A stretch of 64,000 nucleotides of DNA, from positions 3,472,001 to 3,536,000 of the forward strand of contig OZ024759.1 of the NCBI GenBank assembly GCA_964016885.1. Direction: 5' to 3'. Position numbers and translations under genes: made by a program. The notes beneath the pieces are model-generated. The model searched no databases. It worked only from the letters and a program-made list of their open reading frames with translations, and was not told where the DNA came from. Position 1 is the stretch's first letter, and each line of letters opens with the position of its first letter. Source of the stretch: Eledone cirrhosa (lineage: Eukaryota). This document shows, piece by piece, positions 1-64,000 of the stretch.

Positions 1-424
1 TCACAATCTCCACACAAGCCAGGTTACTGACGACCCAAGAAATGCACAGAATTCATTGTTGAAAGAAATGGAGGCATTTTCACTGTTGAAGACCAAAATG
101 TACCATCTCCACCACCTCTGACATCAGATTCTATTACAACTATGGAATTTAGACCTGCAATGCCACCTTACAAAACCTCTACGTAGTCTTTCTAACTGCT
201 AGAAATAGCAGCGATATTATCCATTACAACTTCGTTTTTTTGTTTAAAATATCCAAAGTTTAGTTATGAAATCAACAGCAAGTCCTTTGCACAGACTTCG
301 GAATAAACTCGAAGACCGTCAAAATATCATTCTCCTTCTCTCTCTCTTTAAACAAAGAATAGCTGCTTTCAACCTTAACGGGATCTTCTGAAACTCATTA
401 TTTTAATCAATAGTTGCTCTACGG

Positions 425-478
<54 letters not shown>

Positions 479-571
479 GTAATTCCGTCGGAAAAGTGCA
501 GGAAAAAAGAGTGCTCTATGTAGGCAACAGAGCTTAATTATTATTATGTAATAAACAACATAAGGCAATTA

Positions 572-631
572 TTCCATTTACCAGTGGTTTCTTAAAAGCA
601 AAAGGTTTTGCTTTCAATCCTCAGAATGAAA
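572..631 (-). ncRNA. Type I hammerhead ribozyme (family 1)
   Basis: Reverse complement reads ttcatt-CTGAGGA-ttgaaagcaaaa cc ttttgcttttaa-GAAA-cc act gg-TA-aatggaa, giving stems I/II/III, the conserved core and a GUA cleavage triplet. Confidence 0.8.
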
Positions 632-776
632 AAATCCTGGTTTGTTTATTGAATTTGGATTTTAAAAAACAAAAATGCAAACTATATGAAAGTGAGGCTG
701 GAGAAGGGAGAAGGAAAGGAAAAATAAAATAAAACTACACATGCAAACACACACACAAAAACACAAAAGCATACAT

Positions 777-839
<63 letters not shown>

Positions 840-1089
840 CACATATATATAAAAAAAAACATTGACACTCCTATGATAAATCAACCGCCTTGAAATCCTT
901 CCCTGCTCTTTACTTCTGCTACGGTTTTTATTTTGCTGATTCTACGTTCTGTACTCTTGTATATTTACTTATTTTTTTCTCCCTTACCTCCCCTTATATT
1001 TTACCTTTTCTTATGCCCCCCCCCCCCATATATTCTGTTTGCCTTGCCCTTCACATACCTATGTGTATGTGTATGTATATTTGTGTGTA

Positions 1090-1158
<69 letters not shown>

Positions 1159-1235
1159 GTGTGTGTATGTGTATGTGTGTATATATATGTATATATTTGT
1201 GTGTGTGTATGTATATGTGGATAAACCAGGGTTTT

Positions 1236-1295
1236 TTTCATTCTGAAGATTGAAGGAAAAATTTTTTGCTTTTAAGAAACCACTGGTGAATGGAA
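1236..1295 (+). ncRNA. Degenerate hammerhead ribozyme (family 1), triplet mutated to GUG
   Basis: ttcatt-CTGAAGA-stem II-GAAA-ccactgg-TG-aatggaa; diverged copy of 2492-2551. Confidence 0.65.
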
Positions 1296-1670
1296 TAATT
1301 GCCTTATGTTGCTTTATTACTTTACTACTATATATACGTATATGTAAGGTTCATATGAATTATCTAAGACTGAGTCTTACACATACACACATGTATGTGT
1401 GTGTGTATGTGTATGCATGTGTATATATATGTATGTATATGTATGTATGTATATATATATATATATATATGTGTATATATATATATGTATATATATATGT
1501 GTGTATATGTATGCGTGTGTATGTATATATGTATGTGTCTGTGTTTGTGTTTGTATTTGGTTGTGCGTGTTTATGATATGTACGTATTTGTATGTGTATA
1601 ATTGTTTAGCTATGTATGTATATGTGTGTGTATGTATACGTATGTGTGTGTGTGTGCGTTTATATTTATG

Positions 1671-1741
<71 letters not shown>

Positions 1742-2151
1742 ATATAATTACATATACATATGTGTGTGTATATATTGTATACGTGTGCGTATTTGTGCAT
1801 GTATGTGCATGTATGTGTTTATGTATTTGTATATGTATATTTATGTGTGAGAGTGTGTGTATGTGTTTACGATTTCGTACGTATGTATACGTGCATTTGT
1901 GTGTATTACTTACCACGCGTGTCTGTCCAGTTAGCTGCCTTATGTAATGGTGTCAAAAAATTTTTTTAATATATATATATATTTTTTCTTATATTTATTT
2001 GCGTGTGTGAATATGTAGAGGAGTGCATTTATGTATGTGTATGTACGTATGTATATATGTATGATTGTGTGAATGTATGTATGTATATATGTGTGTGTGT
2101 ATGGCTATGTTTGTGTATGTGTATGCTTGTACACACATATATATATATGTA

Positions 2152-2204
<53 letters not shown>

Positions 2205-2313
2205 ATATGTGTGTGTGTATGTGTATGTATGCGTGTATGTATGTGTATATGTGTATGTATGTGCATGTGTATATTTGTGTATGTATATATATATATGTGT
2301 ATATGTATATATG

Positions 2314-2344
<31 letters not shown>

Positions 2345-2491
2345 ATGTATGCTTTTGTGTTTTTTTGTGTGTGTGTTTGCATGTGTAGTTTTATTTTATT
2401 TTTCCTTTCCTTCTTCCTTCTCCAGCCTCACTTTCATATAGATTGCATTTTTGTTTTTTAAAATCCAAATTCAATAAACAAACCAGGATTT

Positions 2492-2551
2492 TTTCATTCT
2501 GAGGATTGAAAGCAAAACCTTTTGCTTTTAAGAAACCACTGGTAAATGGAA
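2492..2551 (+). ncRNA. Type I hammerhead ribozyme (family 1)
   Basis: CTGAGGA at 2499-2505, a long stem II, GAAA at 2532-2535, stem III acc-act-ggt, GUA triplet ending at 2544, and stem I ttcatt/aatgga. Confidence 0.8.
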
Positions 2552-3422
2552 TAATTGCCTTATCTTGTTTATTACATAATAATATTTTACATGGTAGACA
2601 TTATTTGAATTTTGAAAATGTGAGACCAGAGAAATTGCTTCATGTGACACTGTAAGAAAACATTAAAAAATGAAATGTATATCTTCTTCTTTATCATTAA
2701 GTATGTCAGCAGCAGCAGCACCACACACACACACACATATATATATACAGAGAGAGAGAGAGAGAAGAGAGAGAGTAGTTAATAATAAATACAAAGACCA
2801 AAATCTAGAGAGGGCTCAATAAGATAAGAGTTTTATGTATATATATATATATACATATATATGTATCATCATCATCATCATCATCATTTTACGTCCACTT
2901 TTCCCTGCTTGCGAGGGTGGGACGGAAACTGATTCTGGTTTGATTTCTACAGCTGGATGCCCTTCCTACCACCAACCTTATTTACAGTGAGTGCTGGGTG
3001 CTTTTTTGCTGTGGCACCTCCACGACCACTTTGCAGTGGAATGATAGAGGCCCAAGTCCCTATCATCTCATTTCTACAGCTGAGTAAACTGGAGCAATGT
3101 GAAATAAAGTGTCTTGCTCAAGGAAACAACACATCACCCGGTTTGAGAATTGAACTCACAACCTTTCGATTGCAAGGCCAATGCTCTAACCACTAAGCCA
3201 TAGAGAGAGAGAGAAGTGAGAGAGTAGTTAATAATAAATAGAAACACCAAAATCTGGAGAGGGCTCAATAAGATAAGAGTTATATATATATATATGTATA
3301 TATATAAGTTGAAAAAAATGAAAACGAAATTTCATTTCTCACTCTTAGTATGGCACTTACTTAAATGTAAGTATGTATGTATACGTACATACATATATGT
3401 ATACGGACGTACAGTAGCATGC

Positions 3423-3455
<33 letters not shown>

Positions 3456-3761
3456 TACAGGTACACATACATATATGCACGCATCAGTTTAGCGGACGCT
3501 TATTATAACGCCGCTTTGTTCGTTTGTCAACAAACTGAACAGCCTGAATTTATGCCATACGGTGTTAAGGTAACCACGTCACCTTTTTGTTCAACACTGA
3601 CACAGGAACGATGTACTAGTTTCAAGCTTGTTAGCTATCATCAGCACCGTTTACCTATCTGCCAGATAGTTGAACGTTCGAAAGTATATTCTTTCCTTAT
3701 CAAAATTAACGGCTGAGCAGCCTAATTTGCATATTGAGTGAGTTAAATCGGTCAGGCATCA

Positions 3762-4400
3762 AATTTGTGTTCTTTTATTTTGTTTTTGATATGCTACCAA
3801 GGATTGGGGGTTAGAGTTGTGTTTGCATTCCTGTCCAGTTGTTATATGGTTTGGATGGCTATTCTAGTAGGCAGATATGAAGCAGGAGGTGCTATTGTTG
3901 CTGACATACTAGGGATGGTAAGTAGGTTAAGGTATCAAATTACCAGAGGGGTCAGTCATCACCCCACCCCCCGTTCATATATGTTAAAGAATTTGTTCGA
4001 ATAATCTACTTATTTTTTTGTTTATTTGAACTTTGTTTATTTGTTTGAACTACATAGCTATATATCCAGGCTGTGTATTATTAGAGAAGGTGATTCTTGT
4101 GTAACTATGTAAGGATGCATTAAATGTATAGATTTAGTCATTATGTTCAGCTCTAGGTGGAAGTTAGCATGGAATGTGTTAACTATCTAATCTAAGGAAA
4201 GTTTTAGATATTTTATGCATACAAGTATTAACTCTTTAGCATTTACATTACTCTGTAATGTATTTTCTCTGTAAAGTCTTTACCTCACATAATAATCTCA
4301 CATAATATCAAATCAACAAGATTTTGATATTATTTATTTTGAGAACAATACCTTAACATAAGTATGAGCAGCCAGTTACGGCTGGTTTGAACAGAAAAAG
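3762..4400. repeat. ~640-bp near-identical dispersed duplication, other copy at 10057-10696
   Basis: Both copies give the same spurious 79-aa ORF (3765 and 10060) with one residue different; the segment includes part of a TTAA MITE. Confidence 0.9.
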
Positions 4401-5327
4401 GTGAGAGAATTCTGGCCGGATATGGCCGGTTTAAATGCTAAAGGTTAAAGTGGTCAGAGCCTTTGTTAATTACTTCCTGTCTCCTATTAATAATGTGTTG
4501 AGCTTCCGTTGTACAGAGATCACAGCCACATGAAAAAGGATTCGCATAAATATGGAAATGCATTTGTGAGAATACGCCAAGAAAACGAGTACTGTACCTG
4601 GTTCTGTTTTAGCCTCCTTATGATTTAGCATAATTTCAGATAGCGCTGTGCTTCTTCTTCTGTCTATTCAGTTAAATGAGTGCTGATTGTACCATTTAAC
4701 ATACATACATATGTACATGGTGGCTGCCAACTCGTTTTCGAGTACGGCCACTACTTTATATCCATGTAGGAGAACCCCTACCGATGCGCTGAACAATAGT
4801 GACTTTTTAGTCCAGCCAGCGACTTGAAAATTCCTGTACAGAGAGATCTCCAGATACAAAGCAATGCCTGTGCCGTGAAGCTTTTATAGTGAGCAAAGGC
4901 ACTGCACAAAGCCAGTCCCACTCTCTTAACTAAGATGATATTTACCAAAAGGAAGAACAAGTCAACATCATTGGATACCATCAGGGTTGCAGGTGTAATA
5001 TTAGAGTTTTCCTTCTCCTAGAATTCTGCCTTGAGAAAGGCTAAGGGGTCATCTCTCCCGGTGATTTTGGATGGCCATTGACACTTAAAAGCTCCGTTGC
5101 CCTTTCACAGGTTTTGTTTTTAGTCCTGCAGGATGTCCAAAGTCACCCTCCTCACCAAGAAACCTTGGTGGGGTTACCATTTCAGTCGCTAACGACCCGA
5201 CCATGAGACAGGTTGTACTGGGATACATGTTACCAGTAGCACCAACTGGTGACCTGACATATGTACATATGTACATATATACATACATACATAACCACTT
5301 TAAACTAAACAATTTTGTACCCTAGAA

Positions 5328-5646
5328 CAGGGGTGTGCAACATATTCCATTGGCGGGCCACTTTTGAACATTGGAACAATTATTAGGGCTATTATTATTT
5401 ATTAAGCACTATTCCGAAGATTCACCACAACTTCTTTCCATAACATGGAACTGGGAAAGTATAACACACATAACCCTATCAGTGAAGCCCTTTAGTATAG
5501 GTCAACTAACAGAAAATTGTATTACGGTTATGAAAAAAATTGTAAATAGGCCTACAAGGTAAACATTTAAAATGGTCACCGCGGGCCACTTTGACTGGTC
5601 TGGCAGGGCGGATTGTGGCCCACGGGCCGCCTGCTACATGCCCCTG
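5328..5646. mobile_element. hAT (Charlie-type) MITE
   Basis: Termini CAGGGGTGTGCA...TACATGCCCCTG with a perfect 8-bp TSD CCCTAGAA (5320-5327 and 5647-5654). Confidence 0.85.
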
Positions 5647-5781
5647 CCCTAGAAGCAGGGGCAGTCTTATGTGGTTTGATGTAAAAAAAATTAAGGACTC
5701 ATTGATTCTCAACATTTAAGCAGTGTTGTTGTATGAAGGGATGGTTGTGTAAACAACGCTATCTGGTGGTAGGTTACTAAC

Positions 5782-5919
5782 CTGTCTGGCAGTTACTTCC
5801 CTTGTAACCAACTGCACATCCTCCACTTGAACATATCCCTGACACTATATTACATTTACTGTTGTCTGCACAGTGGCACATATACTTGCAGTTAGGACCA
5901 AATGAACCAGATGCACACA
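5782..5919 (-). CDS. Exon (138 nt), EGF-like: VCASGSFGPNCKYMCHCADNSKCNIVSGICSSGGCAVGYKGSNCQT
   Basis: Acceptor ttccattgcag and donor gttagt; close paralogue of the preceding exon. Confidence 0.9.
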
Positions 5920-8900
5920 CTGCAATGGAATAAAGCAACAACAACAGAAAACATGAGGATGAAGAAGAAAAAGAGACAATTATACAGACAGATGCACATG
6001 CATAGTGGAGGTGTGTGGCCTAGTGGTAAGGGTGTTGGACTTGCAATCATAATGTCATGGGTTCGATTCCTGGGCTGAGTTGTGCGTTGTATTCTTGAGC
6101 AAAACACTTCATTTCACGCTGCTCCAGTATACTCAGCTGAAAACGAGTATCAGCAATAGCTGGGGTTTTGACCCCACGATGGATTGGCGTCCTGTCCAGG
6201 GAGGAGTCTTGTACTCTCAGTCATTTCACACCATAAAAATGGGATAAGCACCTACTATTGTCTTGACACAATATATTATGTTACAAAAAAAGCTATACTA
6301 CACCACTTACCTGTCTGACAGTTGCTACCTTCATAACCAGCAGCACATCCTCCACTTGAACACACACCTGTCTGTTTGTTACACCTGCTGTTGTCAGCAC
6401 AGGGGCATGTGTTGCCACAGTTTGGTCCAAATTTCCCCTCTGGACATTCTACAATGAAAGATCATGAGAAAACCTCTGCTCTTTTATCTCACTAAACATT
6501 TGTAAAAAAAATGAGGTTCAACTGAGTAAGAATACAAAGGATTAATAGGATTAATCAACCCTTACAATACTAAGGACCTTTGTTAAGTTATGTTCCAAAT
6601 ACCATCTTAACCGTTTTGATACCAAACTGCCAGATGTGGACCTTGTTCTTACAATACTAACAACCTTTGTTAAGTTATGTTCCAAATACCATCTTAACCC
6701 TTTTGATACCAAACTGCCAGATGTGGACCTTGTTCTTACAATACTAACAACCTTTGTTAAGTTATGTTCCAAGCACCATCTGAGACCACTCTTGGCAGGT
6801 CTGTTGGATGTTGGCTTACCTGGGGCTAAACAACATCAACAATACCTACTACAATATGCAATACCACCACCACTACCACTATCACCAGCAGCAGCAGCAC
6901 CACCAACACCACCACCACACCAACAACAACAAAACCAGCATCCTCCTCCTCACCACCACCACAACTACCTCCACTCCACCACCACCATCACCACCTACAC
7001 TCCACTCCCACTATAACCACGACAGCCACCTACACTCCACCAACACCACCACCACCACCACCACCACCATCACCACCACCACCACCATCATCATCATCAC
7101 CATCACCACCACCACCACCACCACCAGTACCACCATCATCATCACCACCACCATCTGGGAGATCCAAAATACTGTTGTGGTCCCATTCCATTACTTCACC
7201 AATCTTGTAGACCCTAAATATTGTAATGGTCACTGTCCTTTCTCTTCCACCAACCTGAGAGACCCTAAATACTGTTGTGGTCCATGTCCCTTCTCTTCCA
7301 CCAATCTGGGAGTCCCTAAATACTGTCATGGTTCCTGTTCCTCCCTCCAGTAATCTTGGAGACCCTAAATACTGTTGTAGTACCTTCCCATTCCTTCCAC
7401 TAATTTTGGAGACCCTAAATATTGCAATGGTTACTGTCCCTTCCTTCCTTCAATCTAGGGGACCCTAAATACTGTTCTGGTCCCTGTTCCTTCTCTTCCA
7501 CCAATCAGTGAGTCCCTAAATACTGTCATGGTTCCTGTCCCTTACTTCTCTTCCACCAATCAGTGAGTCCCTTAATACTGCCGTAGTCCCTGTCTCTTCT
7601 CTTCCACCAATCAGTGAGTCCCTTAATACTGTTGTGGACCCTGTCTCTTCTCTTCCACCAATCAGTGAGTCTCTTAATACTGTTGTGGTCCCTGTCTCTT
7701 CTCTTCCACCAATCAGTGAGTCCCTAAATACTGTCGTGGTCCCTGTCTCTTCTCTTCCACCAATCAGTGAGTCTCTTAATACTGTTGTGGTCCCTGTCTC
7801 TTCTCTTCCACCAATCAGTGAGCCCCTAAATACTGCCGTAGTCCCTGTCTCTTCTCTTCCACCAATCAGTGAGTCCCTTAATACTGTCGTGGTCCCTGTC
7901 TCTTCTCTTCCACCAATCAGTGAGTCCCTTAATACTGTTGTGGTCCCTGTCTCTTCTCTTCCACCAATCAGTGAGTCCCTAAATACTATCATGGTCCCTG
8001 TCTCTTCTCTTCCACCAATCAGTGAGTCTCTTAATATTGTCGTGGTCCCTGTCTCTTCTCTTCCACCAATCAGTGAGTCCCTAAATACTGTTGTGGTCCC
8101 TGTCTCTTCTCTTCCACCAATCAGTGAGTCCCTAAATACTGTTGTGGTCCCTGTCTCTTCTCTTCCACCAATCAGTGAGTCCCTTAATACTGTCGTGGTC
8201 CATGTCTCTTCTCTTCCACCAATCAGTGAGTCCCTTAATACTGTTGTGGTCCCTGTCTCTTCTCTTCCACCAATCAGTGAGTCCCTAAATACTATCATGG
8301 TCCCTGTCTCTTCTCTTCCACCAATCAGTGAGTCCCTAAATACTGTCGTGGTCCCTGTCTCTTCTCTTCCACCAATCAGTGAGTCCCTAAATACTGTCGT
8401 GGTCCCTGTCTCTTCTCTTCCACCAATCAGTGAGTCCCTAAATACTGTCGTGGTCCCTGTCTCTTCCCTCTCTAAAGGGTAAACAGATAAAAACTTACTT
8501 GACTGGCAGCTGTGTCCCCTGTAACCAGGTGAGCACCTTCCATTGATGCAGATACCATTGTCAGAGTAACATTTGCCATTATTCAGACAGTGGCACTTCT
8601 TCACACAGTTGACACCAAACATGCCATGGGCACATCCTGAGAAAACAACTTCAATATGTAATTACTGTATTTCCTGACGCCGAAGACACTTCGTCCTCGA
8701 GGACACACCCTAATTCTGACAACCAAAAATTTTAAAAAAAATAATTGTTTCTACTTTTGGCACAAGGCCAGCAATTATCCCAATGTATTACTGGTACTTT
8801 ATTTTATCGACCCCGTAAGGATGAATGGCAAAGTTAACCTCGGCGGGATTTGAACTCAGACCATAAAGGGACGTAACTCTTTGCTGCAAAGCATGGCGTC

Positions 8901-11900
8901 AGACCGATACTGCCAATCCACCGCTCTTTGAATTTGAAGAAAAATAATTGTTTCTACTATTGGCACAAGGCCAGCAATCACCCAGTACATTACTGGTACT
9001 TTATTTTATCGACTCCGTAAAGATGAAAGGCAAAGTTAACCTTGGCAGGATTTGAACTCAGAATGGCAAGTGCTGTAACTCTATGCGTCAAAGCATGGCG
9101 TCCGACCCTCTACCGATACTGCCAATTCACCGCCCTTTGAAGAAAAATAATAAACAACTTTCGGCCTCCAGGATGCATGGTAGATTTTTGAGACTTATTT
9201 TAGTAAAAGTAGCGTCTTTGACGCCGGGAAATACGGTGAGTTTAATTAATTCAAATTTCAGAGTTGTTATCTTTCATCCTTTGAGTGTATCCCATTTACA
9301 ATAGTAACTCTATAACCCTGCATGTTGTAGAAAGAGCCTAAAATAGTTTGGCATCAAGAAGGGCATCCAGCAGCAAAATAATGCCTCAATACTATATATC
9401 ATCATCATCATTGGATGCGCAATGTCAATGTGCATGAATGAGCAAGCATAGACGAGTTGAGAAAGAAATTGTGTATAATAGGGATAAGCTGTAGTGTGTG
9501 GGAGAGAAGACTGCGTTGGTATAGACATATGATGTGCATGGAGGATGACTGCTGGGTAAAGAAGTGCCAAGAAATCCCAGGAGAAAGAAGATGCAGTAGA
9601 GGAAGACCACGAAAATCATGGACGAAGGTGGTGAGATCTGACCTCAGATTGCTGAAGCTCATGGAGGAGATGACGAAAGACTGTGATGAATGGAGAGATG
9701 CTGTGCTGTATAGGACCCATCCCACCCTTGCAAGCAGGGAAAAGCGGACGTAAAATGATGATGATGATCATCATCATGGTTATCATCATCATCATCATCA
9801 TCATTGTTTAACATCCATCTTCCACACTAGTCTGGATTAGATGGTTTTGTTCCACTTGAGGTGAGATTGGTCTGGAGACTGTGTCTTGCTTGTACAGAAC
9901 TGTCTTTGGTAGGTTTTTTACCCCTGGAGGCCCTTCCTAACACCAACCACATTTACAGTGTACATCTTCTGTTTATTACATAATTCTGTTATACGTATTT
10001 CGAAGATGTCAGAGTGGTTGCATAACTTTCTGACATGTTCTCTTCAGACAAGTTGAAATTTGTGTTCTTTTATTTTGTTTTTGATATGCTACCAAGGAGT
10101 GGGGGTTAGAGTTGTGTTTGCATTCCTGTCCAGTTGTTATATGGTTTGGATGGCTATTCTAGTAGGCAGATATGAAGCAGGAGGTGCTATTGTTGCTGAC
10201 ATACTAGGGATGGTAAGTAGGTTAAGGTATCAAATTACCAGAGGGGTAAGTCATCACCCCACCCCCCGTTCATATATGTTAAAGAATTTGTTCGAATAAT
10301 CTACTTATTTTTTTGTTTATTTGAACTTTGTTTATTTGTTTGAACTACATAGCTATATATCCAGGCTGTGTATTATTAGAGAAGGTGATTCTTGTGTAAC
10401 TATGTAAGGATGCATTAAATGTATAGATTTAGTCATTATGTTCAGCTCTAGGTGGAAGTTAGCATGGAACGTGTTAACTATCTAATCTAAGGAAAGTTTT
10501 AGATATTTTATGCATACAAGTATTAACTCTTTAGCATTTACATTACTCTGTAATGTATTTTCTCTGTAAAGTCTTTACCTCACATAATAATCTCACATAA
10601 TATCAAATCCACAAGATTTTGATATTATTTATTTTGAGAACAATACCTTAACAAAAGTATGAGCAGCCAGTTACGGCTGGTTTGAACAGAAAAAGCACCA
10701 CCTACACTCCACTCCCACTATAACCATGACAGCCACCTCCACTCCACTCCCACTATAACCACGACAGCCACCAACACTCCACTCCCACTATAACCATGAC
10801 AACCACCTACACTCCACCACCACCACTCACCTTTACAAGTGTTATTCACATCAATATATCCATCTTTACATCCAGTCACACATTTGCCAGTCAATTGATC
10901 ACATGTCTTTCTGCAGTTGTTGCACTCTTCTTTACAATTTCTTCCATAGAATCCAGGGAGACATTCTAGAAAGACAAACAATCTTAGTCATTATTTCAAT
11001 CTAGGGCAGTGGATTGGCAGAATCGGTGGAGCATCGAACACCATGCTTTGCGGCATAAAGTTATGGCCCTTTATGATCTGAGTTCCAATCCCGCCGAGGG
11101 TAACTTTGCTTTTCATCCTTACGGGGTCTTGTGCCTATATAAGGAACCATTATTTTAATCAAGGGCGGTGGATTGGCAGTATCGTTAGAGTGTCGAACAC
11201 CATGCTTTGCGGTATTGAGTTACGACCCTTTCCATTCTGAGTTCAAAACCCGCCAAAGTTAGCTTGGCCTTTCATCCTTACGGGGTCGATAAAATAAAGT
11301 ACCAGTCACACAATGGGGTCATTTAAATCGACTTTCCCCCTTCCCTTCAAATTACTGGCCTTGTGCCAACAGTAGAAACAATTATTTCAATCTACACTTT
11401 GACAATGCTGTTTATTTTAACCCTTTAGCATTTACATTACCCTGTATTTACTATTGTATTTTCATGGTAAAGGCTTTACCTCACATAATTATCTCATAAC
11501 ATTTACATTACTCTGTATTTACTATTGTATTTTCATGGTAAAGGCTTTACCTCACATAATATCTCACATAACATTTACATTACTCTGTATTTACTATTGT
11601 ACTTTCATGGTAAAGGCTTTACCTCACATAATTATCTCACATAACATTTACATTACCCTGTATTTACTATTGTATTTTCATGGTAAAGGCTTTACCTCAC
11701 ATAATATCTCACATAACATTTACATTACTCTGTATTTACTATTGTATTTTCATGGTAAAGGCTTTACCTCACATAATTATCTCAAATAACATTTACATTA
11801 CTCTGTATTTACTAATGTATTTTCATGGTAAAGGCTTTACCTCACATAATTATCTCACATAACATTTACCTTACTCTGTATTTACTATTGTATTTTCATG

Positions 11901-14900
11901 GTAAAGGCTTTACCTCACATAATGTTGAATCTACAAGATTTTAATATTATTTATTTTGAGAACAAAACCTTAACATCAGTATGAGTGACCAGTTGCAGCT
12001 GATTTGAACAGAGGTTAGAGATTTCTGGCCGGATATGGCCAGTTTAAATGCTAAAGGGTTAAACTGTTTACATTCCATTATAATTTCATGTAAGAACCTT
12101 TGTTAAGTTACATTCCAAACCACCTGAAACTGCCCCAGGTTCTATGCTACAAAATTGTTTATTCCAAAGCCTTTATATTATCTAAAAATCTTCCATCTAA
12201 TTTCATGTAAGAACCTTTGTTAAGTTACATTCCAAACCACCTGAAACTGCCCTTATTCCACTTTAAGTTTACGGTTCATTTCTTTTTCATTTAGAATTGT
12301 CTCCTGCAAGAACATAGATGAAAATGGATGAAAATGCACAAAAATTCAAACTGGTTATAATCAACAAGTAAAATCTTATTCATTTTTTTTTTTTTGGCAT
12401 GGCATTGGAAAAGCATCACACTGTCTAAAAAAGTCTGTCTTAAACCAGAAGGCTTGTTAGGCCAATGCTTATCTCGGTTTCATGGCATGAAGCAACTTGA
12501 AGTACAAGACACCTTGCTGTGAAGGCACATGTCTTAGTGGTTAGAGCATTGGGCTTGCAATCGAAAGGTTGTGAGTTCAATTCTTGAGCAAGACACTTTA
12601 TTTCACATTGCTCCAGTTTACTCAGCTGTAGAAATGAAATGATAGGACTGGGGTCCCTATCATTAAATTACTCTAGACACCTCCAACGAGATATACCTTG
12701 GAGGAGGCCAGCTAAACCTGCATATGTGTGAGCTGTAACAACAACAACCTCGCTGGACAGGACACCAGTCCATCACAGGGTTAAACCTCCAGCTATTACT
12801 GGTACTCATTTTCAGCTATATAATACAATATATTTTTCGTTAGGCTGGTGCTTATCTCTGTTTCATGGCGTGAAGCGACTGGGAGTACAAGATTCCCCCC
12901 TGGACAGGACACCAGTCCATCACAGGGTTAAACTTCCAGCTATTACTGGTACTCATTTTCAGCTGAGTATACTGGAGCAATGTGAAGTGAAGTGTTTTGC
13001 TCAAGAACACAACATGTAACCCAGCCCAGGAATTGAACCCATGACATTATGATTCTAAGTCCAACACCCTTACCACTAGGCAATGCACCAAACTGTGCAA
13101 CTCCTAAATATTTTTGTATCTCCTCGTGTTTGTGTTTTTGTAGTTTTTATGTCAAATGAATTCAGAGCATAATCGACATGTGATGATTTCAACTAAAACC
13201 TGTTTCCCTATAAATATGAAACACCCTAATATATATGTATATATGTTAAAGGTATATTATAAAGAGAAAGGACCTGCTGGCTGAGCTCTTGCTCTTTATA
13301 AAATAGCCATGCTCTACTACCGCGGGCTTTGTGTTGTGTTCTTGAGCAAGACACTTTATTTCACGTTGCTCCAGTTCACTCAGCTGTGGAAATAGGTTGC
13401 GATGTCACTGGTGCCAAGCTGTATCGGCCATTGCCTTTCCCTTGGACAATATCAGTGGCATAGAGAGGGGAGGCTGTTATGCATGGGCTACTGCTGGTCT
13501 TCCACAAAACAACCTTGCCCAGACTTGTGCCTTGGAGGGGAACTTTCTAGACTCAAATTCTATGGTCATTCGTGACCGAAGGATCTCTTTACCTTTTACC
13601 CTTACTAACCCATGTATCGAATACTCTGTTCAGTAATGGTCTAACTAGTTTTAAACTGGTTCTATCCTGATTTATGTTAAAGGTATAAAGGTATCTATAT
13701 ACTTATGAAAGACCTCCACTTCACACATGCTAAGGCTAGGTCCTGACAGCAGAATTATTGTGATTTTGTTGCCCTTAACAGGACTAGAACATTGCACATC
13801 AATAACTTTTGTCTTCTCTAGATTGGAAATCTTCTCACATATTCTGTGTTTTTTGTCTTTTGATACCAACACTATTATTGAGAATTTATTTTGTGCTGCA
13901 GAAAAACATGGTAAGAAAGTTAAAACAAAAAACAAATAGCAATGGTATTTGGTGGTGATGGTGGTGAGGAGGAGGGAGATTTGGGTGAAGTTTAGTCAAA
14001 AACTGATTGGCAAACATGGGCTTGGACCAGTGCAAGATTTAGGGCACATGAAGCCCTGTGCTAGTTATGTTATGAGGCCTCTTACTCGTAAAAAATTCAT
14101 CATAAAAAATTGTGCCAAATTTAGAATTAACCCTTTAGCATTTAAACCGGTTGTATTCGGCCAGAATTTTCTCAACTCTTTCTATTCAAACTGGCTGTAA
14201 CTGGACACTCATACTTATATTAAGGTATTGTTCTCAAAATAAATAACATCAAAATCTCATAGATTCGATATTATGTGAGATAATTATGAGGGCGGTGGAT
14301 TGGCAGTATCGGTAGAGGGTCGGACGCCATGCTTTGCTGCATAGAGTTACGGCCCTTTATGATTTGAGTTCAATCCTGCCGATGTTAACTTTGCATTTCA
14401 TCCTTATGGGGTTGATAAAATAAAGTACCAGTCACTCACTGGGGTTGATTTAATCGACGTTCCCCCTACCCCAAAATTGCTGGCCTTGTGCCTATATAAA
14501 AAACCATTATGTGAGATAATTATGAGGTAAAGCCTTTACTGTGACAATACAATAGTATATATAGAGTAATGTAAATGTTGTGTGAGATATTATGTGAGGT
14601 AAAGCCTTTACTGTGACAATACAATAGTATATATAGAGTAATGTAAATGTTATGTGAGGTATTATGTGAGGTAAAGCCTTTACTGTGACAATACAATAGT
14701 ATATATAGAGTAAAGTAAATGTTATGTGAGATATTATGTGAGGTAAAGCCTCTACTGTGACAATACAATAGTATATATAGAGTAATGTAAATGTTATGTG
14801 AGGTATTATGTGAGGTAAAGCCTTTACTGTGACAATACAATAGTATATATAGAGTAATGTAAATGTTATGTGAGATATTATGTGAGGTAAAGCCTTTACT

Positions 14901-17900
14901 GTGACAATACAATAGTATATATAGAGTAATGTAAATGTTATGTGAGATATTATGTGAGGTAAAGCCTCTACTGTGACAATACAATAGTATATATAGAGTA
15001 ATGTAAATGTTATGTGAGATATTATGTGAGGTAAAGCCTCTACTGTGACAATACAATAGTATATATAGAGTAATGTAAATGTTATGTGAGGTATTATGTG
15101 AGGTAAAGCCTTTACTGTGACAATACAATAGTATATATAGAGTAATGTAAATGTTATGTGAGATATTATGTGAGGTAAAGCCTTTACTGTGACAATACAA
15201 TAGTATATATAGAGTAATGTAAATGTTATGTGAGATATTATGTGAGGTAAAGCCTCTACTGTGACAATACAATAGTATATATAGAGTAATGTAAATGTTA
15301 TGTGAGGTATTATGTGAGGTAAAGCCTTTACTGTGACAATACAATAGTATATATAGAGTAATCTAAATGTTATGTGAGGTATTATGTGAGGTAAAGCCTT
15401 TACTGTGACAATACAATAGTATATATAGAGTAATCTAAATGTTATGTGAGGTATTATGTGAGGTAAAGCCTTTACTGTGACAATACAATAGTATATATAG
15501 AGTAATCTAAATGTTATGTGAGGTATTATGTGAGGTAAAGCCTCTACTGTGACAATACAATAGTATATATAGAGTAATGTAAATGTTATGTGAGATATTA
15601 TGTGAGGTAAAGCCTTTACTGTGAAAATACAATAGTATATATAGAGTAATGTAAATGTTATGTGAGATATTATGTGAGGTAAAGCCTTTACTGTGACAAT
15701 ACAATAGTATATATAGAGTAATGTAAATGTTATGTGAGGTATTATGTGAGGTAAAGCCTTTACTGTGACAATACAATAGTATATATAGAGTAATCTAAAT
15801 GTTATGTGAGGTATTATGTGAGGTAAAGCCTTTACTGTGAAAATACAATAGTATATATAGAGTGGTTTCTTTATTTGCCACTAGGGCACAAAAGGTAGGG
15901 ACAGATACAAGGGGGGAAGTTTACATATAATTAACGAGTACAAAAATATAACAATGAAATAACAACAACAAACGAAGTCCTCAATAGGGAGGGGGCATTA
16001 ACATGGGTCGCACACACCCCGGAAAAAATGTGCAACCCTTCTCCTCAGGAGCACAAAGAGTAGGTGCTTCCCTCGTCTCCTCTTTTTCCTGTTCTTTCAC
16101 CTACAGGCTGATATAGAGAGAAGACCCATTCACTCTGGCCATTCTCCCTACTTTCACCCACCTTTCATAAAACTTGCTGGGGTAGAGCACCTCTCTCTCC
16201 ATTCTGATCCTTCTTTTAAAATGGTATTTGAAAAAGAGGACCAGTTGTTGGCCGGAGAGAAAGGTGTCTGACCTCAGCCCTTTCAGCCTCGTCCACCATA
16301 CAACTTCTTTAGCCATGGCTATCACACAGAGAAAAACCGCCTCTCCTTCGTTTTTGAAAGGGGGAGGCGCTTTGATCGTGACAATGGACTCGGTGGTCAA
16401 CCGGATTGGTTCCACCCTCAACAGTAGTCGTTCCACATAGCCCCACAGGTCAGCAATGCCTGGGCAGTGTACGAATGCGTGCGCAACGGTTTCGTCATCA
16501 TGCACGCATCTCGGACAGATCTTATTCAAAGGATCTCTACCTAGGCTCCCATGCCTGTGGAGCTTGTCTCGAACGGGTAGAGCCCCTCGGTAGCACTGCC
16601 AAGCCAGGGACTTTTGGAAGTTGTCCATCGGTCCAGGGCCAAACGTCCTACCGAACAGACTGGCCAGTTCATCTTCCTCTATGCCTAGAGCTTCTCCGAG
16701 AGCATCGTCGCACCTGCTGCGTACCAACCCTCTATAGAATGTCGAGGTGGAGTCTCCACTGATTGCCGGGTCCGCTTTCCAGAGGGCCGTGAGCGCCTGG
16801 GCACATTCAATGTGCCAGTCGCCCACTTTTCTCGGTCTTTGCTTGACCCAGGATTGCAGCTCGGTGAGCGAGACGAGTCTGGGAAAGGCTCGCCTCACAA
16901 ACGGGGCCCACACCGGTTGACCGGTGAGGAATACCTGGAGGTGCCGTAGCCTTAATGCGTATTTACGCATCTGTAGCCACGGCATCCCCAGCCCTCCTTT
17001 CGAAGGGTGTTGACAGCAGATGGATCTCCTCACCAAAGGGGTCCGCTTGTTCCAAAGAAATTGGAACAGCGCGCACTCCATTTTGGCGAGTCTTTTCACT
17101 GGGCAAGGCACGACGGTCAAGCGGTAGTAGATGACGGATGCTATATAAGTATTCGCCACCTCCGCTCGACCTTTCAGGGATAGTTTGCACTGGGCCCACT
17201 TCTGGGTGAGTGCAAACAGCCTGGCCGTTACCTCGTTCCAGTTTTTCTCCACCTGGAGGTCTGGTCCGAACCAGACCCCAAGCAGCTTCACCGGGCCCTC
17301 CGTCCAGCGTCCGAGGACGTCGTTGGAGGGCATCGGTTTGCCTCTCCATGTTCCGAGTTGCAAACCGACGGACTTGTCCCGGTTCAGCTTGGCTCCTGTA
17401 AACCTTTCATATTCCTCCAGTAAGGTGCCGATCTCACCGATTTGCGAGGTTTTCGACACCATTACTGTCACGTCATCGGCGTAGGCCGACGCCGCTTTCT
17501 GCAATCCCGGTTCCAAAGGGATGCCCTGCAACCGCTCCAACTTCCGCAGTAGTGGCTCAAGAGCCAGCACATACAGTAGGGAGGAGAGAGGGTATCCCTG
17601 TTGGATGGATCGCATGATTTGGAATGGCTCCGAGAGGTGGCCGTTCACCTTGACCCTTGAGCAGACGTTGCTGCTGTGCATCGCAGCAATCCAACCCCTG
17701 AAAACGGGTCCGAAGCCTGCCGCCGCGAGCACCGCATCCAGGTAACGATGGTCAACCCTATCGAAAGCTTTAGATTGATCCAAGTTGATCAGGGCCCCAC
17801 CCCAAAGCCGGTTTCATTCCCTACCCTCTCTATGATGTATCGCATAAGGTGGAGATTGTCGTGAATGGACCTGGACGGGATTGTGCATGTCTGCGCTTCT

Positions 17901-20900
17901 CCCACCAGGTTTCCAACGACAAGCGCCAACCTCTTCGCTAACACCTTGGCCAAAATCTTTAACTCTGTATTTAGCAGAGTTATGGGCCTGAAGTTATTTA
18001 TGTCATCCCCCTTGTTCTCATCCTTCCTCACCAGCGTAACTACGCCCTTGGTCACAGAACTGGGAATTCTCCCGTTCTGCTGCCAGTTGCAGTAGACAGC
18101 TTCGAAGATATCGGAGAACAAGTCCGGCATCGCTACATATAGCTCGTATGGTAGACCATCGAGACCCGGGGATTTGCGTTTGCTGCATTGGCTCAGCGCC
18201 GCCCCTATCTCAGCAGCTGAAATCGTCCTTTCGCAGGACTTCGCCTCCGCGTCCGAGAGGCGCGGCAGACCGTCGAGGTATGGATTGAAATCCATAGTCT
18301 CACCCGGCGCGCCGCCCCTCTCGAACAGTCATGCAAAGTGCCACTGAAAGGCCGCACACATCTGCCCAGGTTCAAGGATCACACGCCCATCCTGGTCCTT
18401 CAAAGACCGAATCGTGGACTTGTTACCACTTTTTGCCTCTGTCACTCGGGCCCAGCTCACAGCTTTGGCTCCCTCATTACCCAGAGCACGTATTTTACTC
18501 CTGACAACGCAGCCTTCATGCTTCACCTCAAAGAACTGGTCTAAGGCCATTCTTGATGCCAGCACGCCGGCTACATTGCCACTCCTAATCGCCTCATCTA
18601 CTCTATCTACTAATTCCCTTTCCGTCTTGTTCCTATCCCTTGCTAATTCCTGACTAAAACCTATCGATTCTATTCTAATTGCTCTCTTAAGAGAGATTTA
18701 CCACCTGTTGTTGACAATTGCCCCTGTCAAACTCTGCTTAACTAACGTGCTAATCCGTTTACTGTAAGCTTTGCTTCTCGGTAAGGACAAGTTCAGCTTC
18801 CAGTAACCGGGTCCCTGTCTATGGGTTCTATCAAGGTTGGCTATGCAGGTCACTAACTTGTGATCCGAATAGTCAACCATGAACATTTTTGGACAGCTAA
18901 ATGTGTCCCTATCCTTCTCTCTAACTAGGACCCTATCTAGGTACGACCTAGATGTTCCACTGCGATTGGTCCACGTCCATAGTGGTACAGTCGGAAAATC
19001 TAGTCGATATCTATCGGCCAGGTCAAATCGGCCGATTAACCTTTTGAGGCTTTTACACCCCCCTCTATTGGCACATGCCCCTACATAGTCCCAACGTGCA
19101 TCCAGGATACCATTCCAGTCCCCCACTAAAAGCAAGGAGCGGGACGTTCCCAGAAAAGTTTCCAGACGTTGGAAGTATTCCGGCCGCGCTGCCCAAAAAG
19201 GGGCGTACACAGCTATTAGTCTAAGGGCTCCACTTTCACTACTGCCGACGTCTAAAACCACCAGTCGACCCTCCGGGTCCAGGTGCACCTTCTGTATGGC
19301 GAGGCCCAGGTGTTTTCGCAGCAGAACAACAACTCCACCCCCACCCCCCCCCACCCGGTTGACAGAGAGATGCGAAGATCTCAAAGTCGTCGAAGAGGGG
19401 CGCCAGTTGGTGCTCGCTGCTGATCCTGGACTCGCAAATAGCCATTACATCCATTCTATGCGACCTGAGATCGTTTAAAAGTTTGCCTTGTTTCCAAGAC
19501 AGTCCCAGGCCGCGTACATTCAGACACCCAACTCTTATATCAGCCATGTTGGTTAAAAGAGGAAGGACCTACCTGTTCGGCTCCTGAGGAGCAGGTTGCA
19601 CAATATCCATGGGCGTATTGGAGGGGTTGTTTGGTGGGGTGTTGTTCTGTGGTGGAGTGGGGGTGTTTGGTGAGGTGTGGGTGGGGAAACGTTTCAAGAG
19701 GACGCGGTTATAGGGTCGAGTACATGTTTTCCCCACGTCCTCAGGAAAGTTCTCTCTTAGTTTTGCATAGGTGTCCATTGGGAGTCTTATCATTTTTAAA
19801 TGCGGTTTGTTGGCCGCGCTTGCAAAGAATTGCCCTTCAGTTTCCACCGAAGGGTCTTTGTGTATTGTTTTTACTAGTTCTTTGTTATTTGTGTTAATGT
19901 ATGTATACTGTTTTATTTGTGTTGTGTTTGTTTGTTGTTCTTGTGTGTGCTTACGTTTTGTTGTATGTGTTATGTTTTGGGGTGGGGCGGATTTTGTTTG
20001 TTCTGTTTGTTTTGTTTTTGTTGGTGGTTGTGTGTTTGTTTCGTTTATGTTCGAGTGGTGCTTTCTTTTTTTCCTTTTTACAGGTTGGAAGGGTTCCTCT
20101 TCTTCGTCACTAGGTGCCGTTTCAGCTGGGTCCTCGTCCGTGTTGTCGGGTAGTGGTGTATTTTGGGGTTTTGTTGTATTTGTGTGTGTTTTGGGAGTTG
20201 TTTTGGGTGGGGCCGTGTCTTGTGTTATTTTTCCGTGTTGTTTTTGTTGTTGTTGTGGTGGTGGCGGTGGTGGTGTGTGGGGTGTAGGCAAAAGAGCCTT
20301 TTTTTTGTCAATTGAGGACAAGCAGCCCTTAGATGACCCCTGCTTGAACAGTAGTAACATATGGGCCTCCTACCCTCGGCTGAAATGTATATAAATGTTT
20401 CTCCATCGAGGGACACCCTCTGTGGTATTCTAGCTATTCGTTCTGATCTCATTTGGACCAGAACCTCCACGCTCAAACCGCCGAAAACGTCTGTGGTGAC
20501 TTCTCCTACTGAGAGGATTCCGTCCTCGTCTTCTAAAAATCCTGTTAGTACCCAGGAAATGCATGCATTTGGCCGGATTCCGGAGACCCTTATCTTCTGC
20601 GTTCTTTTCCCTAAATATGTGGGGAAAAATGTATGTAGCTTGGAAACAATTGGCGCCACAGAGTATTTCCTGGCCGTCAATTGATCCTTCATTAGGACCG
20701 TTATATTCCCATAGAGTGGCCCTTTTTGTATGAACGATATATCACTCCACACATTTTTTAGGACCAGCTCAATCTCTTTTTGGGATAATTGAGCTGGTTT
20801 CCTTGTTATGTTGGAAATTGTTCTGAAAGATATCGTTCTTAGCGTCGTGTCTCTTTTGATTTCTTGTGGGGAGGTGATTGTGAAGTCTCCTCCTTCTTTG

Positions 20901-23900
20901 AAAGTTACATACTGTTTCGCTTCCTTCATCTTTTCTCTCAGAGTTGTAATGTCCAGTTGCTTGCAGGTTTGTGTTTTCCGGACCGCCTGTGCAAAGGAGG
21001 CACCAGTAGTGGGTTCGCTTTGTTTGGTGTTATCGTTATTTTTTCCTTGGTTGGTGTTGTGACTATTGCTGTTATTGTCGTTGTTGTTTTTGTCTGCGTT
21101 TATGTGACTTTCTGGGTTTTCACCCATTTTTACAAATTTTTCTTTTAATTCCGTGTTCCATGTTTCTTTTGCAGAAGTGAGGAGGGAAGACTTAGAGCCT
21201 TGTGGTTCTAGCTTCTCTGTATCACCTTTCTTAGGGGGCGTGGCTTTCACGTTAGGATGAGATGTGAAAATTCCGTCCATTTCTATTAGTTTGCACACGT
21301 CAACACACGTCTCTCGTATACGAGATGTTATGTGAGATAAAGCCTTTACTGTGAAAATACAATAGTATATATAGAGTAATGTAAATGTTATGTGAGATAT
21401 TATGTGAGGTAAAGCCTTTACTGTGACAATACAATAGTATATATAGAGTAATGTAAATGTTACGTGAGATATTATGTGAGGTAAAGCCTTTACCACAAAA
21501 ATACAATAGTATATATAGAGTAATGTAAATGTTATGTGAGATATTATGTGAGGTAAAGCCTTTACTGTGAAAATACAATAGTATATATAGAGTAATGTAA
21601 ATGTTATGTGAGATATTATGTGAGGTAAAGCCTCTACTGTGAAAATACAATAGTATATAAAGAGTAATGTAAATGTTATGTGAGATATTATGTGAAGTAA
21701 AGCCTTTACTGTGACAATACAATAGTATATATAGAGTAATGTAAATGTTATGTGAGGTATCATGTGAGGAAAAGCCTCTACTGTGACAATACAATAGTAT
21801 ATATAGAGTCATGTAAATGTTATGTGAGATATTATGTGAGGTAATGCCTTTACCACAAAAATACAATAATATATATAGAGTAATGTAAATGTTGTATGAG
21901 GCATTATGTGAGGTAAAGCCTTTACTGTGAAAATACAATAGTATATATAGAGTCATGTAAATGTTATGTGAGATATTATGTGAGGTAAAGCCTTTACTAC
22001 AAAAATACAATAGTATATATAGAGTAATGTAAATGTTACGTGAGATATTACGTGAGGTAAAGCCTTTACTGTGAAAATACAATAGTATATATAGAGTCAT
22101 GTAAATGTTATATGAGGTATTATGTGAGGTAAAGCCTCTACTGTGAAAATACAATAGTATATATAGAGTCATGTAAATGTTATATGAGGTATTATGTGAG
22201 GTAAAGCCTCTACTGTGACAATACAATAGTATATATAGAATAATGTAAATGTTATGTGAGGTATTATTTGAGGTAAAGCCTTTACTGTGACAATACAATA
22301 GTATATATAGAGTAATGTAAATGTTATGTGAGATATTATGTGAGGTAAAGCCTTTACTGTGACAATACAATAGTATATATAGAGTAATGTAAATGTTATG
22401 TGAGATATTATGTGAGGTAAAGCCTTTACTGTGAAAATACAATAGTATATATAGAGTAATGTAAATGCTAAAGAGTTAAAACATAACTTAACAAATGTTC
22501 TTACATAAAGTTAGGATAGAAGGTTTTAAGATAGTTATAAACATTTTATCATAAACTAAGATGCGTGGCTCTGTGTTTAGAGTATTCGCCTCACAATCGT
22601 AAGGTCATGAGTTTGTTTACCAGCGGAGTGTTGTGTCCTTGAGCAAGACACTTTATTTCATATTGTTCCAGTTCACTCAGCTGGCAAAAATGAGTTGTAC
22701 CTGTAATTCAAAGGGTCAGCCTTGTCACACTCTGTGACATGCTGAATCTCCCCGAGAGCTATGTTAACCCTTTAGCATTTAAACTGGCCATATCCGGCCA
22801 GAATTCTCTCACCTCTTTCTGTTCAAACCAGCCATAACTGGCTGCTCATACTTATGTGAAGGTATTGTTCTCAAAATATATAATATCAAAATCTCATAGA
22901 TTTGATATTATGTGAGATAATTATGTAAGATAAAGCCTTTACCACAAAAATGTAATATTAGATATGGAGTAATGTAAATGCTAAAGGGCTAAGGGTATGC
23001 ATGTCTGTGGAATACTAAGCCACTTGCACGTTAATTTCATGAGCAGGCTGTTCCAGTAATAGTGTCAACTGGAACACTCATTGTTGTAACCGACAGTGCC
23101 AGTTCAAGTTCAAGGGGTAGAGTTGATTCAGACAGTTTGGTATCCAAACAGTTAAACAATTAGGAACATGTGTGTTTCATGCCATTTATAAATAAATGTC
23201 TTTAGGTGACATTCTAGAACAGAAGTTCTCAAACTTTTTGGGGCCATCGCCCCCCACAGGGCCTTGTAATACCCTCTAAAACGCCACACCTATTTCCAGA
23301 GAGACCTACCTACAAGCAAATTGTAAATAATATAAAAAAAAGGAACGATGGACTTTCGTCAAATCGGACCGAGGAAACAATGTTTCCGTTGGTCTTTCCA
23401 ATTGCTAATACTATCTATCGGTCGCAACTCCAGGTAGAAGGAGCAACGTGAAATAAAGTAAATAATATATAATACATAAAATGGTTGATATATAATAAAT
23501 AATTCTTTCTACTTTTGGCACAAGGCCAGCAATTACTCCAGTATATTACTGGTACTGTATTTTATCGACCAAGTAAAGGTGAAAGCAAAATTAACCTAGG
23601 AGGGATTTAAAGTCAGATCATAAGGGGCCGTAACTCTATGCTGCAAAGCATGGTGTCCTACCTTCTATAATATATCGACAGTCGATCAACTTCCATCAAA
23701 TTGGACCACGGAATCAATGCTTCCATTGGTCTTTCCAATTGCTTGGCAGTTCTTTACCCAGCTGTCATCCACCATGCGCATCACATGTCCATACCAACAC
23801 AGTCTTCTCTCCCACACACTACAACTTATCCCTCTTATACACAGTTTCTCTCTCAACTCGTCTATACTTTGTCGTTCACATACATTGACATCACACATGC

Positions 23901-26483
23901 AACAGCATATACTTGCTTCATTTCTATCCACTATATAATATATACTATGTATCAATAAATATCATATACTTTTTTATTTTACTATATTTATATATAAAAT
24001 TTATCATTTGATATTTGATATACTATTATATCCTCTCCACCCCCATCCTTAAGCCCCAGCACCCCTCTTGGGGCAGTAGCACCCACTTTGAGAACCTCTG
24101 TTCTAGAGGGAAGTGAAATTGTAAAGTGTAACAGGCAAGAAGACAACATTTTTCCAAACAAACAAAAAAACCAACTTACTATCAATATAGTTATAATATA
24201 TCCTTAGTTGGGAAATATCGTATGTTTGTCTGAGTTCAAGAGTCCACAATGATCTTGGAGAGCTCATTGTATGAGAACAAGATCTGTGTTGTGGGTTTTG
24301 ATCGAAGTTACCATCTTCAGCCAGGTTAGCTGACATTGAGTACATTTCATTGCGACAAACATTGTTTTTCATTAGAATTACACTGCTTGTTTTGTCTGTC
24401 GTGGTTTGTGTAGCTACTTTACCAATAGCTATATTTCCTGAAAAAGAATGAAAGAAAATTTAATGAAAGTCAATTACTATGAAATGAAATGGATCTCAGT
24501 CAGTTGAAACGATGATTGATCCAGTGGGAAAAGACAAATTGTTTTCTATATACTAAACTTTTGAAATATCTTTTACGTTATCTCTAAATTATTCCATATT
24601 TCCAGTAGAGGCATGTGGCCTAGTGTTAAGTGTGTTGGACTTACCATCATAATGTCATGGGTTCGATTTCTGGGGTGGGTTGTGTGTTGTGTTCTTGAGC
24701 AAAACACTTCATTTCACGTTGCTCCAGTATACTCTGCTGAAAATGAGCACCAACAATAGCTGTGGAGGGTGTAACCCTGCAATGGACTGATGTCCTGTCC
24801 AGGAGGAAGTCTTGTACTCACAGTCGCTTTATGCCATGAAACCAGGATAAGCATTGGCCTAATGAGCCTTCAGGCTTGAGACAGTATAGTCCTATACGAA
24901 CGAGACACGGTCACCCGACCAATCTTGCCTCAATTGGGACAACTCCCGACTAACCCATGCTAGCATGGAAGATAGATGTAAACGATGATGATGATGATGA
25001 TATAGCAACCTCAGCCTCAACAGTGACAGCAACAACAACGGCATGATAATTAGAAATCTACTTACTATAGGTTTTTACTTGGCAATCCGGTCCGGTCCAT
25101 CCTTCTTCACAGCCATATGGGCAAGCCCCAGTTTGTTGATGGCAGTCAGCATCGTTTAAACAATGGCATTGCTTGTTACAAGTATATCCATACCATTGAG
25201 ATGCACAACCTATGTTAAAAGTTAGAATTTATCACACTGATGGACTACATTTCCACAGTTCTCTCTCATCTACAGTTAATTGTTTCTACTATTTGGCACA
25301 AGGTACCAGTAATACACAGGGGTAATTGCTGAATTACCTCAGTGCATTACTGGTGCTTTATTTTATTGACCCCCCCCCCCCCCATAAGAATGAAAGGCAA
25401 ACCTTGGCGGGTTTGAAAGCAAAACGTAAAGGGCCATAACTCTATGCTGCAAAGCATGGTGTCTGACACTCTACGGATTACTGCCAATCCAATAATAATA
25501 ATTGTTTCTACTTTTGGCACAAGGCCAGTCAGCAATTACCTCCAGTGCATTACTGGTACTTTATTTTATCGACCTCCGTAAGAATGAAAGGCAAAGCTAA
25601 CTTCAGCAGGATTTGAACTCAGAACGTAAAGGGCCATAATTCTATGCTGCAAAACATGGTGTCTGATGCTCTACGGATTACTGCCAGTCCAATCCAGCAA
25701 TTACCCCAGTGCATTACTGGTACTTTATTTTATCGACCCCTGTAAGGATGAAAGGCAAAGTTAACCTCGGCGGGATTTGAACTCAGAACATAAAGGGCCG
25801 TAAACATGATGTCTGACACTCTACCGATTACTGCCAGTCTCACATAATTATCTCACCTAATATTATGGTCTGAGTTCAAATCCCGTCGAGGATAACTTTG
25901 CCATTCATCCTTACGGGGGTCGATAAAATAAAGTACCAGTAATACACTGGGGTAATTGCTGGCCTTGTGCCCCCAAAAGTAGAAACATAATATTGAATAT
26001 ATTAGATTTTGATATTATCTATTTTGAGAACATTATCTTAACATTAATAAGGGCGGTGGGTTGGCAGTATCGGTGGAGGGTCGGACGCCATGCTTTCCAG
26101 CATAGAGTTACGGCCCTTTACGATCTGAGTAATGCACTGGGTAATTGCTGGCCTTGTGCCTAAAGTAGAAACAATTATCTTAACATGAATATGAACGGCT
26201 GGTTACAGCCAGTTTGAACAGAAAGAGGTGAGAGAATTCTGGCCAGATACAGTCGCTTTAAATGCTAAAGGGTTAACAGTCACAGTTTGTAGAGATTAAC
26301 AACTAAAGTTTGAATGAATAAAGATCAACAGACCTGATAATGATAATGTTTCGATACAGGTACCCTCTCCTTTTATAGAAATAGACCAAGCGTTTACATC
26401 CCCTGAACAGCTCAAAGGTCTGGTTGTACATATTGATGTACAAAAGGGTTCCTTATTTTTGCCAAAAAATACTGAAACTGTCT
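5782..26483 (-). CDS. Multi-exon MEGF-like / EGF-repeat + F-type lectin extracellular protein (partial model, 8 exons; 5' and 3' ends not identified)
   Basis: Exons 26334-26483, 25066-25209, 24180-24437, 13707-13895, 10831-10965, 8499-8636, 6311-6448 and 5782-5919 are all multiples of 3 and phase 1-1. All have AG acceptors, and all but one have GT donors. Joined, they give one stop-free frame with 8-Cys laminin-type EGF repeats (CxxGxF/YGxxC...CHC...CxxGW/YxGxxCQ) and an F-lectin fold signature. Confidence 0.85.
6008..6250 (+). mobile_element. tRNA-derived CORE-type SINE (other copies approx. 3060-3200 -, 12522-12660 +, 12845-13088 -, 13330-13595 +, 22562-23095 +, 24608-24880 +, 37483-37670 +, 60640-60860 +)
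   Basis: A-box tggcctagtggt and B-box ggttcgattcc, followed by CORE-like ttgtgt(t/c)cttgagcaa(g/a)acactt and gctccagt..actcagctg. Confidence 0.75.
6311..6448 (-). CDS. Exon (138 nt), EGF-like: KCPEGKFGPNCGNTCPCADNSRCNKQTGVCSSGGCAAGYEGSNCQT
   Basis: Acceptor ttcattgtag and donor gtaagt. Confidence 0.9.
6557..6780. repeat. 87-bp tandem repeat, ~2.6 copies
   Basis: gatgtggacc recurs at 6633 and 6720; the unit contains ttaacccttttgatacc. Confidence 0.85.
6830..7155. repeat. Low-complexity (CAC/CAA/CAT)n tract
   Basis: Trinucleotide runs seen directly. Confidence 0.9.
7150..8468. repeat. 51-bp minisatellite (~19 homogeneous units plus ~6 degenerate units on the left)
   Basis: Unit gtggtccctgtctcttctcttccaccaatcagtgagtccctaaatactgtc; 17-aa periodicity in the ORF track. 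Confidence 0.95.
8499..8636 (-). CDS. Exon (138 nt), EGF-like: GCAHGMFGVNCVKKCHCLNNGKCYSDNGICINGRCSPGYRGHSCQS
   Basis: Acceptor ttttctcag and donor gtaagt; EGF Cys pattern. Confidence 0.9.
8663..9237. mobile_element. Tc1/pogo-like MITE carrying two nested SINE copies (related shorter copy at ~43732-43869)
   Basis: Imperfect TIRs tactgtatttcctgacgccgaagac / gtctttgacgccgggaaatacggt; the internal cttcggcctccagga..atggtagat is shared with the copy near 43790. Confidence 0.6.
9310..9800 (+). mobile_element. 3' fragment of RTE LINE with (ATG)n tail
   Basis: ORF 9457-9753 reads RRLRWYRHMMCM...RGRPRKSW...DCDEWR, then ggacgtaaaatgatgatg. Confidence 0.8.
9986..10051 (-). ncRNA. Type I hammerhead ribozyme (family 2)
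   Basis: Reverse complement reads ttgt-CTGAAGA-gaacatgtcaga...tctgacatcttc-GAAA-tacgta-TA-acag, with an 11/12-bp stem II, a palindromic minimal stem III and an AUA triplet. Confidence 0.8.
10831..10965 (-). CDS. Exon (135 nt), EGF-like: CLPGFYGRNCKEECNNCRKTCDQLTGKCVTGCKDGYIDVNNTCK
   Basis: Acceptor gtctttctag and donor gtgagt; EGF Cys pattern. Confidence 0.9.
11162..11385 (+). mobile_element. tRNA-derived SINE family A (other copies approx. 8742-8925 -, 8945-9135 -, 11003-11150 +, 23500-23665 -, 25275-25840 - x3, 25868-26178 +, 61650-61825 +, 62308-62495 -)
   Basis: Head ggcggtggattggcagtatcg (A-box), gagttcaaatccc (B-box), central gcctttcatccttacggggtcgataaaataaagtacca, tail ggccttgtgcc..agtagaaacaatt. 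Confidence 0.8.
11421..12058. mobile_element. TTAA-flanked piggyBac-like MITE with an internal ~72-bp array (~7 units)
   Basis: ttaa|CCCTTTAGCATTTA ... TAAATGCTAAAGGG|ttaa. Confidence 0.85.
13707..13895 (-). CDS. Exon (189 nt), C-terminal half of F-type lectin domain: QNKFSIIVLV...HRICEK...VQCSSPVKGNKITI...LSMCEVEVF; non-canonical AT donor
   Basis: Acceptor tttttctgcag and the typical LSxCEVEV terminal strand. The frame-preserving exon end is followed by ataagt instead of gtaagt. Confidence 0.8.
14291..14505 (+). mobile_element. SINE family A insertion with a 21-bp TSD
   Basis: attatgtgagataattatgag is duplicated at 14270-14290 and 14506-14526. Confidence 0.85.
14508..15863. repeat. 72-bp tandem array, left part (~19 units)
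   Basis: Unit gttatgtgagatattatgtgaggtaaagcctttactgtgacaatacaatagtatatatagagtaatgtaaat; ggtaaagcc at 14526 and 14598. Confidence 0.95.
16101..19547 (-). pseudogene. Tx1-like ORF2 (APE endonuclease + reverse transcriptase + C-terminal zinc-binding region), disrupted
   Basis: Motifs LNVRGL, GDWN, YLDRV, SDH, KSPGLDG, FRPITLLN, KAFDRV, QGYPLS, AYADD and CPRC..ETVAHAFVHC. Frameshifts near 19345 and 17790; stops at 18698 and 18329. Confidence 0.9.
19569..21280 (-). pseudogene. Tx1-like ORF1 (gag-like), frameshifted at the T-run near 20300
   Basis: MDGIFTSHP...SFAQAV...RRPICYYCSSRGHLRAAC (zinc knuckle), continuing in another frame as a Pro/Thr/Gln-rich tail. Confidence 0.8.
21326..22465. repeat. 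72-bp tandem array, right part (~16 units, more variable)
   Basis: Same unit as 14508-15863, running into the MITE right TIR. Confidence 0.95.
22768..22988. mobile_element. Monomeric piggyBac-like MITE (~221 bp) inserted in a CORE-SINE; further copies at ~4231-4444, 42470-42676 and 42681-42938
   Basis: ttaa|CCCTTTAGCATTTAAAC...GTAAATGCTAAAGGG|ctaa; the 42.5-kb pair is head-to-tail and shares one TTAA. Confidence 0.85.
23220..24100. mobile_element. hAT (Charlie-type) MITE with nested SINE and RTE fragments
   Basis: Termini CAGAAGTTCTCAAA / TTTGAGAACCTCTG and an 8-bp TSD TTCTAGAA/TTCTAGAG. Confidence 0.75.
24180..24437 (-). CDS. Exon (258 nt), N-terminal half of F-type lectin domain: NIAIGKVATQ...ANLAEDGNFDQNPQHRSCSHT...LWTLEL...ISQLRIYYN
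   Basis: Acceptor ctttttcag and donor gtaagt. Motifs N(I/V)AxGKxAxQ, AxDGN, SC(S/T)HT and WxxEL match fucolectin/FTP domains. Confidence 0.88.
25066..25209 (-). CDS. Exon (144 nt), EGF-like: GCASQWYGYTCNKQCHCLNDADCHQQTGACPYGCEEGWTGPDCQVKTY
   Basis: Acceptor ttttaacatag and donor gtaagt; Cys spacing of a laminin-type EGF repeat. Not in the ORF track. Confidence 0.9.
26334..26483 (-). CDS. Exon (150 nt): TVSVFFGKNKEPFCTSICTTRPLSCSGDVNAWSISIKGEGTCIETLSLS
   Basis: Pyrimidine-rich acceptor cttctcatttcag and a weaker donor G|gtctgt. Phase 1-1; joins in frame to the next exon as ...SLSGCASQWYG. Confidence 0.6.
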
Positions 26484-26498
26484 CTGAAATGAGAAGTG

Positions 26499-26544
<46 letters not shown>

Positions 26545-26548
<4 letters not shown>

Positions 26549-28815
26549 ACGGAGGAAATGTGGTAAGGAACCAGGTGGACCATAATGCACCAAAGTACTC
26601 AATACTTAGGGTAGTAGAGTGGGTAATAGGAACGAGTAGGACCCCGACGGCTGAGCTCAAGCCGTTTCGACGGCTAATTCTGGACTAAATGAACATTTTT
26701 ATCCTGGTATTTGAATAGCCGAGCTTCTAAAGGGGTAATTCCATATATGGTAAAAGTGATTGTCACGAGGATTGGTCAAAAGTTTGTTGTTGAGACATAA
26801 TAATTCTATGATGGCAATTTGTGGAGGGAAGGGGTAGCTGAACCTGCCAGTAGGAGAAAGAGGGAGAGGAGGTGGAGGAGACCCAGTCATGCGTTGATAG
26901 TGCCGACTACAGCTGGGCATGAGGTCAAAGAGGATACTAGGGAGGGGGAGGGGGAGGAAGTCGAAACAATTAGTAAAACAATTAGTAAAACAATATGGGG
27001 TAAATATATAGAAAAATACCGAGAGTGTTAAAAAGCAATTAAATGTAAAAAAAAAAAAAATAAACAATTTCTGGTTACTACGACCTAAGTCTCTCACTGG
27101 CACTGCTAGGCTAAAGAAAGGTTTACTAGGTGGGACGGAATTATAATGAGACCCTTTTAAGAGGTATAAGTAATAAACCAAGTATATCTTACGGTGACGG
27201 GTCAACAAGTGAGGGGTCAAAATACTAAAGAAACTACCACGAAATAATAAATAAAGGTTTCTACCCCAGGCACAAGGCCAGCAACCACCCAGTGCAAAAA
27301 GTAAACTAATACGAAATAATAATTCAGAGTCCTGAAAAAGAATACTAATACTATCTCTAAGGGTGCCGCCACGATACAAAAGTTCTAGTGCAAACTACAT
27401 AAAAGCTCGTACGAAGTAAAATTTGATACGGAAAATTAGTTCAGAATCCCCCCCCCCCCCCCAAAAAAAAATACTGATATATGAGAAATTAAAGCAAAGA
27501 TACCACTAAGAAATATAGAAAGCACGGAAAAGGGGCAGCGGTCGGATAAGGAGGCAAGTATCCGGGGTCTAACACATCTGCTATAAAAAGCGGAGTCGGC
27601 CAAATCTATCATAGAATAGGGGTAGGGGGTGGGGGTAGTGAAACTACAAAGGACCGAGGGGCTGCCTCGGGTGGGCGAGAAAATGAAAAGGACGACAACA
27701 AAGAAAGAGGACTGGGGTGGAAGGACTAGGGAGGGATGGGGGGAAGAAGGAAATATAGAGGAAGCGATAAAAAGATATAAAAGATCTTACGTCTACCGTA
27801 CCTTTGCAAGCAGGGGTTACCCATTACAAAATCGGCAAGTGGGGTGTTATAGCCCTAGTCTCCCCTCCCCGGGTCATTATGGGGTTTGAGGGCGAGGTAA
27901 GTCCTACGCAATCTATGTTTACATGCAGTAACCAGTCCATCTTTCATTTGTAAAGTTTCCTCCGAGCATAAATTGCACGGACGGCGTCCTCCCGTGTAAG
28001 AGTTGGCTCTGGACAGTAAGCTCCAAGTGAGATCATAGGTAATGTTGTTATCCTTGAGGTCCCATATGTGGCCCGAAAGTGTAGTGGCGTGACGCCGGGC
28101 CGGGTTTCGGAAGGTATTCCTGTGTTGGTATAGCCGGGTCTTGCGGTTAATCCTATATAAGCTTTGTTGGAGGTGTCCGTCCTCACGTTGCACTGGTAGA
28201 TCACATTACGATCTCTGCATCTGTTGTCGAGGGGGAAAATGGATCCATCAGGACAGTTGCACCTCCTGGTCAGCTCTCCACTGCTATTTAGGTTATTTTT
28301 TCCATAGGGGTTGAGTTTTTTGTTGTTAGAGGAGACGATATTTTGTGCAAAGTTTGGTGTGGTGCTGTAAGAGAGTTTAATGGTATTTTTGTTAATTACG
28401 TTGTGGTAGCGGTGTTGTAGTGGGAAGTGTTTTTCAATGAGCCTAAAGAAGATTTTCCCGATAGGAGTTGTCACCTCGGCGTTGTGGGGAGGATTGAACT
28501 GGTTACTGCATGTAAACACAGATTGCGTAGGACTTACCTCGCCCTAAAACCCCATAATGACCCGTGGGGTAGACTAGGGCTATAACACCCCACTTGCCGA
28601 TTTTGTAATGGGTAACCCCTGCTTGCAAAGGTAGACGTAAGATCTTTTATATCTTTTTATCGCTTCCTCTATATTTCCTTCTTCTCCCCATCCCTCCCTA
28701 GTCCTTCCACCCCAGTCCTCTTTCTTTGTCGTCGTCCTTTTCATTTTCTCGCCCACCCGAGGCAGCCCCTCGGTCCTTTGTAGCTTCAGTAGCCCCACCC
28801 CCTTCCCCTATTCTA
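26545..28815 (-). mobile_element. 5'-truncated Penelope-like element with GIY-YIG endonuclease remnant and inverted terminal copy
   Basis: ORFs 27944-28519 and 27855-28193 read FNPP...NTIKLSYS...NVIYQC...YIGLT...RLYQH...TTLSGHIWDLK...CNLCSEE. Inverted repeat 27611-27936 vs 28498-28815. Confidence 0.85.
26641..26736 (-). ncRNA. Variant/degenerate hammerhead in the Penelope 3' region (family 3)
   Basis: Reverse complement reads acccc-tttagaag-ct cggcta...tagccg t-CGAAA-cggcttgagctcagcc-GTC-ggggt. All three stems and GUC are present, but the CUGANGA box is altered. Confidence 0.55.
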
Positions 28816-28984
28816 TATATATATATATATATGTGTGGAAAAAATGAAACAAAATTTCATTTCTCACTCTTAGTGCGGCTGTTACTTAAATATAAAGTAT
28901 GTATACATACATACATATATGTATACAGACGTACAGTAGTATATATACATGCACACATATATATATGTACGTATGGCACTCAAT

Positions 28985-31900
28985 GACAATGTCACAGATT
29001 AAGACAAATTCACCTCCTGCTGCAAGACGAGAATACAAGGACCCCTCTTTATTTCAGACACAGATGACCAACAAAATCCCGTCTCCCACACCCCTCCCTG
29101 CCCCTCCAACCCATCCATCCCACCCTCCCAACTTAGAGTTGGTACCATGAACGTAGGCACATTGAAAGGTCGCTCAAATGAGGTTGTAGAGATGCTTGAA
29201 CGTAAAGAAATTGATGTTTGTTGTATTCAAGAGACTAGGTGGAGAGGGGGATCTGCCAGATTCATCGTGGGTAAAAAACGATGCTATAAACTTTTCTGGG
29301 TGGGAAATGACAACGGACAGGGTAGTGTAGGAATTATGTTAGCTGAAAAATGGGTAGATAAGGTAATTGACGTAAATATAGTGAATGACAGAATAATTAA
29401 ATTAAGACTAGTTCTAAATAGAATTACTGTGACAATAATATCTGCTTATGCACCCCAATCTGGTCTCCCTGATGTTATAAAGGACAGGTTCTATGAGATG
29501 CTAATGCACACTACCTCCCAAATAACCGACAGCGACTACTTAATTATTGCTAGCGATCTAAACAGTCACGTTGGACAACATAGTGATGGCTATGATGGAA
29601 TTCATGGAGGCTATGGGGTTGGAAATAGAAATGAGAAGGGTTTCAGAATCCTGGAATTCTGTGATGCAAATAGCCTAACTATATGTAACACAAACTTCAA
29701 AAAACGTGAAAACCACTTGATCACCTATAGATCAGGGGAACACGCCAGCCAGATAGATTATATCCTTACTAGAAGACGGGACAAAATGTCTGTTGTAAAC
29801 TCTAAATCCCTCCCCCGTGAAGAATGCCCCTCCCAACATCGCCTAGTAGTTAGTGACCTCATAGCCAGGAATAGACGTACTCGACGACAGAGGAGGCCTA
29901 CCTTGAGGAGAAGAATATGGAAGTTGAAGGACCCCATAGCCAGTGACAAATTTAAAAGCTTATTATTTGTTGCCTTTGACAATAAGGAAGAGCAATTAGA
30001 GACGTGCAATAGAGAGGAACAGTGGCAATCCTTGAAAGTGAACCTGCTGAAAGCAACGGATGAAATCTGTGGCTGGAGCAGACCTATTGGCAGGAGGAGA
30101 GTAACTTGGTGGTGGAACAGTGAGGTGGAAGAGACAATCAAGGGCAAAAAGCAGGCTTGGAAAGAATGGCAGGATGGGGGGCGTAGAGAGCACTATCAAG
30201 TGGCCAGGAGAGAAGCTAGGAGACAAGTGTACCTTGCAAAAAGGGTAGCAGAGGATAGAAAGTTCAAGCATGTTTTGCAACGTGAGGACCAAAAACGTGA
30301 GGTGTTCAGGATTGCTAGACAATGTGTCAAGGAAAACCGTGATATTGTCGGGGAGAAGTGTGTCCGTAATGATAATGGTGTACTTGCGCTCACTGATACT
30401 GATAAGCCTGGAAGAGGCACTACGAGAGACTATTAAATGAGAAGAATAAATGGGAAAAAGATAGTCTGCCCCAAATCGATCCAATGGTGCAAGGTAAAGG
30501 TAGTATAATAAGTAAGGCAATCAAAGATATGAAGACAGGCAAGGCAGCTGGGCCTTTGGAGGTAGTTGCTGAGATGCCTTCAACATCTGGTATGGCGGGA
30601 CACACTATGGTCACACGTATAGTTAACCAAGTAATACAGAATGGAGTCATACCGAAAGACTGGCGTAGCAGCATCATCATTAACTGCTACAAGGGTAAAG
30701 GGGATGCTCTAGATAGGGGAAACTATAGAGGCATTAAGTTAGTTGACCAGGTCATGAAGGTCACAGAAAGAGTAATAGCGCAACTAATCAGAGAGCGAAT
30801 TGATCTAGATGAAATGCAGTTTGGGTTTGTGTCAGGTAAAAGTACCACAGACGCTCTTTTCCTTGTACAACTACAAGAGAAGTACCTAGCTAAAAGTAAA
30901 CCCCTCTACTTAGCTTTTGTAGACCTGGAGAAAACTTTTGACAGAGTCCCCCGCTCCATTATCTGGTGGGCTCTTAGAAAACTAGATGTAGATGAATGGC
31001 TGGTGAGAGCTATACAAGCTATGTATAATGAAACAGTCAGTAAGGTTAGAATTAACAATGAATATTGTGAAGAATTTAGTGTAAAAGTTGGCGTTCATCA
31101 AGGCTCTGTCCTTAGCCCCCTCTTATTTATTATTGCCCTTCAGGCTATAACAGAGGAGTTCAAGACCCGCTGCCCATGAGAACTCCTATACGCAGATGAT
31201 CTAACGCTCATAGTTGAATCAATGGCTGAACTAGAGAAGAAATTCGAAACATGGAAGCATGGCCTAGAATCAAAAGGCCTTAAAGTTAACTTGTCTAAGA
31301 CTAAAGTTCTAGTTTGTAGAAAGGAAAATAGGGCACAGGTGCCCTCAAGGAAATGGCTATGCTCAGTGTGTAGGAAAGGAGTAGGCAGAAATTCCATTTT
31401 ATGTCCCAAATGCAAAGTATGGGTACATAAAAGATGTAGTGGGATCACAGGTAAACTATCTCAGAACGTAGACTTTATATGTGGCCAATGCTCAGGTGCA
31501 ATAAGTAGCAAGTGTCCAAAGGATACTAGCTCCTTCCATTGCCCAGATGGTTCTATAGAAATAGTAGACACTTTCCGTTACCTGGGTGACGAAATCAACA
31601 GTGGTGGAGGGTGTTCTGAAAGTACAGTAGCCAGAGTCAGAACGGGATGGAAAAAGTTCAGAGAGCTTATACCGTTGTTGGCCACAAAAGGTTTCTCTCT
31701 AAAAATGAAAGGCAGATTGTATGATGCCTGTTTCTCTCTAAAAATGAAAGGCAGATTGGTATGGCCATGTGATGCGCATTAAAGACGACAGTTGTATAAA
31801 AAAAGTGCAGGGCGATCAAAATTGATGGTAGTTACGGAGTAGGTAAACCCAGAAAAACCTGGGATGATCTGATAAATTCCGACCTTACATACTTACATCT

Positions 31901-32336
31901 CTCTAAGACAATGTCTCTGGACCGAGATCTTTGGTGCTATGCAGTAATACAGAAGACCCGCCTTGCCTATGTACAAAACGAAACCTACAGTCAGTAGGCA
32001 CCTCTTAACCAAATATACACCCCAATCTACTACCCCTACCCTATCCTCCCACTCCCACCAACAGCATGAGAAAATGAAATCGAGTTCGTGTAGGTGTCAC
32101 GGGAAAGAAAAAAAAAACACACAGTCCACGCTGTAATGTGGTCGTGTAGGTAACATGGTAAAAAGTTCCCAGTTCCACACTGTAAATGTGGTTGGTGTTA
32201 GGAAGGGCATCCAGCCGTAGAAAACCTGCCAGATAGTTCTATATGAGTGAGACACGGTCACCCGACCAGCCTTGCCTCAACTCCCGTCTAACCCATGCTA
32301 GCGTGGAAAATGGACGTTAAACGAAGATGATGATGA
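28985..32336 (+). mobile_element. Near full-length degraded RTE-clade LINE
   Basis: ORF pieces 29147-30436 (APE: NVGTL, IQETRW, AYAPQ, IDYIL), 30484-31179 (RT: YRGIKL, DLEKTFD, QGSVLSP), YADD at ~31190, a Cys-rich insert, and an (ATG)n 3' tail. Confidence 0.9.
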
Positions 32337-32356
32337 TATATATAGGAAAATGTATG

Positions 32357-32452
32357 ACCTCGACAGTAGAGCTCAAGCCGTTTCGACGGCTATTTCTGGA
32401 CTAAATTAGAATTTTTAGCCTGGTAAATAAATAGCCGAACTTTTCAAGGGGT
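32357..32452 (-). ncRNA. Variant hammerhead (family 3) in a second Penelope 3'-region fragment (~32345-32800)
   Basis: Reverse complement reads acccc-ttgaaaag-tt cggctattt...aaatagccg t-CGAAA-cggcttgagctctact-GTC-gaggt. 32345-32610 resembles 26630-26900, and 32740-32800 is an inverted copy of 26545-26605. Confidence 0.5.
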
Positions 32453-33210
32453 ACTTCCTTATATGGGAAGATTGTAGCTGTCAAGAGGATTGGTCAAAAA
32501 TTCCTGGTAAACACAATTAAGTCTATCATGGCAGTGGGTGGGAGGTGGGGATGGCTGAACTTGCCTGTAGAGCAAAGAGGGAGTGGGTGGAGCCGGTCAA
32601 GCGTTGAAAGTGAAATCTAAACAGCAAATTCTAAGGATTGTGTAAGAAAGTAGGCCAACTTTCATACTTTCCACCATAGCGATTAAACTGCATACCCTGC
32701 TTTCCAGGTTACCCTTTGCCACTGATATATATATATTTATATATTGAGTACTCTGGTGCATTATGGTCCTTCTGGTTCCTTACCACACCTCCTTTGTTAT
32801 ATATATACAACGGCGGCGAAGATTGGAAACCGAATCTGAGCTTTCCCACCTCTGGGACAAGCCATGGTAAGTTGTTTACGCTCAAGAGACTAACCCCCTG
32901 GGGGATGCTAAACACAGGTCAGAGGTGTTTAAGCCTGACAGAAAATAGGTCAGAGGATATATCCATCTTTCTGAGTTGTTTACGCTTGGCAAACTAATCC
33001 CTTGGGAGACTCTAACCAAAGTTCAGAGGATATATCTATCCTTCTAACTTCAACTCTTATAAATACAGGGGTTGTTTACGCCCCGACAGAAAAGAAGTGA
33101 TATACAGACAAGACAAGTGGCCTTTACAAGCTCTCGTCACGAAATACCAGTCCGTCACTAATTTCCTCTCCTGCCTGGCTGATCGATACAACCACATATT
33201 CCGTTACAAC

Positions 33211-33221
33211 TGGTGACCCCG
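33211..33221 (+). promoter_or_regulatory. Primer-binding site, tRNA-Trp type
   Basis: TGGTGACCCCG lies 2 nt after the LTR end and matches the start of the known tRNA-Trp PBS TGGTGACCCCGACGTGAT. Confidence 0.75.
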
Positions 33222-33296
33222 TAAAACAGACACACAACTTCTGATCATCCACTACAAACGATGTCTCTAGCACACGACGATTCATCTACGGCAGAA

Positions 33297-35795
33297 ATGG
33301 CAGTGAGGGGGGCATTTACATTAAGAATTCCACCATTCTGGGTGCACGATCTAACACTGTGGTTCGCGCACATCCAAGCGCAGTTCGCATAATAACACAC
33401 GACCCACCTGTCGCTGCACGACCTAGAAGGCTACCACCAGACCGGCTGAAGTCCGTCAAACAAGAATTTCAGCACATGCTGGATCTCGGCATCATACGTC
33501 TGTCCTCACCCATACACTGTGTACCCAAGAAGTCGTCGAACGACTGGCGAATCTGTGGCGACTACCGTGCACTAAACAACTGCACCGTTCCTAACTCTTA
33601 TCCAGTACCTCATCTACAGGACTTCTCTAGCTCGCTGCACGGGGCTCGCATATTTTCGAAGATCGATCTTGTCGAGCTTAACAATCAGATACCCGTTGAG
33701 CCCGCAGATATTCCAAAGACCGCAGTCACAACACCCTTTGGAATGTTCGAATTTCTGCGTATGCCTTTCGGTTTGCGAAATGCAGCGCAAACATTCCAGC
33801 GATTCATCGATACAGTCACCAGGGGTCTACCTTTTGTATACGCATACATTGACGACTTACTGGTGGCCAGCAGCTCCGACGAAGGACATGAGAAACACCT
33901 GGATCTCCTATTCACACGTTTGCGTGAATATGGAATTGTTATCAACCCCAGCAAATGTGAGTTCGGAGTTGCGTCCCTTCATTTTCTGGGACACATCATT
34001 GACAAAGATGGTATTTGCCCACTTAAGGAGAAAGTCAAATCCATCATTGATTTTCCACAACCTATATCTCTCCGCAAACTGCGAGAATTTCTTGGCCTGG
34101 TAAACTTCTACAGAAGATTTATACCCCACTGTGCAGAGACAGCCCAACCACTCACAGATTTGCTGCGGCAGCGTACAACCAAAAACGCAAACATCAAGCT
34201 TCGCTGAGTTGAAGAAAATGTTGTCCGAGGCTACAATGCTGAGTTACCCCAAACCTGACGCCCCAATGTGTTTATTGACTGATGCATCCGATTTCGGAGT
34301 TGGAGGTGTGCTTCAACAACTCTCTGGCGATATTTGGCGACCTGTATCTTTTTTCTCTAAGCGATTAAAACCCGCCGAAACTAAGTACAGCACATTCAGT
34401 CGTGAATTATTGGCAGCATACCTTGCTGTCAAGCATTTTCGACACATGCTAGAAGGTCGTGTGTTCTCTATATACACCGACCACAAACCACTAGTGTACG
34501 CGTTCAATGCCAAGCCTGACCGACACTCACCCAGGGAGGTCCGACATCTGGACTTCATTTCTCAGTACACTACTGATATTCGGTACATTAAGGGTGCCAC
34601 CAACTCAGCAGCTGATGCCCTATCGCGCATGGAGCTTAAGGCAATCCACACCACTGCCACTATCGACCTCCAGAAGATTGCAGCGGATCAACAGAATGAC
34701 GAGGAACTGCTGCAACTCCGGAAATCATCCTTGAAATTGAAGGAATGCCTGCTGCCCTCTTCTTCGGGTTATATTTGGTGTGACATCTCCACAGGCCGCG
34801 AGCGCCCATACGTGCCCCGGAAACATCGACGCGACGTTTTCTCGACACAGCATTCTCTGGCACATCCTGGCGTCTGCGCCACGCAGAAACTGATGGTTGC
34901 CCGCTTTGTGTGGCCCAACATCAACAAGGACACCCGCGAATGGGCTAGGAACTGCATCGCGTGCCAGAAGGCGAAAATTCACCGGCACATCAAAGCCCCG
35001 ATCGCTTCTTTCGCAACACCTGATGCACGGTTCCAACATGTGCATATAGACATAGTTGGACCTTTGCCTCCTTCTCAAAACTACACTCATCTTCTCACCT
35101 GTGTCGACCGATTTTCTCGCTGGCCAGAAGCTTTTCCCCTGATGGATATTACTGCGGAAACTGTTGCCAAAACGTTAGTGTTTCACTGGGTTTCGCGTTT
35201 CGGCACACCCGTGACCATCACTACGGATAGAGGACGTCAGTTCGATTCGAACCTATTTACCGAGCTGCCTCGTCTCCTCGGGTGCAAACACATCCATACA
35301 ACAGCGTATCACCCTGCCGCTAACGGCATGGTAGAACGCTTACACCGCCAGCTAAAATCATCTATCAAGGCTTACGAAGACTCCACTAACTAGTTCGAAT
35401 ACCTCCCACTCATTCTTCTTGGTATTTGTTCCACTGTTAAAGAGGGAGTCGGACATTCTCCGGCTGAAATCGTGTATGGCACCGTACTCACTCTACCCGG
35501 ACAAATGATCACTCCTGTTTCGCCACAAGAACTTCCAGACCCTACAAAATATGTGCACCGTTTACGGTCATCAATGTCGCATCTGTCTCCTTCAGCCCCT
35601 AAACAACAGCACGTTACTTCACACATACCAAAAGACATCGATACATGTTTTCGTTAGAAATGACGATATTCCATCGCAACTTCGTCCACCGTATTCCGTC
35701 CGGGCCCTACAAGGTGATACAGAAATGCCCTAAGTATTTCGTCCTCGACTTGAACGGGAAGCGAAATACCGTCTCCATTGATCGTTTAAAAAAAG
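33297..35795 (+). pseudogene. Gypsy gag stub fused by deletion to pol (RT, RNase H, integrase), with frameshifts and stops
   Basis: [30 protein letters not shown], then [52 protein letters not shown] and GPYKV. Confidence 0.9.
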
Positions 35796-37119
35796 CGTTC
35801 ATAGAACAGGAATTGCCACCAGTACCCACCGTTTCTCCAGACTCACCAACAACTTTGCCCGACACAAACACGGCAAATATTGCACACCAAATCCGGAAGA
35901 ACAGTCCGATGGCCCACGCCATGGGATACGTACAAGTTTATCGGGTAAGTACAAATTATGCATCTGGTCGACATTTCGGCTAATTTGTACATTTCAACGA
36001 ATCGGCCAATTTCTGTGGTCATGAACTACACACAAATCAATTAACTCTGTGCATCACCCACATCAAAAGAACAGACAAAAGAACATTTTTCTGTTTCTAT
36101 GAAATGAACAAACTTTTAATCAACAAACTTTTCGTACGAACATTTTCAATATTATGTAACATCACAGTACATTTTCCTGAATGTAAATTTCTTTTGCTTT
36201 GCATGTTTTCTTCCATGTCTCCTGTTTGTAAATGACTTTCATGTGTTTTTTTATTTTTACTGATTTTCTTCAACAACACACCTAGTCATACCTATCTTCA
36301 TTTCACATGCACCTAGATCGTTCAATCTTAACTTGTTTACGCTCAAGAGACTAACCCCTTGGGAGAGGCTAAACGCAGGTCAGAGGTGTTTACGCCTGAC
36401 AGAAAATAGGTCAGAGGATATATCCATCTTTATGACTTGTTTACGCTTGGCAAACTAATCCTTGGGAGACTAACCAAAGTTTAGACGATATATCTATCCT
36501 TCTAAATTCTACTCTTATAAAGACAGGGATTGTTTACGCCAAAAACAGAAAACAAGTGGGATACAGACAAGACAAGACGTTTTACAAGCTCTCGTCACGA
36601 AAAACCAGTCTATCACTTATTCTCACCTTCCTGGCTGATCGCTGACTCCTGCAATACAAATAAGTAAATATACTGATACGCCGCACACACGCATTCATAG
36701 TGAGTCCAGCATTTGTACACGTATCATTCATTTCTGTTTACACGTATTATAATCGTATTCTGTGATATTTGAATTTACGTGGCTCGAAGAGCCACCAAAT
36801 TATTGTATGAATATTTTGTGTCAATTATTTTATCATTCAATATTCAAATTGAATATTGTTGTAATAAAATAAACTTTGTAACAACACTCCTGGTATTTTT
36901 CTTTACACCGAAACCACCATACCAACAGTTACATCCATCCATCCACTTGTCGTTACAACCACACATAATATTCCGTTACACCTCCGTCTATATTTCAACC
37001 ACTGGAACAACCTCACACAAGAAACAGTTGTCGCACCCTCAGTCAACATTTTAATGTCAAACATCGAAATAAATGTTATGAGTGTATATAGATAGATGTA
37101 TATTGTGTGTGTATATATA

Positions 37120-37330
37120 CAGTAATCCCCCGCTATATTGCGGTTCACTTTTCGCAGTCCCGTTACATCGCGGATATTTCTTTGGAACGTATCTAATTTC
37201 CTATCGCGGTAATCCTCGCCACATCGCGGATTATTCGTTAGAACATATCTATTTTCTTATCGCGGTACGTCTGAGTAAAAAGTGTTTAAAATTTAAACTT
37301 ATTAAATAAGTTTCGATGTTATTAAAGAGT
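37120..37330. mobile_element. Tigger/pogo-like DNA transposon end
   Basis: ta|CAGTAATCCCCCGCTATATTGCGG followed by repeated (t)cgcgg subterminal motifs; the other end was not found. Confidence 0.45.
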
Positions 37331-37714
37331 ATATCGTAAGGAAGGGACATCTTAAGGCTTTAATTATGAACAAATTTTTATATTTTCATTCCATTATTGT
37401 TTTACTGATTGTGTTTTGCTCTAATCTACTACAAACCCTTCATAGATTGGTCTCTCTGTAACATGGTTGTTTCTGGAACGTATCATGGCTTAGTGGTTAA
37501 AGCATTGGGCTTGCAATCTAAAGGTTGTGAGTTCGATTCTCGGACAGGGTGTTGTGTTGTGTCCTTGAGCAAGACACTTTATTTCACGTTACTCCAGTTT
37601 ACTCAGCTGTAGAAATGAGTTGTGATGTCACTGGTGCCAAGCTATATCAGTCATAACCTTTCTCTTGGACATATATATAGTGTATATATACTGTACACAG
37701 TGTATATATATCTA

Positions 37715-39430
37715 TATCATCATCACTGTTTTACGTCCCTTCTTCCATGGTAGTATGGGTTAGACAGGTTGTCCTGTTGTGGGCAGTGCCAGATAGGGTG
37801 ACCTTGTCTTGCTCAGATGGGAACCGATTTAGGCTTGATTTCCACAGCTGGATGCCCTTCCTAACACCAACCTCACAGTGAGTGATGGGTGTTTTTTTGT
37901 TGTGACACCTCCACGGCCACTTTACAGTGGGAGGGGGTGGGGCATATTGTCTATGTGCTTCAGCTTGTACCCAGGGGCTACAACACAACCTCCTCTGCTG
38001 CACACAGCATTTGATTCCTCTTATGTTCAGTCTCTCTCTCAATTTGTTAATGCTTTACCGTTCGCGTATATTACTATTACACGTCCATCGGAGCATGCAA
38101 GCTTCGTTTCTTTCTAATCTACGCAAGTCTTCTACAGACAGTGCCCAGGTCTCACTACCATGTAGCATTGCTGTTCGTATGCACGTATCATACTGTCTGC
38201 CTTTCATTTTGAGGGAAAAGCCTTTTGCAGCTAGCAGTGGCAGTAGCTCCCTAAACTTCTTCAATCCTGTTACTGTACTTTCAGAACACCCACCTCCGCT
38301 GCTCCTTTCGCCACCTAGGTAGCAAAAGCTGTCTACTGTTTCTACAGATCTCTCCCAGAGTTTGGTGGTGCTTGTTTCTTTAGTTCTGCCATAGATTCAG
38401 CTATAAGTGTAAGATCATCCGCATATAGGAGTTCCTATGGGCATCAGGTCTTAAACTCCTCTGTTATAGCCTGCAATACTATTATAAACAGAAGAAGGTT
38501 AAGAACAGAGCCCTGGTGGACACCGACCTGTATGCTAGATTCCTCGCTATAGTAATTGTTAACTCTAACTTTGCTGACTGCTCCCCTATACATGGCTTGT
38601 ACAGCTTTCACAAGCCACTAATCTACTCTTAGTTTTCTAAGAGCCCACCAGATTATAGCACGGAGCACTCTGTTGAAGAATTTTTCCATATCGACAAGAG
38701 CCAGGTAGAGCGGCTTGCTTTTAGCTAGGTACTTTACCTGTAACTGCCTCACAAGGAAGAGAGCATCAGTGGTGCTTTTTCCTGGCACAAGCCCAAACTG
38801 CATCTCACCTAGTTTTACCCACTCCCTGATCAACTGTGCTATGACTCTTTCGATTACTTTCATGACCTGGTCCATCAGCTTTATATCTCTATAGTTTATT
38901 CTATCTAGTGCATCTACTTTACCCTTGTAGCAGTTGACGATGATGCTGCTGCACCAATCCTTTGGTATGACACCCTCTAGTATTACCTGGTTAACAATAT
39001 GTGTGGTTATTACTTTATCTACCCATTTGTCAGCTAATAGTATACCTACACCACCCATCCCATTGTCATTTCCCACCCGGAAAAATTTATAGCACTAACT
39101 TTTGCCTACAAGGACTCTAGCGAACTCTCCTCTCCACCTAGTCTCTTGCACACAGCATACGTCAATATCCTTTCACTCTAGCATGTCTATAATTTCTCCT
39201 TCCCTTCCTTTCATTGTGCTTATGTTGATGCTGCCAACTCAGAGTTTTGAACATTTGCCATCATTTGTGGGAAAAGGTGAATTTTTGCAGGGGAGTGTGT
39301 ATGCTTCCTGTCTCTGAATTAAAGCTTTGCATGGGTGCTTGGTAACTCGCAGATTCATATTCATTTATTTATTCGGGGTTGTTCCATTTATCCTTCGCTC
39401 CTCCATACATAACGGTGAACAAGAATTCTT
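37715..39430 (-). mobile_element. Degraded, internally deleted RTE LINE
   Basis: ORFs 38618-39076 and 38055-38264 are homologous to the element at 29-32 kb; (CAT)n tail at ~37715. Confidence 0.85.
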
Positions 39431-39437
39431 TGGTGCA

Positions 39438-39879
39438 GGGCTAGAAGGACAGTAGTAGTAATGGCAGAGTTTGTTGGGGCTGGTAAGGGCTAGAAGGACA
39501 GTAGTAGTAATGGCAGTGTTTGTTGGGGCTGGTAAGGGCTAGAAGGACAGTAGTAGTAATGACAGAGTTTGTTGGGGCTGGTAAGGGCTAGAAGGACAGT
39601 AGTAGTAATGACAGAGTTTGTTGGGGCTGGTAAGGGCTAGAAGGACAGTAGTAGTAATGGCAGAGTTTGTTGGGGCTGGTAACGGCTAGAAGCACAGTAG
39701 TAGTAATGACAGAGTTTGTTGGGGGCTGGTAACGGCTAGAAGGACAGTAGTAGTAATGGCAGAGTTTGTTGGGGCTGGTAACGGCTAGAAGGACAGTAGT
39801 AGTAATGGCAGAGTTTGTTGGGGCTGGTAACGGCTAGAAGGACAGTAGTAGTAATGGCAGAGTTTGTTGGGGCTGGTAA
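39438..39879. repeat. 49-bp minisatellite, ~9 copies
   Basis: Unit ggctagaaggacagtagtagtaatggcagagtttgttggggctggtaa(g/c); ctagaagg at 39441 and 39490. Confidence 0.95.
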
Positions 39880-40778
39880 TGGGTAAGGACATGTTGCTGT
39901 GGTTTGATTGGTCAAATAGCCAATGGTAGTGAGTGGGAAATTGTGAGATAGGTAGCCATCATGACATATATCATCACAGGAGATTCGGGGGAAATAAGCA
40001 GATATAAGTAGGCTTATTAGACAAGGCAAGTATGCAAGAATTTCGAAGATTGTCACCTAGCTTTGAGAGAAAGGAGAGGTAATTGCAGGGGTTAGGGATG
40101 AGTTTGTAGAGAAAGACACAATGTCCAACATAGTTTATATCAAAAACAAGGTCGAAGTATATACATTGTGGAAACAAGTCAATGATAATAATAATAATAA
40201 TGTAAACAGAACATTTTGAAATTGGGGAAGAGAGATAGCTGTAGAATAGAAATAATCTATGAAAGTCTGGGATATAAGTTATATATATATGTTGTGATGT
40301 CACTTGTGCCAAGCTGTATCAGCCATTGCCTTTCCCTTGGACAACATATATAGCGTATAATATATATTGTACACATCGTATATATACTATATATATTGTG
40401 TATATATACTGTAGACAGTGTATATATGATATATATATAGTATATATATATGTAGTGATGTAACTGGTACCAAGCTGTATCAGCCATTACCTTTCCCTTG
40501 GACAACATCGGTGGCGTGGAGAGGGTAGACTGGTATACTTGGGTGACTGCTGGTCTTCCTCAAACAACTGGACTTGTGCCTCAGAAGGGAACTTTCTAGT
40601 TGCAAATCACATGGTCATTCTTGACCGACAGAGGTCTTCGATATGTTAGGTGTGTATATATAGATGTGTATTGATGTCCATGTGGGAGTCATTGATACCA
40701 ATGCTAGGGATGGCTGGTCTTCTATATTACTGTATAACACAAAGATCTCGATCCTGTGTCATTGTCTTAGAGAAGTGC

Positions 40779-42368
40779 AATTGTGTGAGGTCAGCTGTTA
40801 TCACCTCATCCCAGGTCTTCCTACTTCATATCTTCCATCAATTGTGTGAAGTCAGCTTTTATCACCTCATCCCAGGTCTTCCTACTCCATAGCTTCCATC
40901 AATTGTATCAGGTCAGCTATTATCACCTCATCCTAGGTCTTCCTACTTCATAGCTTCCATCAATTGTGTGAGGTCAGCTTTTATCACCTCATCCCAGGTC
41001 TTCCTACTTCATAGCTTCCATCAATTGTGTCAGGTCAGCTGTTATCAACCCATCCCAGGTCTTCCTTCTCTATAGCTTCCATCAATTGTGTCAGGTCAGC
41101 TTTTATCACCTCATCCCAGGTCTTCCTACTTCATAGCTTCCATCAATTGTGTCAGGTCAGCTTTTATCACCTCATCCCAGGTCTTCCTACTTCATAGCTT
41201 CCATCAATTGTGTCAGGTCAGCTATTATCACCTCATCCCAGGTCTTCCTACTTCATAGCTTCCATCAATTGTGTCAGGTCAGCTTTTATCACCTCATCCC
41301 AGGTCTTCCTACTTCATAGCTTCCATCAATTGTGTCAGGTCAGCTTTTATCACCTCATCCCAGGTCTTCCTACTTCATAGCTTCCATCAATTGTGTCAGG
41401 TCAGCTTTTATCACCTCATCCCACGTCTTCCTACTTCATAGCTTCCATCAATTGTGTCAGGTCAGCTTTTATCACCTCATCCCAGGTCTTCCTACTTCAT
41501 AGCTTCCATCAATTGTGTCAGGTCAGCTATTATCACCTCATCCCAGGTCTTCCTACTTCGTAGCTTCCATCAATTGTGTCAGGTCAGCTTTTATCACCTC
41601 ATCCCAGGTCTTCCTACTTCATAGCTTCCATCAATTGTGTAAGGTCAGCTTTTATCACCTCATCCCAGGTCTTCCTACTTCATAGCTTCCATCAATTGTG
41701 TCAGGTCAGCTTTTATCACCTCATCCCAGGTCTTCCTACTCTATAGCTTCCATCAATTGTGTAAAGTCAGCTTTTATCACCTCATCCCAGGTCTTCCTAC
41801 TTCATAGCTTCCATCAATTGTGTGAAGTCAGCTTTTATCACCTCAGACTAGGTCTTCGTACTCTATAGCTTCCATCAATTGTGTCAGGTCAGCTTTTATC
41901 ACCTCAAACTAGGTCTTCCTACTCCATAGCTTCCATCAATTGTGTGAGGTCAGCTTTTATCACCTCAAACCAGGTCTTTTTACTCCATAGGTTCCATCAA
42001 TTGTGTAAGGTCAGCTTTTATCACCTCATCCCAAGTCTTCCTACTTCATTGCTTCCATCAATTGTGTCAGGTCAGCTTTTATCACCTCATCCCAGGTCTT
42101 CCTACTTCATAGCTTCCATCAATTGTGTCAGGTCAGCTATTATCACCTCATCCCAGGTCTTCCTACTTCATAGCTTCCATCAATTGTGTCAGGTCAGCTA
42201 TTATCACCTCATCCCAGGTCTTCCTACTTCATAGCTTCCATCAATTGTGTCAGGTCAGCTATTATCACCTCATCCCAGGTCTTCCTACTTCATAGCTTCC
42301 ATCAATTGTGTCAGGTCAGCTATTATCACCTCATCCCAGGTCTTCCTACTTCATAGCTTCCATCAATT
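40779..42368. repeat. 61-bp minisatellite (~26 copies) derived from the RTE ORF C-terminus
   Basis: Unit aattgtgtcaggtcagcttttatcacctcatcccaggtcttcctacttcatagcttccatc; the reverse strand encodes KTWDEVIKADLTQ. Confidence 0.92.
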
Positions 42369-42943
42369 TTATAAAATGCTTGAAAACAACTTAGAAAAAA
42401 TGTTACTCAAAATCAAAATTTAATCCCAAAGAGAGGAAATTGGAACATTATCCACTGAAAGTTGCTTAACCCTTTAGTGTCCAAACCAGCCAAAACTGGC
42501 CAGAATTCTCTACCTCTTTCTGTTGAAACTGGCTGTAACTGGTCGCTCAGACTGATGTTAAGGTATTGTTCTCAAAATAAATACTTTCAAAATCTGATAG
42601 ATTCAATATTATGTGAGATAAAGCCTTTACCATGAAAATATAATAGTATATATAAAATAATGTGAATGCTAAAGGGTTAACCCTTTAACATTTAAACCGG
42701 CAATAACTGGCCAGAGTTCTGTCCTCTTTTTCTTTTTAAACCACTCGTAACTGGCCACTCATACTGATGTTAAAGTATTGTTCTCAATATAAATAATATC
42801 AGATTCGATATTATGTGAGGTAAAGACTTTACCATGGAAATATAATAGTATATATAGAGTAATGTAAATGTTATGTGAGATAAAGACATTACCATGGAAA
42901 TATAATAGTATATATAGAATAATGTAAATGTTAAAGGCTTAAA

Positions 42944-42979
42944 CCCTGAAGAAAGGACTTTTAGGTCCCGAAATATTGG
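42944..42979 (+). ncRNA. Degenerate minimal hammerhead-like motif
   Basis: cc-CTGAAGA-aaggac tttta ggtccc-GAAA-tatt-gg; stems I and III are very short. Confidence 0.35.
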
Positions 42980-44614
42980 ACAGATAAAAGAACAACAACA
43001 AAAAAACAAAACAAAGATTACCAGGTAACTTTTACTTTTCCTTACCTCATCTTATTGTCCATTTTGCATTGTTTAGCCTTCTATCTCTTTCAACGTTATA
43101 TTTTATATAGAATGCTTCAAACAAACTACAACATTTAATTATATATCATCATCATCATCTTCAATTAACGTCCATCTTCCACACTAGCATGTGTTAGACG
43201 GGTCCCATTTAGAGGCAAGTGTGGGCTGGATGCTTTTTTGCTGTCTTCTACACGTTCAGTGTGGGTGAGATATATATATATGTGTATGTATATATCATCA
43301 CCATTTAGCGTCCATTTTTCCATTCTTGCATGGGTTAGACGGGTCATTCACACCAGGAGGCAAGTCTGGCCAGGGTTGGCCATGTGTCGCACCTTGCTCA
43401 GGTGAGGTCTGTAAATTTGGTGGGGTATTTTACAGCTGGATTCCCTTCCTAACATCAACCATGTTTACAGTGTGGAACTGGATGGCTCTGTTATGAGGAG
43501 GGACAGGCCAGTTGGCTGCACTGAACTCATCTCACAGTGGAACTATAATTTTGGGGGGGCCTGGTACTGGGTGGCACCATTGAGGAGGGGGTAGCCAGTC
43601 AGCTGCTCCAAACTCATCTCACGAGGTTACCACAGTTTTGGGGCCCCTGTACTAGGGGCTATAGTGATGGTGTAGCTAGTTTATATGAATAAGTAAATCT
43701 GACGCAGGTATATTTCTACAGTTTACCAATGTACCGTACTTACTGGCGCCAATGACGACCAATTTTTGAAAAAAAATAATAATCAACCTTCGGCCTCCAG
43801 GACATATGGTAGATATTTTGGACTTATATTAGGGAAAAAGTAATGTCTTTGATGCTAGGAAATATGGTGAAAATTTAAAATTTCCACTGTTAAATCTATC
43901 CCTGCATTTTAAGTATTCTCTATTATCTCATACTGTTACTTTCTTATAAGTCCTATAAGAATGCAATTTTTGCTAAACTACCATAGAGCAGACCTCTGAA
44001 GTGATAGAAGGATATAATTTATAGAGCATGCTGGAATACCACTGCTTACATTGGAGAGAATTTCTCTGGACAGAATGTTGATATCTACAGTTTACCAATA
44101 TAGAAATATAACATTTCCACTGTTAAATCTATCTCTGCTTCTAAAGTATTCTCTATTATCTCATACTGTTTCTTTCTTATTTCAGAATATCAGATGACAT
44201 TGGGATAAATTATTATTTTCAATCTTGGATACATCATCTCTATTTATCATCATTTGAAGACTAAAACCTTCTAAACAGAACTTATATAACACTGTTTATA
44301 TAAATCTATAGTTCAATTACTGTGAAATATTTCCTCAAAACTGAGTTTATTTTCTTCACTATAAGATGGTTTTGTATTTTAACTAAACTTGGATGAAACA
44401 GAAGTTTGTATTATCTTCAGATATTAACTGAAATCACAGTTGAGGGAAATATAGAAGAATATTTTATAAGAAATATAATATAAAAAATATTACAAGAAAA
44501 ACATCTGTATATTCTGTTGAAGAAGAAATCATTATGCCAAATAAATTGACAAAGAAGATTAAATGTGTAACACAATCTAAAGTGTTTAGTATTGCTGGTG
44601 AGATGACAAAGGTT

Positions 44615-45290
44615 AGAGAAGAGAAGCCATATCACTGTGATATCTGTGATAAATCATTCTCTCAAAGTGGTACCTTAACTACTCACAAACGTATACATAC
44701 AGGAGACAAGCCATATCACTGTGATATCTGTGGTATATCATTCTCTGGGAAAAGTAGCCTAACTACTCACAAATGTATACATCATCATCATCATCATCAT
44801 TTTACGTCCGCTTTTCCCTGCTTGCAGAAGAGAAATCATAATGCATTGACATCAGTGATAAATCCTTCTCTCAAATTTGTGAATTAATGAGAATACAAAT
44901 ACATATCATTGTAACATCTTAGGGAAATCCTTCTCTTTGAATGTTACATTAACTATACACACACATATACATACAGCTGGGAAGCCATATCACTTTGATA
45001 TATTTGGTACATCATTCTCTAAATGTTGTGGCTTCACTAGACACCAACATCTACAGGAGAGGAACCATATCACTGTGATGTCTGTGATAAATCCTTCTCT
45101 AAATGTTGTGGTTTCACTAGACACCAACATATACATACAGGAGAGGAACCATATCACTGTGATGTCTGTGATAAATCCTTCTCTAAATGTTGTGGTTTAA
45201 TTAGACACTAACATATACAGGAGAGGAACTATATCACTGTGATGTCTGTGGTACATCTTTCTCTTATAAAGATTACTTAATGCAACACAA
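44615..45290 (+). pseudogene. C2H2 zinc-finger array pseudogene
   Basis: [54 protein letters not shown], then a (CAT)n antisense retroelement tail and further frameshifted ccatatcactgtgat fingers. Confidence 0.85.
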
Positions 45291-45359
45291 TTAGATAAAA
45301 AGCATGTCACTCACCTAAAATAGTGCCATCACAATGTTGTTAATATTTTGAATAAACCT

Positions 45360-46100
45360 GTTTTACTAAGAAATTCTCCTTTCATTTTATGTCTGTACAA
45401 TCACAGTCTTCTCTCTTACACACCACTTCAGCTCACTCTTAAACCCAGCTTCTTCTTGAACTTGTCCAAGCTCTCCCTTTCTCTCACACTTACACAACAT
45501 ATCCTACAAAGCATGGTTGTTTCATATCTCTCCAGTCTACATAACCTCTGCAGTCACAGCCCTTATTTCGTTACCATGCATCATTGCATATCACCCACAT
45601 GTGTCATACAGTTGTCCTTTTGTACAGAGAGAGAGAAACTTTTTGTGGTCAACTGTTGCAGTAGCTCTCTAAACTTTTTCCATCCTATCCTTATTCTAGC
45701 TATACAACTTTCAGAGCAGCCCCCTCCACTTCTAATTAACTCACCTAGATTGCAAAATATATTTGTCAGCATACTTTATGAAGGGTCTGTTTGGAAGTGC
45801 CTCGCCTAATAAACAATGGTGCCATAACTGGACTCAGAAACCAATGGTCACACATACATGGTAAGTTAGCTAAGAACGTAGGTTTTACATTGGTTCACTG
45901 CGCTGGAGAAGTAAGCAGCAATCACGTTTAGGAGACAAGCTCTATCAAATATTTAAAGGGTTCCATAGAAGCAGTTGACAGTTTCTGTTACCTGGGGTAT
46001 CAAATAAGCAGTGGAGGTAGGTGTTCTGAAAGTACAGTAACAAGAGTAAGAACAAGATGGCAGAGGTTTAGGGTGTTACTACTGCTGCTAGCTACAAAAG
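45360..46100. mobile_element. Two old RTE fragments in opposite orientations
   Basis: LGELIRSGGGCSESCIARIRIGWKKFREL on the minus strand, and a plus-strand copy of the same region at ~45960-46100. Confidence 0.7.
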
Positions 46101-46103
46101 GTT

Positions 46104-47345
46104 CATCATCATCATCATCATCACCGTTTTACGTCCGTTCTTCCACGCTAGCATGGGTTAGACGGGTTGTCCTGTTGTGGGCAGTGTCTGGTCGGCTGAC
46201 CATGCCTTGCTCATACAGGAACTGATCTGGCTTGATTTCTACAGCTGGATGCCCTTCCTAACACCAACCTCATTTACAGTGAGTGCTGGGTGCTTTTTCG
46301 TGGCGCCTACACGTCCACTTTACAGTGTGGGCTGGGTGCTTTTTTGCCGTGGCACCTCCACGACCACCTTGCGGTGGGGGGGGGGGGGGCATATTGTTTA
46401 TATGCTTCAGCATGTACCCATGGGAGGTCGGGTACCCTGTATTACTGCGTGACGCCAGAAGTCACGGTCGTGTGTCATTGACTTTGAGAGGTGTAGTTGG
46501 GTAAGGTCGGCTTTTATCACCTCATCCCAAGTAATTTTGGGTCTCCCCACTCCGCGGTTTCCATCAACTTCTAGTGCTCTGCACCTTTTTATGCAGCTGT
46601 CATCCTTCATACGCATCACATGTCCATACCAGCGTAACCGCCTCTCCTGCACGCAGCATTTGATTCCTCTTATGCTCAGTCTCTCTCTCAATTCATTTAT
46701 GCTTTGTCGTTCACGTATATTACTGTTACACATCCATCGGAGCATGCAGGCTTCGTTTCTCTCTAATCTACGTAAGTCTTCCACCTTCAGCGCCCAGGTC
46801 TCACTACCATGCAACATCGCTGTTCGGATACACGCATCATACAGTCTGCCTTTCATTCTGAGGGAGAAGCCTTTTGCAGCTAGCAGTGGTAGTAGTTCCC
46901 TAAACTTCTTCCATCCCGTTCTTACCCTAGTTATTGTACTTTCTGAGCACCCACCTCCGTTGCTAATTCGGTCACCTAGGTAGCAGAAGCTGTCTACTGT
47001 TTCTACAGGGCCCTCCCAGAGATTGGTGGTACTTGTTTCCTGTGGCTGTTTGCTTGCTGTTTCAGCACAGCTGCTGCATGTGAATCCTACATTCTTAATT
47101 AAGCTTCCTGAGATCCCGCTACATCTCTTGTGTACCCATTGTTTGCATTTGGGGCAAAGAATGGAGTTCCTACCTACACCTTTCCTACATACTGAGCAAG
47201 GCCATTTCCCTGAGGGGATCTGGGTTCTGTTTTCTCGTCTACTTATAAGGACCTTAGTCTTTGTCATGTTGACTTTGAGGCCCTTTCTCTCTAGTCCCTG
47301 CTTCCAGGTTTGGAATTTATTCTCTAGTTCTACCATAGATTCAGT
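46104..47345 (-). mobile_element. 5'-truncated, relatively young RTE LINE (its 3' part is also present at ~50606-50985)
   Basis: Uninterrupted ~310-codon ORF with the Cys-rich insert and RLRWYGHV...GRPKITW, followed by the 3' UTR and (ATG)n tail. Confidence 0.9.
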
Positions 47346-49309
47346 TGTTTCGCCAAATTGATGTGTGCATATAAACAGCAATGCTGCATTGCAGTGAGGA
47401 CCCCAGAAGATTGGATAGAAATGAAGCTTGAATTCTCCGATGGATGTGTAATATTAATATACATGAAGGGGAAAGTGTTAATAACCTGAGAGAGAACCTG
47501 GGCATGAGAGGGAAAAGATACAGTATGCAGGAGAGGAGATTGCTGTGGTATGGACATGTGATGTGTATGAAGGTAGAGATGCTGTATAAAAGGTTGACCA
47601 CTTGAAATTGATGGAAGAGGAAGACCTAGGAATGCTTGGGATGTGGAGGTAAAAACTGACCTGACACCATTGTACCTCTCAAAGGTGATGACACAGGATT
47701 GAAATCTCTGGCGTTATACAGTACTGCAGGAGACCTGCATTCCCATGTGCACGGGTTGACACAACATTTAGTGGTTTGAAGTATGCTCCAATTTTCCTCC
47801 CCTTCACATCTTAACACTCCACCCCCTTACCAGCTAAGTACACCACCCTGACCTACCTCTCCAATCCCCACTCTACATACACACAACCCCACCCCCACTT
47901 TCACATCTGATACACCTCTCTTGACCAACCCATGTATACAAGTAAGGAAAGCTTAACATTATCTCCTCCAATGCTGCTGAAATGGCTAAAAGCCCTCAGG
48001 CAACCCTGTAAGGTGGTCATGCAAGTGTCATGACAAAAGAGCACCAAGTCCTCTCTGTTAGGTAACATGACAAAAGAACACCTAACCCTCCCTGCAAGGT
48101 AGTCATGCTGATGACATGACAAATAAGCACCCAGTCCACCCTGTGAGGTAGACATGACAGAAGGCCCCTAGCCCACTCTGTAAAGTAGTCATGCTAGTGG
48201 CAAGACTGAAGGGACCCGAAGCACCCTTCAAAGTGATCAAATTGGTGACATGACTTGACACCATTTTTTAGTTTACTTCTAAAATATCTCATTTTTATTT
48301 TACTTCTAAAATATCTCATATATTTAAAAATTACTTATTTTAAAAAATTATTATTTATTTCTTAAAAAAATTACTTTTTAAAGATTATTTAAAATTTTTT
48401 TATATTTTTTAATATTTTTTAAATATTTTTAAACATTTTAAATAGTTTAAGTACTTTTTAAGTATTTTATTTTGTTAAAAGGGTTTTTTGAGTATCTTCT
48501 GAGATTAAAAAAATTTTTTTTTTTATTTTTCCAGAAATGTTTTCCAGAACTTTTAATATTTTAATATTTTAAATATTTTTTAATTATTTAATATTAGAGT
48601 TATAACCAATAACTAATTCTGGCTATATATATCTTTCAACATTTATATCTTCGTCAAAATGGTCTCTTACTAACTAATAAATAAACAAAGCTGGGTTTTT
48701 CAGTATCTTCCTAATTTAAAACATTAAAAACATATAAATAATCTTATTAACTCAGTTAATTTAATTACTTACACTAAATATAAACCAGTATCCCTCATAA
48801 CTTATTAAAACAATTATCTATAACATGATATAGCCATTTATCCACTCATATATCTATTCTTCTATCTATTGATTCTCCTATTTTCTACTTTATATCTATT
48901 TATTTTCAATTTATTATTCAATGTCTTTATATATATTTATTTTTTCTATATATCTATTTTTCTATATACTTATAATAGTAAATATTATATTGTATTATAT
49001 TAGAATTCTAACAATAATTAGTAAATATACGTAACATTAATATAAACGTAATACTTATTTACGTTACATGAGTTCATCCTCTATAAATGTCTTTCTTCTC
49101 TCTATCTCTCTATCTATCTCATAACAGTAATTTTTTTCTCTCTCTTTCTTCTCTTTCTTCCCTATCTTTCCCCAGCGTAATTTAAATAAACGGTTGTTTT
49201 TTCAATTTTTCATACATTCATTTGCATATTCACACATAACTTTGAATTACCCCTAATAAGTTTCCCCTATCCAGCGAATTTCCGACCGTTATTTATAAAA
49301 CAAATTTTG

Positions 49310-49374
49310 TATTTTATCTGATGAAAGAGCACCAAGATTGACTTGGTCGCCCTTGAAATATATATAATAAAATA
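49310..49374 (+). ncRNA. Type I minimal hammerhead ribozyme (family 4)
   Basis: tattttat-CTGATGA-aagagcaccaag attga cttggtcgccctt-GAAA-tatata-TA-ataaaata, with an 8-bp perfect stem I, palindromic stem III and AUA triplet. Confidence 0.8.
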
Positions 49375-50473
49375 AATATGCAAAAGTTCTATTTAAATTG
49401 TTGGGATACAACAAGCAAATATGTTTATAACTGATATAAAGCACTCAACAAGTATTTGGAATAAACATACGATATTAACAATCCTTTTGTATTTTATGTA
49501 CTCAATTATACGATGTACTATATTGATTTATACTTCTCTCTATATGTGAGTATATATGTATATGTGTATATTGACATACATGTACATGTGTTCTATGCAT
49601 TTTTATGAATATATGTCTGTCTGTATGTATGCATGCGTGACGCGAATCTACCAATTTGCCGAGGATGCACACACATGTATATATATGTATATGTAAGAAT
49701 TGTGTGTGTACATGTACATGTATACCCATACAATTTGATTGCAGATAGACATAACTAACAGCCATAAATGCATAACAGCTAATCTTATATATTTATATAT
49801 ATATATTAAAAAAAATTTGTTATAAAAAATATTTTATTTAATAACACAAAGGATGGATAACATTAAATTAAAAATTCATTTATGCTTTGTATGTATATAT
49901 TATATACGTGGTTAGATATGGTGTGTATTTTGTGAGTGTGTGTATATATATATATTTATGTGTATTTTTGCGTGTGTGTACGTGTTATATGATATGTAGT
50001 TCTCTAGCAATATATAGATTTCTTAATGTTTAGATTCCAATTTTTAATATATTGATCTCAATTTTTAAACTAAATATCTAATCATAGTTAAACAATGATT
50101 AATTTCTCATATTATGTATGTATATTCCATTCATGATTATTAATATTTCTAATTTTATTTATTCATTTCATCTCAATTGTTAAGTTAACTTAATATGACA
50201 TGACTTAATGTGTTCATTCTTTCCCCCTCTCTCTATCTCTATATTTTTGTCTCTGTCTGGTGTTTTGATATATCTCTCTCGTTTTTCTCTCCTTTTTCTT
50301 TCTTTCTTTCTCCCTTTTCTCTCTCTCCGTCTTTTTCCTTATCTGTAACACTACGACTTATTTTAAAAATACTAATATAAGTAAACAACTCCACTATCCC
50401 TGAGTCTTCCAAAAGTAACGGTTGCATTTTGTAAGGGTATGTCAATATTTATTTATAAAACTGTTATATATTG

Positions 50474-50538
50474 TATTTTGTCTGATGAAAGCATACCATA
50501 ATTTAACATGGTATCCTTGAAATATGTATAATGAAATA
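50474..50538 (+). ncRNA. Type I minimal hammerhead ribozyme (family 4, second copy)
   Basis: tattttgt-CTGATGA-aagcataccat aatttaac atggtatcctt-GAAA-tatgta-TA-atgaaata; the stem II sequence differs from the first copy but still pairs. Confidence 0.75.
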
Positions 50539-51248
50539 GATATGGTTTTATAAATATAGTTTCCATTTGTTAATATCGTATAATAAAATAAATATAGTTT
50601 TATAAATCATCATCACCGTTTTACGTCCGTTCTTCCATGCTAGCATGGGTTAGACGGGTTGTCCTGTTGTGGGCAGTGTCTGGTCGGCTGACCATGCCTT
50701 GCTCATACAGGAACTGATTTTGGCTTTTCTATAGCCGGATGCCCTTCCTAACACCAACCTCATTTACAGTGAGTGTTGCGTGCTTTTTTCCGTGGCACCT
50801 ATGCGTCCACTTTACAGTGTGGGCTGGGTGCTTTTTTTGTGTGGCACCTCCACGACCACTTTGCAGTGGGAGGGTGTGGGGGCATATTGTCTATATGCTT
50901 CAGCTTGAACCCATGGGAGGTCGGGTACTCTGTATTACTGCGTGATGCCAGAGGTCACGGTCGTGTGTCATCGCCTTTGAGAGGTGTGTGTTTATATATA
51001 TATATATATACAAATAAATTATCGAGAATCGGAATCTCGGCCCATGAAATAATGAAACACAATCAAAGTGCTCAATAGTTTGGATAAACCAGAGCTATAA
51101 CTAACGTTTAAATACCAACACACTGAGATAATGCTTAAAATCATTCGCACAGCCGAAAAAAACGACCAAGAAAATTCGGGTCAGACAAATAATAAATATA
51201 TATATATATATTTTTTCTTTTAACATATATGTGTATATAAAATATATA

Positions 51249-51323
51249 CAGGGTCTCCCCAAAAATGTATACACACTTCAACTACAGTCTATGTAAGTGT
51301 GTATACATTTTGGGGGGACACTG
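51249..51323. mobile_element. 75-bp Tc1/mariner-type miniature element
   Basis: ta|CAGGGTCTCCCCAAAAATGTATACACACTT...AAGTGTGTATACATTTTGGGGGGACACTG|ta. Confidence 0.75.
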
Positions 51324-51779
51324 TAATATACATATCATTAAACGTATCTCCTACATGTGTATAAATAAATATACATGTATTTAATTAACAATTTTCTGTA
51401 GAATCTGTTAAACATGGAAGAAAATGTGGAGACTAAATAAAATTAACGTGTTGGTCACATTAACTTAATAATATAACTATATATTAATGAAATATGTCGA
51501 AATAAAAGTTGTAATTGTGACAAAAATATTGAGTTGGTAGTTTATTATGACCAAGACTACTCATTATCCCACTACATATTTTGTATACTATATATATACT
51601 GTATATATACAGTTTATATATATATACACACACACATATAATTGCGTATTCACACATTATCTTAGTAATGAAATAATAATTTTAGTAAATTGTTCACCAG
51701 GCAATTCCTTCCTCAATCATTACATAGATGTGTGTATGCAATAAATATTTTGTATTGTGTGTCTATTTAGAAATATGTA

Positions 51780-54700
51780 TGTGTAGATGTGTGTGTGTGT
51801 GTAACACAGTAGATGTGTGTGTATGTAACACAATAGATGTGTGTGTATGTAACCCAGTAGATGTGTGTGTATGTAACTCAGCAGATGTGTGTGTGTAACA
51901 CAGTAGATGTGTGTGTATGTAACTCAGCAGATGTGTGTGTATGTAACACAGTAGATGTGTGTGTGTGTGTAACACAGTATATGTATGTGTATGTAACACA
52001 CTAGATGTGTGTGTATATATAACACAGTAGATGTGTATGTAACACAGTAGATGTGTATATATAACACAGTAGATGTGTGTATATGTAACACAGTAGATGT
52101 GTATATATAACACAGTAGATGTGTATGTAACACAGATATGTATATATAACACAGTAGATGTGTGTGTATGTAACACAGATGTGTGTGTATGTAACAAGTA
52201 GATGTGTGTATGTAACACAGTAGATGTGTATATATAACATAGTAGATGTGTGTGTATGTAACACAGATGTGTGTATGTAACTCAGCAGATGTGTGTGTGT
52301 AACACAGTAGATGTGTGTGTATGTAACTCAGCAGATGTGTGTGTATGTAACACAGTAGATGTGTGTGTATGTAACACAGTAGATGTGTGTGTAACACAGT
52401 ATGTGTATGTAACACACTAGATGTATGTGTATATATAACACAGTAGATGTGTATGTAACACAGTAGATGTGTATATATAACACAGTAGATGTGTGTATAT
52501 GTAACACAGTAGATGTGTATATATAACACAGTAGATGTGTATGTAACACAGTAGATGTGTATATATAACACAGTAGATGTGTGTATGTAACACAGTAGAT
52601 GTTTATGTAACACAGTAGATGTGTATATATACCATAGTAGATGTGTGTGTATGTAACACAGATGTGTGTATGTAACTCAGCTGATGTGTGTGTAACACAG
52701 TAGATGTGTGTGTATGTAACTCAGCAGATGTGTGTGTAACTCAGCAGATGTATGTGTATGTAACACAGTAGATGTGTGTGTGTGTAACACAGTATGTGTA
52801 TGTAACACACTAGATATGTGTGTATATATAACACAGTAGATGTGTATGTAACACAGTAGATGTGTATATATAACACAGTAGATGTGTGTATATGTAACAC
52901 AGTAGATGTGTATATATAACACAGATGTGTATGTAACACAGTAGATGTGTATATATAACACAGTAGATGTGTGTGTATGTAACAAGTAGATGTGTGTATG
53001 TAACACAGTAGATGTGTATGTGTAACACAGTAGATGTGTATATATAACACAGTAGATGTGTGTGTATGTAACACAGATGTGTGTGTATGTAACAAGTAGA
53101 TGTGTGTATGTAACACAGCAGATGTGTGTGTGTAACACAGTAGATGTGTGTGTATGTAACTCAGCAGATGTGTGTGTATGTAACAAGTAGATGTGTGTAT
53201 GTAACACTGTAGATGTGTATGTAACACAGTAGATGTGTATATATAACATAGTAGATGTGTGTGTATGTAACACAGATGTGTGTATGTAACTCAGCAGATG
53301 TGTGTGTGTAACACAGTAGATGTGTGTGTATGTAACTCAGCAGATGTGTGTGTATGTAACACAGATGTGTGTGTGTGTGTGTGTAACACAGTATGTGTAT
53401 GTAACACACTAGATGTGTGTGTATATATAACACAGTAGATGTGTGTGTATATATAACACAGTAGATGTGTGTGTGTGTGTAACACAGTATGTGTATGTAA
53501 CACACTAGATGTGTGTGTATATATAACACAGTAGATGTGTATGTAACACAGTAGATGTGTATATATAACACAGTAGATGTGTGTATATATAACACAGTAG
53601 ATGTGTATGTAACACAGTAGATGTGTATATATAACACAGTAGATGTGTGTATATGTAACACAGTAGATGTGTATATATAACACAGTAGATGTGTATGTAA
53701 CACAGTAGATGTGTATATATAACACAGTAGATGTGTGTGTATGTAACACAGATGTGTGTGTATGTAACAAGTAGATGTGTGTATATGTAACACAGTAGAT
53801 GTGTATGTAACACAGTAGATGTGTATATATACCATAGTAGATGTGTGTGTATGTAACACAGATGTGTGTATGTAACTCAGCAGATGTGTGTGTGTAACAC
53901 AGTAGATGTGTGTGTATGTAACTCAGCAGATGTGTGTGTATGTAACTCAGCAGATGTGTGTGTATGTAACACAGTAGATGTGTGTGTGTGTGTAACACAG
54001 TATGTGTATGTAACACACTAGATGTGTGTGTATATATAACACAGTAGATGTGTATGTAACACAGTAGATGTGTATATATAACACAGTAGATGTGTGTATA
54101 TGTAACACAGTAGATGTGTATATATAACACAGTAGATGTGTATGTAACACAGTAGATGTGTATATATAACACAGTAGATGTGTGTGTATGTAACACAGAT
54201 GTGTGTGTATGTAACAAGTAGATGTGTGTATGTAACACAGTAGATGTGTATGTGTAACACAGTAGATGTGTATATATAACACAGTAGATGTGTGTGTATG
54301 TAACACAGATGTGTGTGTATGTAACAAGTAGATGTGTGTATGTAACACAGCAGATGTGTGTGTGTAACACAGTAGATGTGTGTGTATGTAACACAGCAGA
54401 TTGTGTGTATGTAACAAGTAGATGTGCGTATGTAACACAGTAGATGTGTATGTAACACAGTAGATGTGTATATATAACATAGTAGATGTGTGTGTATGTA
54501 ACACAGATGTGTGTATGTAACTCAGCAGATGTGTGTGTGTAACACAGTAGATGTGTGTGTATGTAACTCAGCAGATGTGTGTGTATGTAACACAGTAGAT
54601 GTGTGTGTGTGTGTAACACAGTATGTGTATGTAACACACTAGATGTGTGTGTATATATAACACAGTAGATGTGTATGTAACACAGTAGATGTGTATATAT

Positions 54701-57700
54701 AACATAGTAGATGTGTGTGTATGTAACACAGATGTGTGTATGTAACTCAGCAGATGTGTGTATGTAACACAGTAGATGTGTGTGTATGTAACTCAGCAGA
54801 TGTGTGTGTATGTAACACAGTAGATGTGTGTGTGTGTGTAACACAGTATGTGTATGTAACACACTAGATGTGTGTGTATATATATAACACAGTAGATGTG
54901 TATGTAACACAGTAGATGTGTATATATAACACATTAGATGTGTGTATATGTAACACAGTAGATGTGTATGTAACACAGATATGTATATATAACACAGTAG
55001 ATGTGTGTGTATGTAACACAGATGTGTGTGTATGTAACAAGTAGATGTGTGTATGTAACACAGTAGATGTGTATATATAACATAGTAGATGTGTGTGTAT
55101 GTAACACAGATGTGTGTATGTAACTCAGCAGATGTGTGTGTGTAACACAGTAGATGTGTGTGTATGTAACTCAGCAGATGTGTGTGTATGTAACACAGTA
55201 GATGTGTGTGTATGTAACACAGTAGATGTGTGTGTAACACAGTATATGTATGTAACACACTAGATGTATGTGTATATATAACACAGTAGATGTGTATGTA
55301 ACACAGTAGATGTGTATATATAACACAGTAGATGTGTGTATATGTAACACAGTAGATGTGTATATATAACACAGTAGATGTGTATGTAACACAGTAGATG
55401 TGTATATATAACACAGTAAATGTGTGTATGTAACACAGTAGATGTGTATGTAACACAGTAGATGTGTATATATACCATAGTAGATGTGTGTGTATGTAAC
55501 ACAGATGTGTGTATGTAACTCAGCAGATGTGTGTGTGTAACACAGTAGATGTGTGTGTATGTAACTCAGCAGATGTGTGTGTATGTAACTCAGCAGATGT
55601 ATGTGTATGTAACACAGTAGATGTGTGTGTGTGTAACACAGTATGTGTATGTAACACACTAGATATGTGTGTATATATAACACAGTAGATGTGTATGTAA
55701 CACAGTAGATGTGTATATATAACACAGTAGATGTGTGTATATGTAACACAGTAGATGTGTATATATATAACACAGTAGATGTGTATGTAACACAGTAGAT
55801 GTGTATATATAACACAGTAGATCTGTGTGTATGTAACACAGATGTGTGTGTATGTAACAAGTAGATGTGTGTATGTAACACAGTAGATGTGTATGTGTAA
55901 CACAGTAGATGTGTATATATAACACAGTAGATGTGTGTGTATGTAACAAGTAGATGTGTGTATGTAACACAGCAGATGTGTGTGTGTAACACAGTAGATG
56001 TGTGTGTATGTAACACAGCAGATTGTGTGTATGTAACAAGTAGATGTGCGTATGTAACACAGTAGATGTGTATGTAACACAGTAGATGTGTATATATAAC
56101 ATAGTAGATGTGTGTGTATGTAACACAGATGTGTGTATGTAACTCAGCAGATGTGTGTGTGTAACACAGTAGATGTGTGTGTATGTAACTCAGCAGATGT
56201 GTGTGTATGTAACACAGTAGATGTGTGTGTGTGTGTAACACAGTATGTGTATGTAACACACTAGATGTGTGTGTATATATAACACAGTAGATGTGTGTGT
56301 ATATATAACACAGTAGATGTGTGTGTGTGTGTAACACAGTATGTGTATGTAACACACTAGATGTGTGTGTATATATAACACAGTAGATGTGTATATAACA
56401 CAGTAGATGTGTATATATAACACAGTAGATGTGTGTATATGTAACACAGTAGATGTGTGTATGTAACACAGTAGATGTGTATGTAACACAGTAGATGTGT
56501 ATATATAACATAGTAGATGTGTGTGTATGTAACACAGATGTGTGTATGTAACTCAGCAGATGTGTGTATGTAACACAGTAGATGTGTGTGTATGTAACTC
56601 AGCAGATGTGTGTGTATGTAACACAGTAGATGTGTGTGTGTGTGTAACACAGTATGTGTATGTAACACTAGATGTGTGTGTATATATAACACAGTAGATG
56701 TGTATGTAACACAGTAGATGTGTATATATAACACATTAGATGTGTGTATATGTAACACAGTAGATGTGTATGTAACACAGATATGTATATATAACACAGT
56801 AGATGTGTGTGTATGTAACACAGATGTGTGTGTATGTAACAAGTAGATGTGTGTATGTAACACAGTAGATGTGTATATATAACATAGTAGATGTGTGTGT
56901 ATGTAACACAGATGTGTGTATGTAACTCAGCAGATGTGTGTGTGTAACACAGTAGATGTGTGTGTATGTAACTCAGCAGATGTGTGTGTATGTAACACAG
57001 TAGATGTGTGTGTATGTAACACAGTAGATGTGTGTGTAACACAGTATATGTATGTAACACACTAGATGTATGTGTATATATAACACAGTAGATGTGTATG
57101 TAACACAGTAGATGTGTATATATAACACAGTAGATGTGTGTATATGTAACACAGTAGATGTGTATATATAACACAGTAGATGTGTATGTAACACAGTAGA
57201 TGTGTATATATAACACAGTAGATGTGTGTATGTAACACAGTAGATGTGTATGTAACACAGTAGATGTGTATATTTACCATAGTAGATGTGTGTGTATGTA
57301 ACACAGATGTGTGTATGTAACTCAGCAGATGTGTGTGTGTAACACAGTAGATGTGTGTGTATGTAACTCAGCAGATGTGTGTGTATGTAACTCAGCAGAT
57401 GTATGTGTATGTAACACAGTAGATGTGTGTGTGTGTAACACAGTATGTGTATGTAACACACTAGATATGTGTGTATATATAACACAGTAGATGTGTATGT
57501 AACACAGTAGATGTGTGTATATAACACAGTAGATGTGTGTATATGTAACACAGTAGATGTGTATATATAACACAGTAGATGTGTATGTAACACAGTAGAT
57601 GTGTATATATAACACAGTAGATGTGTGTGTATGTAACACAGATGTGTGTGTATGTAACACAGTAGATGTGTATGTGTAACACAGTAGATGTGTATATATA

Positions 57701-60095
57701 ACACAGTAGATGTGTGTGTATGTAACACAGATGTGTGTGTATGTAACAAGTAGATGTGTGTATGTAACACAGCAGATGTGTGTGTGTAACACAGTAGATG
57801 TGTGTGTATGTAACTCAGCAGATGTGTGTGTATGTAACAAGTAGATGTGTGTATGTAACACTGTAGATGTGTATGTAACACAGTAGATGTGTATATATAA
57901 CATAGTAGATGTGTGTGTATGTAACACAGATATGTGTATGTAACTCAGCAGATGTGTGTGTGTAACACAGTAGATGTGTGTGTATGTAACTCAGCAGATG
58001 TGTGTGTATGTAACACAGTAGATGTGTGTGTGTGTGTGTGTAACACAGTATGTGTATGTAACACACTAGATGTGTGTGTATATATAACACAGTAGATGTG
58101 TGTGTATATATAACACAGTAGATGTGTGTGTGTATGTAACACAGTATGTGTATGTAACACACTAGATGTGTGTGTATATATAACACAGTAGATGTGTATG
58201 TAACACAGTAGATGTGTATATATAACACAGTAGATGTGTGTATATGTAACACAGTAGATGTGTATATATAACACAGTAGATGTGTATGTAACACAGTAGA
58301 TGTGTATATATAACACAGTAGATGTGTGTGTATGTAACACAGATGTGTGTGTATGTAACAAGTAGATGTGTGTATGTAACACAGTAGATGTGTATGTAAC
58401 ACAGTAGATGTGTATATATACCATAGTAGATGTGTGTGTATGTAACACAGATGTGTGTATGTAACTCAGCAGATGTGTGTGTGTAACACAGTAGATGTGT
58501 GTGTATGTAACTCAGCAGATGTGTGTGTATGTAACTCAGCAGATGTGTGTGTATGTAACACAGTAGATGTGTGTGTGTGTGTAACACAGTATGTGTATGT
58601 AAAACACTAGATGTGTGTGTATATATAACACAGTAGATGTGTATGTAACACAGTAGATGTGTATATATAACACAGTAGATGTGTGTATATGTAACACAGT
58701 AGATGTGTATATATAACACAGTAGATGTGTATGTAACACAGTAGATGTGTATATATAACACAGTAGATGTGTGTGTATGTAACACAGATGTGTGTGTATG
58801 TAACAAGTAGATGTGTGTATGTAACACAGTAGATGTGTATGTGTAACACAGTAGATGTGTATATATAACACAGTAGATGTGTGTGTATGTAACACATATG
58901 TGTGTGTATGTAACAAGTAGATGTGTGTATGTAACACAGCAGATGTGTGTGTGTAACACAGTAGATGTGTGTGTATGTAACTCAGCAGATGTGTGTGTAT
59001 GTAACAAGTAGATGTGTGTATGTAACACAGTAGATGTGTATGTAACACAGTAGATGTGTATATATAACATAGTAGATGTGTGTGTATGTAACACAGATGT
59101 GTGTATGTAACTCAGCAGATGTGTGTGTGTAACACAGTAGATGTGTGTGTATGTAACTCAGCAGATGTGTGTGTATGTAACACAGTAGATGTGTGTGTGT
59201 GTGTAACACAGTATGTGTATGTAACACACTAGATGTGTGTGTATATATAACACAGTAGATGTGTGTGTATATATAACACAGTAGATGTGTGTGTGTGTGT
59301 AACACAGTATGTGTATGTAACACACTAGATGTGTGTGTATATATAACACAGTAGATGTGTATGTAACACAGTAGATGTGTATATATAACACAGTAGATGT
59401 GTGTATATGTAACACAGTAGATGTGTGTATGTAACACAGTAGATGTGTGTATGTAACACAGTAGATGTGTATGTAACACAGTAGATGTGTATATATAACA
59501 TAGTAGATGTGTGTGTATGTAACACAGATGTGTGTATGTAACTCAGCAGATGTGTGTATGTAACACAGTAGATGTGTGTGTATGTAACTCAGCAGATGTG
59601 TGTGTATGTAACACAGTAGATGTGTGTGTGTGTGTAACACAGTATGTGTATGTAACACACTAGATGTGTGTGTATATATAACACAGTAGATGTGTATGTA
59701 ACACAGTAGATGTGTATATATAACACATTAGATGTGTGTATATGTAACACAGTAGATGTGTATATATAACACAGTAGATGTGTGTATGTAACACAGTAGA
59801 TGTGTATGTAACACAGTAGATGTGTATATATAACACAGTAGATGTGTGTATATATAACATAGTAGATGTGTGTGTATGTAACACAGTAGATGTGTGTATA
59901 TATAACACAGTAGATGTGTGTGTATGTAACACAGTAGATGTGTGTATGTAACAGTATATGTATGTGTATGTAACACACTAGATGTGTGTGTATATGTAAC
60001 ACAGTAGATCTGTGTGTATGTAACACAGTAGATCTGTGTGTATGTAATACAGTACATGTATGTATGTAACACAGTAGATGTGTGTGTATGTAACT
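51780..60095. repeat. 8.3-kb complex satellite: TAACACAGTAGA-type cores separated by variable (TG)n/(TA)n, with higher-order structure
   Basis: Hundreds of ~19-30 bp units with recurrent core variants (AACTCAGCAGA, AACAAGTAGA, AACACACTAGA, AACATAGTAGA, ACCATAGTAGA). Confidence 0.95.
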
Positions 60096-60949
60096 AAAGT
60101 GTAACGTACGTTACGAATGGACAACTAAAAGATTTTAACTTGTTTTTTAACAATTCATGGTGGAAAAAAATTTTAATTGTCTCAATTCAGACCATAAAGG
60201 GCCGCAACACACGGTGTTTGACGCACTTACCGGCTACATAGCCTCGGAGTCTATTTTACTGAGACCAGCTACATATCTTCTTCCTAAAATCTTCCAACAT
60301 AATTTTATACAAGAACCACATGTTAAGTTACTAATAAAATAATTAATAATTAAAAACTTCAGTAAATCCTTCAAATGATATCTCAGTAATGAAATAATTA
60401 ATAATTGTTATAAATACCTCAAAATTCCTCATTAATTAAACCCAAGACAGGTAAAAACTCCAGAGTCTTTCAATCGGACATGAAACAAATTAATTTCTAA
60501 TGAAAGAAGATTGTAAAGTCAGCCAAGGGAGATCACTCTCAGCGACTTATCGTAATTCTTGTTCCTGAATTAATCCGGATGAAAATATTCCGGTGTATTT
60601 TGTGTGGAGGAAACCGGATTTAGGCGGTGATAGCACGCAATACATGAACGTATGGTTCGTGAGTTCGAATCCCATACCGGGTGGTCTGTACGTCGGGGCC
60701 TTGAACAAGACACTTTATTTCTCATTGTTTTATTTCACCCAGCTGGCAAAAATAATAAGTTGTAATAATTATAGTGGAAATGTTGTTACATAGAATTGTC
60801 ACACTGAATCTCCCTGAGAAGAATGTCAACGGTATACGTGTCAATGAAATACTCAGACACATTATAATATAAGATGGGTTCTACATGTATTTCAAAGGGA
60901 AGCCATGCCATACGTCTTGCTGAATCTCCCTGAGAACTACGTATATACT

Positions 60950-61635
60950 AGTGACTATCAGACATAGTGTATCTAGGATTACATTATCTAATGTACAGTA
61001 CAGTAGTTAGTATTAGTGGCTATAAGACATAGTATATCTAGGACTACATTATCTAATGTACAGTATAGAAATTAGTATTACTGGCTATAAGACATAGTGT
61101 AACTAGGACTACATTATCTAATGTACAGTATAGAAATTAGTATTAATGGCTATCAGACATAGTGTACCTAGGACTACATTATCTAATGTACAGTATAGTG
61201 TCTATCAGACATAGTGTACCTAGGACTACATTATCTAATGTACAGTATAGTGGCTATCAGACATAGTGTACCTCGGACTACATTATCTAATGTACAGTAT
61301 AGTAGCTATTAGACATAGTGTACCTAGGACTACATTATCTAATGTACAGTATAGTGGCTATCAGACATAGTGTATCTAGGACTAGATTGTCTAATGTACA
61401 GTATAGTGGCTATCAGACATAGTGTATCTAGGACTACATTATATAATGTACAGTATAGTGGCTATCAGACATAGTGTACCTAGGACTACATTGTCTAATG
61501 TACAGTATAGTGGCTATCAGACATAGTGTACCTAGGACTACATTATATAATGTACAGTATAATGGCTATCAGACATAGTGTACCTAGGACTACATTATCT
61601 AATGTACTATATAGCAGTTAGTAATTGTGGCTATC
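60950..61635. repeat. 52-bp minisatellite (~12 units; the first ones are ~65 bp)
   Basis: Unit tggctatcagacatagtgtacctaggactacattatctaatgtacagtatag. Confidence 0.92.
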
Positions 61636-62729
61636 ATTATTATAGACTTCAAGTCGGTAGAGGGTCAGACGCCATGCTTTCCAGCATAGTTACGTCCCTT
61701 TACGATCTGAGTTCAAATCCCGCCGAGGTTGACTTTGTCTTTCATCCTTAGGGGGTCGATAAAATAAAGTACCAGTAATGCACTGGGTAATTACTGGTCT
61801 TGTGCCTAAAGTAGAAACAATTATTATAGACTTCAAGTAAATCTTTGTCAACTTACCTCCTTCACATATAATCAATGTGTTGTGTTGTTAGTTGTTACTA
61901 AACAACCAAAGAAATAATCTCTTTGTTATCAAATTAGAAGTTTCAATGTTATCAGCTTTATTTCCCGACATTAACGTTGGTGTATCTTCTTCATCTTTAG
62001 TCATAAATTGATATCTTGTCAGAATGAAGTAGTGAGGATGACTTTATATCTTTAGCTACAGATTTGATAGGAAATATATATAGATTAGATTGATATGTGG
62101 TCTAAAATATATATATTGTCTATAAATGACTGATAGCAGATGTTCTGGTGAAATAGTAGTTTTACTACTACAGATTGTAATGGAACTCTTAGTAGACACA
62201 ATTGTAAAGTAAGAATAGATATGACAGTGTAAGACTGATGTCGGGGAAATAAACTTGTGTATATATATATAATTGTTACACAAGATATAATTAGATTAAT
62301 TAAAGTTATAATTGTTTCTACTTTAGGCACAAGGCCAGCAAAGACCCAGTGCATTACCGGTACTTTATTTTATCAACCCCGTAAGGATGAAAGGCAAAGT
62401 CAACCTCGGCGGGATTTGAACTCAGATCGTAAAGGGACGTAACTATGCTGGAAAGCATGGCGTCCGACCCTCTACCGATACTGCCAATTCACCGCAATGA
62501 AGGCAGCAGGTACTCGGTATCGTTGCGCATGTTTCAACTCTCTTCCCGGTGTCATACGTTAAAAGTCCCTGATATAATTTAATACCTTCAGACACAGTTC
62601 CAATCGTTTTTAGTTTATTGTAAATCAGAAAGTATCACTCTATAAAATATCAATTATATATCAATAAGAAAACCTCTAGGTAGTCTCACTGACTGCTAGA
62701 AATAGCAGCGATATTACCCATTACAACTG

Positions 62730-62760
<31 letters not shown>

Positions 62761-63399
62761 CACACATATATGTACGTATGTATGTATATGTGTATATATG
62801 TGTATGAATGAGTATGTATGTGTGTATATGTGTACATAGGGTTTTGGTATATGTACGTTTGGTGAACATATGTGTATTTACCTGTAGGTATGTGTGAGTG
62901 TGCGTTCTATACGCATTTATGCGTGTATATTTATATATGTATTTATAATTATATGTATATATACACACACAAACATATATTTATATGTGTATTTGGTGCA
63001 TACAATCGTATGTGTGCGGGTATATGTGTTGCGCCGGTTTACGTCCGTGCGCGCCTGTTTATGTGTACGTATATGTATATGCATGCATGCCGTGAGTTTT
63101 CGCATATGCTCGTGTATAAATGTGTGTATGTATATATTTAATTATTATTACTTTTATGATTTTAATGACATCTGTCATTTTCGTTCAACTAATTTATTTA
63201 CATTATTCTGGACTCCGAAGCCGAGCATCATTCAGTTTCCTTAATAGAATATTAGTCTACGACTCCATTTACACTATAAACGTGGTTTTGTCTTTACGTG
63301 TAATTGTTGTCACCGCTCCACATAACGACGTATTATCTTCTTTTTCCCGTTCATTGCCAGGGAACGTCTTCACGAATCAAAGCATAAATTATTTTCACG

Positions 63400-64000
63400 A
63401 GCTGACGTACCCAGCTTCGCCCGGGTAAATAGATGATAAAAGAAAAGGTCCCTATTTACTCCCTTCACAACTCTGTATGTTAGACTGACAGACAGGCACA
63501 CAGACAGATAAACTGCGTGGCGATTGTGGAACGCCACACGTATACACACATACACGCACACAAACTTACACACGCACCCGTGCACTTACACACACGCACA
63601 CACTCACACATGTTGATAGTTTTTACTTTCTGTGGAACGCTGCACGCACGCACACATACATAAACATACGCGCACGTACATACACACGCACACATGTTAA
63701 TAGTTATTGCTTTACTCCCCCTCTTATTTCCACACACATCACACACACACACGTCTCTACACTGACACATATACATAGTGTATCCAACACAGCGTTCACT
63801 TTGCCTCTCTCTCGCCTCTCACTCTCTCATTGGCATTATACATATTAATTTAAGTTTGGCGTCGTTGAGGTGGGCGGAGTCGTTAGAAACCTATGAACCA
63901 ATGATAATCGAGAATTATGACACACGGAATATTGACATTGTTGAAATTAATATATAGACTAGCTGACGTACCCAGCTTCGCCCGGGTAAACAGATGATAA
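63400..64000. mobile_element. Possible Helitron/Helentron-associated non-autonomous element, tandem copies ~560 bp apart
   Basis: agctgacgtacccagcttcgcccgggtaaa.agatgataa occurs at 63400 and 63961 (the latter preceded by ACT, giving ACTAG); (ACAG)n-like and (CA)n tracts lie inside. Confidence 0.4.

Follow-up and report, generated by a model that had tools for sequence, protein, structure and literature searches.

A probable Penelope-type foldback remnant with hammerhead motifs on both strands in microsatellite-rich animal DNA

The window, i.e. the whole 64-kb stretch of DNA analysed here, comes from an animal genome, probably that of an octopus judging by its general look, and abounds in TA/TG tracts and pieces of retroelements. 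One 2-kb part of it contains a young, pLTR-like end repeat (2270-2584, plus strand) of a many-copy family, its 3' end lying 40 nt beyond a predicted ribozyme cut, and an inverted, 5'-truncated pLTR-like copy of the same repeat (539-850, minus strand), whose inner end holds an 80-120 bp TA/TG tract. Between these arms are situated, all on the plus strand, a pyrimidine-rich non-repeat stretch of about 200 bp without any other match in the window (852-1050), a TA/TG microsatellite tract of the same polarity as the main filler (1055-1220), an older, decayed copy of the hammerhead region (1223-1320) and the TA/TG-rich filler itself (1321-2351), with non-repeat islands near 1330-1385 and 1860-2040. 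The sequence-only reading from which this work started had left out the first two of these segments. An alignment of 852-1060 with the end repeat was rejected as due to low complexity alone (score 41). BLAST placed the family in this 2-kb stretch only within the window. No ORF, reverse transcriptase and GIY-YIG domains included, was found at the element locus. Alternating runs, defined as five or more pyrimidine-purine steps, make up 62% of the 1256-nt unit between the direct motifs and 74% of 1321-2351; the interior, previously described as almost pure (TA)/(TG), is repeat-rich but less pure than that.

A motif scan of the window detected three hammerhead-type cores, with C3 at 1243 and 2499 on the plus strand and at 624 on the minus strand; position 17 of these motifs corresponds to 1288, 2544 and 579, respectively, and the direct pair is spaced by 1256 nt. 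The core C3 U4 G5 A6 N7 G8 A9, G12 A13 A14 A15 and U16 was present in all three copies, and at position 17, where the core consensus allows A, C or U (H17; PMC3088659), two of them have A (2544 and 579) and the middle copy has G (1288). The type I motif at 2492-2551 (plus strand) consists of stems I, II and III of 7, 11 and 3 bp, has a self-complementary 9-mer in stem III and a U10.1-A11.1 pair, and is predicted to be cut after A2544 (GUA). The motif at 572-631 (minus strand) is identical to it, with a predicted cut after 579 (GUA), and the middle copy has stems of 7, 7 and 3 bp. Three motifs with stem I of at least 7 bp, stem II of at least 7 bp and stem III of at least 3 bp occur in the window, against none in 200 dinucleotide shuffles of the 64 kb, both strands being scanned. 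The hammerhead fold of the outer two motifs was computed at -11.9 kcal/mol versus a minimum free energy (MFE) of -12.4 kcal/mol when 69 nt were folded; on 91-nt pieces the MFE structure was not a hammerhead, and z-scores were only -1.1 and -1.3. The stem III 9-mer gave computed energies of +0.4 kcal/mol as a hairpin and -8.2 kcal/mol as a self-duplex, a contrast that the dimeric Penelope hammerheads share (PMC4209133). Altogether, the locus carries two intact-looking hammerheads on opposite strands and one decayed copy.

The hammerhead models of Rfam matched none of the three copies, whether at E ≤ 1 (1-6000), at E ≤ 10 (2440-2600) or at the gathering score (whole window), and Rfam miRNA matches were discarded as microsatellite artefacts below the gathering score. 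A 25-nt family pattern was absent from the metagenome, viral and prokaryote genome contigs scanned. A looser core plus stem III pattern was found at 27 loci (26 + 1) in public metagenome and viral contigs; these were rejected as chance occurrences, none having a stem I of at least 2 bp or matching 2385-2584.

The middle copy matches the others over just 98 bp at 90% identity. Its triplet is GUG and one stem II pair is broken; the hammerhead fold was computed at -4.1 kcal/mol versus an MFE of -8.4 kcal/mol, and no sequence upstream of the motif is common to the middle and right copies. Judging from these features, the middle copy is older, or of another subfamily, and decayed, and it is predicted not to be cleavable. 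Of the two direct hammerheads claimed at 1236-1295 and 2492-2551, both motifs and their 1256-nt spacing were recovered, whereas the cut site assigned to 1288 is G17 in a decayed fold. Because of G17, the broken stem II pair and the short 90% match, the 1256-nt unit is predicted to be neither excised nor circularised. Under the double-hammerhead model (PMC4209133), a dimer of the middle and right copies would have 2544 as its sole cleavable site.

Public sequence runs allowed the end repeat to be followed outside the window. Twelve runs were listed (nine with part of 2385-2715; five studies, six coded organisms; no run recorded as RNA), and family counts were made in four of these 12, X1, X4, X7 and X10, at 80% likeness and with 2385-2715 as the only query. 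Matches amounted to 1,695 contig pieces in X1, 28 in X4 and 3 in X7, and to 6,384 RAD reads in X10. Depth in X10 was 83-4,423 on 2385-2588 versus 0-1 on 2589-2715; in X1 the summed depth, which does not equal copy number, was 26,580-813,768 on the repeat versus 645-669 on the flank, peaking at 2541-2552 and dropping towards the 5' end. The end repeat is a dispersed, many-copy family with 5' truncation in these four runs, and not the single-copy sequence that the earlier reading had allowed for. It is common to at least three organisms among them and may comprise thousands of copies. The literature searched, which lies outside Repbase, Dfam and subscription journals and outside the supplements of the retrozyme preprint, PMC8557442 and PMC4209133 that could list the family, described no octopus or cephalopod hammerhead family.

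At least 12 variants exist in 2492-2551; among 12 listed, nine are tolerated by the fold and three are not (two at 2506 and one at 2516). Five of the six X1 variants at a frequency of at least 5% in this interval, among those listed, keep the fold (P 0.006-0.034, according to the transition bias assumed). These alleles go back to few events, passed on to many copies. Tolerated changes affect N7 (41%), two loop positions, a stem II G-U pair turned into G-C (24%) and a stem I U-G pair turned into U-A (33%), and none of the variants listed falls in the core or stem III. All listed fold-preserving changes are one-sided, linkage between the two sides of a stem being invisible in these data. The variants at 2506 break the U10.1-A11.1 pair (C at 7.8% in X1; C at 9.4% and A at 8.6% in X10). 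It should be added, as a putative lead only, that a short open frame begins at the stem II base (30 of 30 codons), to which a minor family allele at 2506 would supply an ATG, as in the anole element PAc.

Joints between opposite strands were observed at 2482/2489 (one X1 contig and eight X10 reads), 2455/2465 (five reads) and 2530/2559 (four reads), and these strand switches show that inverted junctions exist in other family copies. Regarding the junction at 2584/2585, no X1 contig bridges it, the depth at 2589-2600 being that of one flank contig, and the locus itself is therefore unconfirmed in reads.

The two arms (539 to about 850 and about 2270 to 2584) share 97.5% identity over 236 bp by BLAST and differ over 2330-2584 by four substitutions and one 2-nt gap. 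The claim of a near-perfect inverted copy of the right end, hammerhead included, was accurate in this respect. At all 11 sites for which X1 carries another allele at 15-75%, the two arms agree with each other. They differ at one family-polymorphic site (2415), the left-arm allele of which was seen at 12% in X1, and at two private sites; the difference at 2415 hints that two templates might have been used. At 2564 the family base is present in the left arm and not in the right one. Moreover, the punctuation of the tracts beside the arms is common to both (score 208 versus 68-136 for five control tracts), from which it appears that about 80-120 bp of microsatellite were copied along with the inverted arm. 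The idea of a microsatellite cargo is partly borne out, by this tract, the rest of the filler being only a putative cargo of the family.

The skew of T over A and of TG over CA is uniform in 901-2500 and reversed in 701-870, flipping at about 860-900. The filler contains one donor-like site (1344, plus strand), which is not beyond chance. At a distance of 74 nt before the hammerhead core, a polypyrimidine tract (2399-2425, plus strand) closes with CAG and resembles a splice acceptor, its function as such being putative. This tract recalls the 5'-UTR intron by the hammerhead of Penelope elements (PMC4209133, PMC8557442), splicing here being putative. The right flank (2585-2715) is a piece of another repeated sequence, and its upstream neighbour in X1 and X4 contigs differs from the left flank and is absent from the window; a clean empty site therefore cannot be rebuilt. 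Elsewhere in the window, a second inverted repeat of 329 bp (94.5%) flanks a Penelope-like endonuclease relic, which counts in favour of the Penelope-like explanation given below. This repeat, as well as a pair of direct motifs at 49318/50482, was considered as a partner of the element and rejected, neither giving a BLAST match to the family.

On the minus strand, EGF-like exons of 138 nt each, bordered by AG and GT, were located at 8499-8636, 6311-6448 and 5782-5919. The last of them runs open into a splice donor without meeting a stop, and no further EGF exon was found on this strand below 5782. As this exon ends in a donor with the frame open, the element is probably located within an intron of the EGF gene, unless a terminal exon of another type lies in 2600-5780. 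The sequence-only reading had suggested that the minus-strand ribozyme could cut the pre-mRNA of this gene if transcription reached it; such cutting is predicted to be unlikely. A minus-strand transcript would contain the complement of the right arm before the motif itself, the duplex of the two arms was computed at -400 kcal/mol with all 60 nt of this motif paired, and the window has no second minus-strand family copy that could form a dimer. For these reasons a long hairpin would be a likelier effect on the transcript than its cleavage.

We regard a Penelope-like origin of the element as very probable. The Penelope-like reading offered earlier gained from the short palindromic helix III, the long helix II, the inverted end copy, the many-copy state and the fold-preserving variants, and such a hammerhead indeed lies near the 3' end, with the inverted 5'-truncated copy giving terminal inverted repeats. 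Penelope-type hammerheads are recognised by a helix II that is long and a helix III that is short and palindromic, and their minimal consensus also has a G10.1-C11.1 pair and an extra nucleotide after A9 (PMC4209133). G10.1-C11.1 is absent here, the base of stem II being U-A with G-U/G-C two pairs further out, and so is an upstream pLTR identical to the downstream one, since the middle copy is just 98 bp long and 90% identical. With the structural features present and the partial tandem and G10.1-C11.1 absent, we file the element as a probable Penelope-type derivative, i.e. a Penelope-type foldback remnant. Its non-autonomous status, proposed in the same reading, agrees with the lack of an ORF here and is only partly shown for the family as a whole.

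As to how the locus arose, we give about an even chance to a composite insertion made in a single event by a Penelope-like retrotransposon protein acting in trans. The young hammerhead-bearing end repeat (2270-2584) would have been copied along with the preceding 1.4 kb or so of donor DNA, in which the microsatellite and an old, decayed version of this motif were present beforehand, and the inverted, 5'-truncated second copy of the 3' end (539-850) would cap the direct part (852-2584). The protein may have nicked AT-rich DNA, and reverse transcription may have started on uncut RNA about 30-40 nt past the hammerhead. Such a start would account for the ends of all three copies, which lie 32-40 nt beyond the cut site. 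In this regard, the PAc endonuclease prefers AT-rich DNA, and reverse transcription by PAc in vitro starts downstream of the hammerhead, the cleavage of which is unneeded for insertion (PMC11167929). Penelope hammerheads are dimeric and poor cutters in vitro (PMC4209133); the one in the source element is predicted to be weak alone and active as a dimer via its palindromic stem III, and the one at this locus to be idle. The uniform skew over 901-2500, the reversed left arm, the common alleles and the common punctuation fit one event. Against it count the target duplication not found at the arm ends, the foreign neighbour of the right flank, the unbridged 2584/2585 junction, the difference at 2415, the U10.1-A11.1 pair with its variation at 2506, and the fact that no copy was seen beside a reverse transcriptase ORF. 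Penelope of Adineta vaga has two direct pLTRs and one inverted pLTR around unrelated, also non-coding DNA, and the DNA between pLTRs is moved in trans, with captured spacers of 0.9-1.5 kb (PMC3846280). The geometry is generalised across Penelope-like elements in PMC8557442, and pLTRs are described in general terms in PMC8969392. Penelope-like elements of 190 families take up 6.83% of the genome in Octopus vulgaris (PMC13282606, the available part of which does not mention ribozymes).

It is also conceivable, with a rather low probability, that the locus is a member of a non-autonomous Penelope-like family with a fixed, microsatellite-filled 1.7-kb body (852-2584) and a dead internal hammerhead, which spreads TA/TG tracts and the body of which is possibly a retained intron between 1344 and 2425. 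In agreement with it, TG-rich sequence precedes the repeat in nine X1 contigs and in RAD reads, 33 X1 contigs continue into (TA)n behind 2579, the surroundings of the middle copy, upstream as well as downstream, are encountered again in X4 contigs, and its tail is present, slightly altered, in X1 and X4 alike. The filler is flanked by one donor-like and one acceptor-like site, the unrelated direct motif pair at 49318/50482 is spaced by 1164 nt around AT/TG-rich filler, and non-autonomous Penelope-like elements have been described (PMC8557442). However, the X4 matches may come from the orthologous locus, a preference for such targets accounts just as well for the (TA)n that follows the 3' end, and a donor-like hexamer is, by our estimate, expected by chance in 1.2 kb of T/G-rich DNA.

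Similarly unlikely in our estimation is that two or three 5'-truncated copies were inserted independently into an AT-rich TA-repeat region, with the foldback as a by-product and the microsatellite as the target. No target duplication of at least 5 nt fitted both arm ends, where AT-rich palindromic ends blur the search; the left and right flanks do not join into the neighbour seen in X1 and X4; the older middle copy has microsatellite on both its sides; and a bias towards (TA)n and AT-rich targets has been described (PMC8557442, PMC11167929). The divergence of the arms at the family-polymorphic site points the same way. On the other hand, the arms agree in all 11 common alleles and in the punctuation of the 80-120 bp tract, head-to-head orientation is the usual geometry of a single Penelope event (PMC3846280), and the family is present in just these 2 kb of the 64-kb window.

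Somewhat less likely again is a protein-free Penelope-like master element of this lineage, present in thousands of copies, whose 1.7-kb body would be a retained microsatellite-filled intron plus a dead internal hammerhead and which would be a main source of TA/TG tracts in these genomes; its inverted arm would silence the ribozyme in host introns and make long dsRNA for editing.

The retrozyme alternative, in which two direct hammerheads release a 1256-nt RNA that is circularised and then reinserted, starts from two direct type I motifs at this distance around non-coding DNA, and animal retrozymes are proposed to come from Penelope pLTRs (10.64898/2026.07.22.740005). We consider it highly improbable. 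The upstream site is G17, outside the H17 consensus (PMC3088659), and the copies, being 90% identical over 98 bp only and having unshared upstream sequences, are unlike the products of one circle. Non-LTR retrozymes consist of units arrayed in tandem, in which two or more complete hammerheads follow one another (10.64898/2026.07.22.740005), whereas each strand here has one intact motif and the 1256-nt unit is not tandemly repeated; the described units measure about 150-450 bp (PMC7229834) or at most 972 bp (10.64898/2026.07.22.740005) against 1256 nt at this locus. Owing to G17, the unequal ages of the copies, the lack of shared upstream sequence and the lack of a tandem, no circle of 1.25 kb is predicted from this allele, and this part of the sequence-only reading is not supported. 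Equally remote is that the locus is a foldback DNA transposon or a MITE ending in long inverted repeats, or else a mirror artefact of the assembly. The 315-bp inverted arms at both ends and the junctions unconfirmed in X1, X4, X7 and X10 speak for it. Against it stand the four substitutions and the gap between arms together with the pattern at 2564, not expected of a mirrored read, and, in the case of a DNA element, the 3'-heavy depth and conserved ribozyme, which fit a retroelement, and the target duplication that was looked for and not found.

The many-copy hammerhead family to which the probable Penelope-type remnant belongs, unusual in the U-A pair at the base of stem II, has apparently not been described before, and it provides a natural set of variants for asking if Penelope hammerheads are selected to cut. 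In a transcript of the host, the ribozyme would be masked by the inverted arm of the element. Should the microsatellite body be family-wide, the abundance of microsatellites in these genomes would be tied to Penelope mobilisation, and it has long been known that retroelements are linked to the spread of microsatellites (PMC2678813); otherwise the locus would be an ordinary Penelope-type remnant. The latter is likely. Inverted repeats at the ends, a hammerhead close to the 3' end and non-coding cargo bounded by pLTRs have already been described for Penelope-like elements (PMC8557442, PMC3846280, PMC11167929).

Comparison with known systems places the element near Penelope of Adineta vaga (PMC3846280), with which it shares the inverted end copy, the direct end repeat, an unrelated spacer in the range of 0.9-1.5 kb and the non-coding nature of the captured DNA, target duplication being sometimes absent there. 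In contrast to that system, the upstream direct copy here is an old 98-bp relic and not a twin pLTR, and the cargo is mostly TA/TG microsatellite, no ORF-bearing partner having been identified. Animal non-LTR retrozymes (PMC7229834; 10.64898/2026.07.22.740005) are similar in being non-coding, in having a type I hammerhead and in their probable origin from Penelope pLTRs; the present element differs from them in its non-tandem arrangement, the 1256-nt spacing, one intact site per strand and the inverted cap. With metazoan Penelope hammerheads (PMC4209133; PAc, PMC11167929) it has in common the type I core with its long helix II and its palindromic, short helix III, as well as the variability of the families, genomic ends that lie downstream of the ribozyme and opposite-strand pairs nearby. 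It departs from them in U10.1-A11.1, in having no clear extra nucleotide after A9, and in helix II of 11 bp and helix I of 7 bp, both longer than in the consensus. Non-autonomous Chlamys elements such as MRC1 (PMC8557442) likewise show a Penelope-like structure without an ORF, and Naiad and Neptune insertions, biased to (TA)n, resemble the locus in their association with microsatellites, although Naiad and most Chlamys are, in the available part of the same source, devoid of canonical hammerheads. Finally, the microsatellite is the target in Naiad and Neptune (PMC8557442), whereas here a part of the tract appears to have been copied together with the arm.

On the plus strand of the window, motif and sequence comparison revealed a second set of two type I hammerhead-like motifs in direct orientation, at 49289-49380 and 50449-50544, with a spacing of 1164 nt and 78% identity across 97 bp. 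Each motif is preceded by a pyrimidine tract; its stem III is AU-rich and palindromic, and its stem II starts with two A-U pairs at the base. The filler between the motifs is AT/TG-rich. No inverted arm was found for this pair in the window. It has the same spacing pattern as the main element, the probable Penelope-like foldback end repeats at 539-2584; the sequences are unrelated.

On the minus strand, 5782-25207 is spanned by a gene whose four EGF-like exons lie at 25076-25207, 8499-8636, 6311-6448 and 5782-5919; a weak galactose-binding (F5/F8-like) match, under the Pfam cut-off, was seen at 24106-24459. Within an intron of this gene and on the same strand (-), a further hammerhead-like motif was located at 9990-10051, characterised by G10.1-C11.1 at the stem II base and a stem I of 4 bp. 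It should also be added that a 540-bp segment is directly duplicated with 99.4% identity (3761-4300 and 10056-10595), and the end of one copy adjoins the hammerhead-like motif at 10047.

A disrupted remnant of the C-terminal part of a Penelope-like ORF at 27611-28816 (-) resembled protein P0001 (43% identity, 119 aa) and is flanked on both sides by a 329 bp inverted repeat at 94.5%. Its RT and GIY-YIG labels are presumptive; a Pfam search of this relic gave no match, no hammerhead core was found there, and comparison with the main-element family returned no match. Long frames in the ORF list at 16101-21808 (-), 29003-31782 (+) and 33245-35983 (+) resemble broken LINE elements (endonuclease, RT) and an LTR-retrotransposon pol region, the labels coming only from motifs in that list. 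Furthermore, an 8.3 kb minisatellite of alternating purine-pyrimidine units occupies 51781-60080, and no hammerhead core lies closer than 400 bp to it.

In the main element itself, the frame starting from the stem II base (2506-2595, +) was open across the 30 codons read, and the corresponding frame in the middle copy for 40 codons. This frame is a candidate pointer, as a lead, to the autonomous, ORF-bearing partner of the family. In PAc, the anole Penelope-like element, the ORF is reported to begin at the same place, the stem II base (PMC11167929).

Follow-up and report, generated by a model that had tools for sequence, protein, structure and literature searches.

The A at position 13706 of the window, a 64,000-nucleotide stretch of Eledone cirrhosa DNA, stands where the donor site of a lectin exon on the minus strand should have the G of a CpG. 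Comparison of the copies of this exon across the genome makes it very probable that a genomic G>A change at this CpG disabled the donor in a partial duplicate, probably without function, of a lectin-EGF receptor gene, and that the changed form spread to 11 of 24 copies. A preliminary description of the window had left the choice between a loss-of-function mutation or assembly error and a donor created by A-to-I editing. The loss-of-function branch stands, as a CpG change in a partial duplicate. Assembly error is very unlikely, since A is found in 11 of 24 copies on three contigs, and the editing switch finds no support, since the outer exons are missing from the window copy and a locus with a GT donor exists on contig C22.

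The gene fragment in the window consists of eight minus-strand exons, all of them phase 1-1. In the order of transcription these are X1 (26334–26483, 150 nt), the second half of a degenerate domain and the most upstream exon found in the window copy; the EGF-like exon E0 (25066–25209, 144 nt); exons A (24180–24437, 258 nt) and B (13707–13895, 189 nt), corresponding to the N- and C-terminal halves of an F-type-lectin-like domain; and the EGF-like exons C (10831–10965, 135 nt), D (8499–8636), E (6311–6448) and F (5782–5919), the last three being 138 nt each and F being the last exon found in this copy. No exons downstream of F were found in C20:3282001–3472000. The window copy remains similar to the adjacent unit up to about C20:3383568. 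Because a 200-N gap lies near 3364000, truncation of the copy and a break in the assembly would look the same at this end.

The assignment of exons A and B to a lectin-like domain comes from several comparisons. Exon A matches solved F-type lectins in the PDB (FBP32, E 1.2e-6; 2j22, E 9e-6; 1k12, E 2.6e-4), and exon B is recognised by an HMM derived from homologous proteins (E 1e-5). Against Pfam PF22633 exon A scored below the cut-off, and a word-index protein search with exon A gave no match among 26 candidates. The nearest named relatives that match exon A over its full length are Octopus proteins annotated as ‘fucolectin-5’, ‘protein draper’ and RPTP-like models, at 37–44% identity. The cation motif of F-type lectins is given as h2DGx in the available text of PMC5712786; the C22 copy conforms to it (AVDGN) and the window copy (AEDGN) does not. 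The valine codon (AVDG) is present in 23 of 27 copies of exon A; in one of these 23 the motif has in addition lost 3 nt. Neither copy has the complete fucose motif HX24RXDX4(R/K): the histidine is present (SCSHT), and IYYNYID stands where homologues have IYNR. The predicted domain of both the window and the C22 locus is therefore best described as a lectin-like fold.

The minus-strand sequence across the end of exon B is GAG GTC TTT C|ATAAGTAT, in which 13707 is the C and the mutant donor ATAAGT occupies 13706–13701. As the preliminary description stated, this is the frame-critical phase-1 donor that joins exon B (13895–13707) to exon C from 10965; the join is in frame, C+AA giving Gln followed by Cys. 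Its further statements that read-through past 13707 yields HKYIDTFIPLT and then a stop, and that skipping of exon B (24180 to 10965) is in frame, were borne out, and so was the exclusion of a U12 site: there is no ATATCCT, the paralogues have GTAAGT and the acceptor is AG. The description of the site as a U2 donor perfect except at +1 applies on the intron side; on the exon side the sequence is TTC instead of MAG, and the whole site matches the donor consensus at 5 of 9 letters, or 6 of 9 with G in place of the A. The nearby GTs had been declared unusable, which is true of all but one. Of the 30 GTs listed from 13895 to 13450, a weak one at 13784 (CTA|GTCCTG, 3/9 consensus), 78 nt upstream of 13706, permits an in-frame, stop-free join, and its use would delete 26 residues of the lectin domain. 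The likeness of the site at 13706 to a donor is not a matter of chance: GTAAGT is found there in 13 of 24 paralogous copies, which marks it as the true donor.

Exon B has 24 matches at 99–100% identity in the 3.0-Gb genome: 14 on C20, 100–220 kb apart, five on C27, three on C16 (a contig of 810,597 bases, possibly a duplicate of other regions) and one each on C22 and C23. Exons A and C have 27 and 24 matches, respectively. Four exon A copies have no exon B in the 20 kb downstream and one exon B copy has no exon A upstream; copies missing an exon were omitted from the 24-copy counts for that exon. The exact donor pattern occurs at 22 sites, divided equally between A and G (11 each), while the two remaining exon B copies read T|GTAAGT, which creates a TAA at the junction. 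Across the junction, 11 copies thus have C|G, 11 have C|A and two have T|G, so that 13 of the 24 have a GT donor and 11 have AT. The EGF exons are ordered C-D-E-F in copies of the window class and C-E-F-D at C22, C23 and one C16 copy; the remaining copies show C-D, a search of the retrieved DNA at 85% identity having detected neither E nor F. Among the best 40 of 135 candidates, an internal EGF exon has at least 34 matches at 97% identity or more. One internal EGF exon is also copied on C19, C26 and C18.

The 11 AT copies, which lie on three contigs, share the linked variants 13908T and 13858A. In a tree constructed with the two focal bases masked they form two groups, of four and seven, and no single clade, the tree being unrooted. 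This distribution may be explained by one origin of the A followed by conversion or unequal crossing-over between the two sub-families, or by two origins.

The junction CpG was hit on both strands, because C|A copies and their mirror image, T|G copies, both occur. Such changes are frequent in this region as a whole: across 1,948 aligned columns around the site, again with the two focal bases masked, transitions were found at 12 of 48 CpG positions versus 23 of 705 other G/C positions (odds ratio 9.9, p 3e-7). The comparison supports the reading of the A at 13706 as a G>A change at a CpG within a partial segmental duplicate.

The C22 copy differs from the others in extending on both sides. Upstream exons lie at C22:1663978 and 1666600, about 50 EGF exons follow up to 1785146, and a transmembrane exon with one predicted helix lies at C22:1788775. 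The gene spans C22:1663978–1788847, from a lectin-like head to the one transmembrane exon; its EGF exons are 138 nt long, arranged in tandem and in many cases nearly identical. The exons at 1663978, 1666600 and 1785146 (the last EGF exon) are each single in the genome (1 match of 1 candidate). The portion of a query that covers the transmembrane exon likewise matches C22 alone, the other 41 matches covering the first ~70–80 letters of the query, which are flanking repeat. Our audit of this locus found AG..GT borders, eight cysteines and no stop in 51 of 53 detected EGF-type exons, and its exon B donor is GTAAGT. The start exon has a weak candidate only, at C22:1640136. The cytoplasmic tail was not found in the C22 DNA searched. 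We infer that C22 is the parent of the copies. Because the copy that keeps the outer exons has a normal donor, the A at 13706 is most likely a commonplace mutation in a duplicate that is decaying.

The C20 unit matches C22 from 1669018 to 1744818 only, an internal stretch of roughly 76 kb. Since similarity is limited to this stretch and the outer exons are single-copy on C22, the window contains an inner part of the gene, for which neither a start exon nor a membrane anchor is known. It is an intron-containing copy of part of another locus, as expected of a duplicated pseudogene fragment. At the 5′ breakpoint (33180–33190) similarity to C22 ends at 33185, corresponding to C22:1669018, near the end of an LTR of a plus-strand Gypsy-type retrotransposon remnant (32800–36650, ends approximate). 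This element has matches to reverse transcriptase, RNase H and integrase, its LTR segments are 90–93% alike, and its left LTR contains the breakpoint. The breakpoint is common to the four units examined (the window, the top C20 unit, one on C27 and one on C16), and the adjacent C20 unit, a fifth, is 99.9% identical to the window across it; three upstream stretches on C23 gave no long match. Each array unit consists of the internal C22 segment and a spacer of ~50–60 kb with transposon and zinc-finger remnants. Units of ~100–220 kb are repeated 14 times head to tail on C20 (3.39–5.30 Mb) and occur also on C27, C16, C23 and C19. The copies differ from C22 by 1.5–2.0% and neighbouring window-class units from one another by less than 0.1%; therefore the amplification is recent. 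The zinc-finger remnants of the window spacer are of the C2H2 type (44444–45264, plus strand), and C2H2 remnants are found also in the C27 and C16 units examined.

Many of the copies are damaged elsewhere. Among the 12 GT copies other than C22, four have nonsense changes, six lose an EGF cysteine and two are clean in the sampled exons. In the AT group of 11, exon C contains a stop in one copy, the DG motif is short by 3 nt in one, and the cation motif shows a V>E change in four, the window included. In the four window-class copies the sampled exons (E0, A, B, C, D, E and F) are open and their splice sites are normal apart from the 13706 donor. Taken across the copies, the AT donor, five distinct nonsense changes and the losses of cysteines and motifs are disabling changes of the kind by which pseudogene fragments are recognised. 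The 33 distinct coding changes comprise nine synonymous, 19 missense and five nonsense changes, the expectation under no selection being 23%, 72% and 5%. The synonymous share (9/33 versus 23%) gives p 0.54 and a ratio of ~0.8, at low power and with some changes possibly belonging to the C22 branch; the spectrum would fit neutrality, with little power to say more.

Molluscs are known to have receptors of this general architecture. In the available text of PMC13712769 and PMC12297450, Biomphalaria has single-pass receptors that combine MEGF and galactose-binding or fucolectin domains (‘Scavenger class F-like’ subgroups 1B and 1C; the MEGF/GBD RPTPs of SudRes1), with recent paralogous duplication. 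As far as the receptors are described there, the C22 locus resembles 1B and 1C in its EGF repeats, fucolectin-like domain and single transmembrane helix. It differs from the mollusc receptors in having about 50 EGF exons, and no PTP exons were found in the DNA retrieved up to C22:1839000 (one of the searches being strict). The window copy is unlike the mollusc receptors in having neither a start nor a membrane exon. The window gene is likely to be a pseudogenic fragment of this known mollusc lectin-EGF receptor family.

The phenomenon itself belongs to a familiar class. Duplicated (unprocessed) pseudogene fragments in segmental duplications, and splice mutations that arise by CpG deamination, are general concepts. 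The copies resemble such fragments in having kept their introns, in their 98–99.9% identity to one another, in their common breakpoints and missing outer exons, in their stops and splice lesions and in the strong mutability of their CpGs. They differ in scale alone: the ~76-kb segment is present in about two dozen copies, of which 14 follow one another head to tail across 1.8 Mb. We propose that an internal segment of the C22 locus became linked, probably by way of an LTR, to a spacer unrelated to it, and that the joined segment was amplified head to tail, giving 14 units on C20 and more on C27, C16 and C23. The resulting copies, having no start exon or membrane anchor, would have been free of selection. 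Deamination of methyl-CpG on either strand would then have produced the A and T forms at the junction, and further duplication would have carried the A form into 11 of the 24 copies. A counterpoint to this proposal is that this is a high share and that the A occurs in two sub-families; amplification alone can give such a share. Further counterpoints are the open frames of the window-class copies and the fact that the exons are all phase 1-1 in units that stand head to tail, so that a read-through transcript could in principle be spliced in frame. The copies are presumably silent.

If the duplicates were instead transcribed from a captured or read-through promoter, the AT copies could skip exon B, retain the intron and end in HKYIDTFIPLT, or use the GT at 13784, and the resulting truncated lectin or EGF-only products might have some role. 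We consider this unlikely. The symmetry of the exons, which makes skipping of exon B in frame, would allow it, and two different changes at the junction CpG both end the protein directly after the lectin domain. The Octopus vulgaris paralogue models P0054 and P0152, which are predictions, join the equivalent of exon A to an EGF exon and are a further point in its favour. Weighing against these points, the unit has no start or signal-peptide exon, the upstream exons being single-copy on C22; other copies carry unrelated stops before, within and after the lectin domain; the cation motif is lost in the window class; and the LTR at the breakpoint is in the opposite orientation. In P0054 and P0152, which have no exon B equivalent, IYNRMKS passes straight into QCVPG, either by real skipping or through a gap in the annotation.

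Restoration of a GU-like donor by ADAR, which would convert the A to inosine in the pre-mRNA in a restorative, harm-permitting manner, appears very improbable. The genome does carry an A at +1 of a donor that the frame needs, as at an editing-created 5′ splice site, and this in an animal group that edits heavily, in which respects the site resembles both editing-created donors and coleoid restorative editing. There are precedents: the available text of PMC8582992 reports AU-to-IU donor creation in Alu exonisation, and that of PMC6881472, for which an author correction exists, describes restorative editing of G-to-A changes at coleoid coding sites. G>A is, moreover, the direction that editing can reverse, and Octopus proteins are the closest relatives that carry a name. 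However, the known cases lie in expressed genes, and the Alu ones in repeat-derived double-stranded RNA, whereas here no partner strand stood out in the window and there is no complete frame. Because the window copy is without the upstream and transmembrane exons, editing would have no full-length product to restore, and an unedited GT is available at C22 and in 12 other copies. G>A is also the expected mutation at a CpG, and the mirror change C>T, which is not editable, is present as well.

The pairing analysis points the same way, if weakly. The donor region 13640–13780 has no perfect inverted match longer than 11 nt anywhere in the window, though imperfect or remoter partners may exist, and at −30.9 kcal/mol the best duplex found within 4 kb falls within the range of the controls (−22.9 to −34.2 for six other donors and −18.3 to −37.8 for eight exon B controls). 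The pairing probability is between 0.05 and 0.43, depending on the size of the folded stretch. The context of the A, C-A-U, is not one favoured by ADAR, which counts against editing at 13706. Neighbour preferences are seen in squid editing, according to the available text of PMC4384741, and in the accessible part of PMC4528330 nothing was found on editing-made donors. If editing did act here, it would mean that a splice donor is kept alive by editing in an invertebrate array; we found no case of an editing-maintained donor in an invertebrate array or in octopus duplicates among the papers listed by our literature searches, which is weak evidence of absence.

A more elaborate form of the editing idea would have the array read as giant or chimeric transcripts in which each of the 11 AT units would have its whole lectin domain spliced to the EGF stalk, or not, according to whether its A is edited. 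We rate this reading as highly improbable.

The major spliceosome might also use the AT site directly and weakly, without editing, as an AT-AG intron. In human reporters, as described in the available text of PMC6280755, non-canonical donors rank GC > TT > AT, with AT third, and intron positions +2 to +8 (TAAGTAT) are here as in those reporters. The reporters, however, carried CAG at the exon end, where the window has TTC, and depended on splicing enhancers, and a transcribed copy would still be required. Direct use of the AT is extremely doubtful.

That the A is an error of assembly or base-calling, or that one gene is simply heterozygous for a SNP, can be dismissed almost outright, since the A is present, together with 13908T and 13858A, in 11 copies placed separately on three contigs. 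The preliminary description had taken a C at 13706 on the plus strand in raw reads as a sign of such an error or SNP, and C is indeed what the contigs of 4 of 4 runs show (two samples, one study), with no T contig among those listed. This C has another meaning, as the GT paralogues, which are collapsed in the run contigs, explain it; such contigs drop variants, and their C is no proof that the A is absent from those animals. The depth of the run contigs, near 800 versus 4–14 for the other listed contigs, fits a multi-copy stretch, although it is not a copy number. The run contigs differ at 13858 between runs of one sample, and one X4 contig starts exactly at 13707.

As a splice mutation in a decaying duplicate, the change at 13706 matters little in itself. 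It does carry a caution for studies of cephalopod editing, as A and G copies at 99% identity, divided half each way, would mimic a site with ~50% ‘editing’ whenever reads are aligned to a single copy. Of mild interest, too, is the amplified lectin-EGF segment, since related receptors map to snail parasite-resistance regions.

The window also contains several repeats. A LINE-like element (16104–21808, minus strand) with a zinc-knuckle ORF and pieces of an endonuclease and a reverse transcriptase lies inside the intron between exons A and B, where it is flanked by 72-bp tandem-repeat arrays (14507–15863 and 21322–22467). A long simple satellite of 8 kb occupies 51790–60094, and satellites of ~46–76 kb lie in the intron after exon F (C20:3390000–3466000 and 3586000–3632000), with lengths that vary between adjacent units.

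What the first reader, a model, noticed from the sequence alone, without database searches (positions are those of the whole stretch)
49090..50600. Second tandem hammerhead pair, ~1.16 kb apart, with different but still pairing stem II
Seen: two CTGATGA...GAAA-ta(t/g)ta-TA motifs with predicted cuts at 49366 and 50530 (1164 nt apart). Each is preceded by a CT-rich tract and atttataaaac. The stem II sequences differ (accaag/cttggt vs ataccat/atggtat) but both pair. The spacer is non-coding and rich in AT and microsatellite. Inference: these are diverged tandem monomers of a second retrozyme-like family, and structure kept despite sequence change suggests function. The spacing is similar to the locus at 1.2-2.5 kb although the sequences are unrelated. 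The palindromic minimal stem III fits the dimeric cleavage known for minimal metazoan hammerheads.
Basis: partly seen in the sequence, partly recalled or inferred. Interest (0 to 1): 0.75.

Follow-up and report, generated by a model that had tools for sequence, protein, structure and literature searches.

The report
Two cousin hammerheads, Penelope-type tail ends
Two intact, related hammerhead self-cutting RNA motifs lie 1.16 kb apart in this animal DNA and share only a ~110-base ribozyme module, so they are likely the tail ends of two sister lineages of Penelope-type jumping genes, a known pairing, rather than decayed copies of one tandem repeat.

Summary
Both motifs are complete type I hammerheads (cores 49318, 50482; predicted cuts after 49366 and 50530, 1164 nt apart). 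A structure descriptor finds 4 such cores in the window against a mean of 0.01 in 200 shuffles. All 20 homologous base pairs are kept in both, 3 by double changes. The 'diverged tandem monomers' reading fails. Homology is confined to the ~110-nt ribozyme module (78%). The upstream 'monomer' aligns no better than shuffles, and neutral decay of identical copies never gave the covariation (0 of 200,000 in each of six settings). The ribozymes therefore diverged under selection, probably before arriving here. Best reading: 3' ends (CT-rich UTR, hammerhead, ~30-nt tail) of two sister Penelope-type retroelement lineages lying head to tail in TA/TG-rich DNA; no RT or endonuclease remnant lies nearby. 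Main rival: one composite ~1.2-kb non-autonomous element whose two different hammerheads cut as a heterodimer. The two-strand fold favours this in 2 of 3 flank choices. No homologue was found outside the window's own and near species, and copy number, expression and cleavage are untested. New member of a known kind.

The parts
49085..49175 (+). CT-rich tract 1, likely 3'UTR-type sequence ending ~140 nt before the HHR1 core
49289..49398 (+). HHR1 module: distal and proximal stem I 5' strand (49289-49317), core 49318-49324, stem II 49325-49354, GAAA 49355-49358, palindromic stem III to U16.1 49365, H17 49366, 3' stem I strand and ~30-nt tail
   Evidence: nhmmer 49290-49397
49367..50530 (+). 1164-nt stretch between the predicted cuts; non-coding, 26% GC; the RNA that double cleavage would release
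49488..49997 (.). degenerate TA/TG microsatellite arrays inside the spacer, a possible insertion target
   Evidence: TRF
50213..50345 (+). CT-rich tract 2, ending ~137 nt before the HHR2 core
50449..50558 (+). HHR2 module: core 50482-50488, stem II 50489-50518, GAAA 50519-50522, U16.1 50529, H17 50530, stem I extended by a 12-bp distal helix
50579..50608 (+). second copy of the post-cut tail; its first part matches the HHR1 tail better than the HHR2 tail
50606..50987 (-). flanking 3' fragment of a repeated LINE (RTE-type label recalled), 92% identical to 46114-46494; bounds the finding on the right, not part of it
50993..51010 (.). (TA)n run just beyond the LINE fragment; possible original right-hand target of the HHR2 end
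   Evidence: inference

Best explanation
The two motifs are intact type I hammerheads sharing only a ~110-nt module, and they are likely the 3' ends (CT-rich UTR, ribozyme, ~30-nt tail) of two sister lineages of Penelope-like (PLE-type) retroelements that likely came to lie head to tail in TA/TG-rich DNA. Shown: the anatomy, the covariation, the limits of homology, and the lack of coding remnants. Inferred: in the parent elements the ribozyme cut tandem precursor RNA after the AUA triplet, working as a double hammerhead in which the palindromic stem III strands of two copies form an 8-bp helix. The unit RNA was then copied by a PLE reverse transcriptase and endonuclease and inserted, mostly 5'-truncated. 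The compensatory changes arose while the lineages were propagating separately. Any transcript crossing both copies could still be cut, but the 1164-nt spacer need not be a functional unit.
For: Homology is confined to the ribozyme module. 20 of 20 pairs are kept, with 3 double and 2 wobble changes; neutral decay of identical copies gave at least 3 double changes in 0 of 200,000 runs in each of six settings. The order pyrimidine tract, HHR, short tail matches PLE 3' ends: HHRs sit in pLTRs and mostly occur as single motifs, probably from truncated PLEs, with high within-genome variability and compensatory changes (PMC4209133); PLE insertions often carry a 30-40 bp tail, and Hydra families insert into (TA)n (PMC8557442). 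The same window holds a PLE remnant with a pyrimidine-rich 3' region and an inverted 5' copy (27611-28816), whose protein matches the Hydra-clade alignment by eye. A second HHR family with an inverted copy lies at 0.5-2.6 kb. (TA)n follows the HHR2 tail once the LINE fragment is set aside.
Against: No RT or GIY-YIG remnant lies near the pair (tblastn), so the parent element is not identified and PLE membership is not shown. No inverted copy was found, and I saw no target-site duplication by eye. No (TA)n directly follows the HHR1 tail; microsatellite starts about 100-170 nt later. The only two family copies in 64 kb lie 1.16 kb apart on one strand, which is unlikely (roughly 2% by my estimate) unless insertion is targeted. 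The base of stem II is A-U, not the G-C typical of PLE HHRs, and the 8-nt palindrome differs from the 9-10-nt ones of the listed Hydra families.
Confidence: 0.5

Rival explanations
1. The whole region is one copy of a composite non-autonomous PLE parasite (a long retrozyme). Its two different hammerheads travel together, cut as a heterodimer and release a 1164-nt RNA that can be circularised and re-inserted.
For: Same strand, close spacing, and nearly the same CT-tract offset (143 and 137 nt). The HHR1 x HHR2 two-strand MFE is the double-hammerhead fold with 12- and 32-nt flanks (-28.1 and -43.8 kcal/mol), while the homodimer MFEs are not. Cross stem I is 8 of 8 both ways, and a circle would re-form an 8-of-8 stem I at the junction. 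Double changes fall only in the intramolecular stem II (3 of 10 pairs against 0 of 10). Run X4, only 88 million letters, holds 0.53 of the stretch's words although the ribozyme parts are 14% of its 31-mers, as a multi-copy or transcribed unit would.
Against: With 20-nt flanks the heterodimer fold has P<=0.05. In the whole 1.29-kb transcript the inter-copy stem III has P~0.01 and costs 3.2 kcal/mol above the MFE. The 3-versus-0 split is not significant (Fisher p=0.21). No second copy of the spacer is in the window. 1164 nt exceeds reported animal retrozyme monomers (170-400 nt, PMC7229834; 51-972 bp in bioRxiv 2026.07.22.740005, whose TRF cap was 1000).
Confidence: 0.3
2. A host-retained double-ribozyme cassette: an old PLE insertion whose two ribozymes have been kept by selection at this locus while the flanks decayed, for example to excise a non-coding RNA or to terminate transcripts.
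For: Everything outside the ribozyme modules has lost similarity, as long purifying selection on the ribozymes alone would give. A second organism label holds 0.43 of the words, so the stretch is shared with a close relative.
Against: A share of 0.43 against 0.79 implies only about 2% divergence (my estimate), too recent to show retention. Lineage-level selection in a mobile family explains the same pattern more simply and is documented (PMC4209133). HHR1's distal stem I is partly broken.
Confidence: 0.08
3. One reading: two tandem monomers of one retrozyme family that were identical at insertion and diverged in place.
For: Shared ribozyme module, shared order of CT tract then ribozyme, and weak CT-tract similarity (13-17 of 500 shuffles as good).
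Against: The upstream unit does not align and there is no long period. No third ribozyme lies ~1.16 kb upstream, even with one core mismatch or by nhmmer. Neutral decay does not produce the covariation.
Confidence: 0.05
4. Chance motifs in AT-rich, microsatellite-rich DNA.
For: No Rfam hammerhead hit; stem I has P<=0.05 in monomer ensembles; whole-module fold z-scores are only -1.0 and -2.7.
Against: 4 real cores against a mean of 0.01 in shuffles; mutual similarity E=1e-14; 20 of 20 pairs kept with covariation; 0 of 96 metagenome matches to the bare pattern pass the structure filter.
Confidence: 0.02

Closest known systems
Type I hammerheads in pLTRs/3' ends of Penelope-like elements (Cervera & de la Pena 2014, PMC4209133; Craig et al. 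2021, PMC8557442, incl. Hydra-1_Obim of Octopus bimaculoides)
   Same: Type I topology, long helix II, short palindromic helix III suited to dimer cleavage, high variability with compensatory changes, mostly solo motifs from truncated elements, short tail, TA-rich targets.
   Different: No RT-EN ORF attached; the two ends are not identical pLTRs; A-U instead of G-C at the base of stem II with no extra nucleotide after A9; 8-nt stem III palindrome instead of the 9-10-nt Hydra type; by eye a different sequence from the Hydra-1_Obim ribozyme.
Animal non-LTR retrozymes (Cervera & de la Pena 2020, PMC7229834; Li, Clavereau & Pollet 2026, bioRxiv 10.64898/2026.07.22.740005)
   Same: Non-coding, low GC, type I HHRs in direct orientation; weak helix III with palindromic tetraloop as in axolotl, where dimers cleave better; proposed PLE origin.
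   Different: Not a tandem repeat (only the ribozyme module is repeated); 1164 nt against 170-400 nt (51-972 bp in the preprint); the two ribozymes differ by compensatory changes; no circRNA evidence.
min-HHRs of metazoan PLEs (PMC4209133)
   Same: Dimer-dependent design with palindromic positions after GAAA.
   Different: min-HHRs lack helix III/loop 3 or keep only a trace; these have 1-2 bp plus a 4-6-nt palindromic loop and an 8-bp helix I rather than 4-5 bp.

Membership tests
Type I hammerhead ribozyme | Catalytic core CUGANGA...GAAA...UH intact | tested here: met
   CTGATGA, GAAA, TA in both
Type I hammerhead ribozyme | Helices I, II, III around the core with helix I open | tested here: met
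   8 bp, 10 bp, 1-2 bp
Type I hammerhead ribozyme | Match to Rfam hammerhead models | tested here: not met
   no hammerhead family at gathering score or E<=10
Type I hammerhead ribozyme | Loop 1-loop 2 tertiary contact | tested here: inconclusive
   both stems are interrupted at matching positions; no canonical contact identified
Type I hammerhead ribozyme | Self-cleavage | not testable with these tools
   needs an assay
Non-LTR retrozyme | Tandem repeat units, each with an HHR | tested here: not met
   no alignment of the units, no TRF period above 59
Non-LTR retrozyme | Monomer of ~170-400 nt (up to 972 bp reported) | tested here: not met
   1164 nt
Non-LTR retrozyme | Non-coding, GC below 45% | tested here: met
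   26% GC, longest frame 96 aa of microsatellite type
Non-LTR retrozyme | Multi-copy and expressed as linear or circular RNA | tested here: inconclusive
   one search gives word shares only; no genome held; no reads laid
Penelope-like element (autonomous) | RT + GIY-YIG ORF between or before the ends | tested here: not met
   tblastn with P0001 and the window's PLE protein, no hit in 47-52 kb at E<=10
Penelope-like element (autonomous) | Near-identical pLTRs or an inverted 5'-truncated copy | tested here: not met
   78% modules with unrelated flanks; no minus-strand copy
Penelope-like element 3' end / derivative | Type I HHR near the 3' end followed by a 30-40 bp tail | tested here: met
   homology ends ~30 nt after the cut; PMC8557442 section 6
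Penelope-like element 3' end / derivative | Insertion into (TA)n | tested here: inconclusive
   (TA)n beyond the LINE fragment after HHR2; none directly after HHR1
min-HHR (Cervera 2014) | No helix III/loop 3, extra nucleotide after position 9, G10.1-C11.1 | tested here: not met
Hydra-clade PLE HHR | 9-10-nt stem III palindrome beginning AC | tested here: not met
   table; this pair has an 8-nt AT palindrome, whereas the 0.5-2.6 kb family fits

The most novel reading that the evidence does not exclude
A mobile ~1.2-kb non-coding element in a cephalopod-like genome, bounded by two different hammerheads that kept cross-compatible stems I and III while their private stem II covaried. They would act as an obligate heterodimer and release a 1164-nt circle: a composite, unusually long retrozyme riding on Penelope-like elements.
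Probability: 0.2. Interest if true: 0.6.

Novelty: new member of a known kind. Interest (0 to 1): 0.3.

Why it matters
As PLE-type tail ends the pair adds one more ribozyme family to a link already in print, including for octopus (Hydra-1_Obim), so a specialist would not be surprised. It is still a neat natural test case: two ribozymes that differ by compensatory changes only in their private helix and can be assayed as singles, homodimers and a heterodimer. If the composite reading held, it would show that animal retrozymes can be over 1 kb and built from two different ribozymes, a class that tandem-repeat-based surveys would miss.

Tried and rejected
No whole genome is held, so there is no genome-wide count or covariation set. 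Run search: no RNA holder listed; rows X6 (0.18) and X7 (0.00) are too small to use; no reads were laid, so depth, RNA ends and back-joints are unknown. DNA pattern scans: viral contigs gave 0 hits and 5 hits, none with the stem III palindrome. Metagenome contigs gave 0 hits and 96 hits, of which 0 of 96 pass stem I>=5 bp with a folded stem II and none has a BLAST match to the unit at E<=1e-3. Seven of those 96 share a motif, but in L001, the one checked, it lies inside a 608-aa ORF on the other strand. Rfam at E<=10 gave 19 matches, all far below gathering score and in the TA/TG microsatellite part of the spacer. Earlier-finding look-ups by sequence, place, relatives and a first word set were empty. 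A third ribozyme ~1.16 kb upstream was not found (next nhmmer hit E=0.038 at ~10 kb, not pursued). The spacer as an intron: four GT[AG]AG donors but no acceptor with 15 or more pyrimidines in the preceding 20 nt inside it, so rejected. 'atttataaaac' as a TATA box: not excluded, but pairing in distal stem I explains it. My first label of the 27.6-28.8 kb element as Neptune was dropped for Hydra. Pfam gave nothing for that protein; the homologue search, longer proteins only, gave one unnamed relative.

Full report
Context. The window is animal DNA rich in LINE fragments, microsatellites and C2H2 zinc-finger pieces. That it is octopus-like is my inference, from recalled repeat types and from the match of its other hammerhead family and its PLE remnant to Hydra-clade data that include Octopus bimaculoides. 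No whole genome is held.

Observation. A type I descriptor (core, stem II at least 3 bp, stem III at least 1 bp, stem I at least 5 bp) finds 4 cores in the window: 49318 and 50482 on +, 2499 on + and 624 on -. Of 200 local shuffles, 198 gave none and 2 gave one; allowing one core mismatch adds nothing. H17 is at 49366 and 50530. Rfam does not recognise either motif. Monomer ensembles keep stem II (P 0.82-0.99) but not stem I (P at most 0.05), and the active monomer fold costs 2.3 and 3.7 kcal/mol above the MFE.

Covariation. I aligned the pairs by coordinate because MAFFT misplaced a bulge. Of 20 homologous pairs, 15 are identical, 2 change on one side to G-U (stem I) and 3 change on both sides (stem II); none is broken. 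The stem III loop change (A to G) becomes a G-U pair in a dimer. I simulated neutral divergence of two identical copies (substitutions only, 10-20%, either copy as ancestor). Both stayed intact in 114-5451 of 200,000 runs, and none of those had three double changes. The ribozymes therefore diverged under selection for structure.

Extent of homology. BLAST finds one mutual match, 49289-49380 with 50449-50544, 78% over 97 columns, E=1e-14. nhmmer extends it to 49290-49397 and 50450-50557 and finds no other convincing copy. The proposed upstream monomer aligns at -52.5 against shuffles of -48.7 +/- 8.7. Segment tests against 500 block shuffles at two block sizes: ribozyme 0 and 0 as good; CT tracts 13 and 17; CT-to-ribozyme segment 97 and 122; downstream segment 111 and 133. 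TRF shows no long period. This is not a tandem repeat.

Surroundings. The spacer is non-coding, and tblastn with two PLE proteins finds nothing near it. After HHR2 the tail is repeated (50527-50556 and 50579-50608). A LINE 3' fragment follows (50606-50987, 92% to 46114-46494), then (TA)n. Elsewhere in the window a PLE remnant has an inverted 5' copy and a pyrimidine-rich region after its stop; I found no intact hammerhead in it. The 0.5-2.6 kb family has an inverted copy that differs from the 2499 copy at one of 108 positions shown, while the 1243 copy differs at about eight by eye and has UG at the cut site. Clusters of unequal relatives thus occur twice in 64 kb, either through repeated insertion into microsatellites or through templates with two ends.

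Dimer model. The stem III strands form 8 bp in the 1x2 and 1x1 combinations (-3.2 kcal/mol) and a weaker duplex in 2x2 (-2.2). The unconstrained two-strand MFE of HHR1 x HHR2 equals the double-hammerhead fold with 12- and 32-nt flanks; the homodimers miss it by 0.2-3.3 kcal/mol. Ensemble probabilities of the cross stems I are 0.42-0.60 at those flanks but 0.04-0.05 at 20 nt, and the inter-copy stem III has P~0.01 in the whole transcript. This is a hint, not a result. The 3-versus-0 split of double changes has p=0.21.

Outside the window. Six of 10 listed runs hold the stretch or part of it, in 2 studies: four under one organism label (0.53-0.79), one under a second (0.43), and one small share. 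The best holders may be the source sample. Only 14% of the 31-mers lie in the ribozyme and tail parts and 4% are low-complexity, so these shares include the spacer. The 0.53 share in an 88-million-letter run is unexplained. No reads were laid, so copy number and expression are open. Four pattern scans of viral and metagenome contigs found no homologue.

Literature. PMC4209133: parts 1-2 of 4 read, plus supplement passages (one supplementary file could not be searched). It reports PLE HHRs, the dimer model, low in vitro activity and mostly single motifs. PMC8557442: passages, sections 6 and 11, supplement search rows and parts 2, 52 and 53. It gives PLE insertion anatomy and an octopus Hydra element with a different hammerhead. 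PMC7229834: passages only, on retrozyme size and dimer cleavage. bioRxiv 10.64898/2026.07.22.740005: parts 1-3 of 5, supplements not seen; it reports retrozymes as PLE derivatives, cleavage in 1 of 9 dimers tested, and 35 species, 31 of them vertebrates. PMC13282606: passages, with 31 recently active Penelope-like families in O. vulgaris and no use of the word ribozyme. Searches for 'hammerhead ribozyme' with 'octopus' (4 of 5 listed) and with 'cephalopod' (2 of 4 listed), and four related searches, showed no description of this family in the listings. Repeat libraries and subscription papers were not searchable.

Verdict. Real, intact hammerheads of the PLE/retrozyme type; not tandem monomers. 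PLE-type 3' ends of two sister lineages 0.5; composite element 0.3; host-retained cassette 0.08; decayed tandem 0.05; chance 0.02. It works like a PLE or retrozyme dimer hammerhead; formal membership of either family is not shown. New member of a known kind, interest 0.3.

Noticed in passing
window 536-2590: Second hammerhead family (cores 624 -, 1243 +, 2499 +) with a 9-nt stem III palindrome like Hydra-clade PLEs; the inverted copy is near-identical to the 2499 copy (PLE-type insertion anatomy); the 1243 copy is more diverged and has UG at the cut site.
   Followed up: partly
window 27611-28816 (-): 5'-truncated, frameshifted Penelope-like element resembling the Hydra clade, with a 187-nt inverted 5' copy (97%) and a pyrimidine-rich 3' region; no intact hammerhead found in it.
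   Followed up: partly
window 50579-50608: Second copy of the post-cut tail whose first part matches HHR1's tail better than HHR2's; possibly the stump of a third end.
   Followed up: partly
window 49305-49317 and 49486-49498: A 13-nt stretch of HHR1's stem I 5' strand recurs ~180 nt downstream; it could compete for the 3' strand or be chance in AT-rich DNA.
   Followed up: no
window 14363-22500: An L1/Tx1-like LINE (label recalled; ORFs at ~16100-21100, minus strand) sits inside an array of 72-bp tandem repeats that continues on both sides, suggesting insertion into that minisatellite.
   Followed up: no
window 37486-37543: Only Rfam gathering-level hit: a partial tRNA-like sequence, probably a SINE head.
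   Followed up: no
window 44444-45250: Broken C2H2 zinc-finger gene interrupted by an ATC-tailed repeat fragment, ~4 kb upstream of the pair on the same strand.
   Followed up: no
window 51740-60100: Long 22-24-bp degenerate minisatellite array starting ~1.1 kb after the pair.
   Followed up: no
L001, L007, L034, L076, L091, L092, L094: Recurrent hammerhead-core-like string in metagenome contigs; in L001 it lies inside a 608-aa ORF on the other strand, and none passes the helix filter, so likely coding coincidence.
   Followed up: yes
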